Assembly (NCBI GenBank): GCA_000165345.1
Contig: CM000432.1
Span: 576,001-640,000 of the forward strand
DNA: 64,000 bases
Direction: 5' to 3'
Shown: positions 1-64,000 of the stretch, one piece after another
Position numbering within the stretch: the first letter of the stretch is position 1
How the letters are laid out: each line of letters starts with the position of its first letter
Program-made: the position numbers and the translations under genes
The notes under the pieces: model-generated
Seen by the model: only the letters and a program-made list of their open reading frames with translations
Told to the model about the DNA's origin: nothing
The model's database searches: none

Positions 1-10401: not shown

Positions 10402-11094
10402 ATGGCTAATATTGGAAATGAAGAGAATCATATTTTCTCAATCATAGAAATCTTTATTAAAAAAAACCATAAACAATACGTGCTTAATTCCATAAGGATT
10501 AACTCATTAGTGCGTATTTTTAATGGAGTCACGCCAGAAATTTTATTAAATCTACTAAAAAATGCTGGAAAAAACACGGAGGAAGGCGATTCAAAGATTT
10601 ATGCTTGTTCGAATACTACAGATGTACAAAAGGTGCTTTGTTTTATAAGTAAAGACATAGTTACCTTTAAATTTCATAACACCCCTGATATAACCCTTGC
10701 TAGATATTTTTTTCAATTCGATGAATGCCACATAATTTTATGCAACTGTTGTTATAAAGAATCGTATAACTTAAATACCTTTGACTTGATATTTTATATT
10801 CAGAACCAAGACTTTGGCCGCTCCAATGAAAGTCATAACAGCAAAATGACGTTAATATCTGGAAGCTCAGGAAAATCATTCACAAATAAGTGTATGGTTC
10901 CATTTGGATCGGTATTAACTAATTATGGGACAATTTATCTAATTTATTCACTTTTCGCATGGTTAGTCTATATATTGATAGCTATCAAAAGATATTTGAG
11001 CACAAAAGTCTCCGAAGAAGAAATTGAAAAATTATTTATCAAAAACTATATTTCAAATCTTGATATCCAAACATGCAAAAAAGGAAATATTTAA
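10402..11094 (+). CDS. hypothetical protein with C-terminal transmembrane segment (230 aa)
   Basis: ATG at 10402. Cys-rich middle region (CNCCYKESY) and a C-terminal hydrophobic helix GTIYLIYSLFAWLVYILIAI. Confidence 0.4.
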   Translation: MANIGNEENHIFSIIEIFIKKNHKQYVLNSIRINSLVRIFNGVTPEILLNLLKNAGKNTEEGDSKIYACSNTTDVQKVLCFISKDIVTFKFHNTPDITLARYFFQFDECHIILCNCCYKESYNLNTFDLIFYIQNQDFGRSNESHNSKMTLISGSSGKSFTNKCMVPFGSVLTNYGTIYLIYSLFAWLVYILIAIKRYLSTKVSEEEIEKLFIKNYISNLDIQTCKKGNI

Positions 11095-11177
11095 TGTTTG
11101 ACTATTAAGGAAACACAAATGCAAATTTTTGTATTCGCCTCACTTAGTTTGTAATTACAAATTAATTCCGTATAATT

Positions 11178-11354
11178 ATGAAAGAACATAAATCTGCGAT
11201 TGTTATACAAAAATATTTTCGTGGCTATATTACACGGTTAAGGACGTTATCCATCAGGTTAAGGAAAGAATTTTTTCGAATTATAGAAATACAGCAGGAG
11301 CTAAATATAAACTGCATAAAATTATATTCATCAAGCAAAGCACCTAGTTTTTAA
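11178..11354 (+). CDS. small IQ-motif ORF (58 aa), possibly a stand-alone calmodulin-binding peptide or an exon
   Basis: ATG at 11178, TAA at 11352-11354. AIVIQKYFRGYITRLR matches the IQ consensus [ILV]QxxxRGxxxR exactly. Too short to appear in the ORF track. Confidence 0.2.
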   Translation: MKEHKSAIVIQKYFRGYITRLRTLSIRLRKEFFRIIEIQQELNINCIKLYSSSKAPSF

Positions 11355-11805
11355 TGGTGGTCTCTGACTCTCTGAGTCACAACAGTTCTTCCAAACCGTT
11401 AATAACACTCGTGAAACTGAAATAGTCAAAAAAAATCAGCGTTTTGATATCCAAGATGGATTTTCATAACTTATAAGTTAGGTTTTTAGTAAAATATTAA
11501 ATTTGTCAATTTGTTAAATTTTGTGTATTTGTGAGGCTTACTCGAACAAAACCTATTTTCATAATTAAAAGACTGCGAAATAGGCAATAAAACAATAATA
11601 ATGATTGATTAATGGGTAATCAGTAATACTACAATTCATATGTTGAATGTTTTAACTTCCAAGCGTTTAATAAATCACCTTTTGTGGCTGAGCAATAAAA
11701 TACAATACTAAGCTGTATTGATCTCCTTCGAACCGCTGAACCCACAATATTAGCGGGAGTTGTTTTTTTTATGTTTTTTTCATAATAGTATATTTTTGTT
11801 AAAGG

Positions 11806-13011
11806 ATGGCATGTTCTCTGGCCAAGTCGCAAACAATTATGTCTGGCAATATAGACCGTGAAAAATATCTCTATGGAAGCCTTAAGGAGCTTGAGAAAGA
11901 ACTCAACTTTTTGAGTATTCAAGAAGATTATATCAAAGATGAACAAAAAGGTTTGAAACGTGAATTCCAGCGTGCGAAGGAGGAAATCAAACGTATTCAA
12001 TCAGTTCCGCTCGTTATTGGGCAATTTCTTGAAATGATAGATTCCAGGTACGGAATTGTTTCTTCTACAGCAGGCTCAAATTATTATGTTAGGGTTCTTA
12101 GTACAATCAATAGAGAAGATCTTAAACCACCTGCGTCAGTCGCGCTTCATAGGCACAGTCATGCAATAGTTGATATTCTTCCTCCTGAAGCAGATTCTAG
12201 TATTCAAATGCTTCAAATGCAGGAAAAACCTGATGTAACATATTCTGATATTGGAGGGATGGATATTCAAAAGCAAGAAGTACGAGAAGCCGTTGAGTTG
12301 CCACTTGTGTGTCCAGAATTATATCAACAAATAGGAATTGATCCTCCAACTGGAGTGCTTCTATATGGACCTCCCGGAACTGGTAAAACTATGCTTGCTA
12401 AAGCTGTTGCTAATCACACAACAGCCACGTTTATTAGAGTCGTTGGGTCAGAGTTTGTACAAAAATATTTGGGTGAAGGCCCAAGGATGGTCCGCGACGT
12501 ATTTCGTTTGGCAAGAGAAAACTCCCCAGCAATAGTGTTTATTGATGAAGTAGATTCAATTGCAACTAAACGTTTTGATGCACAAACTGGGGCAGATAGG
12601 GAAGTTCAACGTATTTTGCTCGAGCTTTTAAACCAAATGGATGGATTTGACCAAACAACAAATGTAAAAGTAATTATGGCGACTAACAGAGCAGATACCC
12701 TTGATCCTGCGCTATTGAGGCCCGGTAGACTTGACCGAAAAATAGAATTCCCATTACCTGATAGAAGGCAAAGGAGATTGATATTCCAGACTATTACTGC
12801 AAAGATGAACTTGAGTGAAGAAGTTGATCTTGAAGAATATGTCTCCAGACCAGAAAAAATATCTGCAGCTGATATAGCCGCGATCTCTCAAGAGGCCGGT
12901 ATGCAAGCTGTAAGGAAAAATAGATATGTTATTCTACCTAAGGATTTTGAAAAGGGATGGAAGATACACGTAAAAAAGAGTGATAGAGATTTTGATTTCT
13001 ATAGTGTATAG
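11806..13011 (+). CDS. RPT2: 26S proteasome regulatory subunit Rpt2 (PSMC1/S4-type AAA ATPase)
   Basis: Walker A GPPGTGKT, Walker B IVFIDEVD and second region of homology [28 protein letters not shown]. The stretches [18 protein letters not shown] and [38 protein letters not shown] match the Rpt2 orthologue specifically (NHAIVSTSVGSEHYVSILS and [38 protein letters not shown]). Confidence 0.9.
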
Positions 13012-13016
13012 CTTTT

Positions 13017-14078
13017 TTATAATGAGTTATTTGAATCTGCATTTGATCGACTATTTGTAATTAGTTCCGAGATTTGGTGAATTAGGTGAATAAATACTTT
13101 CTGTAGACTATCATCGGTAATATCTTTCACTAATTTAATTAAATAATCCAATGCATTCCTTTGATATTCCAAATAATGTTCATTTATTTTTAATAAATTG
13201 TAACAATCTTTTACTAACGAACTATTTTTTCCATAGTTTTCAGAAATCTTAAGTTTCATTTCTTCATCAGCAATTTCAAACGATTTTTGTAGTGGCCATG
13301 TAAGTTTAAACCTGCAAATATCATCTGCATTGCTATCATTAAATAAGTAGTCAGAAACATCATTGTGCACTTGATAGAATTCGCCCAGTTTATAGAGGAT
13401 AGCTTCAATCAAGTTTAATTGCGCTGAAGAAACTTGAATTTCAGAAAGTGTTAAGCCAAAAAATACAGGCATATAAAACGTATAGCGAGAAGTCTTCATT
13501 TCTACCATTGAAAAGTATCTTTCGGATATTTTGTCAGCTTTAGATAAATCAAAATATGACAGATCTAAATGTTGGCCCAATACCGTAAAAAAAATAGATT
13601 CATTGTATATTTTCTGGATTTTCATAACAATATCATTTCCGAATACACTAGAAAGCTCAAAGATCAGTGAAAGTGATAGCATTTTCAAGAAAAAAATGTC
13701 ATTAATTGCATTCGATTGACCATGAACAATATACCAACAAGGCGCTCCTCTTCTAAATTTACCAGAATCCATAATATCGTCCGCAATTAATATCAATGCT
13801 TGTATTGCTTCAACCACCCACCCTAACAAATAAATGGAGTCTCTCTTTATATTTGAATATGCTGAACTTAAACTTGAGATTAACACTAAAATTTTGCCAC
13901 GAATATGCTTGCCTTTTTTTACGTTATAATCAATACAGTTTAAGTAATATTCGATTACTGGTTTTCTTATTTCATCATTTAATGGTAATTTTTTTAAAAC
14001 ATTATATACTATTACTTTAAATTTATCGTAATAATTAATAAAATCCGTATAATCATATTCTATTTGCAAATCATTCAT
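13017..14078 (-). CDS. FPPS-like trans-polyprenyl diphosphate synthase
   Basis: The first Asp-rich motif LILIADDIMDSGKFRRGAPCWY resembles the FPPS motif LVADDIMDSSLTRRGQICWY. The region around the second motif is conserved (KTSRYTFYMPV..., LGEFYQVHNDVSD vs MGEFFQIQDDYLD). There is no aromatic residue at -4/-5 of the first motif. Confidence 0.8.
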   Translation of the reverse strand: MNDLQIEYDYTDFINYYDKFKVIVYNVLKKLPLNDEIRKPVIEYYLNCIDYNVKKGKHIRGKILVLISSLSSAYSNIKRDSIYLLGWVVEAIQALILIADDIMDSGKFRRGAPCWYIVHGQSNAINDIFFLKMLSLSLIFELSSVFGNDIVMKIQKIYNESIFFTVLGQHLDLSYFDLSKADKISERYFSMVEMKTSRYTFYMPVFFGLTLSEIQVSSAQLNLIEAILYKLGEFYQVHNDVSDYLFNDSNADDICRFKLTWPLQKSFEIADEEMKLKISENYGKNSSLVKDCYNLLKINEHYLEYQRNALDYLIKLVKDITDDSLQKVFIHLIHQISELITNSRSNADSNNSL

Positions 14079-14325
14079 TTTATTGAAAATGAATTGAGGG
14101 GTTAAATAATTATCGTGCAGAGCAAAAAATATTGAGTCAATAAACGTTATTTTTAATAGATGAAAGAGAATCTAGATATTTTTTGTTTACCTTTTTTTGT
14201 GAGTAGGAATTATTATTAAATTAATCAACTTACTTTTTTACAAAACTCAGGATAATCAGCGCATGCAGCCAATATCAAATCAACCAATTGATCTTCGAAT
14301 ATTAATAAAAGTGAAACAAATAAAA

Positions 14326-14547
14326 CTAACCAAATAACTTACTTCTTTCTAAACATACTATCTGGCTTTCAATAGATGTAGCTTTTAAGGATCCACCTAA
14401 TTTATTGATAACTTCATTTTTTTCGAGACTATTTCTTTCATTGATTAACTTTTGCAAATTTTGCCTTCTGTGGCTGCTTAAAGAATAACTAATTCTCTTT
14501 TTTTCTTTTAGTTCGGCATTCCTAATTGGTGTTTGAAAGTTCGGCAT
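14326..14547 (-). CDS. small basic hypothetical protein (73 aa)
   Basis: ATG at 14545-14547. Lys/Arg/Ser-rich with no family recognised. An ORF of this length can arise by chance here. Confidence 0.2.
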   Translation of the reverse strand: MPNFQTPIRNAELKEKKRISYSLSSHRRQNLQKLINERNSLEKNEVINKLGGSLKATSIESQIVCLERSKLFG

Positions 14548-14596
14548 TTATAACTGAAAAATAAAAGCTAAAAAAAATAACTGAATAATAGAATCT

Positions 14597-14604
14597 TTTC
14601 GCGC
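14597..14604 (+). promoter_or_regulatory. E2F-consensus TTTCGCGC in intergenic DNA
   Basis: tctTTTCGCGCaaaa is an exact TTTSGCGC match within very AT-rich spacer, 270 nt upstream of the ATG at 14874. Confidence 0.25.
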
Positions 14605-14873
14605 AAAATAATCGATTAAAAAAATGTTAAATACAAATAAAACGCGTAGGAATTATGGAACTTGCTTGAATTAAATGTTTATGAAAAAAAAATTAAGTAA
14701 ATCCAAGCTTAAAACTAAAATTTTTAAAACTTTCAAAGTGAACAAGGTGTATTTGTAACATCAATTAAAGCATGTTTAAATAGCATGCAATATAAACATG
14801 CGACATGTAATTGCTAGTTAATTCCCCATCGTTAAAACATTTAGAACTATTCTTTGAATTTTTATGGTTATTT

Positions 14874-15538
14874 ATGGCACCTGAAACTCAATTCAATTTT
14901 AGAAAGCATAAAAGCGACCTAAGAAAATTATCTTTGGTCATTTTTATAACAATAGATGTGTTATATGCAGGAGTGCTCGCAGTTTCATTTGGGAAAGTTT
15001 GTGACACACCGTTGAAGGCATGGCTCGTTGGTGCAATACTATTGGTAAGAAATTTAAATAATAAGTAATTCTTCATTAATGATAAATTAGTCCTATCCTG
15101 CTTCTAAGCTTATGGCTATAATAGAATCCACATTTGGGCAAAAGTAAGTTGTCTTGAATACAAAGAAATATATTATATAAAAGAAGTTTTGCAATAATAG
15201 GTGAATCTATAATGTTTTTGGCAAGTTTTCTTTGGTTCACAATGGGAACTGTTTGGGTAAGTTGAAAATTCATTATAATTATTCGATTACTTGTTTAGGT
15301 AAATACTTCATTGGTTTGTCAAAGCACTGCGCCTGCACTTTGGTGGACGGTATGTTGAAAATTAACTAGAAAAAAACTAAAAATTTTGCATGTTCAGACG
15401 TTTGTTACAATTTCTTCAATTTGGTTTTTTACAGCAGGTTTGGCACTTTCTTTAATTGGAATAACAGTTTACCATATGATTGCTACGGGAGGCTCAAATC
15501 CAGAATTTAATAGTATCTCAGATAAGCCTACGATGTAA
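14874..15538 (+). CDS. small polytopic membrane protein; multi-exon gene with uncertain 5' structure
   Basis: Three 3' exons are clear. Exon 15201..15256 (GESIMFLASFLWFTMGTVW) is followed by GTAAGT. Exon 15299..15349 (VNTSLVCQSTAPALWWT) is followed by GTATGT. Exon 15398..15538 (TFVTISSIWFFTAGLALSLIGITVYHMIATGGSNPEFNSISDKPTM, then stop) follows the acceptor ttcag. The introns are 42 and 48 nt and every exon is in phase. An upstream ORF from the ATG at 14874 (MAPETQ...LSLVIFITIDVLYAGVLAVSFG...KAWLVGAILL) encodes another TM helix. It can be joined in frame only through a weak GTGCAA donor at 15031, so it may be a separate exon or gene. If it is separate, the ATG at 15211 would start a 78-aa protein. 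Confidence 0.4.
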
Positions 15539-15715
15539 AATATTCAATGAATTATTTCAAGTAAACATTTAGTATTGAATAAATGTTCTTTTAATGTTTT
15601 TTGAAATGTTGATGAATTTCATAGATTATTAAATACAATTAAATGACGTGAATTGTTTATTTAACGTTTTGAAAAAAAAAATTATAAATTTTCCCAAATC
15701 AACAAAGTAGATGAC

Positions 15716-18367
15716 TCAAAATTTAATTCCTCTAAACTGTTGCAATGTTTCTTGTAGATTTGTTGATGAGCTTCCATTGTTTCCTGTTAAAATTGATGAT
15801 AACATATACGTTTTTGGTAATTCTGTTGTTATAGAAATGTTCGCAAGGATCCCACAACACTGGATATCAATAAAATTTGCATCAAATAGTTGTATCCACC
15901 TTAAACCAGGTCTAAGGCATGAAACAGGAATTGAAGCTGCTGCAATAAATTCAGACTGTATCGAATCTGATGACTTAACCTCGAAATTAATAATCGAAAT
16001 TTCTGGGCAAAGAACATTGAATGTAAATGGAGACAAGTTTTCCCATTTTGGATTAAACCCATTATTATTTATTACAGGCGTTCTGTATGACTTGAACTCT
16101 TCGCTGGGCCCTCCAAAAACAGAAATAGTAATGTATGGTGAAAGTTTATTCCCAGATATTAGGCCTGCAATTCCACGTGAGAACTGCGATAGATTGTCAG
16201 GGAGCTGGTGAGCTGATAGTATTTGGATACACACTCTAACAGGAGGGATATCAAAGAGCTCTAAAGTTTCTAAAGGGTTCATAGGATCGAATACCCGTCC
16301 ATCAAAGCACTTTTTTAGGCACATTTTTGGTTTTAGTACGTAGCCACTTTTTGAGCCACCATTTTGTCTGAATCTCCCTTCATTCAATAATAAGGCAGTT
16401 CCAACTGCTTGGTAATTCAATGCGACAATCTGAGCTCCGTATGACCATGGTATTAAAGGATTATAGTTTGAACTCGATATACGTGTACCTGATGGATAAA
16501 CTCTACATAGATGATCTTGATGGAACTTTGCAAGACTCATACTTGAGTCTTTCGCAAGGCGCAGAAATTTTGTTTCAACAAGAGAACCAATGCTCATTCT
16601 TCTTCGATTTTCAAAATTAGACAGTTGTATCGCATTTCCTGGAAGGGAAATTAGACTAGAATATAATCTCCTCTTAGTCTGATTTTGATTGTAAGACGAG
16701 GCTTGCTTTTCATTTTCAATCCTTGTATTGTTGGACACTTCGAGATCAACTTCTAATATGTCTGGGTTTAGATCATTTTTTTCATCATCTTCATTAATAA
16801 CCCCTGCTCTTAAATCAAAACTAATATCTTCTTTTGGGACCTTAGCTTTGACAAGAAATTTATATTTAAGTTCATTTGGGGTGGGAAGTCTATCACTCCC
16901 ATCATTTGGGGGAATATAAAGAGAATCGCCTAATACGTTCAATATTATTTCTGCAACCTTTTCACGTTGTTTATCAGATGCATGCATTTCAAGCGATAAA
17001 ATAATCGGATATGGAGATATCTGGAAAGCATAGTCTTTGCATGCTCGAATTACATCTTCAAAGTAAACTTTAGATGTTAAAGTGTGGCCATGGTAAATAA
17101 TTGGTGATCCATCTGGGCCATTCCAAACATCCAACTCTACACATCTACATCCTTGAAGTAATACAGTTATATATTGTCCAATCTCGGATTTTGAAGTTAG
17201 TTGGTCGCCAGTTAAATAAGTATTGTGGCTCGAAGCTATCCAGTAGTGTGAAATAGGTTCATCCATTGATTGATATACATCTCTTTTTAATGGATCAAAT
17301 GCGGAGTTAAATTCTGAAGACATTAGAATATTGAACCCAATTTCAGTAATACCACCCCTTTCAATGAACGGTTCTTTCATATTTAATACAGCATTAACTA
17401 GTGATTCTAATGAGTTTGACGGATCCATTCCTTGAACATCTATCAGAAAATTACGAAATTTATTCGCACCCATAACATTTGTATCTGGATCCTTATATTC
17501 ATCAAATAAATCACGCAACTCAGGGAGTATTAAAAGCTGAGTTAACAAATTTCTAAATTCCTTATAATCAAGTGCACCATTATTATCATTATCATATTCA
17601 CAAAAGAGAGCGTGAGTATAATCTTTAGATACCGGCATCTGCAATCTCTTTGTTAAACGCATTAACTCTGTGAAGCTTATTGAACCAGAGTTATCTAAAT
17701 CTGAAAGTTCCCATTGACGCCTAATGTAGTCGTGAGTGTAAAAATGTTTAGCATCAACAATTTTTTTTGTTCCTTTAATTTTTGAGACTAACTTCTCTCT
17801 TTGAGCAAGAGCATGGCTTACCAACAGCCCGACCATCCAAAATTTCCATTCTTCTTTATTTGCGCATAAAAGTCTTAGTGTTTTATTTCTTTTTCCTATT
17901 ACTACTAGTTCAATCCCAAAATTAGAATTGATATACTCCTTCTTTGTACATTTCTTTGACCTCCAAAAGTCACTATCAGATCCTGGAAGAATGTGGTTTA
18001 CATCATTTAGATATAAAGTCTGAATAAATACCACTTTTCTAGAACAAATCAAAGTTTTTTTTTTTTTATACCACTTTACGCATCCAGAATCTAAGTCAAT
18101 TTCAAAGTTATATCTTGAAAAGCGTCTACTACCAATACAAGAACGCGGATATTTATATAGGTAAGAGCCACTTTTGCATGTATCTAGTGCAATATCTACA
18201 TCAACTTCATGAAGCAATTGCATGAGTCTGTCACTTACAACTATATTCAATTTGTTTACTACATCCTCAAATGTGCGAACGGATATTACATATTCGGATA
18301 GATCTTGACTTCCGAGCAATCTATTAATGCTAATTTCTCCATTACAGTCTAACAACGGCCGAAACAT
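15716..18367 (-). CDS. PLC: phosphoinositide-specific phospholipase C (PI-PLC)
   Basis: X-box SSHNTYLTGDQL...GCRCVELDVWNG...PIIYHGHTLTS and Y-box SGTRISSSNYNPLIPWSYGAQIVALNYQ are canonical PI-PLC catalytic motifs. EF-hand-like segments (DLDNSGSISFTE; DNDNNGALDYKEF) precede the X-box and a C2-like region lies at the C-terminus. ATG at 18365-18367. Confidence 0.9.
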   Translation of the reverse strand: MFRPLLDCNGEISINRLLGSQDLSEYVISVRTFEDVVNKLNIVVSDRLMQLLHEVDVDIALDTCKSGSYLYKYPRSCIGSRRFSRYNFEIDLDSGCVKWYKKKKTLICSRKVVFIQTLYLNDVNHILPGSDSDFWRSKKCTKKEYINSNFGIELVVIGKRNKTLRLLCANKEEWKFWMVGLLVSHALAQREKLVSKIKGTKKIVDAKHFYTHDYIRRQWELSDLDNSGSISFTELMRLTKRLQMPVSKDYTHALFCEYDNDNNGALDYKEFRNLLTQLLILPELRDLFDEYKDPDTNVMGANKFRNFLIDVQGMDPSNSLESLVNAVLNMKEPFIERGGITEIGFNILMSSEFNSAFDPLKRDVYQSMDEPISHYWIASSHNTYLTGDQLTSKSEIGQYITVLLQGCRCVELDVWNGPDGSPIIYHGHTLTSKVYFEDVIRACKDYAFQISPYPIILSLEMHASDKQREKVAEIILNVLGDSLYIPPNDGSDRLPTPNELKYKFLVKAKVPKEDISFDLRAGVINEDDEKNDLNPDILEVDLEVSNNTRIENEKQASSYNQNQTKRRLYSSLISLPGNAIQLSNFENRRRMSIGSLVETKFLRLAKDSSMSLAKFHQDHLCRVYPSGTRISSSNYNPLIPWSYGAQIVALNYQAVGTALLLNEGRFRQNGGSKSGYVLKPKMCLKKCFDGRVFDPMNPLETLELFDIPPVRVCIQILSAHQLPDNLSQFSRGIAGLISGNKLSPYITISVFGGPSEEFKSYRTPVINNNGFNPKWENLSPFTFNVLCPEISIINFEVKSSDSIQSEFIAAASIPVSCLRPGLRWIQLFDANFIDIQCCGILANISITTELPKTYMLSSILTGNNGSSSTNLQETLQQFRGIKF

Positions 18368-18537
18368 TATATTTATATTGCGAGCAGCTTAACATGCAAT
18401 CGTAATTTGCACGGCAGGTAGCGTTACAGCGGTAGGAATATTTGTGCCGCCAAAAAAGACACTCTTCCGTACAAAATACTTTTCTTTACTTCTTAGTATT
18501 TTAATTATTTATTTATTTTCTTTATATGTAGATATTT

Positions 18538-18623
18538 TATAATGATGATGATTCGCTTTATCCGTGTTTCAATTGAGTACAATTTTCTGTACAATGAGAC
18601 ATTTTGCGCATTCTGAAGTTATA
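18538..18623 (+). ncRNA. candidate C/D-box snoRNA
   Basis: Intergenic location. A 5-bp terminal stem tataa (18538-42) pairs with ttata (18619-23). The stem flanks a C box aTGATGA (18542-48) and a D box CTGA (18613-16). Possible internal D' (ctgt) and C' (TGAGAc) boxes. A 10-12 nt guide-like segment attttgcgcatt lies immediately upstream of the D box. Confidence 0.4.
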
Positions 18624-18843
18624 GTTTTATTGCACAATGCCACAGTATCAACGCAGATTGTTGCTACCGTCCATGTTTGTGCATAAATTAACGAGAATAC
18701 AATAGGAACTCCAAAATGAACTGCTGATTTTTGGAGGCTGATAGTACTCTACATTTTCCATTTTAATCGTCTAATAGATTTTTAACTACTTATCCTTGCG
18801 CGCCTCTGTCTGGTTATTTGTTGACTTTTAGCGTTATTATTCA

Positions 18844-20340
18844 ATGGAGAGAATAACTCTTGTTTCAAATCATAATGGCATATATTCTTTTGATAGAAAT
18901 ACTGGGACTGTATCGCAAACATTCAAGGATTGTAATGCATCCAAGTTTAGTGTTTCCTTTATAGGTAATTCTACAAAATATCTTGCTGGCTTCCAAACAA
19001 ACAAATCAACTTTACACATATGGAGCAATAAAAGCGATCCAATTTACAGAGTCTCAGTTCCTGAAATAATAAAATGCTGCGAATTTCAAGATGACGGTGG
19101 TATTGTTTATGCAGGTGGTCTTTCAGGAACCGTTTACATTTGGGTAATAACCACAGGGCAGCTTTTAAATTGCTGGCTTCCGCATTATAAACCTATAAAT
19201 AAAATAAAGCTGGTACAAGGCAATTCAATATTGGTTACATGTAGTGATGATTGCTATATACAAGCATTTCTGACTAGTGAATTGCTTGAAAGCAACAACT
19301 CCTTAACTTTTCCAAAACCACTCATTAAATGGAATGCTCACTCTGCTTCAATAAATGATTTCTTTCCCTTAAATTTGACAAACAGCTTTTCGGATATATC
19401 TATTATTTCCATTGGAGGAGACTTTTCATTAAGCTTTCTTACATTCAGATCTGAAAAACCCTTAGCAAACCTAAATTTCTCGACTCAATTATGCTCTTGT
19501 ACTTCCTCAGAATGTGGTAAATTAGTTTTCATAGGAGGCGGAAATGGCATAATTTATAAAATATATTATGACAGTATACCTACTCTAAATAGTCGTATTT
19601 CCAAGTTATTTGGTCATTCTGGGCCTGTTAAAGCTTGCATTTGCTCTAAAGATAAAATATTTTCATCCGCAAATGATGGAGTAAGAATTTGGGATATAAT
19701 AACGGGGTCATGCATCGCTCAACTACCTCAATTTGGAGATGGTATACTGTCTATTTTAAATACTAATTTGTCAATCAGTTATTTATCTTTATCGATTCCT
19801 ATTTTCAAACCTTTACAAAGGAATATTTCTAAGTATTCTAATGTAATTGGGGTTAATATTCCAACTAAAGATAGGAGAACAGACATAAAAAATGAAATTT
19901 ATCATCTTTCAAACAGAATAGATGCTATTTCTTATTTAAATACGTCTTTGCTAACTTTTAATGGCATTTCTAAAAAGCGTTTAAGCCAAATGAATACAAT
20001 GAAAGATAGTACCTTTACAAGTGAGTATAATAACATGATCAAACTTGCAGTTGAAAAATGCATTTCTCTGGAATCATCAAAGTTGAGATCAAATTGTAGT
20101 ATCCATGATAATAACTTTGAGCTTTTGAGAACTTGTACTATTCCCTATTCCAAGTTTAAAGAAGTTAAAACTATAAAAGCTGAAGAAGAAAAAAAAGTAC
20201 AAGTCGCAAGTCAAAATTTTAAAAATCTACCAAAAATTAAGTATAAATTTATCAAGAGCTGTAGTATAGGTAAATTTTCCAGAAAGCAATACTTAAGAAT
20301 GTTACTTCGAAAAAAATATCTAAAACTCTCTAGACATTAA
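18844..20340 (+). CDS. WD40-repeat protein of the WDR18/Ipi3 (rixosome, pre-rRNA processing) family
   Basis: The N-terminal block STLHIWSNKSD...GIVYAGGLSGTVYIWVITTGQLLNCWLPHYKPINKIKLVQGNSILVTCSDDCYIQAF aligns with human WDR18 (NYISAWELQ...[57 protein letters not shown]). A further WD repeat (SSANDGVRIWDIITG) follows. Confidence 0.65.
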   Translation: MERITLVSNHNGIYSFDRNTGTVSQTFKDCNASKFSVSFIGNSTKYLAGFQTNKSTLHIWSNKSDPIYRVSVPEIIKCCEFQDDGGIVYAGGLSGTVYIWVITTGQLLNCWLPHYKPINKIKLVQGNSILVTCSDDCYIQAFLTSELLESNNSLTFPKPLIKWNAHSASINDFFPLNLTNSFSDISIISIGGDFSLSFLTFRSEKPLANLNFSTQLCSCTSSECGKLVFIGGGNGIIYKIYYDSIPTLNSRISKLFGHSGPVKACICSKDKIFSSANDGVRIWDIITGSCIAQLPQFGDGILSILNTNLSISYLSLSIPIFKPLQRNISKYSNVIGVNIPTKDRRTDIKNEIYHLSNRIDAISYLNTSLLTFNGISKKRLSQMNTMKDSTFTSEYNNMIKLAVEKCISLESSKLRSNCSIHDNNFELLRTCTIPYSKFKEVKTIKAEEEKKVQVASQNFKNLPKIKYKFIKSCSIGKFSRKQYLRMLLRKKYLKLSRH

Positions 20341-20361
20341 ACAAATTACCTCCAAACGTGA

Positions 20362-20435
20362 GCTTCCGTGGCTTAGTCGGTTATAGCATTCGGCTGTTAA
20401 CCGAAGGGTCGACGGTTCGATTCCGTCCGGGAGCG
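20362..20435 (+). tRNA. tRNA-Asn (anticodon GTT)
   Basis: 74-nt cloverleaf with acceptor GCTTCCG/CGGGAGC, D-arm GCTTAGTCGGTTATAGC, anticodon loop CTGTTAA and T-arm GACGGTTCGATTCCGTC. Overall form matches eukaryotic tRNA-Asn-GTT. Followed directly by a T9 run. Confidence 0.9.
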
Positions 20436-20444
20436 TTTTTTTTT
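20436..20444 (+). terminator. Pol III oligo(dT) terminator of tRNA-Asn
   Basis: T9 run immediately after the discriminator base. Confidence 0.7.
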
Positions 20445-20651
20445 AGCCAAAAATTTTAATTTTTATTTTTTGTTTTTTGGAATCTATGTTAAATTTTTGT
20501 TAACAATAATAAATTGGAGGAATTTATTGATTTTAAAAAGGGTTTATGATTTCAAAATTTCAGTTTTTAACCCCTCGCATCCGTTTTAATACTTAGATTT
20601 GGGGGGATTCAAATAATTTTTTTTGAAATAAAATAACTAACATGCTAATTT

Positions 20652-23096
20652 ATGTTGGTTAATGAGCAATCAAAAAAAATAAATGATAGACTTGGTAGCT
20701 TGCCTTATAACTGGAAAATAATGAGTGATGCTCCTGAACTTTTTAATTTACCCACCAATAAATATGAAGAGTTAGGAAAATTAAATAAATCAACCTTGAG
20801 AAAGAAAAATCAACTTTGTTCAAATATTAATGTAAATAAAGCAGACCACTCAAAGGCTTTCGTTCAAGAAAATAAGAATATTGTCTCTCAGCTATCCAAA
20901 GCTATGAATAAAGATCATTCTAATGAATATGAGCAGCCGATAATTGAAGGCTGGCTACACAAATGGACTAATATGGTAAACACCTGGAAACCGAGGTATT
21001 TTAGACTTTACCCCGGAATTTTATGTTATATAAAGGGTTCAAAAATCAGGAAAATTAATATACCAAACAAATCTTGCTACATCGATATTTATTCGAGTAA
21101 ATGTAATCGAATTTCGCTGAGATATCCCAGTGATTCAAATAGTGACTTGCATTTGAAAGCATGTTCACTCGAATCAAAACTTGCTTGGATAAATTCTCTA
21201 ATTTATTCTATGAATGCAAAAGCACTTTTTGGGAAAGAATTGTTTTTTAACAAAATAAATTCTCATAATTCATCTATTTCGTATAAAGATTCACTTAACA
21301 TTCGTAACATTCCTTTTTTAACGAATTTATTATATGAACTAATAAAAACAAGAAATTTGATTTTAGACGAAATTTCAGAAAAGAGAGTTAAATCTAGCAA
21401 AAATAACATCACCAAATATTTCGACAAATTAATTGATACGGTTTTCGAGAAAACATGCAATATTAATTTAGTTAAACTTCATGAATGCGATATTTATTCA
21501 TCGCTATTCAGTTTAATAAATACAGAAGAGGATATTGGAAAAATTAGTATTAAAAGCAATAGAGACTTACACGCCTCTGAATCGACTGAAGAAATATTTT
21601 ATGATGCTTTTTCAGATTTTGAAAATGATACTGAATCAGAGAAAATATTGAATACTCCCAATATCTTTCCTAAAAAAGATGAATGCTATTGTTGTTTTTG
21701 GAAAAAGAACCCATATAAATATCGTATGACTTTACCGTTTCTTCAACAAAAGCCACGCTTTAATTTGTGGGCATCCATAAAGGAATCTATAACGAAGGAT
21801 ATTTCACGAATAACAATTCCAATTCAGTTCAATGAACCAACATCATTATTACAACGGCTTGCAGAAGATTTTAGGTATTCGTCTATACTAGAGAATGCGT
21901 CCCTTTACGATTCTAGTATAGATCGTCTTCGTGAAATAACTATATTTTCTATTACTCCTTATGTATCTTCAATTGGGAGGATATTTAAACCATTCAACCC
22001 TTTGCTTGGCGAAACTTTCGAATTTTCTCATCGAGGTTTTAGATTTATTGCCGAACAAGTAGGCCACCATCCTCCTACTACAGCATTTTATGTTGAGCAT
22101 CATCCAACGAATATTAATGACAAAATTCCAAAAATTGGGCATACAAATAATCCCTTGTATTCAGTTTGGGGACAAGTTGGAAATAAATCTCGTTTTACAG
22201 GCCAAAGCTTAGAGCTTACTGTTATAGGAAATGTTAATGTAATACTGAATGATAAAGGTGATAATTACACCTTTAACCGACCGAAATTACTCATTCACAA
22301 TATAATATTTGGTAAACTTTGGATAGAAATTGTGGGAATTAGCACTATAATAAATCGAAAAACTTTAGAATTTTCATTAATTGAATATCAGAAAGGTGGA
22401 TGGTTTAGTAATGATTTGTTTAATATTAAAGGACTTGTGTTTAATAAGTATGGAAAACCAATCTATAAAATAGGAGGGAAATGGGACACTAAGATTTGGT
22501 ATGAATCTTGTAAATTTGATCAAGAGTTTACTAAAGAAAATATCTTCATTAAATCAAACTTAGAGTCAGAAAAGGTAATTAAACAGAGAGAAAATTATAA
22601 ACTCTACGGGGAATCAGTTGAGACAAGTTCAAATATAATTCCTACAAGTTGTTTATATTTACTGTCAATTTGGGATAAAATCGAATCTATCCCTTCAACT
22701 CGCAAGACAGCATGGGTAGCCGAAGCTAAGCCCTTCCAGAGCGAAAAATTCTTTGGGTTCGCTGAAATGACATTTGAACTCAACGAAATTTCACCACAGT
22801 ATGATATTAATATACCTGGTGTAAATATGCCTTGTACTGACTCTAGGTACAGGCCAGATCAGAGAGCATATGAAAATGGACATATTGAGTGGGCAGTTAA
22901 AGAGAAGAGAAGGCTCGAGGAAAAGCAAAGAGCAAGCGCAAAAAAAAGGTTAAATGGCGAAGCTGATTATTCTCCAAAATGGTTTTTCAAGGAATTAGAT
23001 GATTCTACCGGAAAATTTAATTGGAAATTCAATCATAAATACTGGGCTCATAAAGACCAGCAAATCGAATTTACAGATTTACCAAATATTTTTTGA
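20652..23096 (+). CDS. oxysterol-binding protein-related protein (PH domain plus OSBP ligand-binding domain)
   Basis: N-terminal PH-like segment EGWLHKWTNMVNTWKPRYFRLYPGILCYIKG. OSBP fingerprint EQVGHHPPTTAFYVEHH (canonical EQVSHHPP) with flanking KPFNPLLGETFE. Confidence 0.9.
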   Translation: MLVNEQSKKINDRLGSLPYNWKIMSDAPELFNLPTNKYEELGKLNKSTLRKKNQLCSNINVNKADHSKAFVQENKNIVSQLSKAMNKDHSNEYEQPIIEGWLHKWTNMVNTWKPRYFRLYPGILCYIKGSKIRKINIPNKSCYIDIYSSKCNRISLRYPSDSNSDLHLKACSLESKLAWINSLIYSMNAKALFGKELFFNKINSHNSSISYKDSLNIRNIPFLTNLLYELIKTRNLILDEISEKRVKSSKNNITKYFDKLIDTVFEKTCNINLVKLHECDIYSSLFSLINTEEDIGKISIKSNRDLHASESTEEIFYDAFSDFENDTESEKILNTPNIFPKKDECYCCFWKKNPYKYRMTLPFLQQKPRFNLWASIKESITKDISRITIPIQFNEPTSLLQRLAEDFRYSSILENASLYDSSIDRLREITIFSITPYVSSIGRIFKPFNPLLGETFEFSHRGFRFIAEQVGHHPPTTAFYVEHHPTNINDKIPKIGHTNNPLYSVWGQVGNKSRFTGQSLELTVIGNVNVILNDKGDNYTFNRPKLLIHNIIFGKLWIEIVGISTIINRKTLEFSLIEYQKGGWFSNDLFNIKGLVFNKYGKPIYKIGGKWDTKIWYESCKFDQEFTKENIFIKSNLESEKVIKQRENYKLYGESVETSSNIIPTSCLYLLSIWDKIESIPSTRKTAWVAEAKPFQSEKFFGFAEMTFELNEISPQYDINIPGVNMPCTDSRYRPDQRAYENGHIEWAVKEKRRLEEKQRASAKKRLNGEADYSPKWFFKELDDSTGKFNWKFNHKYWAHKDQQIEFTDLPNIF

Positions 23097-23112
23097 TAAA
23101 TGAGGAGGGGCA

Positions 23113-24159
23113 TCACTCATAAAGTCGTGTATAAGTATTATTTACGTATTGCATAATACTTTCAGAGTCATCAGTGAACAAACCATCTGCTTTTAAAGTT
23201 TTAATAAAATAGTCGTATTCTTCGTAAATATCTTTGAAGTACGACAATATAGACTCCGGTCTAAATGTATACGGTACAACAATTAGACCAAGTTCATGTG
23301 CTTTAGAAACGAAGTGACTTGAGCTAGGCAAAGTATTATTTGAAGTGCTAGTTCGATCGATCAAGTCCTCTTTATAAGGAGATACAACATTTGCAAATTT
23401 CGAAATGTACTCTATATCGCAAGTCACATATTTCATTTGTCCACCATTTTCCACATCTTCAATTGCATATACAAAGTTGTTTTCACTATCTCTAGTTAAA
23501 AGTTGTACCAAATTTACCTCACTCCTAGCGCGTATATATTCTAAATTAGATGGCTCAAAACTTTGAATATAAACTGCATCAGTCTTTTTATTAATGCCAA
23601 ATCTATCCAATGCATCTAGTAATTTATCAGTAATGTTGTCAATTCCTTTTCTCTCATGTAAAGTGGGATATTTAATCTCAATATATAATCCGGGGAAATT
23701 GCCATCGAACCCAGAAACACTAAACTTCAGGAACTCATCTAGTGTAAGTATATCATATATTCCATTTAGACTTGGATTTCTGTTATTGTACTTCTTTTCA
23801 TGAGTGCATTTGATTCTTTTGATTTCTTCATATGTAAGATCCCATGAAAATATACCCGTGATTGCATCATTACTGTTATTATCATAAAGGATTTCTGTTC
23901 TCCTGAGGTGACTAAATTCGATCAAATCATCGATATTTGTAGACTCGGATAAGTTCGGGCTGTGCCTCAAAATCAATACACCATCTTTAGTTGAGACGAC
24001 ATCACATTCAATAAAATTCACTCCATGTTTTGCTGCAAGAGAATATGCAGCTAAGGATTCTTCTGGCACGAAATAAGATGCGCCTCTATGAGCAACTAAA
24101 TGAAGACTTGCTTTTGCCCTCACCATCATGTAGAAAATAATTAAATAAATACCAGGCAT
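23113..24159 (-). CDS. glycerophosphodiester phosphodiesterase (GDPD family), secreted
   Basis: HRGASYFVPEESLAAYSLAAKHGVNFIECDVVSTKDGVLILRHSPNL matches the GP-PDE signature (HRG...PENT...E.D......DG..V..HD). N-terminal signal peptide MPGIYLIIFYMMVRAKAS. ATG at 24157-24159. Confidence 0.85.
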   Translation of the reverse strand: MPGIYLIIFYMMVRAKASLHLVAHRGASYFVPEESLAAYSLAAKHGVNFIECDVVSTKDGVLILRHSPNLSESTNIDDLIEFSHLRRTEILYDNNSNDAITGIFSWDLTYEEIKRIKCTHEKKYNNRNPSLNGIYDILTLDEFLKFSVSGFDGNFPGLYIEIKYPTLHERKGIDNITDKLLDALDRFGINKKTDAVYIQSFEPSNLEYIRARSEVNLVQLLTRDSENNFVYAIEDVENGGQMKYVTCDIEYISKFANVVSPYKEDLIDRTSTSNNTLPSSSHFVSKAHELGLIVVPYTFRPESILSYFKDIYEEYDYFIKTLKADGLFTDDSESIMQYVNNTYTRLYE

Positions 24160-24338
24160 TTAAAGTATTGAAAAAACTATCAGCTAAGGTTTGCGCCAGG
24201 AGTTGAAAAAAAAATAATAAATAAATTAGAATAAATTAGAATAATTTGGTTAAAGTTAAAAACAAAATTATTATCATCTCAAACAATCAAGTGGCCAATC
24301 TAAACCTTACAGCAATAACGTCTTATTACAAATAGTGG

Positions 24339-25376
24339 CTACTTTTTAGAATATCCGTTCGGATTGTTAAATTGCCAATCATAAGCAGACTTACACGCAT
24401 CAAAAATACTGTGTTTCGCCTTCCACCCTAGCTCCTTCTCTGCTTTTGATGGATCAGCAATTACACTTGCCAAATCTCCAGGACGCCTATTTATTATTTC
24501 ATAAGGAATTTGTTTCCCGCTAGCATTTTCAAAATTTTTAACCATTTCTAGTACGGAAATCCCGCTTCCACAACCCAAATTATAAATATCTAGAGTTTTG
24601 TCCGTGTTACTTAAATTCAATAATTTTTCGAGAGCCTTGACATGTCCATTTGCTAGATCAGTTACATGGATATAGTCTCTTACTCCTGTTCCATCCCGAG
24701 TTGGCCAGTCATTGCCGAAAACGAACAATTTCTCTTTTCTTCCAATTGATACAAGTTGTATATATGGAAGTAGGTTATTCGGCTCTTCTGGGTCTTCACC
24801 TATTAAGGAAGACGGATGGCAGCCAACGGGATTGAAGTACCTTAGTATTGAAAATTTTGTATTTTTGGATGCATTGTAAATATCTTTCATCATAAGTTCT
24901 ATCATGAACTTTGTTTGGCCATATGGGTTTGATGCCCCTAATGGGTCAGTTTCCAAAAGAGGCGTAGATTTTGGTAAATAAACTGTTGCACTTGAGGAAA
25001 ATACTAAAATATTGCAATTAGCTTCTTTCATCACCTCTAGTAATCTAATAGTTCCAACAACATTATTTTCGTAGTATTCTAATGGTTGGGAAACTGAAAC
25101 TCCAACAGCCTTAAGTCCTGCAAAGTGAATCACAGCATTGTACCTCTCTTTCAAAAACAAATCTAACATCCTTTCTTTATCTCTAATATCAATTTCAAAG
25201 AAAGGAACCTTAACTTTGGTGATTTTTTCAATCCTGTTTACAACTTCGGGGTCTGAATTTGAAAAATTATCTAGTATATGAACAGAATAACCCTCTTCAA
25301 TAAGAGCTATTACGGTATGACTACCTATGTAGCCGGCTCCACCTGTACATAAAATTTTTATCTCGCTTTTACTCAT
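24339..25376 (-). CDS. GALE: UDP-glucose 4-epimerase (GalE, SDR family)
   Basis: Rossmann motif ILCTGGAGYIGSH, catalytic YxxxK (YGQTK) and full-length collinearity with GalE (345 aa). ATG at 25374-25376. Confidence 0.9.
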   Translation of the reverse strand: MSKSEIKILCTGGAGYIGSHTVIALIEEGYSVHILDNFSNSDPEVVNRIEKITKVKVPFFEIDIRDKERMLDLFLKERYNAVIHFAGLKAVGVSVSQPLEYYENNVVGTIRLLEVMKEANCNILVFSSSATVYLPKSTPLLETDPLGASNPYGQTKFMIELMMKDIYNASKNTKFSILRYFNPVGCHPSSLIGEDPEEPNNLLPYIQLVSIGRKEKLFVFGNDWPTRDGTGVRDYIHVTDLANGHVKALEKLLNLSNTDKTLDIYNLGCGSGISVLEMVKNFENASGKQIPYEIINRRPGDLASVIADPSKAEKELGWKAKHSIFDACKSAYDWQFNNPNGYSKK

Positions 25377-25655
25377 TTTTTAGAATATAGTGAAAAATAT
25401 TTGTGTGCGCTGTGGTATGCATAATATTTTTTTCGCATTGTCTGCGAATACATCATTTTCCCTAAACATGCTCGAAAAAAAAAAATCTGAATTTTATTTT
25501 GTGATGAAGAGTAAACTTCGAACTAATTAAAAATTAAGAACAAAGAAACTTCATTTAATATTTTTGGAATGATATTAATAAATATCTCAAAAATAAGATA
25601 ATTTTAAGAAAAGTTTTAATATGAATTAAAAATTCATTCTAAAAGCTTCTCAAAG

Positions 25656-26339
25656 ATGATTAATAAGGAGAAAAGAATTGATCAGGAAAGGATATTTTTA
25701 GATAGCTTTGACTATTCAGAGCTAGAAAAAGCCGACCCAACACTATCAGGCGGTTTTAATGTTGTATATAGAAGAACTTGCCCTGTTGAAATTAGATTAA
25801 TAGATTCAGACGATGTGGAAGAAATTGGAACAACAGAGAATATTAATTTTAGGGTAATGATAAAAGGAGCGAAGTCGCTCCCTGACACTATAAGATTTGA
25901 AATAACATGCGATAATGATCTTTTTCTTTTTTACACACGCGATTTTTCAGCCTCAGATTTTAACGAGCTGAAGGTTGTGCAAAATCTTGTCTGTGATTAT
26001 AGCGACTTCACAGAAACATTTTGCAGAATAGTAAATAATACTATCCAAGATCAATTGGGATGTTTTGCAAAGTTTTGCCTCAGAGTTGATGGAAGTGCAA
26101 AGTTAACTTTTATTCAAGTTATGGAATATAAATTTTTAGAACTGCTTTCCATTGACTTTCAGCAGACTCCAGAAGAAATAATAAGAAACTCGATTTCTTT
26201 TAGATACTCCTTTATGAAAAGTAAAGTTGCATTAATGGAAGGAAGGTTCTTAGAAATTTCAAATCTGTTAAGCATCAGAAATCCAAATTTATTACATTAT
26301 TTACAGAAAAATTCAAATTGTATTAGAAACAAGTATTAG
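25656..26339 (+). CDS. SAS-6 N-terminal head-domain protein without coiled-coil tail (SAS6-like, SAS6L)
   Basis: IRFEITCDNDLFLFYTRDFSASDFNELKVVQNLVCDYSDFTETFCRIV aligns with the human SAS-6 head ([46 protein letters not shown]). The ORF is 227 aa with a stop at 26339, and the next gene is on the opposite strand, so no long coiled coil is encoded. Confidence 0.65.
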   Translation: MINKEKRIDQERIFLDSFDYSELEKADPTLSGGFNVVYRRTCPVEIRLIDSDDVEEIGTTENINFRVMIKGAKSLPDTIRFEITCDNDLFLFYTRDFSASDFNELKVVQNLVCDYSDFTETFCRIVNNTIQDQLGCFAKFCLRVDGSAKLTFIQVMEYKFLELLSIDFQQTPEEIIRNSISFRYSFMKSKVALMEGRFLEISNLLSIRNPNLLHYLQKNSNCIRNKY

Positions 26340-26365
26340 AGTTGCTTGACTAATTAAATAATTCT

Positions 26366-27340
26366 CTATCTCCCCTTTTTGTATATTCCAGTATTTATAT
26401 CAATTATGTCTTTTTTAATACAGTCAACTACAGTTCTGTTTACTTCAAGAGATACATTACATGTTCTAGAGAGCAAATATTCAATTGAAAATTCAACAAA
26501 TGCACTGCTGGTTCCTATAGAATTTAGAAATACATTTAGATTCTCATCGCCTTGCAATCTTAAATTTGAAAATGAATCCAAAAAATCAAAATTGAAGTCT
26601 TCCTCTGGCTCTTTAGTTTCAAAGAGTTTTTCATCTAAAATTTCTTCAAACATTAGTGGAATACCTTTATTATTAATGGCGCTATCGTGTATTTTGGATC
26701 TAACTTGCGAATAGACTTCTTGTAGACTTTTTTCTTGAAAATCGTTGGAAAAAATGTGTTTAAAGTCATGCTCAACTAGTAAATATATTTCTCTCCTACT
26801 CAAATCATTTATAATAAATTCAGAAGCCTCATCAACAGCATAATACTTAACATAACTCAATAGTTTATTATAGTATAAATTTGCTCGTTTAATCCTTTCT
26901 CTGCCCATATCTCGAGCAGATTCAATCCGCTCAAATAAATCTTTGGAAGTTAGTTTTTTCTCTTGAATTTCCAATTTTTCTTCTGATTTTTTTCGTCTAA
27001 AAAAATTTTTATTTGGTCTGGAATAATTAAATATACGCTTTAAATTAATAATTTCTCCGCCTTCAAATTCATTTTTCATCGAGCGTAATTGAAGCCTGTT
27101 ACTTAAGTGAGCAATATTTATATGAGAATCTTTGTCATCATTTATGTCGGAATTTTCAAATACGAATTTTTCATTGACTTTTTTAGTTGATGAAGTACAA
27201 TTAATACTATTCCGTTTATTATTTAACTGATCAGATTTACTTAGTATCTTACCCCTAAATATTTTAATCATATCATTAAAATTTTTCCTTTGGTTACTTT
27301 TAAATATGTATGCATCATTATTCTCGAGTGACTCTGACAT
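26366..27340 (-). CDS. hypothetical basic/acidic low-complexity protein (324 aa)
   Basis: ATG at 27338-27340 and a long stop-free ORF. Lys/Arg-rich N-half and an acidic C-half. No family recognised. Confidence 0.45.
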   Translation of the reverse strand: MSESLENNDAYIFKSNQRKNFNDMIKIFRGKILSKSDQLNNKRNSINCTSSTKKVNEKFVFENSDINDDKDSHINIAHLSNRLQLRSMKNEFEGGEIINLKRIFNYSRPNKNFFRRKKSEEKLEIQEKKLTSKDLFERIESARDMGRERIKRANLYYNKLLSYVKYYAVDEASEFIINDLSRREIYLLVEHDFKHIFSNDFQEKSLQEVYSQVRSKIHDSAINNKGIPLMFEEILDEKLFETKEPEEDFNFDFLDSFSNLRLQGDENLNVFLNSIGTSSAFVEFSIEYLLSRTCNVSLEVNRTVVDCIKKDIIDINTGIYKKGR

Positions 27341-27717
27341 TTCAAGTTAAATTTTTTTTTTTTTTTTACCTTAAAATATTCCCGGCAAAGTTTTGTTCGC
27401 AGTAATAAATATTTTTTTCAAAATATTTTAAAAATCAGAAGAAAGATAAAATATTGGCAAAATGACATGAATTACAACGTAAACTTATTATAACAAGAGT
27501 AAAAAACTTCAAAACATTTTATTACGCATTAAACAAACGTCTTGAAAACATAATTCTTAATTCTATATTTCTAATGTTTGTTTGCTACATGAAATGTTAG
27601 GCAAAAGATTTAGAATTTCTTCGTATGAAGTATATTATTTTAAAGAATTTTTTTTTTTTTTTTGAATACATCACTTTTCCCTAATTAGCGCCAGTAGAGT
27701 TCATTTTTCTCTACTTT

Positions 27718-28963
27718 ATGACAATGGTGCAGCCCAAAAAGAAATTTAGAAAAATCAAATTACAAGATGAAAATTATGTTTGGAAAAGAGGATCTATTGA
27801 AAGGAATATTGATGATAGTTTAAATTCTGGTAAATTATTTACTTTTGATACTAAGATACTTTTTAATTCACGAAGTAACTTGGATCGTAAGAAAAAAAAC
27901 TGTGATACTATTAAAAAAAGATGCAAGCTTAAGTATTTTAACAAGGATGGTGCTGATGCAAGTATGTCTAAGCGGCCTTTGAAGAAGGTTCGTAACCTCA
28001 ATCCAAATGAACTCGATATTTGGGGAAGCTCAGTTTCAACTTCGAAAAGTGTAAACAGTGGAATGAATTATCCAGGCGAACTTTTAAGGATCAAAGGTCC
28101 TTCTATTCAAATGCCTCATTCCGGTCAATCAATCAATCCATCAGAGCCTGATAGGCAAGATGCGTTACTTAGATCATCTTCCGTTTTAAACATAAACACT
28201 AATAGTAGAAATAATGCCTTTCCTGCTTCTTTAGTTAATTCATTTATTTCAAGTTACTATGAATCTGATGAAGTTATAAAACTAACAGAGCCACAAAAAT
28301 ATCACTTGGTAAATTCTTTGTTGAATGGTAAAGTTTTGGGTCTTGACTCTATTGGTGATTTAGAATTAGTCAGTGATACTAAAGATGAAATAGATAATAA
28401 TTCATATTCTCGTCAACAAAACAATGGGATTAGAAAAAAAAAATCTGAGATAAATAAAGAAATCCGAAGAAAAAAAGAACTTATGTTTAACAAGGAAAAG
28501 ACAAGAATCAAGAAACTAAACAAAGACGTTCAAAATATGGGTAAGTATAAATAATTTATTTTCTCAATTAATATGCTTTTTTTTAGATATGTTAATTCAA
28601 GATATCGACGAATTTAACTGTAATCTAGAGAACAGAAGGATTTATTTGACGATTCTAAAAGAGCAAATAGAATCTGCAAGAAGATTGGGAGTTTTGTCAA
28701 AGATTAAAATAGGAAGGAACGCCCATAAGGAAAATCCAATTGGAGCTTTGTCGGAAGTTGATATTCAATCAAGTAACGGGTCTTTAAGAAAGTTGCGCAT
28801 AGAAGATAAATCGTTTTCTAGAGATATTGTTTCTAATATTTATAGGAGGGGCTTAATAGAGATTCCACCTGCCAACGATGCTTTCTATGGCAGAAGATTA
28901 CAAAAACTCCTCAGGAGGAAAAGAAGGTCGAAAAAAATTGCTAAAAAGGTTCGGTTTTTTTAA
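27718..28963 (+). CDS. Nop53/GLTSCR2-family ribosome biogenesis protein; two exons (27718..28540 and 28587..28963)
   Basis: Track ORFs 27718..28554 and 28589..28963 join in frame through a 46-nt intron (GTAAGT at 28541...ttttttttag ending 28586; phase 1 giving ...VQNM-D-MLIQ...). N-terminal KKKFRKIKLQDENYVWKRGSIERNIDDSLNSGKLFTFDT resembles the Nop53 N-terminus (RKGKKAWRKNIDLSDVE...ALFHVD). C-terminal SLRKLR...RRG...KRR basic tail resembles Nop53 (SDSLRKLKPEGN...). Confidence 0.55.
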
Positions 28964-29067
28964 CTAGATTTTTTTTATTACGAAATACAAGCGCTAATTT
29001 TTCTGCTTGAATAATTTTTATTTTTCAATATTTGTGAGCATTTTATTTATTTTATTAAGTTTTATGT

Positions 29068-30948
29068 ATGGAAAAGGGGACTAAAGTTAGAAATAGAACA
29101 GTTTCGAGTTCTAATTTCTCATCTAATGGCTATCTTGTTTTGGTAACAAGTGTGTTTAATGTTTCTAAAAATGATAATCTTAATTTGGACTCAAAAACTA
29201 ATCAATCTGAACATTTTAAAATAATTGCCCAGCTTACAAATAGTAATAGACTTTATAAGATTTCGCCCGTAACGAAAACGTTGTCTGAGAATCAAAACCA
29301 AATTATTTACTTTGATATATCACTCTATAATGAATGGTCAACTGCATGTTCATTTGTTAATACAGGCGATGTAATCGAAATTTTTGGTGGTTATGTTTCT
29401 AAAAATAAAAATAGCATTACTTATGAGTTTTCAGTTTCGAAGAGAAATTCCTCAATGGTTGTCTGGAGGAGCGGCTTTGAACATATTCCTGCAGTATTAA
29501 CTCACGCAGCAGTATTATGTAGTAAAGGCAATATTTATCTTCCTGCATGGGCAAGAATATACAATGACAGGACTAAATTGGAACCTGCAGAAATTGGTAT
29601 GAATAATCAAAATTCTTCCTCAGTTATTGAATCTTTGGACTTCAATGGAAGTTTTGAGCAATTTAATTGCATTACCAATAACTTAGATTTTAAAAAAAGC
29701 AATGAAATTTATCATTCCATCCTCAAAAAAAGAAAGGCATCAAGTGCTTATAAGAATGTTCCCCAAACCATTCAATATTCATACATTGATAGATTGTCTG
29801 ATATTATTCCCAAAGTTAGCGTAAATCTTTATGGCGTTGTATTAGAAGTTGGAAACAATCCAATAAAAAGATGTGGTTCACGCACCTCGCAAATTTTTTT
29901 GAATGTAACGCTAATTGATCCTTCTGTTATTGAGTTAGTTCCAATGGATAGTTATTCAATTTCAATTCTTGATGAATTACTTTCAGGAATATATAATTAT
30001 AAAAATCGGCCACGATTAAACCCAAACTTCCCAACAATTTCTCTAGAAATAGCTACCGAAGGTGATGCAAACACTCTTCCAATTATCAATTTTGGAGATA
30101 TTATAAGAGTCCATAGAGTAGAACCAACAATTTCAAAACAGAAATACATTGATTTGCCATGTAATGTAAAAAATACTTCCATACGTGTTTGGTCCATTCA
30201 TGACTTAGACATTGAAAGGATATATTCCAAGTATTCATCGGATGAGGAGATTTTTGATAGCCAAGATTGCTATTTCACAGTAGAAAATGCTATAAAAGTA
30301 GGGGGAAATCAGCAAAGAACAACTTTTACTAAAGATGATTCATTGAGATTGTTAAAGTTACAAAGATGGTTTTATGAATTGTTTCATGATTTTCCTTTCT
30401 TTTCCATTTCTCCTTATACGAAAACGCTTAAATACCTTTCAAATTCAAGTGAAAATCACAACCGACAATTTGGAGATATTATTGTATTTATTCACGATAT
30501 TTGTATTCTATCTGATTTTTTTAAAAAACCAACTTCTGAAAATAACAAGTTTCAAATAGAAAAGAAACTGCCTAAACAGGAAAATTTATGTTTTATTGTA
30601 ACAGAGCATAAGCAATGTGAAAGGATTAATTTAGATAGCCTAATGAAGAATAATTATGATCAAGTATTTATTGTTTATGTTTCTGAAAATCATAACTTTG
30701 GGTTAAGAGATTATTTTATTAACAATAAAAAACCATTATCATATGGAGACTGGATTAGAATAAAAAATGTATCAATCCTTGGTACTGACTACTTTACACA
30801 CATAAATGGAGAACTTGTTGGCCCATTTACTGTAATAGATACGAATAGATCTAGAATTACGCGTCTTCCATTTTGGTCAGGAGATGTCAAATTAAACTCA
30901 AGTAGGATTTCTCCTATTTCAAAAAGTAAAGCACTTCAGACGCATTGA
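29068..30948 (+). CDS. OB-fold protein with POT1/TEBP-like motifs (candidate single-strand telomere end-binding protein)
   Basis: Residues around 236-350 (VNLYGVVLEVGNNPIKRCGSRTSQIFLNVTLIDPS...LPIINFGDIIRVHRVEPTISKQ) parallel human POT1 OB1 ([35 protein letters not shown]...[23 protein letters not shown]). The N-terminal 230 aa contain a second OB-like pattern (TGDVIEIFGGYV). Confidence 0.35.
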   Translation: MEKGTKVRNRTVSSSNFSSNGYLVLVTSVFNVSKNDNLNLDSKTNQSEHFKIIAQLTNSNRLYKISPVTKTLSENQNQIIYFDISLYNEWSTACSFVNTGDVIEIFGGYVSKNKNSITYEFSVSKRNSSMVVWRSGFEHIPAVLTHAAVLCSKGNIYLPAWARIYNDRTKLEPAEIGMNNQNSSSVIESLDFNGSFEQFNCITNNLDFKKSNEIYHSILKKRKASSAYKNVPQTIQYSYIDRLSDIIPKVSVNLYGVVLEVGNNPIKRCGSRTSQIFLNVTLIDPSVIELVPMDSYSISILDELLSGIYNYKNRPRLNPNFPTISLEIATEGDANTLPIINFGDIIRVHRVEPTISKQKYIDLPCNVKNTSIRVWSIHDLDIERIYSKYSSDEEIFDSQDCYFTVENAIKVGGNQQRTTFTKDDSLRLLKLQRWFYELFHDFPFFSISPYTKTLKYLSNSSENHNRQFGDIIVFIHDICILSDFFKKPTSENNKFQIEKKLPKQENLCFIVTEHKQCERINLDSLMKNNYDQVFIVYVSENHNFGLRDYFINNKKPLSYGDWIRIKNVSILGTDYFTHINGELVGPFTVIDTNRSRITRLPFWSGDVKLNSSRISPISKSKALQTH

Positions 30949-31229
30949 TCAATTGAATTTTTTTCAAATTAATCATCCTAATTAGAATTAACATTGGAAT
31001 GTTCGATTAAACTTAGATTAATATCTTTAATAAATAACTCCTATGCATTTTTTTCTTGAGGATTAATTTTAATAAAATCAAACTTTGGGCTATAATTTTT
31101 GTTAATGCTCAAATAATTATATAATTTAGTACAATCTTAGTTTAAATTGGGTTATTGGATGGCTTATTATTTCCTTGTGATGCCTATTTTCACAATTGTG
31201 TTATAATAATTCATTAATGTATTTTAGTT

Positions 31230-32295
31230 CTATATAAAATACTGTATAATTGCTGTCTCTTCAGAAAATTCCGTATTACAATCTTTAGAACAAGTATATA
31301 TTATTATTGTTGACCATTCAGAACTGCATTTACAGAAAATATCTTTTTCTCCAAACAAGTTTTCCCACTCGTATATTATTGAAGAAATTATTTGAAATTC
31401 AAAGACTTTGTTTGAACCACATTCTTTACAAGTTGGAATATTTATTTTTTTCGGACTTTCTGAATAAAGAGGAGTACCACCAAAGCAATACCTAATTATT
31501 TGTCTTGGAAATTTTGAGATTTCTGAAGAAAAATTGTGCAAATATCTATCCTTATCAAATATATAGCAACTTTCTTCAGCATTAGATGGGTCTAAATATT
31601 CGTTATCGCTTTTATCAGATGAAACATCAGAGTCTGAACATTTTTCGATTTCAATTGGATCGTTATCGGCATTAGAAATGTAAGAATCCAATAAAAATTT
31701 AATTTTGATATCACCATTATCAACATCACTTTCTGATATATATTTGATCAAATAACTTTTTTGGTCCAATTTCCTACTAAATAAATTTTCAATTATTTTT
31801 GAATCGTTTTGAATATTTTGATTTGTAACTGATGTATTAATATCTATACCTGCTGATTGAAGCCAATCATCAGTTAGAATGCTACTTTCCTTATTTGGAA
31901 AGCTTTCAGTTGCGTTGTGTAAATTTGATTCAACAGAGGACCTAAAGGTAGTCCAATTCATGCTACAATAATTATTTTCACAATAAAACAAATATATAAC
32001 TCGTCTTTTAACAATTGAATATGGAGTATTTCTGAAAAATAAATTCAATATAGTTTCCATAGTTATAAATAATTTATTTAACTTACAACTGTAATATAAA
32101 TTTCAAAGGTAGGCTGCATTTTTCACAATTGACTTTAATTTCTCTAGTTAAAAAATCCTAAGTATATTAAATTGTTTGATTTATTCCAAAAAAATAACTT
32201 ACCGGGTAACCACCTAACTTGCTATCTACTTCCAGATATTCCTTCAGATTACCTTCATTTTTTATTTCTCTACCAAGGTATCCGAGCAATGCCAT
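31230..32295 (-). CDS. PDCD2/Tsr4-family protein; three exons (32295..32203, 32157..32087, 32031..31230 on minus)
   Basis: Exon 1 MALLGYLGREIKNEGNLKEYLEVDSKLGGYP, followed by GTAAGT, matches the PDCD2 N-terminus (LGF...SKVGGRPAWL). Exon 2 DFLTREIKVNCEKCSLPLKFILQL matches ACELCGRPLSFLLQV. Exon 3 (NTPYSIVKRRVIYLFYCENNYC...) ends with the PDCD2_C signature CKECGSNKVFEFQIISSII...EWSTIIIYTCSKDC. Introns are 45 and 54 nt, GT-AG, phases consistent, giving a 966-nt CDS. Confidence 0.7.
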
Positions 32296-32424
32296 TTTGA
32301 TTTAAAATATTTCAAATTTGACAAACAAAATAAACGCGCGATTGTGTGTTGATTATTTTTTTAGCATTTTAAAAAATAATAAATAAATAAAATACGTAAA
32401 TTAATGTGAACAGTTGTGTCTAGT

Positions 32425-35400
32425 ATGAATAATAATGAATTGGTGGATATCATTGATACATTCATTAGCGTGGAGGAGTTAAATAGAAATTTAGATGAGT
32501 TTATCGACTCTCATAGTGAATGTATCGGTACCCTACGTAAATATTTACTTGATAGTATTCGCGAGTTTATATTCGGGGAAAGTAGCACGAATACGCGATT
32601 AAAAACTATTAAAGGCATTAACTCATCCTTAAAAGGCTTATGCTGTAACTTTGGGCATCTTGTTTTTCCCTCGAATGGCCTTATTCAATTTTTTTACAGG
32701 CTTTTAAGTAAAATTTTTACTAAAAATTTTTTTTTCTTACCCTACTTAAATGTAAATGAAGAAAGTGAAGTTTTTTTTCAGAGATCAAATGACAATGAAA
32801 TGATTTATTGTTGTGTCTCATCTCTTCTGACCATTTTGAAGATATTGTCGAATGGAAACAAATATTTATATATGGTATTTGCCAACGAAACCATAATGAA
32901 TGTAAATAAACTAAACTCAGCTTTGAAATATAAGAAATTTTCAAAAAACTGTTGTGATCATTCACAAAGCATTGATATTTACTTTTCATTTCTTCAAGCT
33001 ATTAAGTTAAATTCTAAGCATATAAGTGTAGCAGAATCTCCTGTTTGTGTTGACTTGCCAAAGGAAAATAATTGGTTTATTTATTTAATGGGACATATAA
33101 CAATACAACTGCTTTTAAATCAAATTATTTGTTTCGAAGATTCATCCATTAGAGACAGATTAATTATTGCTTGGCTCAGGGTACTAAATTCATGCATTGA
33201 AACTAGACAACTAGAATTTATTGGAATGATATTATACATCCTGAAGAACATTACATTTGATTTTAAAAAAGAAATAAGTTATCCAAATATTTTCTATTTG
33301 ATAAAAAATAATACTGTTGAATTTCTTTATAACGAAGATGTAGTAAATCAGTTCACAAATATTTTACCATGCTATATTGCACACTGCGTACATAATACTT
33401 CCACTATAGTTCTGTTTGGAGAATTTACAATTTGGTACTTAAATGGGTTTTTGAGGGCATGCTTATTTAGAAAATTAAATTATAATATACAAAATTCAAA
33501 TACTTATATTTCTCAAATTGAATTAATTTTAAAATTTTGGTTCAAACGATTCAGATTGACCTCAAATAACTTTTTTGATGAATACTCTTCAAAGTTAATA
33601 TTTGAAATATTAAATAAAATACCTTTTATTTCAGAAAACATGTCTATAATGATAGGGGGAAGTATTATGAGTGCAATGATCCACAAGAATAACAGCGATA
33701 AGGTCTCTTACATAAATATTAGGATGTTTTCATTATTAATTAAATTAAAGTCACTCAGCTTTTTCCCTATTGACGAAGCAAATTTTGATGAGCTTACGAA
33801 AAATATTATAAAACCTTCAATCTGTGGAATAAATGAATTGTATTCTAAAAAATATGATTCTTTACTAATTACAACACATATTCAAATGGTTATTTCGAGA
33901 TATTTTAATTCAGCTCTCGGAAATTTAAAAGACCAATTACCATTATGTTATTCTATATCCATGACAATTGAACTTATTCGATTAATGGTAGAACAAGATA
34001 TTGGCTGCACTTTTGAATTCGGGAAGTATATTATGAACCACCTTTGTAGAACAATAGCATCCAATGAAGATAAGATTTCGGATTGGGGATTAGCCCAATG
34101 TATTTTACTTACGGAACTTTCTATTCGTATTTTATCAAAATCTAAGAAAACACTGGAAGGGATTTTAGAGCCATTAATTGATCTAATTGACAGTGCAAGT
34201 ATATTCTTTATAATTATTTCAAATTGTATTATTAATTTTATTTTAATTAATTGTATAAATTCATTTGAAATAAAAAAGAGTTTGGTTAATAAAATTTTAA
34301 TGAAGCTTAATAGTTTTAATATTTCATGCACTCTTTCGAAAATGGTTCAAATTAAATTAATAAAACTACTTTCAATTATAGTTTTGAAAAATAGCGAAGT
34401 TGAAAATCTTAATATTATAACTGATTTGCAAATACTTTTAAATAGTATACGAATAAGCAACGAGAATTGCTTTCCTTTTGGAAGCTCATTTAATTCCATT
34501 TCATATTTTGATTTATTTCAAGAAAATAGCTATTGTGAAAGTAAGTTACTTTCTTTTCTACCAACAATACCAATTTGTCCCTTTTGCAAACAAGAAAATG
34601 GATTTGTACCTTCTAAAGAATTATTTATTTGTAATGGTTGTTGGAGGGTAATACCTACTTCTATTGATATTGATGATTCAGTTATTGTTCCAGAAATTAA
34701 GAACTATTTTTCTACAATAGATATTTTACTAAATTTTAACAAAAAGCAAGTCTTTAAAATTGATACAATTGATTTATTATTTGATTCAATAAATAGGATT
34801 CAAACGAATACTCAAGACAAGCATAACCAAAGTTTTTTTGCTATATTATCAATTTTATTCAGCTTCATACAAAATAAATCAGTTGATGAAATTAATAATA
34901 TGACAGCTTATTTACAAAGCAGTATTTTTGGAAAAGATTACTTGAATTATTCTCAATTCCAACTCAATTTACTAATGCTATCAGGAGAATTCTTGCGGAA
35001 CCATCTTATGTGCTACTCAAGAAATAATTTACTTACTAGTGAATTGATTTTTCCTACCCCACTAGTGATATCTAAAATTGTTAGTGAGTTAATAGATCCT
35101 GAAACTTTTTTTTTCACAAATGTTGAAGACATATTGAGAATATCACTTTTTTTTGGGCCTGAAATAAAAGATTTTCAGAAAACTTTAGATCAATTGGAAT
35201 CAATTAAACACGCATTTTTTGGCGATGTTTTTAAAATTAATGAACTGGTTAATTATTTCTCTAAAAAAAAAATGAATAGTACTGAATTATATTTTACACT
35301 TGGTATTTGTAAAAAACTTAATAAATTACTCAATTGTAAATATACAGATTTACATTTGACTGAAAATTCTCAAATATTGTTAAGTATTGCCTCTATGGAA

Positions 35401-38400
35401 GTTAAAGTTCAAAATATTATGCTAATTACAACTGCATTTACCGATGAATCATTCAGCAATTTTTTCTCTTCAGCGCTGGCAGCTCTGAGACTTGCAGTAA
35501 TTGGATTAGAAAATAATTGGAAGATATTATGGCGTAGAAATAGCCTTAGTGAATTTTCAAAAGGAATAATACCTGAGAAAATAGTGAGAAATGAATCAAC
35601 CTATGTTTTCAAGTATAACTCAAAGGTAATATACAATACATTATCTGTAATTTGTTCCGTATTAATGAGGCAGAATACCACACTATCTAGTATTTCATTA
35701 TCTCCTGGAACAAATAAATTAACATCAATACAATTGTCATCTTTTTTTAATTCCAAAAATAAGCATCCTAATTGGTTAATTTCACTACTTGGCCCTACTT
35801 TTGTATATCTCACACCTAATTTATTTTATAAGTCTTTTTTTGGCAATAAAAATAATTTTTCTAATACAATTTTTTTATATTTAAAAAAATATGTTCCAAG
35901 TTCACTTTCATTTGATAAATTAATAATCCAAATACCATTTTTTCTGATAAATAATATGAATGATGATGATTTAGATATTGAAACATACATTGATTTTCTT
36001 AAAAATAATATTTATAGCAGCTTATTACATAATACAACTCCAGATGATTTTCAATTACCAAAAGCATTAGTAAATACATCTATTGCATCTCTTTTTTGGA
36101 ATATTACCAGTTCTGAAAATATTATAAAATTTTTGGGTCACGAAGATGACGATAAGTTTTTTAGCAATTTTCTTGATAATTTGACTTTAGAGTGTCTAAT
36201 GTATAATTGTTCTGAAAACCATATTTTCTCCAAACAGTGTGATTGGCTAAAGAAGAAAATTAATATTCTAATTTGTGAATCCGACCTCAATACAATACAT
36301 CTGCCTAGAAAAAAGAAACAAAAGGTTCTAAACGAAATTAAACAGTCTATTGAGATACCACAATTAATAGAAAATTATATTGGCGAAAATTTAATGTGGT
36401 TATTAGAATTTTATAGCAAAAGTTTCTTAATAGGGGAATCTACTGGAATACGGAATAATTCACAACTAAAACATATATTTTTTCCAATATCTTTTATTAT
36501 CTCAGAACCACCACCTTCAAATAGAGCATCTATGTATTGGTATAGAGTTTTTAGGTCCCTTTCACTTTTATTATACTTTTCAAGGAAGTATATTAAAGAA
36601 TACGCAACAAGACTATTCGAACTTTTAATGAAAGCTACAAATAAATCAAACATGCACCCTTCTTGTATTCAATGCTGGAACATTTTTACCTTGCAATTAA
36701 TTGAAGATTTTCGAGAGAACAAAGATATTAACCAAAATATTTTTTTGCATTTATTATCCCCTATTATGGAACAATTATTCATTATCATTGAACCATTTAC
36801 TTTAAATAAATCTTCATTTCTTATTCATCTAGAGAATTTTTTAAAATTTATTATATCTTCAGTTTTGAGCATAAATAAGAGCTATTTTGCACTAATTCCA
36901 ATTATTAAAAGTTCAGAAAGTAATTCTATCAGGAAGATTATTCTCAATTGTTACTATGGCGATCATTTTTTGGATACATGCACAGAAAATGTAGAATATG
37001 AGTATTGCAGACTTGTTTTCCATCTACTAAATGAAAGAATAGATTTTTCATTAAAGTTTTTTTCGACTCATGCTCCCTATATTACATATGAAAAATTGCT
37101 TGGATCTATTAAAGATGTAATTTTACTCTCTCCGATTGATGCATATTGGACTTTATTTGGGAATAATGAAGAGTGTATTTCAATTAAACGTTTAAATGTG
37201 CTATACAATAAATGTTTAAATATTATTTCAAATACGAGTAACGACTCATTAATTCTATTTCAAAAATCAAATATAGAAACTCATCTAATTGATCAGCAAA
37301 ATGAAAAACTTACATCTAGAATGAATATTTTAAATACCGGACTTAAATATAATCGCTTACTACCCAAAACTTACTCACAAAAAAAATTTATTAACTTAGA
37401 AAAAAGTACTTCAAATTTAAAAAATTCAATTTCAGTAATAATTGGTACAATTGGGGCAATTGACTATAACTTTAATGGCTACTTAGAACCGAACATAGCT
37501 CACTTACACGACTATACTGACAATTTAAAGCACCATACTTTCAAACAAATAGACTCAACTGAATTTCAGTCAAATAATGCTTCAATGTTCATAAAAAATC
37601 TTGATGTTTTGACAGTAGACTTGATTCAAAATCACTTATTAGCATATTCACACTGGAATGTAGCAGCATTTGCAATTCAAGAAGCTCTAAAGTTCATTGG
37701 CTGCCACAATAGCTTATCTAATCTTGAAATGAATGAAAGAGTATGGAATCTGTTTCACCCGGAAGTTAAAGATATTTTGCAGCCATATAAATTAACAGAG
37801 TATAGAATTATTCAGGGTACAAATGAGCATTTACTTGATCAATTAAAGTTTTTAAGTGATGAACGAACAGAAAATGTCTATGAATTTTATTTTTGGTGTT
37901 TAGATTTAATAAACAATGAAATCAATAAAATCAATGAATTTGAAAAACCAAGTAAAATCCCAGTAAATATTAAAAATATTAATATTTTGTTCGAAGGATG
38001 TAGAGTTGTTTCACTTGGGATTCCATCCGTTTTCAATTTTATACTTCCTTTATCAATTGAATTTATTCTCCTATTTTGTGACCATTCTGTAATAAGAAAT
38101 TTGAAAGAAAAATTATGTTCGTTAATTATTTCTGGGCTCGAATGTGGCGTAAGCGATAGACTAAATAATTTTTCGATGTTAGACTCTCGAAAGGATAATA
38201 GAATTAAATCTTCATCTTTAATAATTCACCACGTTACATATGAATCAATATTTATTGTAATAACGCATTTAATGGAAATTTTCGAGAATATTATTCAGTG
38301 TAAAGTACCACAAATCCTACCTTGGTTTAATGAATCATTGCTTGAGCCTTTTTTACAAGAATTGTACCTTAATGAAATTAATCAATTTGATAATTCAATT

Positions 38401-41400
38401 AATGAAAAAAATATTAATCAAACTGAAGAAGGAAAGATAGTAAGTCCAAGTAACGTTACATTATCATTATTAGCAGAAGCAACAAAGATGAAAAGTTCCA
38501 AAGCTACAATTGATTTATTTTCTGATAAGAGTTGTCAGTCTAATCCTCAGTACTTTGAAAATGAAATAATAAGCTATATTTTCAATTTGAAACAAGAGAA
38601 TGGTAAAAACGAAGAAATCAAATCAATAGAAAATAAAAAAAAATTACCTAATGAAATCAAATTCCTCTCAACACTCTCAAACTTTCCAGTAATAAAAACT
38701 ATTGCTAACTTGCAGTTTATTACCGATCTCCCAATTAGTATATTGATACAAGCTGCATTGTCATGTGGCTCATACACACGTGCACTACTACTTTTTGAAA
38801 GATTTTTATTAGTTAAATATACAAATGAAGATTTTCCGAAAAGAAAACAAAGAAAATTTAATAAGTTAAGGACTTCACTAATGACACAATTTGGACTAGC
38901 ATCAAAATATTCTGGAAATGCAATAGACTATTTTAGAACTAATGGCTTTAATAATATAGATTTTGATCCACTTAATCCACTAAAATTTTACAAGACTTGT
39001 TACAGAACATACACTGAATTACCAAATATATTCGAAGAAGATAAAAAAAAAACAATTAACCATATATTATATTTGCCTTTTCAATGTTATTTGGGAATTA
39101 AAGATACAGATAACTTACTAGGTATAATGACTATATATGAACAAATGTCAACATTTGCGCAGGGAACATTTGATAAGCAGCTTATTGAGTCTTTATTGAG
39201 AGAGGATTATTACGGTGCTGCAACAATATATGAAAGAATCATTTCAAATAATTCAGAAATAAACCACTTAATATTTAGAAACTATTTAAGGTGCCTTCTT
39301 AAAGCAGGGTTTCCTCATATTGTATTGACTACATTATTGAATGCAAATAAAATAGTTGGGTTCAAAACAGAACTCGAAAATCTATCGCAAAATTTTAAAG
39401 AGAACAATTTCTCTAATCAATTAAATTATATCAACAGTAACTTATTCATCTCTGAAGCATTAGAAGCCTGCTATCAATTAGGAAATTGGGAGTTTCTAGA
39501 AATTATAATTTCTGATAATAAAAATAATGTAGAACAAAAAATTCAGTCAAATTTAATTAATAATATTTATATGGACCTTTTTATACCTTCAAATATTGAT
39601 ACAATAATGCAAAGATTCGATATTTATAGAGGAAAACTGTTATTACACCTTCATTTCGCAAAATCTAATATCGCTCAAAAAGATAATAAATTTAATGAAT
39701 CTTTTATTAACACACTAGAAAAAGCAAGAAGCCTTTTGTTAACCCCTTTAAGCATTAAATGGAATGACTCACATACAAGATCAAGCACAATACTGGAAAA
39801 GTTACATATACTTATGGATATTGAATTTGTATATTATTTTTTTATTAGATTAAAGAATAAACAAATGATTAATAACCCCTTGATCAAGAAATTTGATTTT
39901 ATTGAAAAACAAAACAAATTAGAATGGATTAAGGTTAGTGAACTTTTCGTTCTACGAGTTGATAATGCCAAAATTAACTCTGAAAAAAAGTACTCATTAC
40001 TTTCTCAAGCCAAAATTACATTAGAAGTTGCAGGCTTTGAATTATCTTCTTTTCTTTTGTTACTTGTATTGGAAAGAAGCAAAATTTCAATTTTAAATTC
40101 AAATTCTTCTCAGTCATATATAAATTTTTTAAATTCATTTGAAATGATTGGGATGCAAAATCACTCACTAGATCAGGACTTTCACTTATTAAACAATAAT
40201 GTTTCTGCTTTTGGGATTGCTGATTCGAGTTTGATGGATTTACATTCAATGAATTATAATGGTAGAGAAAGGGTTCCTGGGCTTATTCAAATAGATAATT
40301 TAATTAGTATTTCTTATTTCGAAAAAATCTTAGGCAGAGATGTTAATTTTGAAAAAATCAACTGGTCAAGAACAGAGAAAGAATTACTTGACGAATGGGA
40401 GTTATATTGTAAAAATAAATACATAATTACTCTGAACCAAAACTTGCTAGTTACATATTTATTTAAGCTATTCCAAAGAAATCAGATTAAAGTTGCTATT
40501 CACTTTTATGAAATGATCACTAGTAATAGGTCAAACGATTTGTTAGATGATGTTACATTTTCAGAAATCAACCTTGTGTACTTGGATTGGGCGATTAAAT
40601 CCTCTATGATTTCACCAGAAAATATTATCAATACATTCCGTGAAACTCTTGAAATACGATCAAATTGTGAAAAAACATATTTCCAGTTTGCAAATTATCT
40701 GGATAATTATTTTCATCTTATAGTTTCTAGTTCAGAAGCTGAAAACAATTTTCCTACAAGCTCAACTACATCAAAAAACAATTACAATCTTGGATCTATT
40801 TTTCAATGTGACGAAACCATTTTTTTGTGTATTAATATGTATTTAAGTTGTCTGAAGTGTGGTAATTCATTTATTTATCCTTCCCTTTCTAGAGTTTTAT
40901 TTTTAATATTTAACTATTCAAATATTATTTTGAAACATGGAATTGTACAATCTTCAGGTAAATGCGAAAACGCAAAGATATTACCTGATACATTTTTTAG
41001 ATTAAAAAAAGAAATTCTGGAACTTCCTCCTTCTCTTTGGTATGTTGTTTTACCTCAATTATTAAGTAGGTGCCAACATCCTGGCCTTGGATCAATCATA
41101 ATACAACCGTTGATAGCAAAAATTCTCAGAAAGCTTCCACGTCAAGCAGCATGGAGTTTTGTTTCAATGTTAAAAAGTAATAGTTCTGAAAGAAAAGGCA
41201 CCGCAATTTCTATTCTAAAGATGTCAAAGGTTATAACCAATGAAGAAAACGATGAAGAATTTATTAATGAGACGGATTTTTCACTTATTTTAGATGAATA
41301 TATTCGCTTATTTGACAACTTGATGGTTTTGGCAATGGACTCCAGCTCAGGCAGCAATATTCAATTGCAATCAAAAGATCAAAGAGCATCTAATAGAGCT

Positions 41401-42810
41401 TCAAACAAATGTATGAGTTTGCGTTCTGACTTTCAATCTCTTTACCATTCAATGAAGAATTTAAATAAATCTAAAGGACTAATAATTCCAACACAACTAC
41501 AATTAAGTTTTAACTACTCTTCTATTAATCATGCTAGATGCAAATTTTTCTCAAATTATTTACCCACATGCAAAAAACGAAATTCTAATTCTGATCAGCA
41601 GTTTCTACCCAACTATTTTAAAAATAGTCAAATGCCAAACATAGTTCGAAATTTAATAACAATTTCCGGAATGGAAGATACGATTTTTGTTTTGCCAAGT
41701 AAACAAAAACCTAAAAAAATTGGATTGATTGGATCTAATGGAGAGACATACTATTACTTAGTTAAAAATGAAAAACGTGGTGATTTGCGCAAAGATATGC
41801 GTCTAATGGAGCTTGCTCAGCTATTAAATCAAAGAATGTCAAATGCAAAAGGATTATCTCTAAGAACGTTTTCTGTGGTTCCTTTGTCTGAAGTTGCAGG
41901 AATTATTGAATGGGTTCCAAACGTGACCACTCTGGGAAATATTGTAATGGGTGAATGGAAGGAACTTATTGGTAGCTCAAAATTCCATAGGCAGTTATTG
42001 GAGACTCAAGATATTTTGAGACAAAATTCTTTGCAGCCCGATAAACTGTATAAGTTATATTCTGAAGAAATCCTACCTAAATATCCGCCAATGCTTCATA
42101 ATTGGTTCTTTAAAAAGTTTAGTACAAAATCTAGCTACATTTGGCTGAAATCAAAGGAGAAATACACAAAAAGTACAGCAGTCTGGTCAATGTTTGGGTA
42201 CATTGTAGGCTTAGGAGATAGACATGCAGAAAATATTTTAATTGATACTCAAGTTGGCGACATTATTCATGTTGATTTTGACTGTCTATTTGGTAAAGGA
42301 TTTTTACTTGAGATACCAGAGATAGTCCCATTTAGGCTTACGCCGAATATTGTAATCGCAATGGGTAGTTGTGGCGTAGAGGGAACTTTTACTGGAACCT
42401 CAATATCATCGATGAGCATTTTTAGAAGCCCATTCAATAAATCACTAATTATGACATTTCTAGAGGCTTTCATACATGATCCTCTCATTGAATGGATGAG
42501 ACCAGGAAAAACAACTCAAATCTCAAATTTAGGAGGGAGTGTTGATCCTATTTCATTTTTAGCCGCTGCTAAGGGGCATTCTCACCTAAGGACAATCTAC
42601 AGAAAGTTGAATGGGATGGTAGATTGCTTCTCACAAAATAAGAAAGCTGCTTTAGCTCTATATGGGCCCAATAACTGTTCGCAAAGAAGGCCGTTCCACG
42701 AAAGAGGTCTCGGTCTTTCAGTTGAAAGCCAAGTTCTCGAGCTGATTAGTTCAGCAAAATGTAAACGAAATTTGTCGCAGATGTACGCAGGCTGGATGCC
42801 TCAATTGTAA
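32425..42810 (+). CDS. ATR: ATR/Mec1/Rad3-type PI3K-related protein kinase (about 3461 aa)
   Basis: The track ORF starts at a GTG (32416); the first ATG is at 32425. C-terminal catalytic domain with GLGDRHAENILID, HVDFDCLFGKG...EIPEIVPFRLTPNIV and FIHDPLIEW; these are ATR-specific versus ATM (HIDLGVAFEQG, LLYDPLFDW). KKIGLIGSNGETYYYLVKNEKRGDLRKDMRLMEL corresponds to ATR PKKLTLIGSDGKFY...DDLRKDCRLMEF. FATC-like tail LSVESQVLELIS...NLSQMYAGWMPQL. Confidence 0.85.
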   Translation: MNNNELVDIIDTFISVEELNRNLDEFIDSHSECIGTLRKYLLDSIREFIFGESSTNTRLKTIKGINSSLKGLCCNFGHLVFPSNGLIQFFYRLLSKIFTKNFFFLPYLNVNEESEVFFQRSNDNEMIYCCVSSLLTILKILSNGNKYLYMVFANETIMNVNKLNSALKYKKFSKNCCDHSQSIDIYFSFLQAIKLNSKHISVAESPVCVDLPKENNWFIYLMGHITIQLLLNQIICFEDSSIRDRLIIAWLRVLNSCIETRQLEFIGMILYILKNITFDFKKEISYPNIFYLIKNNTVEFLYNEDVVNQFTNILPCYIAHCVHNTSTIVLFGEFTIWYLNGFLRACLFRKLNYNIQNSNTYISQIELILKFWFKRFRLTSNNFFDEYSSKLIFEILNKIPFISENMSIMIGGSIMSAMIHKNNSDKVSYINIRMFSLLIKLKSLSFFPIDEANFDELTKNIIKPSICGINELYSKKYDSLLITTHIQMVISRYFNSALGNLKDQLPLCYSISMTIELIRLMVEQDIGCTFEFGKYIMNHLCRTIASNEDKISDWGLAQCILLTELSIRILSKSKKTLEGILEPLIDLIDSASIFFIIISNCIINFILINCINSFEIKKSLVNKILMKLNSFNISCTLSKMVQIKLIKLLSIIVLKNSEVENLNIITDLQILLNSIRISNENCFPFGSSFNSISYFDLFQENSYCESKLLSFLPTIPICPFCKQENGFVPSKELFICNGCWRVIPTSIDIDDSVIVPEIKNYFSTIDILLNFNKKQVFKIDTIDLLFDSINRIQTNTQDKHNQSFFAILSILFSFIQNKSVDEINNMTAYLQSSIFGKDYLNYSQFQLNLLMLSGEFLRNHLMCYSRNNLLTSELIFPTPLVISKIVSELIDPETFFFTNVEDILRISLFFGPEIKDFQKTLDQLESIKHAFFGDVFKINELVNYFSKKKMNSTELYFTLGICKKLNKLLNCKYTDLHLTENSQILLSIASMEVKVQNIMLITTAFTDESFSNFFSSALAALRLAVIGLENNWKILWRRNSLSEFSKGIIPEKIVRNESTYVFKYNSKVIYNTLSVICSVLMRQNTTLSSISLSPGTNKLTSIQLSSFFNSKNKHPNWLISLLGPTFVYLTPNLFYKSFFGNKNNFSNTIFLYLKKYVPSSLSFDKLIIQIPFFLINNMNDDDLDIETYIDFLKNNIYSSLLHNTTPDDFQLPKALVNTSIASLFWNITSSENIIKFLGHEDDDKFFSNFLDNLTLECLMYNCSENHIFSKQCDWLKKKINILICESDLNTIHLPRKKKQKVLNEIKQSIEIPQLIENYIGENLMWLLEFYSKSFLIGESTGIRNNSQLKHIFFPISFIISEPPPSNRASMYWYRVFRSLSLLLYFSRKYIKEYATRLFELLMKATNKSNMHPSCIQCWNIFTLQLIEDFRENKDINQNIFLHLLSPIMEQLFIIIEPFTLNKSSFLIHLENFLKFIISSVLSINKSYFALIPIIKSSESNSIRKIILNCYYGDHFLDTCTENVEYEYCRLVFHLLNERIDFSLKFFSTHAPYITYEKLLGSIKDVILLSPIDAYWTLFGNNEECISIKRLNVLYNKCLNIISNTSNDSLILFQKSNIETHLIDQQNEKLTSRMNILNTGLKYNRLLPKTYSQKKFINLEKSTSNLKNSISVIIGTIGAIDYNFNGYLEPNIAHLHDYTDNLKHHTFKQIDSTEFQSNNASMFIKNLDVLTVDLIQNHLLAYSHWNVAAFAIQEALKFIGCHNSLSNLEMNERVWNLFHPEVKDILQPYKLTEYRIIQGTNEHLLDQLKFLSDERTENVYEFYFWCLDLINNEINKINEFEKPSKIPVNIKNINILFEGCRVVSLGIPSVFNFILPLSIEFILLFCDHSVIRNLKEKLCSLIISGLECGVSDRLNNFSMLDSRKDNRIKSSSLIIHHVTYESIFIVITHLMEIFENIIQCKVPQILPWFNESLLEPFLQELYLNEINQFDNSINEKNINQTEEGKIVSPSNVTLSLLAEATKMKSSKATIDLFSDKSCQSNPQYFENEIISYIFNLKQENGKNEEIKSIENKKKLPNEIKFLSTLSNFPVIKTIANLQFITDLPISILIQAALSCGSYTRALLLFERFLLVKYTNEDFPKRKQRKFNKLRTSLMTQFGLASKYSGNAIDYFRTNGFNNIDFDPLNPLKFYKTCYRTYTELPNIFEEDKKKTINHILYLPFQCYLGIKDTDNLLGIMTIYEQMSTFAQGTFDKQLIESLLREDYYGAATIYERIISNNSEINHLIFRNYLRCLLKAGFPHIVLTTLLNANKIVGFKTELENLSQNFKENNFSNQLNYINSNLFISEALEACYQLGNWEFLEIIISDNKNNVEQKIQSNLINNIYMDLFIPSNIDTIMQRFDIYRGKLLLHLHFAKSNIAQKDNKFNESFINTLEKARSLLLTPLSIKWNDSHTRSSTILEKLHILMDIEFVYYFFIRLKNKQMINNPLIKKFDFIEKQNKLEWIKVSELFVLRVDNAKINSEKKYSLLSQAKITLEVAGFELSSFLLLLVLERSKISILNSNSSQSYINFLNSFEMIGMQNHSLDQDFHLLNNNVSAFGIADSSLMDLHSMNYNGRERVPGLIQIDNLISISYFEKILGRDVNFEKINWSRTEKELLDEWELYCKNKYIITLNQNLLVTYLFKLFQRNQIKVAIHFYEMITSNRSNDLLDDVTFSEINLVYLDWAIKSSMISPENIINTFRETLEIRSNCEKTYFQFANYLDNYFHLIVSSSEAENNFPTSSTTSKNNYNLGSIFQCDETIFLCINMYLSCLKCGNSFIYPSLSRVLFLIFNYSNIILKHGIVQSSGKCENAKILPDTFFRLKKEILELPPSLWYVVLPQLLSRCQHPGLGSIIIQPLIAKILRKLPRQAAWSFVSMLKSNSSERKGTAISILKMSKVITNEENDEEFINETDFSLILDEYIRLFDNLMVLAMDSSSGSNIQLQSKDQRASNRASNKCMSLRSDFQSLYHSMKNLNKSKGLIIPTQLQLSFNYSSINHARCKFFSNYLPTCKKRNSNSDQQFLPNYFKNSQMPNIVRNLITISGMEDTIFVLPSKQKPKKIGLIGSNGETYYYLVKNEKRGDLRKDMRLMELAQLLNQRMSNAKGLSLRTFSVVPLSEVAGIIEWVPNVTTLGNIVMGEWKELIGSSKFHRQLLETQDILRQNSLQPDKLYKLYSEEILPKYPPMLHNWFFKKFSTKSSYIWLKSKEKYTKSTAVWSMFGYIVGLGDRHAENILIDTQVGDIIHVDFDCLFGKGFLLEIPEIVPFRLTPNIVIAMGSCGVEGTFTGTSISSMSIFRSPFNKSLIMTFLEAFIHDPLIEWMRPGKTTQISNLGGSVDPISFLAAAKGHSHLRTIYRKLNGMVDCFSQNKKAALALYGPNNCSQRRPFHERGLGLSVESQVLELISSAKCKRNLSQMYAGWMPQL

Positions 42811-42847
42811 AATTGTTTCAAATTTTATAAAATATTATTTCACAAAT

Positions 42848-43597
42848 TTATCTATCAATAGAATTTATGATCATCAGTATATATGTAAACACATTTACAA
42901 TGTCCAAATATAGAGAAATCGTTGCAAAAACATATTCATCTATGCAAAATTGATGTTGTCTGTGTTTTCCTCCAATAATTAGTTGCGTATCATATATTAT
43001 ATAAAATGAGAATATCATAACTCCCAGAGCACCCAAGATTATATAAGCAATGTTATTTCGTGGAATAAATATCAATATTATACTGTAAATGAGAACAATT
43101 AAAACACCAATTAATAAATAAGGCCCCCATCCAGTGAAATCGAATTTAACTTGTATTGAAAAAATAGTTAAAGCCAAGAAAATTAAGATTGTAATTCCGC
43201 ATGCGAGCAAAACTGAAAATTTATTAACGCAAACAGCAATCCCAGAAATGCTCATCCCAAAAAATAATGAAAGTAGTAGAAGCAATGTTACTCCAACATA
43301 ATGGCTCTTAGCAATTGAGGGAATGCACGAAAACAATATTATAAAAATTAACGAGCAAATGGAAAATACCACGCTAACCCAATAGTGTTCGATTAACCAT
43401 TTTGATGCTGTTTCATAGAATGAAAAGAATGAAACAATGCCAAATGTAATTGCAATACTAATGGAAAGTAATGAATAGACGCGTTTCACAAAATCATGCC
43501 TGAGCTTTGTTTCAAGATTACAAATAAATATACTATCTGTCGGGTTACTTTCAATTTCTAAGTCTTTGATTACTGCTTCTCTATGTTCGAATGCCAT
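42848..43597 (-). CDS. TMBIM/Bax-inhibitor-1 (Lifeguard/GAAP-like) seven-TM protein
   Basis: Seven hydrophobic helices. C-terminal family signature YDTQLIIGGKHRQHQFCIDEYVFATISLYLDIVNVFTYILMII (family consensus DTQ.I.GGK....SPEEY.FGAL.LYLDIINLF). ATG at 43595-43597. Confidence 0.8.
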   Translation of the reverse strand: MAFEHREAVIKDLEIESNPTDSIFICNLETKLRHDFVKRVYSLLSISIAITFGIVSFFSFYETASKWLIEHYWVSVVFSICSLIFIILFSCIPSIAKSHYVGVTLLLLLSLFFGMSISGIAVCVNKFSVLLACGITILIFLALTIFSIQVKFDFTGWGPYLLIGVLIVLIYSIILIFIPRNNIAYIILGALGVMIFSFYIIYDTQLIIGGKHRQHQFCIDEYVFATISLYLDIVNVFTYILMIINSIDR

Positions 43598-43814
43598 TAT
43601 GACGAACTTGAAGTTTATTCAGAAAAAAAAAAATTAATATTGCGATTCAGCGCTCACAATTTTATACTAAAGTTTTCTAAAATCTCATTCAAAAATCAGA
43701 TAAAATTAGTCATAATTTATTCAAGCCCTTTAAAATATTATTCAATTTAAAAATAATTTGTGAATTTAGAAAAAAGTTTAGATTGCTATTGAAGAAAAGA
43801 AGTTAGTACTTAAA

Positions 43815-46800
43815 TTATTTATTCTCAATAGAATTCTGTGTTTTATTACAATTGTAACTTTTGTTTTTTAGTGATTCCAATATACAGTTTAGCTCAGATG
43901 CAACGTCAGGCATGGGAGATTCGATATAGTTATTAATAATACTAGACACGATTCCTGATATATCAGCTTCTGAAGAACCTTGCAATATCTTGCATAGATT
44001 ACTTTCCATTTCGCTTTGATTTAATTTTTTATAATATAGAATTGGATTCGAAATTAATTCATCATAAGTTGCAGTAATATGTGTACTTAGCACTACAAGC
44101 AGTAGATTCTTAATAGTCTCTGAAAAAAAAACAGAAGACGATCCTGTTGAATGTTTGATTAGCACATTTATTAAGTTCATAAGCACTGGAATCAATAGTA
44201 AAAATTTAGTACCCGAATTTTCACAATTACAAAAAGAACTGAATCTATCATTAATTTGGTGATCGCATGGAATATAAACTGGCACCAATAATAGATCTAT
44301 TCTAGCAAGAATAATTTTGGATACAATAGTAATAGATTGAACCTTTCGCTTATAAACAGTATCTTCCCCAAGAATATATTTGGCTGTTTTATTTTTAAAT
44401 TGCTGATCTAAAACTATTAATGTATTTTCGTTTGCTCGTCTTGTTTCAAGGTTGTAGGGGAATTCAAAATCAAATGTAATTAATGGAAGGAAACTTGTTT
44501 CAATTAAGTCTAACCAAATCCATGGATCGCTAACAAACCAAGAGCTAGATAAATGCTGAGAACCCAGTGTTTGTTGTATGCGATTTATTGTGTGATTTCT
44601 CACAATGTTTGGACCAAAAGATGCAGCTATACAAAGAGTATGTACAACTTGAGAAATAAGTGTTTTGCCTTCAAAGTTGGCAAATAAAGAATATAAGGAA
44701 AAAATTAGTGAAATTGCTTGCAAATTTGCATCATAGTTATATTCAATAGTCGCCTCGCTTTCTAATGGAGTAAAAATAACATTACCGTTAAAAGTAGTGG
44801 GAGTAAATATTGCAAATGTCACTAACGTTTGTATAATTAGTGAAGTATTATTATATAATAATGAAGAATATTTTGGGTTATACAGCCACATTCCAAGACA
44901 TTCAAGCGATGACAAGATCAGTATTTGAGGGTCAGAAAGCTTTCCTGGGTAAAACTCTGGAGAAACTTTTGAACAATTTTCGAGGGCAGAAACAGAAGGT
45001 ATGTAAACCATTCTTTGTAATATTCCAAGCATTAACAATACGCATCGTTCTGTGGGGAAATTTAAAAATATACTGGTGTTTTGTATAGTAACTTCAACTG
45101 AATCTATATCATTTCTGCTCTCGGGCCGCATGATTATTTGAAAAACTGCTATTATTCTTTCAGAATGTAGGCTAAAAATTATCGGATGTAATTGAAGAAG
45201 AGCCTCAAGTATTAGAATTATTTGTACCATTAACTCTGAATCATGACTTTCGCATAGCTTAACAAGTATTAATAGCGAATTTGTTATAATTCTTTCTGCA
45301 AACATAAACTCAGATCTAGAAAGAGAGCGAGGATTATCGTTATAATTTGAAGTCTCAATACTTTTCTTGTCTACTTGAAATTCATCAGTTAATTCTCTAT
45401 TTGCAGAGCAAAAAATGGAGTATCTCTTCAAATTTTCCAAAAAAAAGCTAAATACTTCAAGAGTTACGACATTTTCTTTGGTAAATTGGTTGTTTACTTC
45501 ATTTATTTTTGAGCCCATTTTTATTTCCATCTTTTTAGTAATTTGTAGTGACAAAAGTGACATGAGTATACTTAGAGAGCATAGAGGATCAGATATTTTC
45601 CTAAAATTCACAATTTTGTTCCTATCAATTACAAGCAAAGGACTCCAATCGGAATAAATTTCTCCTTCAGTAATTTTACTATTCGTAATATTGATTTGCG
45701 TCTGTGAATTAACAATCGCTGAAGAATCATCTGCTACTTCAGTATTAATTGAGTAATGCTTATCTGATAATGGAAAGCTGTTTATGAAACGTTTTAAAAT
45801 TTTAATTAGAGGATAATAGTCTGAATAACTCATATTTTCTAAATTTTCAATCAATATGTCGCATAAATTCATTAGTTTTGAAAATAAATGAAAGGCTATT
45901 TCCCATGAATTTCCAGAGATTGTAGGTAGTTTGTAATTTATCCAGGAAGATGAAACTTCGTTTATATGCATAGAATTGTCTATACCAGATAAATATTTTT
46001 CCCAATATTTTGAATTCTGTATAATTGCATATATTGAAAGTGATAAATAGGGGGAGCAGCCATTTAAGATCCAGGAGAGAATTATTTCAGATGGAGTATT
46101 AGAATTGTCCCTTGTATTCTTTATATCTTCTTCAGTAATTATCTGCATGATTGAATCAACAATATTCGGTGGTTCATGTAAAAATCTAGAGTTTTCTTCG
46201 TCATCTTCTTCAATTGATCTAAATAAAATATTTGTAATATCGCTTAGCCAATGATTATTATTTGATGATGTCGATTTGGTGAGTCTAAGTGGTAATATAT
46301 GCAATTTTTTATCTAAAATTAATGTTTGGCTTAATTCTAATTCCTTCATATTCTCAGAAGAATTGCTAGCTTTATTAATTACCTCTATTAAGGGTTCAAA
46401 GCCATGTGAAATTCCGAAAGTCTTAGTTCTCGGGAAAAAACAAAGCTTAGGATGTTGTACATTAGAATAGTTTGAAATTGGTCTCCCTTGATTATCAGTT
46501 AATTCTTCAGATTCGAATGTCTTATGTGGAGTAATTTTTATAGAGTTTAATAAAAATATAACTTCAATAATTGTTTCCCAAGGAGAGTCTTCTGTCCATT
46601 TGCTTAAAGTGAGTTTAGATATATGGATAAATATAGGCAGTGCCAATTGACATTTTGCAGATAAGTCTAGGTTTATATACTTTGAAAGGCGTTCGAGAAT
46701 TTTATTAATATGCCTAAATTTTGAAAAAAGATTGCAAAGATTTACAATTTGTAAAATTCCATGAATGCATCTGAATAAGGTTTGAATATCATTGGAGTTT

Positions 46801-49217
46801 TCAAATGCGGTGAAAATACAATCAATTGACCCAGATTCTAGTATAGTTTCAAACATTTCCTCATGAACAGTATGATTCGATTCAAACTCATCAGATAGGG
46901 AATATACTAAAGAAATTGGATATCTATCTATAAAGAATTTTGAAATCCAATTATTCCAAATACTCAAATCAACTTGACTATAATTTCTATTGTGTTTAGT
47001 GGTATTGGAAAGACCAAATAACTTAATTTCATTATTTTTTATTGTTTCAAAAATATTGGCCAAGAATTCTCTAGGTAAGTCCTTACCATTATTAATTCCT
47101 TTATTATTTTTAATGAACTCATCAATTGTCATTTTGTTTTTTACCTGATGATTATGTAGATCAGTATTTAACATTATAATCGAATAACTTAAAATGAATA
47201 TTGTATCGCTATTATCAAGCAATATTGTCTTCTGTTGATTTGTCTCATGTTCAAGATAAAATATAATTCTCGGATAATTTTCCTGATTAACTTCAAAAGA
47301 ATCTTGCTCACCTATTTTGTTGCAAAGGTCTTGCTGTATAAAATATTCATATGAAAAGCTCTCCATTATTCTTTCAATTTGCTGGGACTCACCAGGTAAT
47401 TTAAACGTTGCTAGTACCTCACGCAAAGACGAAATAATTGATTTTTTATTAAAACTAAATGTAGATAAATATGCGACTCTGACCTGGCTATTCCATTCTT
47501 TATTTTTTGAAAGATATTCACCAAGAGTAGTCACATTAACTTTCTGAGAATATCTGAAGAATTTTGCAAGATCCATTGGACTGGGACTTGAGCTAAATAA
47601 GAATGAATTTTTCAGTATATCAAGAAAATTTGAAGGGTCAGAGTTAAATTTTTCGCAGCATCTGGATATTTCATTTTTAAATCTCCTTTGTTTCAGTAGA
47701 TCTTCCTCCAAATTTACAGCTTCATTTGAACTCTTGTTTTTTTCAATATCAACATTCAATTGAATAGATTTTTTAATGGCTCCGATTATATATAATATTC
47801 CATTCATCCCAAGGCGTTGAAACAATGTAAATGTTTTCAAGTTAAAATGTTTCTTATTGGTATTTTTACCTTCAATTTTAAATTGATTAACAAAAGTATT
47901 AATTATTGTTTTGAATACATTTCCACAGTAAATATTACAGTCGTAATTTTGAAAAATTTCGACTATGAATTGAGGATACTTGCATATTTCTATTAATGAA
48001 TTTAAAGCAGATTCCCTTTGCTCTAATGAAATGTGTATTGCAGGGATATTCGTAGGCAACAAATCGATATGATCATCTCCGTTATTAGCTAATCTTAATT
48101 GAATTGCAGTTAAACAAAATTCCAACTGTGTTTTTGTACTGCTTCTAAAATTAGTAAAAATGCTCAACATGCATTTCAGTGTAAGCTGAAGCATTGAAGG
48201 TTCTTTTATTGCGCTTATCAGCATATCCACACATAAATTATTACTTATTTTGTCTATTAGTTTAGGGTAGTCATTAAGAAATTTTCCTCCACTTTCAATT
48301 GCAATATTCATTAGTTCAAGACCCATTTTCCTGACTTCTTGATTTGTAGAGCTATCTGCTCCACCTATTTGAATTGTCTTCTTAATCATTTTTGAAATGT
48401 ATTTATCTAAATCATCAATTGAAGAATTCAAAGTATTAAAATCACCTTTATTCGTATTAGGAAGTCCAAAAAAAGTCAAAACTGATAAAAAATGAATTAT
48501 TCTAATAAGTGAAATATCATAACTGAAATTTTCATTTTTTTGAGATTCTTTTGATTTTGAAAATACAATAGTAACAATCTTCTTGATTGCCTGCTCGCCC
48601 AAAGACCGAAGTAAAAGCGATGACCTCGGCTGTCTTGAAATTTGAAAACACTTTAAGAGGCTCTTTATTAAATTTTCTGAAAAAATGTATTCGCCAAAGT
48701 GTGAGCCAATCAGATTAACCAACAGATTACAAAGCTTTTGAAGAGCAATTTCGTCCGTATCTAAATGTGAGGCAGCAAACTTACAATTAAGAATACTTTC
48801 TATTAATTTATTTATGACAAGAAGCTTTTTTTCATTTTCGATTAAAATTGCATTGTTTACAATAAAAGAATCAATGGCATTTAAGACTGATGCTGTTGCA
48901 TGGCTTCCGTAGTCTGGAGATTGAATAACTTCAAAAAATGGTTCTAGACTGCATTCTTCAATAGTAAATTTTTTTGAAACAGCAATGTCTTCTAGTATCA
49001 ATTGAAACTGATATATTACAGGGAATTCAAATGAGTATATTATTTCTTTCGAATATTTTATCTGAGAAAAATGATGATTATTATGAACCAACGCATTGAT
49101 AATTGTTTCTATTTCACTTTTAATGCACCTCAACAAAAAAGAATCATTATTAGAGTTATTATTATCCTCTGCATCATGACTAATCCAGTTATTTTCAAGT
49201 ATTTCAATATTCCTCAT
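43815..49217 (-). CDS. Sec7-domain Arf guanine-nucleotide exchange factor (BIG/GBF-type, 1800 aa)
   Basis: Sec7 catalytic motif ATFKLPGESQQIERIMESFSYEYF (consensus FRLPGEAQKIDRMMEAFA) in the middle of a very large helical-repeat protein, preceded by CCEKFNSDPSNFLDILKNSF. ATG at 49215-49217. Confidence 0.8.
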   Translation of the reverse strand: MRNIEILENNWISHDAEDNNNSNNDSFLLRCIKSEIETIINALVHNNHHFSQIKYSKEIIYSFEFPVIYQFQLILEDIAVSKKFTIEECSLEPFFEVIQSPDYGSHATASVLNAIDSFIVNNAILIENEKKLLVINKLIESILNCKFAASHLDTDEIALQKLCNLLVNLIGSHFGEYIFSENLIKSLLKCFQISRQPRSSLLLRSLGEQAIKKIVTIVFSKSKESQKNENFSYDISLIRIIHFLSVLTFFGLPNTNKGDFNTLNSSIDDLDKYISKMIKKTIQIGGADSSTNQEVRKMGLELMNIAIESGGKFLNDYPKLIDKISNNLCVDMLISAIKEPSMLQLTLKCMLSIFTNFRSSTKTQLEFCLTAIQLRLANNGDDHIDLLPTNIPAIHISLEQRESALNSLIEICKYPQFIVEIFQNYDCNIYCGNVFKTIINTFVNQFKIEGKNTNKKHFNLKTFTLFQRLGMNGILYIIGAIKKSIQLNVDIEKNKSSNEAVNLEEDLLKQRRFKNEISRCCEKFNSDPSNFLDILKNSFLFSSSPSPMDLAKFFRYSQKVNVTTLGEYLSKNKEWNSQVRVAYLSTFSFNKKSIISSLREVLATFKLPGESQQIERIMESFSYEYFIQQDLCNKIGEQDSFEVNQENYPRIIFYLEHETNQQKTILLDNSDTIFILSYSIIMLNTDLHNHQVKNKMTIDEFIKNNKGINNGKDLPREFLANIFETIKNNEIKLFGLSNTTKHNRNYSQVDLSIWNNWISKFFIDRYPISLVYSLSDEFESNHTVHEEMFETILESGSIDCIFTAFENSNDIQTLFRCIHGILQIVNLCNLFSKFRHINKILERLSKYINLDLSAKCQLALPIFIHISKLTLSKWTEDSPWETIIEVIFLLNSIKITPHKTFESEELTDNQGRPISNYSNVQHPKLCFFPRTKTFGISHGFEPLIEVINKASNSSENMKELELSQTLILDKKLHILPLRLTKSTSSNNNHWLSDITNILFRSIEEDDEENSRFLHEPPNIVDSIMQIITEEDIKNTRDNSNTPSEIILSWILNGCSPYLSLSIYAIIQNSKYWEKYLSGIDNSMHINEVSSSWINYKLPTISGNSWEIAFHLFSKLMNLCDILIENLENMSYSDYYPLIKILKRFINSFPLSDKHYSINTEVADDSSAIVNSQTQINITNSKITEGEIYSDWSPLLVIDRNKIVNFRKISDPLCSLSILMSLLSLQITKKMEIKMGSKINEVNNQFTKENVVTLEVFSFFLENLKRYSIFCSANRELTDEFQVDKKSIETSNYNDNPRSLSRSEFMFAERIITNSLLILVKLCESHDSELMVQIILILEALLQLHPIIFSLHSERIIAVFQIIMRPESRNDIDSVEVTIQNTSIFLNFPTERCVLLMLGILQRMVYIPSVSALENCSKVSPEFYPGKLSDPQILILSSLECLGMWLYNPKYSSLLYNNTSLIIQTLVTFAIFTPTTFNGNVIFTPLESEATIEYNYDANLQAISLIFSLYSLFANFEGKTLISQVVHTLCIAASFGPNIVRNHTINRIQQTLGSQHLSSSWFVSDPWIWLDLIETSFLPLITFDFEFPYNLETRRANENTLIVLDQQFKNKTAKYILGEDTVYKRKVQSITIVSKIILARIDLLLVPVYIPCDHQINDRFSSFCNCENSGTKFLLLIPVLMNLINVLIKHSTGSSSVFFSETIKNLLLVVLSTHITATYDELISNPILYYKKLNQSEMESNLCKILQGSSEADISGIVSSIINNYIESPMPDVASELNCILESLKNKSYNCNKTQNSIENK

Positions 49218-49291
49218 ACATAATAATCGGATAACTATTTATTTTATTTTTTAAGATAAAGCATACAAAATGAACTACCGGTTAGTTAACG

Positions 49292-49305
49292 TGGGGGGGG
49301 GGGGG
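49292..49305. repeat. G14 homopolymer in a divergent intergenic region
   Basis: gtgggggggggggggggtaa: 14 consecutive G in otherwise about 25% GC DNA, 75 nt upstream of the Sec7 gene start (minus strand) and about 370 nt upstream of the IQ ORF. Confidence 0.9.
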
Positions 49306-49676
49306 GTAAATATTGTTATGAATTATTATTTATATTTTGCAATATATTAAATGAAAAACTTTACAACAGTCTTAAAGTGACTATTAATCGCCATTATTAT
49401 ATAATTATAACATTTATTTCTATTACTGTGGCCACTGGTTGTTATAATTGATTTTATCTGTATATTTTGAGATAAATATTATTCGTACCGATTATATTTT
49501 TTATTTCAAAATTTGTCTAAATTAATATTAGATGAACCAATCATCATTAGTAGAGGTAAGTTATTTTTAAATACCTTCATTGTAAATCTAATTGTTACTA
49601 ATTTGGAAAAAAAATTAATATTAAAGATTTTAACAGTATCTTGTGTCATATCAAAAGATTTTATTATACTAGGAAA

Positions 49677-49859
49677 ATGGCACAAGAATCAGAGGTTGAA
49701 ACTAAATCATCAATAATACTTCAAAGAGCGTTTAGGAAATGGCGTTCAAGTTGGAATGAAACGTTGCATGTTTTAGTTTGGGGCATTATGCAAACAAGGG
49801 AAAAGGCCGCGATAATTCTGCAAAGGTGGTGGAGGCATTTACTTATTAATAAACATTAA
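49677..49859 (+). CDS. small protein with two IQ motifs (60 aa)
   Basis: ATG at 49677 (the track ORF 49641 is an upstream extension). IILQRAFRKWRSS and AIILQRWWRHLL both fit the IQxxxRxxxR consensus. Flanked by poly-G and AT-rich sequence. Confidence 0.25.
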   Translation: MAQESEVETKSSIILQRAFRKWRSSWNETLHVLVWGIMQTREKAAIILQRWWRHLLINKH

Positions 49860-49974
49860 ATATTTGTTTAGTTTCCAAAGCAGCTTATTAAAAAAACATA
49901 TCTTATTTCATTAATTACTATTACTGCTAAAATTCTATAACTTCTTTAGTTGCCGCACAACCAATTCAACAAAA

Positions 49975-51930
49975 ATGCCTTTTTTTTATATTAATAATGC
50001 ATTGAACTATCTCTCAATATGTAACATTTCTATTGGATTCATTCTTGTTCTGAAAAAACTAGCCCAATTAAGTTCTGAATATATAGAAAATAATGTCCCA
50101 TCTAATTTCTCAATATTTTACTCAACGGAAACGGGAAATTCAAGAAAAATATCAGAATTGTTCAAGAAACTACTAGATGAAATAAGCATTGAAGCCAATG
50201 TCCGTGAGATAAACTCGATACTAGAAGAAAACATGTATTTAAATAGTAACAATTCGGTGTTTGTTTTCGTAGTTTCTACATGCGGAAATGGGAGCTTTCC
50301 AGCATCGTCGAGGAAATTCATTCGTTATCTTTCGAAAATGATAAAATCTGGGAATGAAATATTTTTAGGAATCAAATACACTATTATTGGCCTTGGAAGC
50401 TCCTTATATGAATACTCTTTTAATTCTGCGGCTTTAAAGCTTGATAAATTGATCTCTTCACTTAAAGGTGAGAAATATTGCGAAATTGCACTCTTGGACG
50501 AAGTGAATGGTAATGAGATTGATTTTAAAACATGGTGGAACAATACATTTTTAAATAGGCTTGGAATTTCAGATTCAAAAGAACATTTGAACAAACATTT
50601 CAGTATAGCTGTAACGAGAAAAAAAGATGAATTTGTTTGTAAATTGAGAAGTATTAATGAAATCTCACTTTATAATCACTCTCTCTCTGGGAATTGCCAC
50701 GTTTCTGAAATTTACTTCAAGCTAATAGAATTTTGCCCCATTAACAGAGAATTATTATGTGAAACAAAAACTATCGATGGCATTGAAAGACAAATTTTTA
50801 ACTTAAAACTTGAACTTCCTGATAAAGTACAATATAAGACATTTGATATTATCGATATACTTCCACCAAACCTCGATGAAAACATTACTTTTTTTTCAAG
50901 CAAAGTATTGGGAATAAACAGTATCGAAGATTTAAAAAATATTACTGTTGAATTTGTGCCAATAAATAACATGACGAGAAATATCAGTGTCCCATTTCCT
51001 AATAATCGCTCTTTAATGCATATACTAAAGTACTATTTTGATCTTATGACTTTACCTCCTCACTCAGTAATGCTACAATTTGTTCCTTATTTAAATTCAA
51101 TAGAAGGAGAGCTTATTTCCAACGAAAGTTTTTTTAATGAAAATAAGGATTCTTATGAGTTTTCTTTTCATTTATTTATAAATCGTTTTATGAAAAGTCT
51201 TATTCCAATACCAATAGAAAAGTTTGTTAAATTTACTGGAATCAGACAATATCCAAGGAGCTATTCAATTTCATCCTCCTCACTCGCTTCACCATCAATG
51301 ATTGATTTAACAATTAGTACGTGTATTAAGGGCCAAATCTCTGCCCCATTAAATGAAATAATTAGCGAAGGGGCGAATAAAAAGAATTCCAAAAAAATTA
51401 TCAAAGGATTGTGTTCAAGTTTTCTTTTTGAATTTGATTTGAATTTGCCTGTACTAGGAATGATAAGGTCATCTTCTCTCAATATAGACAATGTGACATC
51501 ATCTGCACTAATGTTTTCACATGGGAGTGGTATTGCGCCTATTAGAGCACTATTACATGAACGAAAATATTTAATTAATGAAAAAAAAATTATAAAGCCA
51601 GCGTATTTGTTTTACGGATGCAGAACAGAAAATGAAATAATTTATAAAGACGAACTTAAGGACTTTAAAAGAATAGGTGCATTAACTGAAGTTTTTTTTG
51701 CTTTGTCTAAGACACAAAAAAAATACGTTAAAGACATAATTCCTTTTTATAAACACATCATTTTAAAGGTAGTTGATCAAAATGATTCAATAATATATAT
51801 CTGTGGGAAAAAGGAATTTGTTTCAGGGATCAAAAATGAAGTTGCATCGATCATTTCTAATAATCGTTCGAGAAATATTATTAAAAAAATGTTTGTTGAA
51901 GGTAGAATTTTTATAGAATCATGGAATTGA
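49975..51930 (+). CDS. NADPH-dependent diflavin oxidoreductase (CPR/Tah18-like) with N-terminal membrane anchor
   Basis: Flavodoxin-like FMN site FSIFYSTETGNSRKISE. FAD-binding RQYPRSYSISSS (R.YS..SS motif of the CPR/NOS/sulfite-reductase family). C-terminal NADPH domain (LMFSHGSGIAPIRALL, YICG). Hydrophobic N-terminal segment SICNISIGFILVL. Confidence 0.75.
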   Translation: MPFFYINNALNYLSICNISIGFILVLKKLAQLSSEYIENNVPSNFSIFYSTETGNSRKISELFKKLLDEISIEANVREINSILEENMYLNSNNSVFVFVVSTCGNGSFPASSRKFIRYLSKMIKSGNEIFLGIKYTIIGLGSSLYEYSFNSAALKLDKLISSLKGEKYCEIALLDEVNGNEIDFKTWWNNTFLNRLGISDSKEHLNKHFSIAVTRKKDEFVCKLRSINEISLYNHSLSGNCHVSEIYFKLIEFCPINRELLCETKTIDGIERQIFNLKLELPDKVQYKTFDIIDILPPNLDENITFFSSKVLGINSIEDLKNITVEFVPINNMTRNISVPFPNNRSLMHILKYYFDLMTLPPHSVMLQFVPYLNSIEGELISNESFFNENKDSYEFSFHLFINRFMKSLIPIPIEKFVKFTGIRQYPRSYSISSSSLASPSMIDLTISTCIKGQISAPLNEIISEGANKKNSKKIIKGLCSSFLFEFDLNLPVLGMIRSSSLNIDNVTSSALMFSHGSGIAPIRALLHERKYLINEKKIIKPAYLFYGCRTENEIIYKDELKDFKRIGALTEVFFALSKTQKKYVKDIIPFYKHIILKVVDQNDSIIYICGKKEFVSGIKNEVASIISNNRSRNIIKKMFVEGRIFIESWN

Positions 51931-51986
51931 ATTGTATTGAATCCCGCGTCTCTTTGTCTTTGTTCATTTTCTTATTTTTTTTCGAT

Positions 51987-52420
51987 ATGGTGGTAGGTTG
52001 AAACTTGTTCAAATTGATGTTAACATTTGACGATATTTTTAGTTACCTTTATCTGTAATCAGGGCAGCTCATCACAGGCCAATAGTAAGTTGACTCCTAT
52101 CTATGCGAAAAACTTAATTGATTTAGTTGGTAGAGCTAAAAAATGGAGAAACATATTCTGGAATACTAACAGGCGTAGATGGATTTATGAACTTAGCACT
52201 TAATAACGTTATTTGTAATTCAAGAGATGGGAATGGTTTTTTTAAGATGGTTGAGTGTTATATTAGAGGTAATAACATCAAGTTAATCAGAATTAGTGAT
52301 GAGAATATAAATACTGCAAAAGATGATATGACTCAAAGAGAAACTGCTAGGCTCGGAAATAGAGGAAGGCCCAGAAATGAAACAAGAGCTTCGAGAGTTA
52401 GATCTTCTAAATGGGTGTAA
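51987..52420 (+). CDS. LSM4: U6 snRNA-associated Sm-like protein LSm4; three exons (51987..51989, 52043..52084, 52127..52420)
   Basis: Track ORF 52127..52420 starts at a TTG and matches the LSm4 Sm fold ([60 protein letters not shown] vs human [60 protein letters not shown]). An upstream exon LPLSVIRAAHHRPI matches human LPLSLLKTAQNHPM and is flanked by a ...tttttag acceptor and a GTAAGT donor. The initiator ATG at 51987 is followed at once by intron GTGGTAGG...TTTTTAG. Introns are 53 and 42 nt. Confidence 0.75.
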
Positions 52421-52596
52421 TTACTTTTAACCTGTAATTTACCCAATCATTCTAGCGCTAGGTTAAATTTTTTTTTTTGAAAAAAAATTATTTTCTTCCT
52501 CGAATTCGAGTATGATCTAACCAATCTATAATCTGTCACGCTGCAATTATCAGAAATATTTAATTTAAATCTTGAAAATTTTGCTTAGAAAATTTA

Positions 52597-55500
52597 ATGA
52601 TAGGAAGCGATGATTCTTTTGAACCAAATATACAAAATCAAACTGTTCAATCTTCTATGGCTACAAAGTCTTCAAATACGTTTCATTCCATCTTCAATAA
52701 GGACGAAAAATTGCTTGAAATGAGTTCTCAGTCCTCTTTAAAGGATGTGAACTCATACTCACCAAATATTGCTACATATAATTGTATAGGAAATAATTCA
52801 TCCCCTTCTTCAAGAATTGTATCGCCAATTTCAAGTGCAAGTTTTTTTGTTGATATGACGCCCAATGGAAGGCATTTACTGCACGCAGAAGTAGCTGATG
52901 AAGAACCAAATCCAGAAACTTGCTCGCCTAATCCTCAAAAATTCCTTCAAAATAGGTTAAATTTATTAGCTAGTCGCAACTTGCTAAACCATTATGTTAA
53001 TTCAAACGAAAACAATTACTTCGGAAAACAATTAAGCTCTGATGTTATTTCGAGTATACCTGATTTGCAGTATAATGAAACGGCTGTTCAAGATATGGTT
53101 ATTAATAAGCTAAGCATGTCAACTCAAATGTTACCAGATACAATTGAAGAGGCAAGAAAAAGGGATCCAGAATTTGTCTCAAAAGCATTGGAACAAACTT
53201 TAGAATATAGTGAAGCGCAGAAACCAATACACTATTGGAGTCAAATTGAATTAGATATGCTAATTAACGAGCTATCTGCAAATATCATTGATGGGATTGA
53301 TGAAGGTAAGGCAATAGAGCTCATGGAAAAAAAATATGGCCCAAATAAACTTCAGAAAGAAAAACATGAACCAATTTGGAGAATTTTCCTTAGCCAATTC
53401 ACATCGCTTGTTGTTTCATTGCTATTAGTCGCAGGGATAGTTTCACTAGCGTTTCAAGAATGGGTTGAAGGAATTGGGATTTTATTTATCGTTTTGATTA
53501 ACGCAAGCCTTGCAACATATATGGAAAATAATGCATCTAATGCACTTGCGAAACTAGCGGACTTATCCTCTCCAAAATGCACAGTAATAAGGTCTGGAAT
53601 AATAAATATAATACCTGCATATAATTTAATCCCAGGCGATATTGTGCTGTTGAGAACTGGCGATAGCGTCCCCGCAGATGTTAGGTTAATTGAAGCTACT
53701 GAAATTAAGTGTAATGAAGCTTTGCTTACTGGTGAATCGGAAGATGTATCAAAGCACTTGGTCAGCCCTGATCCAAATAATCCTTTCCCAACAAATATTT
53801 GCTTTGCATCAACTGCAATTACAAATGGAACAGGCAAAGCAATTGTTGTACTTACCGGGATGAACACACAAATAGGGAGGATTGCGCAACAACTGAAACT
53901 TGCAAGCGGTGGTTCAAATAGTGGCACTCCGTTACAAATCGGATTAAATAGGCTTGGGGGATTTATAGGATTTATGTCATTAATCGTATTGGTAATAATA
54001 GTAATTGTGGCTTTGCTCACAAACTATAAAGATCCATCTCATCCGAACAGTAACCCTGTATTCGGTATCATTCTTGTTGCTGTTGGGTTTGCTGTGTCAT
54101 CTATACCAGAAGGTTTACCTATGGTAGTAACAATATGTCTTTCAATTGGGTGCTCTGAAATGTGTAGAAGGAAAGCTAATATTAGAAAGCTACCAGCAGT
54201 TGAGACTTTAGGATGCTGCTCAGTTATTTGTAGTGATAAAACTGGCACGTTAACAGAAGGAAAAATGACAGCAGTTAAATTAGCTACTTTCTCTAGAAAT
54301 AATACCAAGACATTAAATATATCTCCCACAGGTAATGAACAATCACCTTCTTTTGTGGAATACCAAGAAAGTAACTCTTGTGTTTTCTCATTTTACCCTA
54401 CAAGAGGTAGCGACCCAAATGGAGGAATTTTTTTATCGTCTTCTCTCACACAAAATATTAAAGAAGAAATAATGAACCTAATACATTTTAATAAAAACAA
54501 AACAATAGAGATGACAGAAAATCATATTCTTGAAAGTAATTTTGAAATGCCTCCAGATGACAAAATCCCATATAAATTCATTAATTACAATTCAATTTGT
54601 AAAGACTTTGGGGACCCTTTAAATAGCCATCTTCCCCAAACTAAATATGTTAGGAGTGCGCTTTTAGCAGGATACTTAAACAGCTACGGAACTGCCTTAG
54701 TGTATGATAATGAAAGCAATTCATGGAAAACTAGAGGAAATATGAGCGAAGGAGCGATAGTTGTAGCTGCAGCCAAAGCATCTTATGGAATAAAAAATAA
54801 AATTTTTGACTCAAGGAAACAAGATATTGAATCAAAACAAAGTAGTACAAAGAAAAGTGGTCATTTAATTCGTTCTAAATTAAATGATCAGAACTTTAAA
54901 ACCATTAATAATGGGAACAATCCTGCTACTGAAGTTGCTACTTCTGGTAGCTCTCCTACTCAATGCGCACTCGATTCGAACTCCACTGATAGCAATAAAC
55001 TAAAAAATTATATAATTGATGGAGTAAACACAGAAAATAAGACAAATTTGGTTATTGAAGATGAAATTGAGTATTTAAGGGTCCCTTCTGTAGAAGTACC
55101 TTTTACTTCTTCCAGAAAAATGATGATGACTGTACATTCTCTGTCCACACCAAACAAATTTGGAGATATATTTTTTTCAAATACTGATTCAAAATCAAAT
55201 AAACAAACTAATCTTCAAAATAAAGTTTCAAATTCTAATTCTCAGAGGTATTCAAAGACAGTAGATAACCTTGATTCTGGCGTTTACACTCATGTTGCAA
55301 TATTAAAAGGTGCCCCTGACAGAATTGTTAAACATATAGGTTTTATGCTTAATACAGATTGGAAAAATGAAGAACCAATGGTTCATATAGATTATTCGGA
55401 AAAAATAAATCCAAAAGAAATCTTTGAAATAGAAAACACGAATAAAGTTTTGAGTGGGGAAGCCTTGAGAGTTCTCGGAATTGCAATTCTCCCATTAACT

Positions 55501-57183
55501 AGTGAAGACTTTTTTGATTTAGTCACAGAAGAATGCAGCGATAAAAGGTTACAATATGTTTTAGACAAAAATGAACTTACTCTTTTGGGGCTGATAGGAT
55601 TTCTTGATCCTCCCAGGCCTGGAGTTGAGAAGGCAATCACCAAGTGCTGTGAAGCAGGTGTAAGAGTAATTATGATTACAGGAGATCAACAACCAACAGC
55701 ATGTGCAATTGCAAGGTCAATTGGATTACTTGCAGATGAGTATGAATATAAAAATAGTTACGAAGGCAGTGCAGACTTACATAATGCAACATCTGGGTCT
55801 ATTATTTGTAACCAATTGCATGAGAACGGCGATGCTTCTAGACCGCATTTATCAAATGAGTTATTTGATAAGATTGTTTCATCTGTAAGCGTATTTTGTA
55901 GAGCTCAACCAGAAGATAAAATAGCGATTGTTCGTTCGCTTCAAAGGCAGGGGGAGGTTGTTGCAATGACAGGGGATGGCGTAAATGATGCGCCTGCATT
56001 AAAAGCTGCTGATATTGGAGTTGCAATGGGGATAAGTGGTACTGAGGTTGCAAAGGGTGCTTCTGAAATGGTTTTGCTTGATGATAACTTTGTGACTATA
56101 GTAAATGCAATTGAGGAGGGGAGGAAAATATATTCAAATGTACAGAAATTTGTCGCATTTTTACTTGGAACGAATATTGGAGAAATAATTTATTTATCAA
56201 TTGCAATTGCAGCACAACTTCCTATTCCAATAGCTGCACTTCAAATACTGTTTTTAAACTTAATGTCAGATGGTGGGCCTGCAGTAGCTCTCAGCGTTGA
56301 TCCCCCAGATCCAAATATGATGAAAGTTCCTCCCAGACCAAAAAAAAGCCCAATTATGACAAGAGACTGGTGGATATTTGGAAATATTCCTCATGCCATC
56401 TTCGAGGCTATTTGCGTCCTTTCTGTACTGATAATTTCAATGTATACATCTTTAGGAGTTTTTCAAAGGAATGCGATTGAATCACTTTGTCTCCATGATT
56501 CAAATAATAGATACTTTTGCCAAACTAATGAATGGAGATTAAATTTAATTGACTTAGAAAAAACCGGATGGGTAACAAATATTGATTTTTATAACCCTTT
56601 AACAAACAGCATGGAACAAATCTTGGGTGTTACTAAAGGAAAGTTAAATTCAACACTTTCACCTTCTGAAATTCCATATGTTAAAGGTTTATACGAAAAA
56701 GCGGAGAGATTGGGAATTTCTTGCGTAGCTGGGAAACATGGTTGGTGTATTCCTCAACAAAAGATCACAAATGACGAGTATATTGATTTGGTTGCTTTCG
56801 GTACAATAAGAGGCAGGACTGCCTCTTTTATTGCTGCTGTATTCTGTGAAATGCTACGAGCGTACACTGTTAGAACTTGGGATTGGTTTACAAAACCTCT
56901 ATTTAACAATCCATGGCTTCATTTTGCTTGTAGCTTAAGCGCTAGTAGCACACTGATTGTAACATTCACGCCTGGCTTACAACAAATTTTTGGAACTCAT
57001 ACAATATATTGGTGGCTTTACATTCTAGCTATTGGTGCGGGATTTCTGAATATGGCATTTGATGAATTAGTGCCTAAGCCTCTATACCGAAGAATTGTCG
57101 AAAGAAGAAGAATAAGGGCAAAGTTACTAGCTGAGAGAGATGTAAATTGGATTACTAGATCTGAACAATTTGAAAATACTTAG
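52597..57183 (+). CDS. P-type cation-transporting ATPase, type II Ca2+-ATPase-like (1528 aa)
   Basis: KYGPNKL N-terminal motif, TGES, TM4 IPEGLPMVVTICLSIG, phosphorylation site CSDKTGTLTEGKMT, hinge MTGDGVNDAPALKAADIGVAMG. About 190-aa N-terminal extension and a about 300-aa Ser/Asn-rich insertion in the N/P-domain region. Confidence 0.85.
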   Translation: MIGSDDSFEPNIQNQTVQSSMATKSSNTFHSIFNKDEKLLEMSSQSSLKDVNSYSPNIATYNCIGNNSSPSSRIVSPISSASFFVDMTPNGRHLLHAEVADEEPNPETCSPNPQKFLQNRLNLLASRNLLNHYVNSNENNYFGKQLSSDVISSIPDLQYNETAVQDMVINKLSMSTQMLPDTIEEARKRDPEFVSKALEQTLEYSEAQKPIHYWSQIELDMLINELSANIIDGIDEGKAIELMEKKYGPNKLQKEKHEPIWRIFLSQFTSLVVSLLLVAGIVSLAFQEWVEGIGILFIVLINASLATYMENNASNALAKLADLSSPKCTVIRSGIINIIPAYNLIPGDIVLLRTGDSVPADVRLIEATEIKCNEALLTGESEDVSKHLVSPDPNNPFPTNICFASTAITNGTGKAIVVLTGMNTQIGRIAQQLKLASGGSNSGTPLQIGLNRLGGFIGFMSLIVLVIIVIVALLTNYKDPSHPNSNPVFGIILVAVGFAVSSIPEGLPMVVTICLSIGCSEMCRRKANIRKLPAVETLGCCSVICSDKTGTLTEGKMTAVKLATFSRNNTKTLNISPTGNEQSPSFVEYQESNSCVFSFYPTRGSDPNGGIFLSSSLTQNIKEEIMNLIHFNKNKTIEMTENHILESNFEMPPDDKIPYKFINYNSICKDFGDPLNSHLPQTKYVRSALLAGYLNSYGTALVYDNESNSWKTRGNMSEGAIVVAAAKASYGIKNKIFDSRKQDIESKQSSTKKSGHLIRSKLNDQNFKTINNGNNPATEVATSGSSPTQCALDSNSTDSNKLKNYIIDGVNTENKTNLVIEDEIEYLRVPSVEVPFTSSRKMMMTVHSLSTPNKFGDIFFSNTDSKSNKQTNLQNKVSNSNSQRYSKTVDNLDSGVYTHVAILKGAPDRIVKHIGFMLNTDWKNEEPMVHIDYSEKINPKEIFEIENTNKVLSGEALRVLGIAILPLTSEDFFDLVTEECSDKRLQYVLDKNELTLLGLIGFLDPPRPGVEKAITKCCEAGVRVIMITGDQQPTACAIARSIGLLADEYEYKNSYEGSADLHNATSGSIICNQLHENGDASRPHLSNELFDKIVSSVSVFCRAQPEDKIAIVRSLQRQGEVVAMTGDGVNDAPALKAADIGVAMGISGTEVAKGASEMVLLDDNFVTIVNAIEEGRKIYSNVQKFVAFLLGTNIGEIIYLSIAIAAQLPIPIAALQILFLNLMSDGGPAVALSVDPPDPNMMKVPPRPKKSPIMTRDWWIFGNIPHAIFEAICVLSVLIISMYTSLGVFQRNAIESLCLHDSNNRYFCQTNEWRLNLIDLEKTGWVTNIDFYNPLTNSMEQILGVTKGKLNSTLSPSEIPYVKGLYEKAERLGISCVAGKHGWCIPQQKITNDEYIDLVAFGTIRGRTASFIAAVFCEMLRAYTVRTWDWFTKPLFNNPWLHFACSLSASSTLIVTFTPGLQQIFGTHTIYWWLYILAIGAGFLNMAFDELVPKPLYRRIVERRRIRAKLLAERDVNWITRSEQFENT

Positions 57184-57433
57184 TTTATTAGATTTTGTAT
57201 ATTTAAAATTTACTTAAGGAGAATTTAGTTAAATCACTGTTTTATAATTACCTAGTACATCTATTTTAAAAAATTATCCAAATGAGAAAATAGCCATACA
57301 GCTTAGTTAGTATCCTGTAAATAATTACAGACTAATTGGTATATAAAAATGCAATCAAACTAAATGTGTAAGATTACATGTAATTGCTCATTTAATTGTA
57401 GGGAGTACGAAATTATTCGAGTTAAAGTTTAGT

Positions 57434-57441
57434 GGCGGGAA
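57434..57441 (+). promoter_or_regulatory. E2F-like GGCGGGAA motif about 95 nt upstream of the coiled-coil gene ATG
   Basis: agtGGCGGGAAct lies in a locally GC-rich island (57430-57500, ...ccgcttctatcgcgccg...) inside an AT-rich intergenic region. Confidence 0.3.
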
Positions 57442-57532
57442 CTAATTACCGCTTCTATCGCGCCGAATTTTGTGGGGGCTTGACTCCACGTGCATGTATT
57501 AAAAAATTATTGCATATAAGTAATATTAACAC

Positions 57533-60496
57533 ATGTACAAATCTGCGCATGAAGAATTTTTTGATTTTATATTAAAATCGCATGTAAGCGATCCAAAGCT
57601 AAATCTGAGCCATGAAACTAAATCCAATGAGTCACTTGAAAAAAAAAAGTTGTCTGGAACACCTACTCGAAACATAAAATCAGAATTGGATGAGAATGTA
57701 CATACGTCTAACAAATCAAGAAAAAAAAATCGAAAATTAAATATTGAAGATAATTCGATGCTTTTGACTGAACATCCAAAAACGACTAATGAGCTACTTA
57801 AGGAGTTAGCTCAGACAGTTAAGGAAGGACAGTCTTTACAAAAAGATGTAGAAGTATTGAAAAAAGTTGTGTTTAATCAAAATTCAAGATCTAACCAATT
57901 CTGTTTTGTCCCAAATGGCCTTGAAATTGTGGGATTTAATTCAACTGAACTTGATCAGCCAAAGGACAACTTAATTTCGAATAGCTATTTGGAAGAAAAA
58001 AATTTAGGCTTTTCTGGACAACTGGAATATTATGTCAACAATATTGAGTCTATTGATTACGGTCAAAAAAGTGGAATTCAACCTATATCCGTACCAATTC
58101 TACGTATGAATACTATTGATACCCGAAAAAATGTGCTCAATACTCATTCAGTTGCACAACATTTTAAATTTAATTTAATGAGGATTTTGAAAAGAATCAA
58201 ACAGACAGAAGAAGTTCAAGTATATATTAGAAGTTTATATCAACAACTTAAATCAGAAATGATTTGCCATATTGAAGAAGAGAAGGCTATTGTAGCTAAA
58301 TTGATAGATGAACTAAAATCAATACACAATGTAAATTTTAAGTACAAAAGTAGTTTAAGGGAGAAAGACACACTAATAGTTAAACTAAATGGTTCAATTG
58401 ACACATTAAATGTTGAAAATAAAGATTTGAGTGAAAAATATGATACTATTTTTAAAGAAAAGAGATTATTCGAAAAAGAAATGAGTACTCGTTTACATAA
58501 TTTAGAAAAAGAGAACAATGATCTTAAGTCCTTCGTAGAAAAAATCAAGGATGAACACGAACAAACAAAATCTGAACTAAAGAAAGCAAAAGAACAGTCG
58601 AGTGAATTTGACAAGTTTATGTCTCAGCTTAAGAGTATGGGGATAATTGAGAAGATTGACGGTTCAAAGTACCTAGTTAACAATGAAAACAGGACACTAA
58701 ACGATGAATTGAAATTTTTAAAAGATCTGCTAAAGGATAAAAGAGATAGAGAAGAGTTGCTACATAAGAATATTTCACAGTTATCTGATGAGAACAGTAA
58801 ATTAAATACAAATTATAAAGAAAATAAAACATGTTTAGATAAAAAAATTCGAGAAAATTGTATTTTACAGTCAATACTAGAAAACTATAAAGAAAGAATT
58901 GGAGAGCTTGAAGAAAAAAATTGTTCATTGCAATCTGAAATAAATAACTGGAAAATTAAGATTGAACTTGGGATTGAAGAAGAAAAAAAGACAAAGATTA
59001 AAATTTTAGAATTAGAATCGGAATTGCAGTCTTGTAAGCATGAATTGAATGCAAAGTCATTGGAATTTAATAATTCTTTAAGTAGACTCGGACAAGCATA
59101 TGTCGAACTGAATGAAACAAAGCAATCACTTAAAGATTCTAAATATGAATTGGAAAATTTTAGAGAAAAAATAAAGTCGATGAATAGAGAAAATAAGGAA
59201 TTAAATGACGCACTCTCAAGCCAATTTCATTTAAATAGAAAGAAAGAAATCGAAATAGAATCATTAAAAAAGGATTATGAAAAAATTACAAATAATTTAG
59301 AAAATGAAAAGTTATCTAATAATAATTTAAGGAACAAGATAACAGAACTTGAAATAAATTGTTCGAAAATAGAAAATGAAAGATTTGAGATTCATAAAGA
59401 ACTTAATAATAGATGCATTATTGAAATTGAAAAAAAAGAATCTTTGGAAAAGGTATCAAAGGAATACAGCGAGTTGAAGAAGGAATTAGTGCAGAAAGAT
59501 GTGCAAATAAACAAACTCAAGGATGAGTTAAAAGAGACAGTTAGCCGCTTTGAAAGTGAATCTTTAAATAAAATTAATTTATTAGAAAACCAGCTAAATG
59601 AAAAATATAAACGTGATATTCATGCAATTGAAGAATCAAAAAGAAATATTTGTATTGAAAATGAAAACTTGCTTGAAGAAATGATCCACCAAAAAAAGAT
59701 GATACAAGAACTAATTTATGAGAAAATATCGTTAAACAGTGAAGTTAATTCATTAAAAGAAGCTGCAGAGGTTAATAAAAAGCAATTTGAAAACTCAATC
59801 CAAATTCTCTCAAAGGAGCTGTCAGCGCTACAAGAATTGGGAAGCAGTAAAATTATTGATTATCATGAAGAGAGCAATGTTAGAAGTTTTATTAAACATA
59901 TTTTAAAACAGAATTCGGAAGTTGACTTACGAGATGCTGAAAATTGCATTAATCAAGTTGAGTTACACCAAATACAAAGTACAACTGCTCCACCAAGTAA
60001 TTATAGCGTATTAAAAACAGAGAATGATTATTTTAGTCTTGATCAAAATATATTTAATGACAAATTCTTAAATACTCCTATAATGGAATGCAGTGATTTT
60101 TTCCAAGTTGAAGCGTCCTTATCTGCTCAATGCGAAATGGCGTATATTGACATAATTTCACAAACTGAAAGATTTAAAGACCTTTCGAATAAACTCAAAA
60201 GCCTTGAGGAGATTTTGATTAGAAATGGTGAAAAGAGTATATCAGAAATAGTACTAACTCTTTTTTGTGACCTTGAAAATATGGGTATTTCGTCTAAAGA
60301 ACTACTTAAGATAGTGAATTCAGAAAACAAGTCCAAGATTGAAATAGACAATGAGCTTTCAAATAAAATAACAGAAATAAGCCGAGCCTGGGTTCTTGAA
60401 GCAGAAGCTTCTAAACAAATACTTGACAATGCTCATAAAATAAGAAATGCCGCAGCAAAAGAAAGAATGATGTGGATAGAAAAAAAATTTAAATAG
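57533..60496 (+). CDS. long coiled-coil protein (987 aa)
   Basis: ATG at 57533. Around 700 residues of heptad-like Glu/Lys/Leu/Asn-rich sequence (KELNDAL, LENEKLSNNNLRNKITELE...) and no motor or enzymatic motif. Confidence 0.6.
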   Translation: MYKSAHEEFFDFILKSHVSDPKLNLSHETKSNESLEKKKLSGTPTRNIKSELDENVHTSNKSRKKNRKLNIEDNSMLLTEHPKTTNELLKELAQTVKEGQSLQKDVEVLKKVVFNQNSRSNQFCFVPNGLEIVGFNSTELDQPKDNLISNSYLEEKNLGFSGQLEYYVNNIESIDYGQKSGIQPISVPILRMNTIDTRKNVLNTHSVAQHFKFNLMRILKRIKQTEEVQVYIRSLYQQLKSEMICHIEEEKAIVAKLIDELKSIHNVNFKYKSSLREKDTLIVKLNGSIDTLNVENKDLSEKYDTIFKEKRLFEKEMSTRLHNLEKENNDLKSFVEKIKDEHEQTKSELKKAKEQSSEFDKFMSQLKSMGIIEKIDGSKYLVNNENRTLNDELKFLKDLLKDKRDREELLHKNISQLSDENSKLNTNYKENKTCLDKKIRENCILQSILENYKERIGELEEKNCSLQSEINNWKIKIELGIEEEKKTKIKILELESELQSCKHELNAKSLEFNNSLSRLGQAYVELNETKQSLKDSKYELENFREKIKSMNRENKELNDALSSQFHLNRKKEIEIESLKKDYEKITNNLENEKLSNNNLRNKITELEINCSKIENERFEIHKELNNRCIIEIEKKESLEKVSKEYSELKKELVQKDVQINKLKDELKETVSRFESESLNKINLLENQLNEKYKRDIHAIEESKRNICIENENLLEEMIHQKKMIQELIYEKISLNSEVNSLKEAAEVNKKQFENSIQILSKELSALQELGSSKIIDYHEESNVRSFIKHILKQNSEVDLRDAENCINQVELHQIQSTTAPPSNYSVLKTENDYFSLDQNIFNDKFLNTPIMECSDFFQVEASLSAQCEMAYIDIISQTERFKDLSNKLKSLEEILIRNGEKSISEIVLTLFCDLENMGISSKELLKIVNSENKSKIEIDNELSNKITEISRAWVLEAEASKQILDNAHKIRNAAAKERMMWIEKKFK

Positions 60497-60515
60497 CGTT
60501 TATAGCAAATATAAG

Positions 60516-61382
60516 TCACAAAGAAGTTTTTTTTTTATTAAAAAATGGTCTGTGTACCCATTCTATTGATAAGTTTTTCATCTCTAAAGTCCCAAGTTCT
60601 ATTTTATATAACTTAAGAATAAATCTGGGACCAATCTCGTTCAGTTGAATCTCTTCTGATTTGTCAGTAATATCTTTATCCCAACTAAAATGACGGAAAA
60701 TAATATTATCATTGATATTTACAAATGAAATTACTCTTTGAGATGCGTTTTTTAGTTTCGGAAATAAATGTTTTAAAATATTAGACACTCTTAACCCAAG
60801 AGTAGAATTAAAATTTTGAAAAATCAAGTGGGGAATACTTTGAGACATGGTTGATGGTTTGATTGGGAGATCATGCCTTAACACTACATCGCTTATGGCA
60901 AAATATGCAGTTGGCCCATAAGGAAAATGTGAGATAATTAAGCCATCAGGCTCTCCTCTATGTTCATGTACAACTACTAAGTCTGTAGCTCCGTTTGATC
61001 GGCACAAGTCCCCGAAATCATTTAAAACATAGCCACCTCTGTTTATTCTAAAACTATTAGGTATTACCAAATTTAGTTCCTTAACAAATTGTAACAGCCT
61101 ACTACTCGGGCTTCTAGATGTCGTAATTAGTATTTTTGGTTCATATAACCCAGATAAAGAATATTCATCATCAACAATAGATTTAGGATCGATTGATGTA
61201 TCAAAAAGGTCAATATTTGCAACAATCTTATCGGAAACATTCTTATATTCTGTTGGAATTTGCCTTCCTTCATCCAGAGCCTCCTTAAAACGAACACTCC
61301 TTTCGAATATGTTCTTTTCAACTCTTTCCAAACCTTTCCTAGAAATGTATTCTTTTCTTTGTCGTGCGTTTCTTCTTAACAT
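60516..61382 (-). CDS. IMP4: U3 snoRNP protein IMP4 (Brix domain)
   Basis: Collinear with human IMP4 from the N-terminus (MLRRNARQRKEYISRK vs MLRREARLRREYLYRK). Also DDEYSLSGLYEPKILITTSRSPSSRL, DLVVVHEHRGEPDGLIISHFPYGPTAYF and EIGPRFILKLYKIELGTLE. ATG at 61380-61382. Confidence 0.9.
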   Translation of the reverse strand: MLRRNARQRKEYISRKGLERVEKNIFERSVRFKEALDEGRQIPTEYKNVSDKIVANIDLFDTSIDPKSIVDDEYSLSGLYEPKILITTSRSPSSRLLQFVKELNLVIPNSFRINRGGYVLNDFGDLCRSNGATDLVVVHEHRGEPDGLIISHFPYGPTAYFAISDVVLRHDLPIKPSTMSQSIPHLIFQNFNSTLGLRVSNILKHLFPKLKNASQRVISFVNINDNIIFRHFSWDKDITDKSEEIQLNEIGPRFILKLYKIELGTLEMKNLSIEWVHRPFFNKKKTSL

Positions 61383-61506
61383 CGATATATTTGCAGTTAT
61401 TTTTTAAAATTTTTTTTTTGCAATCTAGCATGTTAACGCCGCAAATTGGAGACAAAGCGGGAGATTGAAAAAGTATTTTTGACATTTTCTTCAATTTCTT
61501 TATTTA

Positions 61507-62796
61507 ATGGATTGTAATGCAGTAAGCTCACTTTCGTGGGTTCCAAGAGGATACGCGAAGGAAGTCCCTATTAAAAATGCTCATTATGCTATGAATGACG
61601 AAGATGTTGAACAATATTTTGTCAGCCACAATATCGAGCATGAAATAAATAATCAAACAAAGACTATTATTGACACAAACTTGAATACATCTGGTAGAGA
61701 TGACAAAAATAGTAAGGATTTTTCTTTTTATGGTGAAAACTTTTTTCATACAGTTGAGAGAGGCTTATCTAAATTTGGCAAAGACCCAAATATGAAACAG
61801 GATCAATTTATTGATTCTGATGACGAAGCATTACAAATAAAAGCAGGTGATTCACTGTTGGCAACAACTACAATTGAAGATGATGTTGCTACCTTGCAGG
61901 TATATTTATATTCAATTGAAGATGGAAGTTTTTACGTGCATCATGATGTCATTATTGGAGATTATCCCCTTTGTTCAGAGTGGATTTCTCTAGGGTCTCA
62001 CAATAAAAACAATATTGTTGCAGTTGGATCATTTAATGGCGAGGTAAATCTTTGGAACTTAGATTTCATCGATTCAATTGATCCTATATTGACATTACAC
62101 AGTGATTTAGGACATTCTGATGCAGTAATGAGTTTGGCAGCACACAATGGAAATTCAAAGTTATTAGCATCAGGCTCTGCTGATGAAACAATTAAGCTTT
62201 GGGATTTAAATGAAGGCTCCTGCATTATCACTTATTCCAATTCTACAAACAAAGTTCAATGTCTAGAGTGGCATCATTCTGAAAACAACATATTAATCGC
62301 TGCTGATTATAACAGGTCTCTACAATTTATAGATATTAGAACAGTTGGCCGTCAAGCTTTACTAAATTACAACAAAGAGCACGGTGATCCAGAATCTATT
62401 GTATTACCCAGTGCGGGCATTTATGATAACGGAAATACTGTCATAATTTCTACAGAAAATGGGCTAATTTCAGGGTATGATATCAGAATGCTTTCTGAAA
62501 ACTGTGCTAAAAGTAAATTTTCAGTTGTAGCAAACCACAATTCAAAGCCGATCACATCTATTTGTTGTACATCTATTTCCAATATGTTGGTTAGCTGTGA
62601 TTTAGATGGTATTTCTAAGGTATGGGATTTGTCTCATATGAAGGAATGCGTCATTGAAAAGCCTCTCAAAGGAGGAAAGCTATTTACTTGCAAAAGCTGT
62701 CCGGATGAGAAGGCGATAGTAGCTTTTGGAGGTGAGTCAACAATCCTTTGGAATATTTCTCAAGAAGATGTTGTATCAAAGAAATTTGATTTATGA
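61507..62796 (+). CDS. PWP1: periodic tryptophan protein 1 (PWP1) WD40-repeat ribosome biogenesis factor
   Basis: SLSWVPRGYAKEVP resembles human PWP1 VAWVRCGVAKETP. VYLYSIEDGSFYVHHDVIIGDYPLCSEWIS...IVAVGSFNGEVNLWNLDFIDSIDPILTL...GHSDAVMSLA...LLASGSADETIKLWDL parallels human PWP1 ([29 protein letters not shown]...[27 protein letters not shown]...GHTDAVLDLS...VLASASADNTVILWDM). Confidence 0.85.
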   Translation: MDCNAVSSLSWVPRGYAKEVPIKNAHYAMNDEDVEQYFVSHNIEHEINNQTKTIIDTNLNTSGRDDKNSKDFSFYGENFFHTVERGLSKFGKDPNMKQDQFIDSDDEALQIKAGDSLLATTTIEDDVATLQVYLYSIEDGSFYVHHDVIIGDYPLCSEWISLGSHNKNNIVAVGSFNGEVNLWNLDFIDSIDPILTLHSDLGHSDAVMSLAAHNGNSKLLASGSADETIKLWDLNEGSCIITYSNSTNKVQCLEWHHSENNILIAADYNRSLQFIDIRTVGRQALLNYNKEHGDPESIVLPSAGIYDNGNTVIISTENGLISGYDIRMLSENCAKSKFSVVANHNSKPITSICCTSISNMLVSCDLDGISKVWDLSHMKECVIEKPLKGGKLFTCKSCPDEKAIVAFGGESTILWNISQEDVVSKKFDL

Positions 62797-63099
62797 ATTT
62801 GTATAGTTAACTTTATCTATATTAGTCTAAATTGCATTGTATAAGATTGATATTTAACAATATCGATGGTTTGTATTATGTGTTATATTTATTGTGTTTT
62901 AGCGATACACATATATAAGAAATATAGTAGAATATAGCTGTAATTCCAGCAGATAGCCCATTTAATGATTTTTTTCTCGCAATGTGCAGTCTTTCTTTCA
63001 ACCATGTGGGGGAATCGTGGCATTTTCAGAATTACCTGCGCCAGAATTATTCAATTTAAATACTTTTTTGAAATTAACACTAAAATCTTTATTATTAAA

Positions 63100-63300
63100 A
63101 TGAGGGTATTAAGTGGAAATGCAATTAACCAAGAAGTATTGGAAACACTAGCTGATATATCAAGCTTATTGAATACAGGATTAGATAAGGAAACCATATT
63201 AATTTTAATTAAACTATTAGAATTGGGCGTACAACCAGAAACATTATCAGAATTAGTGATTGAAATTCGCAGAGAAATAGAAAGCTACCAAATTTATTAG
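63100..63300 (+). CDS. MZT1: MOZART1 (MZT1, gamma-tubulin complex small subunit), 66 aa
   Basis: [48 protein letters not shown] matches the MZT1 core (...[40 protein letters not shown]). The track ORF 62965..63300 adds 45 unconserved residues; the ATG at 63100 gives the canonical size. Confidence 0.6.
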   Translation: [66 protein letters not shown]

Positions 63301-63509
63301 GGCAATGCGCATTAAAGTTATAAGTAAGTCAAGATTCTAGTTTAGGCCGAATTTATCCACAATTAATGATTAATTTTTCTCTTAGCACTCTAGTTGATAT
63401 TGAATGAATTCAGGCGGCAATACAACTCATTCGCATAGTTAAGTGTCTAGTAGCGCTCCTTGCAATACCGACAAATCAATAGACAAAGAGCTTGTGCTTA
63501 AAATATTCG

Positions 63510-64000
63510 ATGGAACAAAAAAGGTCATCAAATAGATCTATTTTTGGGAATGAGTACTTAAAAAAAGGTTCTTTAACTCAAAATGTGGTTGTTCTATGGG
63601 CATCTATTTCACCTTCAGCAGTTTTACTGCTTCCTTCGTGTATGAAAGAGACCGGAATTATTCTTGGACTTTTAATTATGTTCTTTTCATGTTTTGTGCT
63701 CTTTATGACTCAGTTTGTATTAATGAAATCAGCTGCTCTACTTTCAGCAGATAACTATGGAAACACTCTTTTGAAGGCTATATTATTTAAGAGCTCAGCT
63801 GATACAATAGAACAGGTAAATAACAATAAAGAAAGCGATAAACCGACAGTAAATGCAAAAATTATTGCATTTTTTGTTAATCTACCCATATTTTTTGCTA
63901 TGGCTATTACATTACCATGTTTTCTAATCATTTGGTGTTCATGTATTGAACAACTCATCCCTCCATTTTCAACCAAATTTACTACATCAGGTATTTCGTA
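63510..64000 (+). CDS. amino-acid/auxin permease-type (Aa_trans) transporter, 5' part (gene runs off the window end)
   Basis: ATG at 63510 and the frame is open to position 64000, so it is not in the ORF track. N-terminal cytosolic stretch followed by TM helices (VVVLWASISPSAVLLLPSCMKETGIILGLLIMFFSCFVLFMTQFVLM; IIAFFVNLPIFFAMAITLPCFLIIW), typical of the Aa_trans N-terminus. Confidence 0.4.
   Translation, partial: MEQKRSSNRSIFGNEYLKKGSLTQNVVVLWASISPSAVLLLPSCMKETGIILGLLIMFFSCFVLFMTQFVLMKSAALLSADNYGNTLLKAILFKSSADTIEQVNNNKESDKPTVNAKIIAFFVNLPIFFAMAITLPCFLIIWCSCIEQLIPPFSTKFTTSGIS

What the first reader, a model, noticed from the sequence alone, without database searches (positions are those of the whole stretch)
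25656..26339. SAS-6 head-domain-only protein (SAS6-like), plus MZT1 in the same window
The protein aligns with the SAS-6 N-terminal head domain but is only 227 aa, with no long coiled coil. That matches the SAS6L class, which I recall has been linked to apicomplexan apical (conoid) structures. MOZART1 (63100-63300) and a 987-aa coiled-coil protein (57533-60496) are also here. Together they point to non-canonical MTOC or apical-complex components worth characterising in an organism thought to lack canonical centrioles.
Basis: partly seen in the sequence, partly recalled or inferred. Interest (0 to 1): 0.55.

Follow-up and report, generated by a model that had tools for sequence, protein, structure and literature searches.

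The report
Known SAS6-like conoid protein of Cryptosporidium
This gene is the Cryptosporidium parvum copy of SAS6L, a short relative of the centriole protein SAS-6 that in Toxoplasma forms linear arrays on the conoid fibres; the identification is correct but already published, so it is an ordinary, catalogued gene.

Summary
Window 25656-26339 (+) is an intact 227-aa ORF carrying a full-length SAS-6_N head domain (Pfam E=7e-33). It has no long coiled coil. The window is Cryptosporidium parvum chromosome 4, and the protein is EAK87839.1 / QOY42178.1 (CPATCC_001791).

It belongs to SAS6L, not canonical SAS-6:
- A SAS6L profile built without Cryptosporidium sequences scores it 228 bits; a canonical SAS-6 head profile scores 38 bits.
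- An NJ tree separates the two families in 100/100 bootstraps.
- The AlphaFold model (pLDDT 92) superposes on Toxoplasma SAS6L chains in the conoid-fibre cryo-EM structure 9Y9Z (TM 0.87-0.91, 1.8 A).

It is not strictly head-only. It keeps a ~36-residue stalk helix and a conserved terminal NPxLL helix. An aromatic residue (Tyr158) sits where SAS-6 has its head-to-head plug.

It is not new. De Leon 2013 reported SAS6L in Cryptosporidium. The supplement of Koreny 2021 contains this exact sequence as the reciprocal-best-hit orthologue of TgSAS6L. UniProt already names it by its domain.

MZT1 is real but lies 37 kb and about 13 genes away, and nothing links it to this gene. No one has yet localised the protein in Cryptosporidium.

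The parts
25656..26339 (+). Complete single-exon CDS of C. parvum SAS6L (227 aa; EAK87839.1 / QOY42178.1, CPATCC_001791; probably cgd4_2630, inferred only from the neighbour's locus tag)
   Evidence: ORF; exact-sequence look-ups; identical to CryParIOWAATCC001590_rbh_TGME49_301420 in the Koreny 2021 supplement
25734..25745 (+). Family-conserved N-terminal 'DPxL' motif (D27 and P28 conserved in at least 90% of 65 SAS6L sequences)
   Evidence: Alignment A1; D27, P28 and L30 invariant in 8 Cryptosporidium species
25764..26159 (+). SAS-6_N head domain (aa 37-168), including the PISA-like region around E82, D88 and L111
   Evidence: Pfam PF16531 E=7e-33; beta-rich fold with pLDDT above 95; Foldseek matches to SAS6L and SAS-6 heads
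26121..26132 (+). Beta-hairpin tip M156-E157-Y158-K159. Y158 aligns with the head-to-head plug residue of SAS-6 (CrSAS-6 F145 / DrSAS-6 F131); K159 is conserved in both families
   Evidence: MAFFT column analysis: SAS6L has Y 26, F 9, H 7 of 43; canonical SAS-6 has F in 14 of 14; hairpin between strands 147-155 and 160-170
26172..26279 (+). Stalk helix aa 173-208 (about 5 heptads, 8 of 11 a/d positions hydrophobic); inferred homodimerisation coiled coil, equivalent to the first heptads of the SAS-6 rod
   Evidence: AF2 model; heptad scan; superposes on TgSAS6L, and on CrSAS-6 3Q0X which includes the start of the coiled coil
26280..26333 (+). Terminal helix carrying the SAS6L-specific 'NP(S/N)LL..LQ' motif (R208, N209, P210 invariant in Cryptosporidium; P210 conserved in at least 90% of the family)
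   Evidence: aligned to TgSAS6L 'KSPSLLLHLQK'
63100..63300 (+). MOZART1/MZT1 gene, mentioned in the finding. It is real, but no evidence links it to SAS6L. The mechanical ORF starts at 62965 (111 aa); Met46 at 63100 gives a typical 66-aa MZT1
   Evidence: PF12554 E=1e-17, domain aa 56-102; PDB MZT1 E=1e-10; Met positions
57533..60496 (+). 987-aa E/K/L-rich coiled-coil-like protein, mentioned in the finding. Function unknown; not linked to SAS6L
   Evidence: Only a sub-threshold Pfam hit; no PDB relative; crude heptad fraction 0.42; sources name it 'coiled-coil protein' or 'interaptin'

Best explanation
This is the Cryptosporidium parvum orthologue of SAS6L, an ancient short paralogue of the centriole cartwheel protein SAS-6. 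Shown here: it has the SAS-6 head fold, a short stalk helix and a family-specific terminal helix, and it lacks the roughly 300-residue rod. It belongs to the SAS6L clade. Its predicted structure matches Toxoplasma SAS6L as seen in the conoid-fibre cryo-EM map. Inferred mechanism, by homology with TgSAS6L (PDB 9Y9Z): two chains pair through the short stalk helices. Dimers then join head-to-head, using the hairpin-tip aromatic residue (Tyr158) in place of the SAS-6 phenylalanine plug. Without long rods and with a different dimer geometry, the polymer is a straight filament rather than a nine-fold ring. These filaments would lie along, and between, the tubulin fibres of the short Cryptosporidium conoid in sporozoites and merozoites, stiffening and bridging them during invasion. 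The contribution is probably redundant and individually non-essential, as in Toxoplasma and Plasmodium.
For: Identity: Pfam SAS-6_N E=7e-33. Best PDB sequence hit is TgSAS6L 9Y9Z at E=1e-41 over aa 14-220, against 1e-10 for CrSAS-6. A SAS6L profile without Cryptosporidium sequences scores 227.6 bits against 37.8 bits for a canonical head profile. The A1 SAS6L profile hits 9Y9Z at 302 bits against 96 bits or less for any SAS-6. The NJ bipartition has 100/100 bootstrap support. All 150 best representatives out of 1.84 billion proteins are short, with a median of 221 aa. Structure: AF2 pLDDT 92.3, pTM 0.82. The top 7 Foldseek hits are TgSAS6L chains, TM 0.87/0.91 and rmsd 1.8 A over 214 columns. 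Interfaces: an aromatic residue at the plug position and a conserved Lys159; heptad pattern in helix 173-208. Conservation: eight Cryptosporidium orthologues of 227-232 aa were aligned, including C. muris at 48% identity, and 82 columns are invariant. Literature: TgSAS6L homodimers form three linear arrays per conoid fibre with SAS-6-like interfaces, single loss is mild, and loss is synthetic lethal with CF1 (PMC12819142). SAS6L marks the conoid body (PMC7951837). SAS6L forms an apical ring in Plasmodium ookinetes and sporozoites and its knockout is dispensable (PMC4919640). Over-expression gives filaments (PMC3697468). The exact sequence is listed as the reciprocal-best-hit orthologue of TgSAS6L.
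Against: Nothing contradicts the identity. For the mechanism: no localisation, expression or knockout data for the Cryptosporidium protein were found. By BLAST at 1e-18, Zeng et al. find no C. parvum CF1, CF5, CIP3 or PRP, which are SAS6L's direct neighbours in Toxoplasma. However, the more sensitive survey by Koreny et al. lists C. parvum candidates for CF1, CIP3, DCX and CF4. The dimer and filament interfaces are inferred from alignment and a monomer model, not computed. SAS6L sits at the flagellar basal plate in trypanosomes, so its site is not fixed across eukaryotes.
Confidence: 0.85

Rival explanations
1. It is a canonical SAS-6 whose coiled-coil exons were missed, meaning a truncated gene model or a pseudogene remnant of a centriole gene.
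For: It shares the head domain with SAS-6. Marques 2014 report a 'divergent SAS-6 orthologue' in C. parvum lacking the critical residues, without giving a gene identifier.
Against: The stop codon is followed 27 nt later by a convergent conserved gene, and the + strand downstream is closed in the frame read. Length and C-terminus are conserved in 8 Cryptosporidium species, and the C-terminal 50 residues align with TgSAS6L. Profile scores and the tree place it in SAS6L. The SAS-6 that PMC6401066 describes for Cryptosporidium has a large alpha2-beta5 loop, whereas this protein has a 4-residue loop, so that is most likely a separate gene.
Confidence: 0.02
2. It is a genuine SAS6L, but in Cryptosporidium it acts mainly somewhere other than the conoid. 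Candidate sites are the basal-body-like structure and perinuclear microtubule bundle of the aflagellate microgamete, or the acentriolar spindle pole. It would then be a relic of the flagellar or basal-plate role seen in trypanosomes.
For: T. brucei SAS6L localises to the axoneme basal plate. Cryptosporidium microgametes keep microtubule bundles and a basal-body-like structure. Several Toxoplasma conoid-fibre partners are weakly detectable or undetectable in C. parvum.
Against: In both apicomplexans tested (Toxoplasma and Plasmodium) SAS6L is apical, and it is absent from Plasmodium male gamete flagellum formation. Zeng et al. score SAS6L as present in Babesia and Theileria, which have no flagella and no detectable SAS-6. 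This ties its retention to the apical complex. Cryptosporidium has a conoid.
Confidence: 0.1
3. SAS6L, MZT1 and the 987-aa coiled-coil protein form a co-located functional set of MTOC or apical-complex genes.
For: All three lie within one 64-kb window.
Against: They are 31-37 kb apart with about 11-13 unrelated housekeeping genes between them. The organism is a eukaryote with monocistronic genes. MZT1 is a universal gamma-tubulin-complex subunit with no known tie to SAS6L. The coiled-coil protein has no detectable homology to any solved conoid or centrosome component.
Confidence: 0.03

Closest known systems
Toxoplasma gondii SAS6L (TGME49_301420; PDB 9Y9Z, conoid fibre 24-nm repeat)
   Same: About 36% identity over about 207-214 residues. 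The architecture is the same: head, short stalk helix and terminal NPxLL helix. Predicted structure TM 0.87-0.91. Shared MEYK hairpin tip and 'FIQxMEYKF' motif. Published as reciprocal best hit.
   Different: The Cryptosporidium protein is 36 residues shorter (227 against 263 aa), lacking the longer N- and C-terminal tails. Its conoid is shorter, and the partner PRP (and, by strict BLAST, CF1, CF5 and CIP3) is not clearly present. There are no experimental data for the Cryptosporidium protein.
Plasmodium berghei SAS6L (PBANKA_1414900)
   Same: Same family. It forms an apical ring in invasive stages, is individually dispensable, and comes from an organism with a reduced conoid.
   Different: It is expressed only in mosquito-stage zoites. 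Stage specificity in Cryptosporidium is unknown.
Canonical SAS-6 (CrSAS-6/Bld12p 3Q0X, DrSAS-6 2Y3W, HsSAS-6, CeSAS-6)
   Same: Homologous head domain (PF16531). An aromatic residue sits at the hairpin tip that plugs into the neighbouring head. The first heptads of the coiled coil are present.
   Different: No ~300-residue rod, so no cartwheel spokes. It forms linear arrays rather than nine-fold rings in the solved homologue. It is a separate clade (38 against 228 bits; 100/100 bootstrap). It carries the SAS6L-specific DPxL and NPxLL motifs.
Trypanosoma brucei SAS6L
   Same: Same family and the same short architecture. It also forms filaments when over-expressed.
   Different: It localises to the flagellar basal plate. 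Cryptosporidium has no flagellum.

Membership tests
SAS6L (SAS-6-like) | Contains the SAS-6 N-terminal head domain (PF16531 / former Pfam-B_2528) | tested here: met
   E=7.1e-33, 114 bits, full profile coverage
SAS6L (SAS-6-like) | Little sequence outside the conserved ~200-aa domain and no long C-terminal coiled-coil tail | tested here: met
   227 aa; stop at 26337-26339 with a convergent gene 27 nt away; downstream + strand closed in the frame read; only a 36-residue helix plus a 17-residue helix after the head; eight aligned Cryptosporidium orthologues of 227-232 aa
SAS6L (SAS-6-like) | Falls in the SAS6L clade, separate from SAS-6, in analysis of the conserved domain | tested here: met
   SAS6L HMM without Cryptosporidium 227.6 bits against canonical HMM 37.8 bits; NJ bipartition 100/100; A1 profile against PDB gives 302 bits for TgSAS6L and 96 bits or less for Cr, Dr, Hs, Leishmania and Ce SAS-6. 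Caveat: the canonical set used for the HMM and tree was Chlamydomonas-like only
SAS6L (SAS-6-like) | Reciprocal best hit with T. gondii SAS6L | tested here: met
   Forward direction: the best PDB hit by sequence and by fold is TgSAS6L. Reciprocal direction from the literature: the identical sequence is labelled rbh_TGME49_301420 in Koreny 2021 S5
SAS6L (SAS-6-like) | Family-specific motifs outside the SAS-6 core (N-terminal DPxL; FIQxMEYKF hairpin; C-terminal NPxLL helix) | tested here: met
   D27/P28, K159 and P210 are among the columns conserved in at least 90% of A1 and are present in the query; motifs visible
SAS6L (SAS-6-like) | Self-assembles into homodimers and linear filaments | not testable with these tools
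   Only inferred, from the aromatic Y158 at the plug position, the heptad stalk, and homology to the arrays in 9Y9Z. No multimer prediction tool was available
SAS6L (SAS-6-like) | Localises to the conoid or apical complex in apicomplexan zoites | not testable with these tools
   No Cryptosporidium localisation found in the literature held
Canonical SAS-6 | Head domain followed by a ~300-aa coiled-coil rod that forms cartwheel spokes | tested here: not met
   The protein ends at residue 227 and there is no rod
Canonical SAS-6 | Groups with SAS-6 orthologues | tested here: not met
MOZART1 / MZT1 (ORF 62965/63100-63300) | PF12554 MOZART1 domain in a small protein | tested here: met
   E=1e-17, profile 1-47 of 47; PDB MZT1 chains E=1.4e-10

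The most novel reading that the evidence does not exclude
In Cryptosporidium, which lacks centrioles, flagella and delta/epsilon-tubulin and has only a short conoid, SAS6L may have been kept for a role other than the Toxoplasma-type bridging complex. That complex's partners PRP and CF5 (and, by strict BLAST, CF1 and CIP3) are not clearly present. SAS6L might instead bind the tubulin lattice directly as a self-sufficient filament, or organise the basal-body-like structure and perinuclear microtubules of the aflagellate microgamete. This would make it a minimal system for studying how a SAS-6 head polymer reads a microtubule lattice.
Probability: 0.1. Interest if true: 0.45.

Novelty: already known. 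Interest (0 to 1): 0.15.

Why it matters
As a discovery it matters little. The family was defined in 2013, its presence in Cryptosporidium was stated then, this exact sequence was listed as the TgSAS6L orthologue in 2021, and an atomic structure of the Toxoplasma orthologue in situ appeared in 2025. The residual value is practical. First, the protein should be a good, small, probably non-essential marker for the Cryptosporidium conoid body in tagging and expansion-microscopy work, which nobody appears to have done. Second, several GenBank records misname its orthologues and could be corrected. Third, its retention alongside a reduced set of conoid-fibre proteins makes Cryptosporidium a natural reduced system for asking which SAS6L contacts are essential.

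Tried and rejected
- The search for homologous proteins with the single protein timed out twice. The later profile run returned only 12 hits because of its word index. The exhaustive representative search was used for family breadth instead.
- Single-sequence AlphaFold gave pLDDT 34 and was discarded.
- Full-text searches for cgd4_2610, cgd4_2630 and CPATCC_001791 found nothing. The gene identifier cgd4_2630 is therefore only inferred, from the neighbour's tag 4g2620 and the order of accession numbers.
- Hodges 2010, the centriole gene inventory, is not held.
- I considered whether the 'divergent C. parvum SAS-6 orthologue' of Marques 2014 is really this SAS6L. I rejected this as unlikely, because PMC6401066 describes a large alpha2-beta5 loop for the Cryptosporidium SAS-6 and this protein has none. 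I could not scan the C. parvum proteome to count SAS-6_N proteins, so the point is not settled.
- I considered the idea that SAS6L's Toxoplasma partners are missing in C. parvum. I down-weighted it because Koreny's more sensitive survey lists candidates for CF1, CIP3, DCX and CF4.
- The 987-aa coiled-coil protein was compared with all PDB chains, including the conoid structures. There was no hit.
- The canonical SAS-6 sequences retrieved were mostly short exon fragments from algae. Only 14 near-complete heads were used.

Full report
**What is there**

Window 25656-26339 (+) is an uninterrupted ORF, ATG to TAG, of 227 codons. It sits in a compact, roughly 30% GC, intron-poor region. A 279-bp AT-rich spacer separates it from a divergently transcribed UDP-glucose 4-epimerase-type gene (24339-25376, minus strand). 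Only 27 nt separate its stop from the stop of a convergent 324-aa gene (26366-27340, minus strand).

Exact-sequence look-ups identify the window as Cryptosporidium parvum chromosome 4. The same protein is encoded on CP044419.1 of assembly GCA_015245375.1 and is deposited as EAK87839.1 / QOY42178.1 (CPATCC_001791). UniProt already calls it 'Spindle assembly abnormal protein 6 N-terminal domain-containing protein'. The neighbouring gene carries the tag 4g2620, so the CryptoDB identifier is probably cgd4_2630. This is inferred, not verified.

**Checking the observation**

- Pfam SAS-6_N (PF16531) matches residues 37-168 over the whole profile, with E=7e-33 and 114 bits against a cut-off of 25.
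- Against all PDB chains, the best sequence match is a 263-aa 'SAS-6 N-terminal domain-containing protein' present as 41 chains in entry 9Y9Z. The match has E=1e-41 and covers residues 14-220.
- Chlamydomonas SAS-6 heads follow at about 1e-10, and vertebrate heads at 1e-5 to 6e-4.

**SAS6L or SAS-6?**

Five independent tests agree that it is SAS6L.

1. An exhaustive phmmer search of 1.84 billion representatives gave 651 hits. The best 150 are nearly all short (median 221 aa) and align across query residues ~12-220, beyond the Pfam head. The few long hits are fusions or tandem SAS6L copies, not rod-bearing SAS-6.
2. An HMM built from 63 SAS6L sequences, with all Cryptosporidium sequences excluded, scores the protein at 227.6 bits. 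An HMM of 14 canonical SAS-6 heads scores it at 37.8 bits.
3. The 65-sequence SAS6L profile hits TgSAS6L (9Y9Z) at 302 bits. It hits Chlamydomonas, zebrafish, human, Leishmania and C. elegans SAS-6 at 96, 71, 54, 47 and 35 bits respectively.
4. A neighbour-joining tree separates canonical SAS-6 from SAS6L (including this protein) in 100 of 100 bootstraps. The caveat is that the canonical set was Chlamydomonas-like only.
5. With the alignment as input, AlphaFold2 gives a confident model (pLDDT 92.3, pTM 0.82). Its seven best Foldseek matches in the PDB are all TgSAS6L chains of 9Y9Z, the best with TM 0.87/0.91 and rmsd 1.8 A over 214 columns. Canonical SAS-6 fragments follow with TM 0.5-0.67 normalised to the query.

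**Gene-model completeness**

That can be excluded.

- There is no room before the convergent gene, and the + strand downstream is closed in the frame read.
- The eight Cryptosporidium orthologues aligned (window protein plus chipmunk genotype I, C. ubiquitum, a Logan-derived sequence, C. felis, C. xiaoi, C. ryanae and C. muris at 48% identity) are 227-232 aa and end at the same place. C. hominis, C. meleagridis and C. tyzzeri copies of 227-228 aa share the 90% cluster.
- The last 50 residues align with the C-terminus of TgSAS6L.

**Anatomy**

- The model has a beta-rich head (strands between residues 34 and 170, helices 99-109 and 115-131).
- A 36-residue helix follows (173-208), then a 17-residue helix (210-226). 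'Head-only' is thus a slight simplification.
- The long helix has a plausible heptad register, with 8 of 11 a/d positions hydrophobic. It superposes on the first heptads of the SAS-6 coiled coil in 3Q0X.
- Columns conserved across the family (at least 90% of 65 sequences) are D27, P28, E82, D88, L111, K159, R183 and P210.
- These columns define an N-terminal DPxL motif, the PISA-like core, an 'FIQxMEYKF' hairpin and a C-terminal 'NPxLL..LQ' motif. All are present here.
- In a joint alignment, the SAS-6 head-to-head plug residue (CrSAS-6 F145, equivalent to zebrafish F131) aligns with Tyr158. That position is Y, F or H in 42 of 43 SAS6L sequences, and the following Lys is shared by both families.

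**How it most likely works**

The shown part is the fold, the family and the conserved interface residues. The rest is inferred from the Toxoplasma orthologue.

- Zeng et al. 2025 (PMC12819142) resolved TgSAS6L in native conoid fibres. [quoted passage not shown] One array lies on protofilaments 2-3 together with CIP3 and PRP. Two more lie in a 'bridging complex' with CF1 and CF5 between neighbouring fibres.
- In that study, loss of SAS6L alone is mild, but it is synthetic lethal with loss of CF1 and synthetic defective with loss of CIP3.
- Earlier work showed filaments on over-expression (PMC3697468), a conoid-body location (PMC7951837), and an apical ring in Plasmodium ookinetes and sporozoites with a dispensable knockout (PMC4919640).

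I therefore expect the Cryptosporidium protein to dimerise through helix 173-208 and polymerise head-to-head through the Tyr158 hairpin. It would decorate or bridge the fibres of the short Cryptosporidium conoid as a redundant mechanical brace.

The weakest link is the partner set.

- By BLAST at 1e-18, Zeng et al. find only SAS6L and CPH1 of their conoid-fibre proteins in C. parvum.
- The more sensitive survey by Koreny et al. lists C. parvum candidates for CF1, CIP3, DCX and CF4, but not for PRP.

**Comparison with what is known, and novelty**

- De Leon et al. 2013 defined SAS6L as a pre-LECA paralogue lacking the tail and stated that it occurs in Cryptosporidium.
- The supplementary FASTA of Koreny et al. 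2021 contains 'CryParIOWAATCC001590_rbh_TGME49_301420', whose sequence is identical to this ORF over all 227 residues. It also holds the C. hominis, C. meleagridis, C. muris and chipmunk-genotype orthologues.
- Zeng et al. 2025 score SAS6L as conserved in C. parvum.

The finding is therefore correct but already known. What remains undone, as far as the held literature shows, is any experiment on the Cryptosporidium protein itself.

**The centriole context**

- Cryptosporidium lacks delta- and epsilon-tubulin. [quoted passage not shown]
- Marques et al. 2014 nevertheless report a divergent SAS-6 orthologue in C. parvum.
- PMC6401066 describes a large alpha2-beta5 loop for apicomplexan SAS-6, including Cryptosporidium. 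The present protein has a 4-residue loop there, so that is most likely a different gene. I could not scan the proteome to confirm it.
- Zeng et al. score SAS6L as present in Babesia and Theileria, where Marques et al. found no SAS-6. This ties retention of SAS6L to the apical complex rather than to centrioles.

**The 'together' argument**

- MZT1 is real: PF12554 E=1e-17 and PDB MZT1 E=1e-10. The likely true start is Met46 at 63100.
- The 987-aa protein is E/K/L-rich with heptad-like stretches. It has no family hit above threshold and no PDB relative.
- Both lie 31-37 kb from SAS6L. About 11-13 unrelated genes sit between them, including two giant ORFs, a P-type ATPase, a flavodoxin/FAD reductase, and Brix and WD40 proteins.
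- In a monocistronic eukaryotic genome, this co-residence carries no functional weight. MZT1 is a universal gamma-tubulin-complex subunit with no known link to SAS6L.

**Verdict**

The core of the interpretation (SAS6L, a conoid-associated class) is supported. The MTOC-module inference and the implied novelty are not. Novelty: already known. Interest: low (0.15).

Noticed in passing
window 25656-26339 (orthologues P0005, P0176, P0002): Three GenBank orthologues of this SAS6L carry wrong product names. C. tyzzeri TRY52207.1 and the C. felis protein are named 'UDP-glucose 4-epimerase', and the Cryptosporidium sp. chipmunk genotype I protein is named 'alpha-mannosyl-glycoprotein beta-2-n'. The real epimerase is the adjacent gene (24339-25376, minus strand), so these look like off-by-one transfers of annotation.
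   Followed up: partly
window 62965-63300 (+): MZT1 gene models disagree between species: 111 aa in C. parvum and C. tyzzeri, 98 aa in C. meleagridis, and a 35-aa fragment in C. hominis. The MOZART1 domain starts at residue 56, and Met46 (nt 63100) would give a typical 66-aa MZT1. The first 45 residues are hydrophobic and are probably not coding.
   Followed up: partly
window 27718-28963 (+); L001 5070-6309, L002 5063-6308: Two adjacent ORFs (278 aa and 124 aa) are called as two genes on the Logan contig, but as one 399-aa product in GCA_015245375.1. This suggests a short intron or a frameshift in the model. There is no Pfam hit.
   Followed up: no
window 26366-27340 (-): A 324-aa protein, seen only in Cryptosporidium records in the look-up made, lies convergent to SAS6L with only 27 nt between the two stop codons. 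It has no Pfam family (best hit E=0.068).
   Followed up: no
window 57533-60496 (+): The region encoding the 987-aa coiled-coil-like protein has a strong purine strand bias (GC skew 0.22 and AT skew 0.26 at 58-60 kb), reflecting its E/K-rich composition. Sources name it variously 'interaptin' or 'coiled-coil protein'. It has no homologue in any solved structure, including the Toxoplasma conoid entries.
   Followed up: partly
window 32416-42810 (+) and 43815-49217 (-): Two very large uninterrupted ORFs (3464 aa and 1800 aa) occupy a quarter of the window. They were not examined.
   Followed up: no
literature, not the window: Two published conservation tables disagree for C. parvum. Zeng 2025 (BLAST at 1e-18) scores CF1, CF4, DCX and CIP3 as absent. 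Koreny 2021 (reciprocal-best-hit pipeline) lists one candidate for each. This matters for any claim that Cryptosporidium SAS6L works without its Toxoplasma partners.
   Followed up: partly

What the first reader, a model, noticed from the sequence alone, without database searches (positions are those of the whole stretch)
51987..52420. LSm4 gene whose first exon is the initiator ATG alone
The conserved N-terminal peptide LPLSVIRAAHHRPI matches LPLSLLKTAQNHPM in human LSm4. It is recovered only if an ATG at 51987-51989 is spliced by a 53-nt GT...AG intron to a 42-nt exon, then by a 42-nt intron to the main ORF. Introns placed directly after the start codon are characteristic of ribosomal and snRNP genes in intron-poor eukaryotes. 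Together with the other genes re-modelled here, it shows this genome has minimal 42-54 nt introns with strong GTAAGT donors.
Basis: partly seen in the sequence, partly recalled or inferred. Interest (0 to 1): 0.5.

Follow-up and report, generated by a model that had tools for sequence, protein, structure and literature searches.

The report
Cryptosporidium LSm4 gene, two-codon first exon
This is the ordinary, already annotated LSm4 splicing-factor gene of Cryptosporidium parvum; its first coding exon is two codons (ATG GTG), not the ATG alone, and Toxoplasma and a free-living algal relative share the same layout.

Summary
The window is Cryptosporidium parvum chromosome 4, and 51987-52420 is its LSm4 gene (locus *_4g2710).

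The first splice donor is placed 3 nt too early. The sequence reads ATG GTG GTAGGT. Splicing after ATGGTG (a 50-nt intron, 51993-52042) is also in frame and gives MVLPLSVIR...

Four results favour this model:
- The 113-aa product is exactly the protein annotated in C. parvum IOWA-ATCC. That paper states its annotated introns are fully RNA-seq supported.
- All eight Cryptosporidium loci that include the gene's 5' end read ATGGTG|GTA[A/G]GTT, and four have a perfect GTAAGTT.
- Every apicomplexan, chromerid and dinoflagellate LSm4 whose N-terminus was read starts MV-LP or xV-LP, apart from one truncated model. Many of these come from transcriptomes.
- The annotated Toxoplasma and Vitrella LSm4 genes have the same 6-nt and 42-nt first two coding exons.

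Cryptosporidium kept the two 5' introns and has none at the three downstream positions. Short introns with GTAAGT donors are already published for this genome. The finding is real but ordinary and known, and its headline claim is off by one codon.

The parts
51943..51951 (+). Conserved GC-rich motif CCCGCGTCT in the 56-nt spacer between the stop codon of the upstream reductase gene (51928-51930) and the LSm4 ATG. It is a candidate promoter or 5'-UTR element; this role is inferred, not shown.
   Evidence: The same motif sits upstream of the ATG in C. ubiquitum, C. canis and an unnamed Cryptosporidium assembly. CCCGCGTC occurs exactly once in the 64-kb window.
51987..51992 (+). Coding part of exon 1: ATG GTG (Met-Val). 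The transcript's first exon also contains an unmapped 5' UTR.
   Evidence: ATGGTG is invariant in 8 Cryptosporidium loci. It is the same 6-nt coding exon in the annotated Toxoplasma gondii and Vitrella brassicaformis genes. The annotated 113-aa product starts MV.
51993..52042 (+). Intron 1: 50 nt, phase 0, GTAGGTT...TTTTTAG. If retained it gives a stop after 4 codons (ATG GTG GTA GGT TGA).
   Evidence: The donor GTA[A/G]GTT is conserved in all 8 loci, and 4 have a perfect GTAAGTT. The intron core is only 46-66% identical between non-sister species, and its length varies from 47 to 66 nt. An intron sits at the same position in Toxoplasma and Vitrella.
52043..52084 (+). Exon 2: a 42-nt micro-exon encoding LPLSVIRAAHHRPI, the N-terminal segment of the Sm fold.
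   Evidence: It aligns to residues 2-15 of human LSm4 and S. pombe Lsm4. Variation is concentrated at third codon positions (13/14, against 3/14 at second positions). It extends the Pfam LSM match from profile position 11 to position 5. Toxoplasma and Vitrella have a 42-nt exon at the same place.
52085..52126 (+). Intron 2: 42 nt, phase 0, GTAAGTT...GATTTAG.
   Evidence: The donor is GTAAGT in 9 of 9 Cryptosporidium loci, and intron length is 41-67 nt. The intron position is shared with Toxoplasma and Vitrella.
52127..52420 (+). Exon 3: 294 nt including the TAA stop. It encodes [10 protein letters not shown]...SSKWV, the rest of the Sm domain and a short basic tail.
   Evidence: ORF; Pfam LSM domain E = 4.6e-17; best solved-structure matches are all LSm4. 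This exon covers what is exons 3-6 in Toxoplasma and Vitrella.

Best explanation
Positions 51987-52420 (+) hold the Cryptosporidium parvum gene for LSm4. LSm4 is a subunit of the heptameric Lsm rings that bind U6 snRNA (Lsm2-8) and act in mRNA decay (Lsm1-7).

The pre-mRNA carries two short U2-type GT-AG introns at its extreme 5' end. The layout is:
- Exon 1: 5' UTR plus ATG GTG.
- Intron 1: 50 nt, 51993-52042, donor GTAGGT.
- Exon 2: 42 nt, encoding LPLSVIRAAHHRPI.
- Intron 2: 42 nt, 52085-52126, donor GTAAGT.
- Exon 3: 294 nt.

The product is the 113-aa protein MVLPLSVIRAAHHRPILVELK... Both introns must be removed to make protein. Retaining intron 1 gives a stop after four codons, and exon 3 has no ATG of its own in C. 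parvum.

The arrangement is inherited. The annotated Toxoplasma and chromerid Vitrella genes have the same 6-nt and 42-nt coding exons, followed by three further introns. Cryptosporidium has no introns at those three positions. Loss in Cryptosporidium is the likely explanation and fits the usual 5'-biased intron retention of intron-poor genomes.

Shown here: sequence, frames, conservation, intron positions, and identity with annotated products. Inferred: actual junction usage in C. parvum mRNA. That rests on the published statement that introns in the IOWA-ATCC annotation are RNA-seq supported, not on reads I inspected. Protein function is also inferred, by orthology.
For: - Identity with annotation. 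The spliced 113-aa product equals P0001, which carries accessions QOY42168.1 (CPATCC_001781, C. parvum IOWA-ATCC), OLQ17035.1 (C. hominis, named LSm4) and others. The annotated gene span is the same 434 nt. [quoted passage not shown]
- Donor conservation. All 8 loci with the 5' end read ATGGTG|GTA[A/G]GTT, and 4 have a perfect GTAAGTT. The only variable site is a purine transition at +4. The intron 2 donor is GTAAGT in 9 of 9 loci. 84% of Cryptosporidium introns begin GTAAGT (PMC2483917).
- N-terminus in relatives. Toxoplasma, Vitrella, Gregarina, Selenidium, Filipodium, Platyproteum and about 19 dinoflagellate sequences, many transcriptome-derived, begin MV-LP. Two further dinoflagellate sequences begin MPV- and MAPV-, and one Symbiodinium model lacks this N-terminus. 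Animals and Phytophthora begin M-LP.
- Gene structure in relatives. Exact exon mapping of the annotated T. gondii and Vitrella LSm4 proteins gives exon 1 = ATGGTG, exon 2 = 42 nt, then exons of 99, 112/115, 69/60 and 38/44 nt.
- Orthology. The best PDB matches are human LSm4 (6e-27) and S. pombe Lsm4 (5e-26). Other Sm/LSm families score no better than 1.7e-7. Identity to T. gondii LSm4 is 59% from residue 1.
Against: - I inspected no C. parvum reads or cDNA. Junction usage rests on a general statement in a paper, not on a per-gene record.
- ATG|GTGGTA... is a formally valid GT-AG intron in the same frame in every species, because ATGGTGGTA is invariant. DNA conservation alone therefore does not exclude minor use of the upstream GT.
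- Other assemblies annotate different products for the same locus: 99 aa with exon 2 skipped, 97 aa, 77 aa, and a 743-aa fusion. Annotation agreement is not unanimous.
Confidence: 0.9

Rival explanations
1. One reading: the coding part of exon 1 is the ATG alone. It is spliced from donor GTGGTA at 51990 across a 53-nt intron to 52043, giving the 112-aa protein MLPLSVIR...
For: - It is in frame and uses GT...AG.
- It reproduces the M-LPLS N-terminus seen in animals, fungi and oomycetes (103 of 124 collected homologues).
- Phase-0 introns directly after the start codon are a known, over-represented class in short conserved proteins, with ribosomal proteins over-represented (PMC1626468).
Against: - The donor GTGGTA differs from the genus consensus GTAAGT at +3 to +6 and loses the +5 G. 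The site 3 nt downstream matches at 5 or 6 of 6 positions in every species.
- Under this model the invariant GTA[A/G]GTT would sit at intron positions +4 to +10, with no reason to be conserved while the rest of the intron diverges to about 50% identity.
- The 112-aa sequence is absent from the 15-billion-protein collection. The MV form is annotated in C. parvum, C. hominis, C. meleagridis, C. ubiquitum, C. ryanae and C. serpentis.
- All alveolate relatives checked carry Val before LP, apart from one truncated Symbiodinium model.
Confidence: 0.04
2. Both donors are used. ATG|GTG|GTAGGT is a GYNGYN tandem donor, and alternative splicing gives two isoforms that differ by Val2. The reader's junction would then be a minor form.
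For: - GTGGTA fits the GYNGYN pattern, at which alternative 3-nt donor choice is documented in several eukaryotes (PMC1779574).
- The GTG is invariant in 8 Cryptosporidium species, Toxoplasma and Vitrella, even though it would be a four-fold degenerate Val codon.
Against: - The invariance of GTG has simpler explanations: G at +4 of the start context, and G at -1 of the donor.
- No 112-aa isoform is recorded anywhere.
- Only three alternatively spliced genes were proposed for the whole C. parvum genome in the evidence-based re-annotation, and their gene IDs differ from this gene's.
- The upstream site is a very weak match to a very strict consensus.
Confidence: 0.06
3. Exon 2 is not used. The real product is the 99-aa form (ATGGTG spliced directly to 52127), as annotated in some C. 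hominis, C. parvum-like and C. felis assemblies. A shorter form starting inside exon 3 (the 77-aa original Iowa II model) belongs to the same class of alternative.
For: - These models exist in public annotations (P0003, P0008, P0122).
- Skipping a 42-nt exon keeps the frame.
Against: - Exon 2 shows a protein-coding substitution pattern and an invariant LPLSVI across the genus.
- It aligns to the LSm4 N-terminus in solved structures.
- It is a separate 42-nt exon in the annotated Toxoplasma and Vitrella genes.
- It improves the LSM-domain match (61.9 against 58.3 bits, profile start 5 against 11). The 77-aa form falls below Pfam's cut-off (21.4 against 23.4 bits).
- C. parvum exon 3 begins TTG, so it offers no start at its 5' end.
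Confidence: 0.02

Closest known systems
Annotated C. parvum LSm4 gene model (CPATCC_001781 / QOY42168.1; CPHLJ_4g2710; C. hominis OLQ17035.1 'U6 snRNA-associated Sm-like protein LSm4')
   Same: It has the same 434-nt span and the same start and stop codons. Exon 2, intron 2 and exon 3 are also the same. Its product is identical to my model B.
LSm4 genes of Toxoplasma gondii (L012) and Vitrella brassicaformis (L013)
   Same: Exon 1 coding part is ATGGTG, followed by a GTAAG donor. Exon 2 is 42 nt and encodes LP...P(M/I). Both introns are phase 0 and lie after codons 2 and 16. The proteins are 59% identical from residue 1.
   Different: These genes have three further introns (six exons in all). 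Their introns are longer: 57-95 nt in Vitrella and 403-768 nt in Toxoplasma. They also have longer RG-rich tails. In Cryptosporidium the equivalent of exons 3-6 is one exon.
Start-codon introns (phase-0 introns between codons 1 and 2; Nielsen & Wernersson 2006, PMC1626468)
   Same: A phase-0 intron lies at the extreme 5' end of the coding sequence of a short, conserved ribonucleoprotein component.
   Different: Here the intron lies between codons 2 and 3, so the gene is not a strict member of that class.
GYNGYN tandem splice donors (Hiller et al. 2006, PMC1779574)
   Same: The sequence GTGGTA offers two GT dinucleotides 3 nt apart in the same frame.
   Different: There is no evidence that the upstream GT is used. 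The downstream site is the only good match to the consensus.
Human LSm4 and S. pombe Lsm4 in solved Lsm rings and tri-snRNP (3jcr_4, 6ppn_D)
   Same: The alignment is full-length across the Sm domain, starting at LPLS.
   Different: Cryptosporidium has an extra Val after Met, shared with its alveolate relatives. Its C-terminal tail is much shorter and only weakly RG-rich.

Membership tests
LSm4 (U6 snRNA-associated Sm-like protein 4) | Sm/LSM domain present and complete | tested here: met
   Pfam PF01423 scores 61.9 bits against a cut-off of 23.4, over residues 10-71 and profile positions 5-65 of 66.
LSm4 (U6 snRNA-associated Sm-like protein 4) | Closer to LSm4 than to any other Sm/LSm paralogue | tested here: met
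   The top 9 distinct PDB sequences are all LSm4, with E from 6e-27 to 1.5e-10. The best non-LSm4 match is 1.7e-7. Named database hits are LSm4.
LSm4 (U6 snRNA-associated Sm-like protein 4) | Assembly into Lsm2-8 / Lsm1-7 rings and binding of the U6 snRNA 3' end | not testable with these tools
   Inferred from orthology only.
LSm4 (U6 snRNA-associated Sm-like protein 4) | C-terminal RG/RGG-rich tail (typical, not universal) | tested here: inconclusive
   The tail RLGNRGRPRNETRASRVRSSKWV is basic but has only two RG dipeptides. Toxoplasma and Vitrella have clear RG repeats.
ATG-only first coding exon (start-codon intron) | Phase-0 intron exactly between codon 1 (ATG) and codon 2 | tested here: not met
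   The conserved consensus donor follows ATGGTG in all 8 Cryptosporidium loci, and also in the annotated Toxoplasma and Vitrella genes. The annotated product begins MV.
U2-type GT-AG spliceosomal intron of Cryptosporidium | GTAAGT-like donor, AG acceptor, short AT-rich body | tested here: met
   Intron 1 is GTAGGT...TAG, 50 nt, 28% GC. Intron 2 is GTAAGT...TAG, 42 nt. The published consensus is 84% GTAAGT, median length 61 nt, 78% AT.
U2-type GT-AG spliceosomal intron of Cryptosporidium | Junctions observed in mRNA | not tested
   No read data were available. This rests on the statement in PMC8744675 that annotated introns are RNA-seq supported.
GYNGYN alternative tandem donor | Both GY sites used in transcripts | not testable with these tools
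   The pattern is present (GTGGTA), but no isoform record exists.

The most novel reading that the evidence does not exclude
The invariant ATGGTGGTAAG string is kept from chromerids to Cryptosporidium (Vitrella and half of the Cryptosporidium species; C. parvum and three others carry G at donor position +4). It could be more than a start codon plus a donor. It might be a functional tandem (GYNGYN) donor giving LSm4 isoforms with or without Val2. Alternatively it could be a splicing-dependent control point, through which a core spliceosome and decay factor tunes its own expression, since retaining intron 1 aborts translation after four codons. Nothing here tests this, and nothing strictly excludes it.
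Probability: 0.05. Interest if true: 0.35.

Novelty: already known. Interest (0 to 1): 0.12.

Why it matters
The finding matters little beyond annotation quality. The correct three-exon model is already in the current C. parvum reference annotation, and the short GTAAGT introns of this genome were described years ago.

Two points are useful. First, a one-codon error in placing a splice donor can go unnoticed when GT dinucleotides are in tandem. Comparing relatives resolves it. Second, public assemblies still carry at least five different products for this one small gene: 77, 97, 99, 113 and a 743-aa fusion. The 6-nt and 42-nt coding exons shared with Toxoplasma and Vitrella give a simple rule for correcting them. 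They also give a clean example of an intron-poor parasite keeping only the 5'-most ancestral introns.

Tried and rejected
- ATG-only model: rejected on the donor sequence, its conservation, the N-termini of relatives and the annotation record.
- Contiguous upstream start for exon 2: impossible, because a TAG lies in frame at 52040-52042. The ATG at 52027-52029 is followed by TTAACA, with no GT donor.
- Start within exon 3: C. parvum has TTG there. The next ATG gives the 77-aa form, which fails Pfam's LSM cut-off.
- Transcript-derived copies of the C. parvum protein in assembled public runs: none. The 113-aa sequence occurs only on genomic contigs, so I obtained no direct mRNA evidence.
- Non-coding RNA or other features on either strand at the locus: Rfam found only a tRNA elsewhere in the window, and the minus-strand ORFs here are 30-37 aa.
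- Upstream motif CCCGCGTC: it is not a recurring element in the window. There is one exact copy, and the count of near-matches is at chance level.
- Intron survey by annotated gene spans: this worked for 33.8-59.2 kb, where LSm4 is the only gene with introns. The second look-up returned an assembly with prokaryote-style gene calls and was uninformative.
- GTAAGT as a raw hexamer is not enriched in the window (13 and 18 copies per strand, against 21.7 expected). Only its context identifies introns.

Full report
**What the window is.** The window is 30.5% G+C. Over the 3,434 nt centred on the finding it differs at 1 position from a C. parvum chromosome-4 assembly and at 66 positions from the second assembly that carries this protein (GCA_001593465.1; species name not returned). 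The finding lies between two genes on the same strand. Upstream is a 651-aa NADPH-cytochrome P450 reductase-like gene (49975-51930). Downstream is a 1,528-aa P-type cation ATPase gene (52597-57183). This gene order is kept in the eight orthologous loci that include both flanks.

**Checking the observation.**
- ATG at 51987-51989.
- GT...AG over 51990-52042 (53 nt).
- A 42-nt stretch at 52043-52084 encoding LPLSVIRAAHHRPI.
- GTAAGT...TAG over 52085-52126 (42 nt).
- An open frame from 52127 to the TAA at 52418-52420.

An in-frame TAG at 52040-52042 means the peptide cannot be reached without splicing. The main ORF starts with TTG, so it has no initiator of its own.

The peptide is genuinely coding:
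- HMMER aligns the spliced protein to human LSm4 from LPLS (human residue 2) onward at E = 6e-27, and to S. pombe Lsm4 at 5e-26. Other Sm/LSm families score no better than 1.7e-7.
- Across eight distinct Cryptosporidium sequences, 13 of 14 third codon positions in the exon vary, against 3 of 14 second positions. LPLSVI is invariant through synonymous changes such as TTA/CTA, CCT/CCC/CCA/CCG and TCT/TCG/TCC.
- The exon is more conserved than the cores of the flanking introns. Against C. canis, for example, it is 79% identical, compared with 53-55% for the introns.

The sequence at the start is ATG GTG GTAGGTTGA. Two GT dinucleotides 3 nt apart both give an in-frame junction with 52043:
- Model B: ATGGTG|GTAGGT, a 50-nt intron, product MVLPLS..., 113 aa.

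Four independent lines favour model B.

1. *Annotation record.* The 113-aa product is identical to a protein deposited for C. parvum IOWA-ATCC (QOY42168.1, CPATCC_001781), for other C. parvum assemblies, and for C. hominis (OLQ17035.1, named LSm4). The annotated gene span is the same 434 nt. MV-forms are also annotated in C. meleagridis, C. ubiquitum, C. ryanae and C. serpentis. The 112-aa sequence does not occur in the 15-billion-protein collection. The paper describing the IOWA-ATCC annotation states that its introns are 100% supported by RNA-seq (PMC8744675).

2. *Donor conservation.* I retrieved nine orthologous loci, and eight include the 5' end. All eight read ATGGTG followed by GTA[A/G]GTT. 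C. ubiquitum, C. ryanae, C. felis and one unnamed species have a perfect GTAAGTT. After that point the intron diverges freely, and its length ranges from 47 to 66 nt. The donor of intron 2 is GTAAGT in 9 of 9 loci. Published analysis gives GTAAGT for 84% of Cryptosporidium introns (PMC2483917). Model A's donor GTGGTA differs from this consensus at positions +3 to +6 and lacks the +5 G. Under model A the conserved heptamer would lie at +4 to +10, with no reason to be conserved. From the canonical U1 5' end (my own knowledge, not tested here), model B gives seven contiguous pairs from -1 to +6, one of them a G-pseudouridine wobble. Model A gives five, two of them wobbles.

Among the apicomplexan, chromerid and dinoflagellate sequences I read, nearly all begin MV-LP(L/M). 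These include Toxoplasma, Vitrella, Gregarina, Selenidium, Filipodium, Platyproteum and about 19 dinoflagellates, many of them transcriptome assemblies. Two further dinoflagellate sequences begin MPV- and MAPV-. One Symbiodinium model is truncated and lacks this N-terminus.

4. *Gene structure of relatives.* I mapped the annotated T. gondii and Vitrella proteins exactly onto their loci. In both, exon 1 is ATGGTG followed by GTAAG, and exon 2 is 42 nt. Four more exons follow, of 99, 112/115, 69/60 and 38/44 nt.

**What it is and how it works.** This is a three-exon LSm4 gene:
- Exon 1: 5' UTR plus 51987-51992.
- Intron 1: 51993-52042.
- Exon 2: 52043-52084.
- Intron 2: 52085-52126.
- Exon 3: 52127-52420.

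Both introns are phase 0 and must be removed for translation, because retaining intron 1 gives a stop after four codons. Exon 2 supplies the N-terminal segment of the Sm fold. Adding it moves the Pfam LSM match from profile position 11 to position 5. The original 77-aa Iowa II model falls below Pfam's threshold.

The two introns sit at the same positions as introns 1 and 2 of the Toxoplasma and Vitrella genes. Cryptosporidium has no introns at the three downstream positions. Loss is the likely explanation. It is the familiar pattern of 5'-biased intron retention in an intron-poor genome. This last point is an inference from established models of intron loss, not something tested here.

Short introns with strong GTAAGT donors are real but already published. 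Reported figures are a median of 61 nt and a mean of 82 nt for 213 introns, and a mean of 84-100 nt with about 11% of genes carrying introns (PMC4637869). Within the window:
- In 33.8-59.2 kb, LSm4 is the only gene whose annotated span exceeds its coding length.
- A PDCD2-like gene elsewhere can be modelled with two 5' introns of 45 and 55 nt, both with GTAAGTT donors.
- Several further GTAAGTT sites lie outside long ORFs.

Start-codon introns are a documented class (PMC1626468). This gene is not a strict member, because its intron follows codon 2.

**What remains open.** I saw no reads. Some assemblies annotate an exon-2-skipped 99-aa form. Conservation argues that exon 2 is used, but occasional skipping is untested. 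The transcription start is unknown, and the spacer to the upstream stop codon is only 56 nt.

**Verdict.** The gene and its two tiny introns are real. The 'ATG-only exon' claim is off by one codon. The correct model is already in public annotation. Interest is low.

Noticed in passing
window 51987-52420 and orthologous loci L001-L010: Public assemblies carry at least five different products for this one gene. They are 77 aa (original Iowa II, EAZ51257.1), 97 aa (starting at exon 3), 99 aa (exon 2 skipped; C. hominis CHM_4g2710, CPCDC_4g2710, and the equivalent 97-aa MVLVELK model in C. felis), 113 aa (correct), and a 743-aa fusion with the upstream reductase in Cryptosporidium sp. chipmunk genotype I (P0121).
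   Followed up: yes
window 51943-51951: The GC-rich motif CCCGCGTCT lies in the 56-nt spacer upstream of the LSm4 ATG. It is conserved in C. ubiquitum, C. canis and an unnamed Cryptosporidium, and is unique in the 64-kb window. It may be a promoter element. The LSm4 promoter must otherwise overlap the 3' end of the reductase gene.
   Followed up: partly
window 31230-32295 (- strand): The PDCD2-like gene appears to have two 5' introns: 32202-32158 (45 nt) and 32086-32032 (55 nt), both with GTAAGTT donors. Together they add an N-terminal 'SKLGGYP...C..C...FILQ' region to the 276-aa ORF, giving a 321-aa model. Pfam confirms only the PDCD2_C domain.
   Followed up: partly
window 14078-15711: This 1.6-kb gap between long ORFs holds four GTAAGTT sites outside ORFs. 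Those at 15144 and 15257 (+) look like a small multi-exon gene with hydrophobic segments and candidate introns of 57 and 42 nt. Those at 14342 and 14233 (-) may be 5' exons of the polyprenyl synthase gene (13017-14078), whose frame stays open upstream of its ATG.
   Followed up: partly
window 49556 (+) and 63324 (+): Two further GTAAGT sites lie outside long ORFs. One (GTAAGTT) is in the 758-nt divergent spacer between the Sec7 gene and the reductase gene, preceded by a short ORF MNQSSLVE. The other (GTAAGTC) is near the window's 3' end. No gene is annotated at the first site in the assembly I inspected.
   Followed up: no
window 20362-20435 (+): A tRNA-Asn (GTT) gene is the only Rfam or ARAGORN hit in the window.
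   Followed up: yes
window 52340-52417: The LSm4 C-terminal tail is short and only weakly RG-rich, with two RG dipeptides. Toxoplasma, Vitrella and animal LSm4 proteins have long RG/RGG repeats.
   Followed up: no
L012 1001-1011, L013 1001-1011, and all Cryptosporidium loci: The string ATGGTGGTA(A/G)G is unchanged from Vitrella through Toxoplasma to Cryptosporidium. This includes the four-fold degenerate third base of the Val codon. Val5 in exon 2, by contrast, uses GTA, GTT and GTG.
   Followed up: partly
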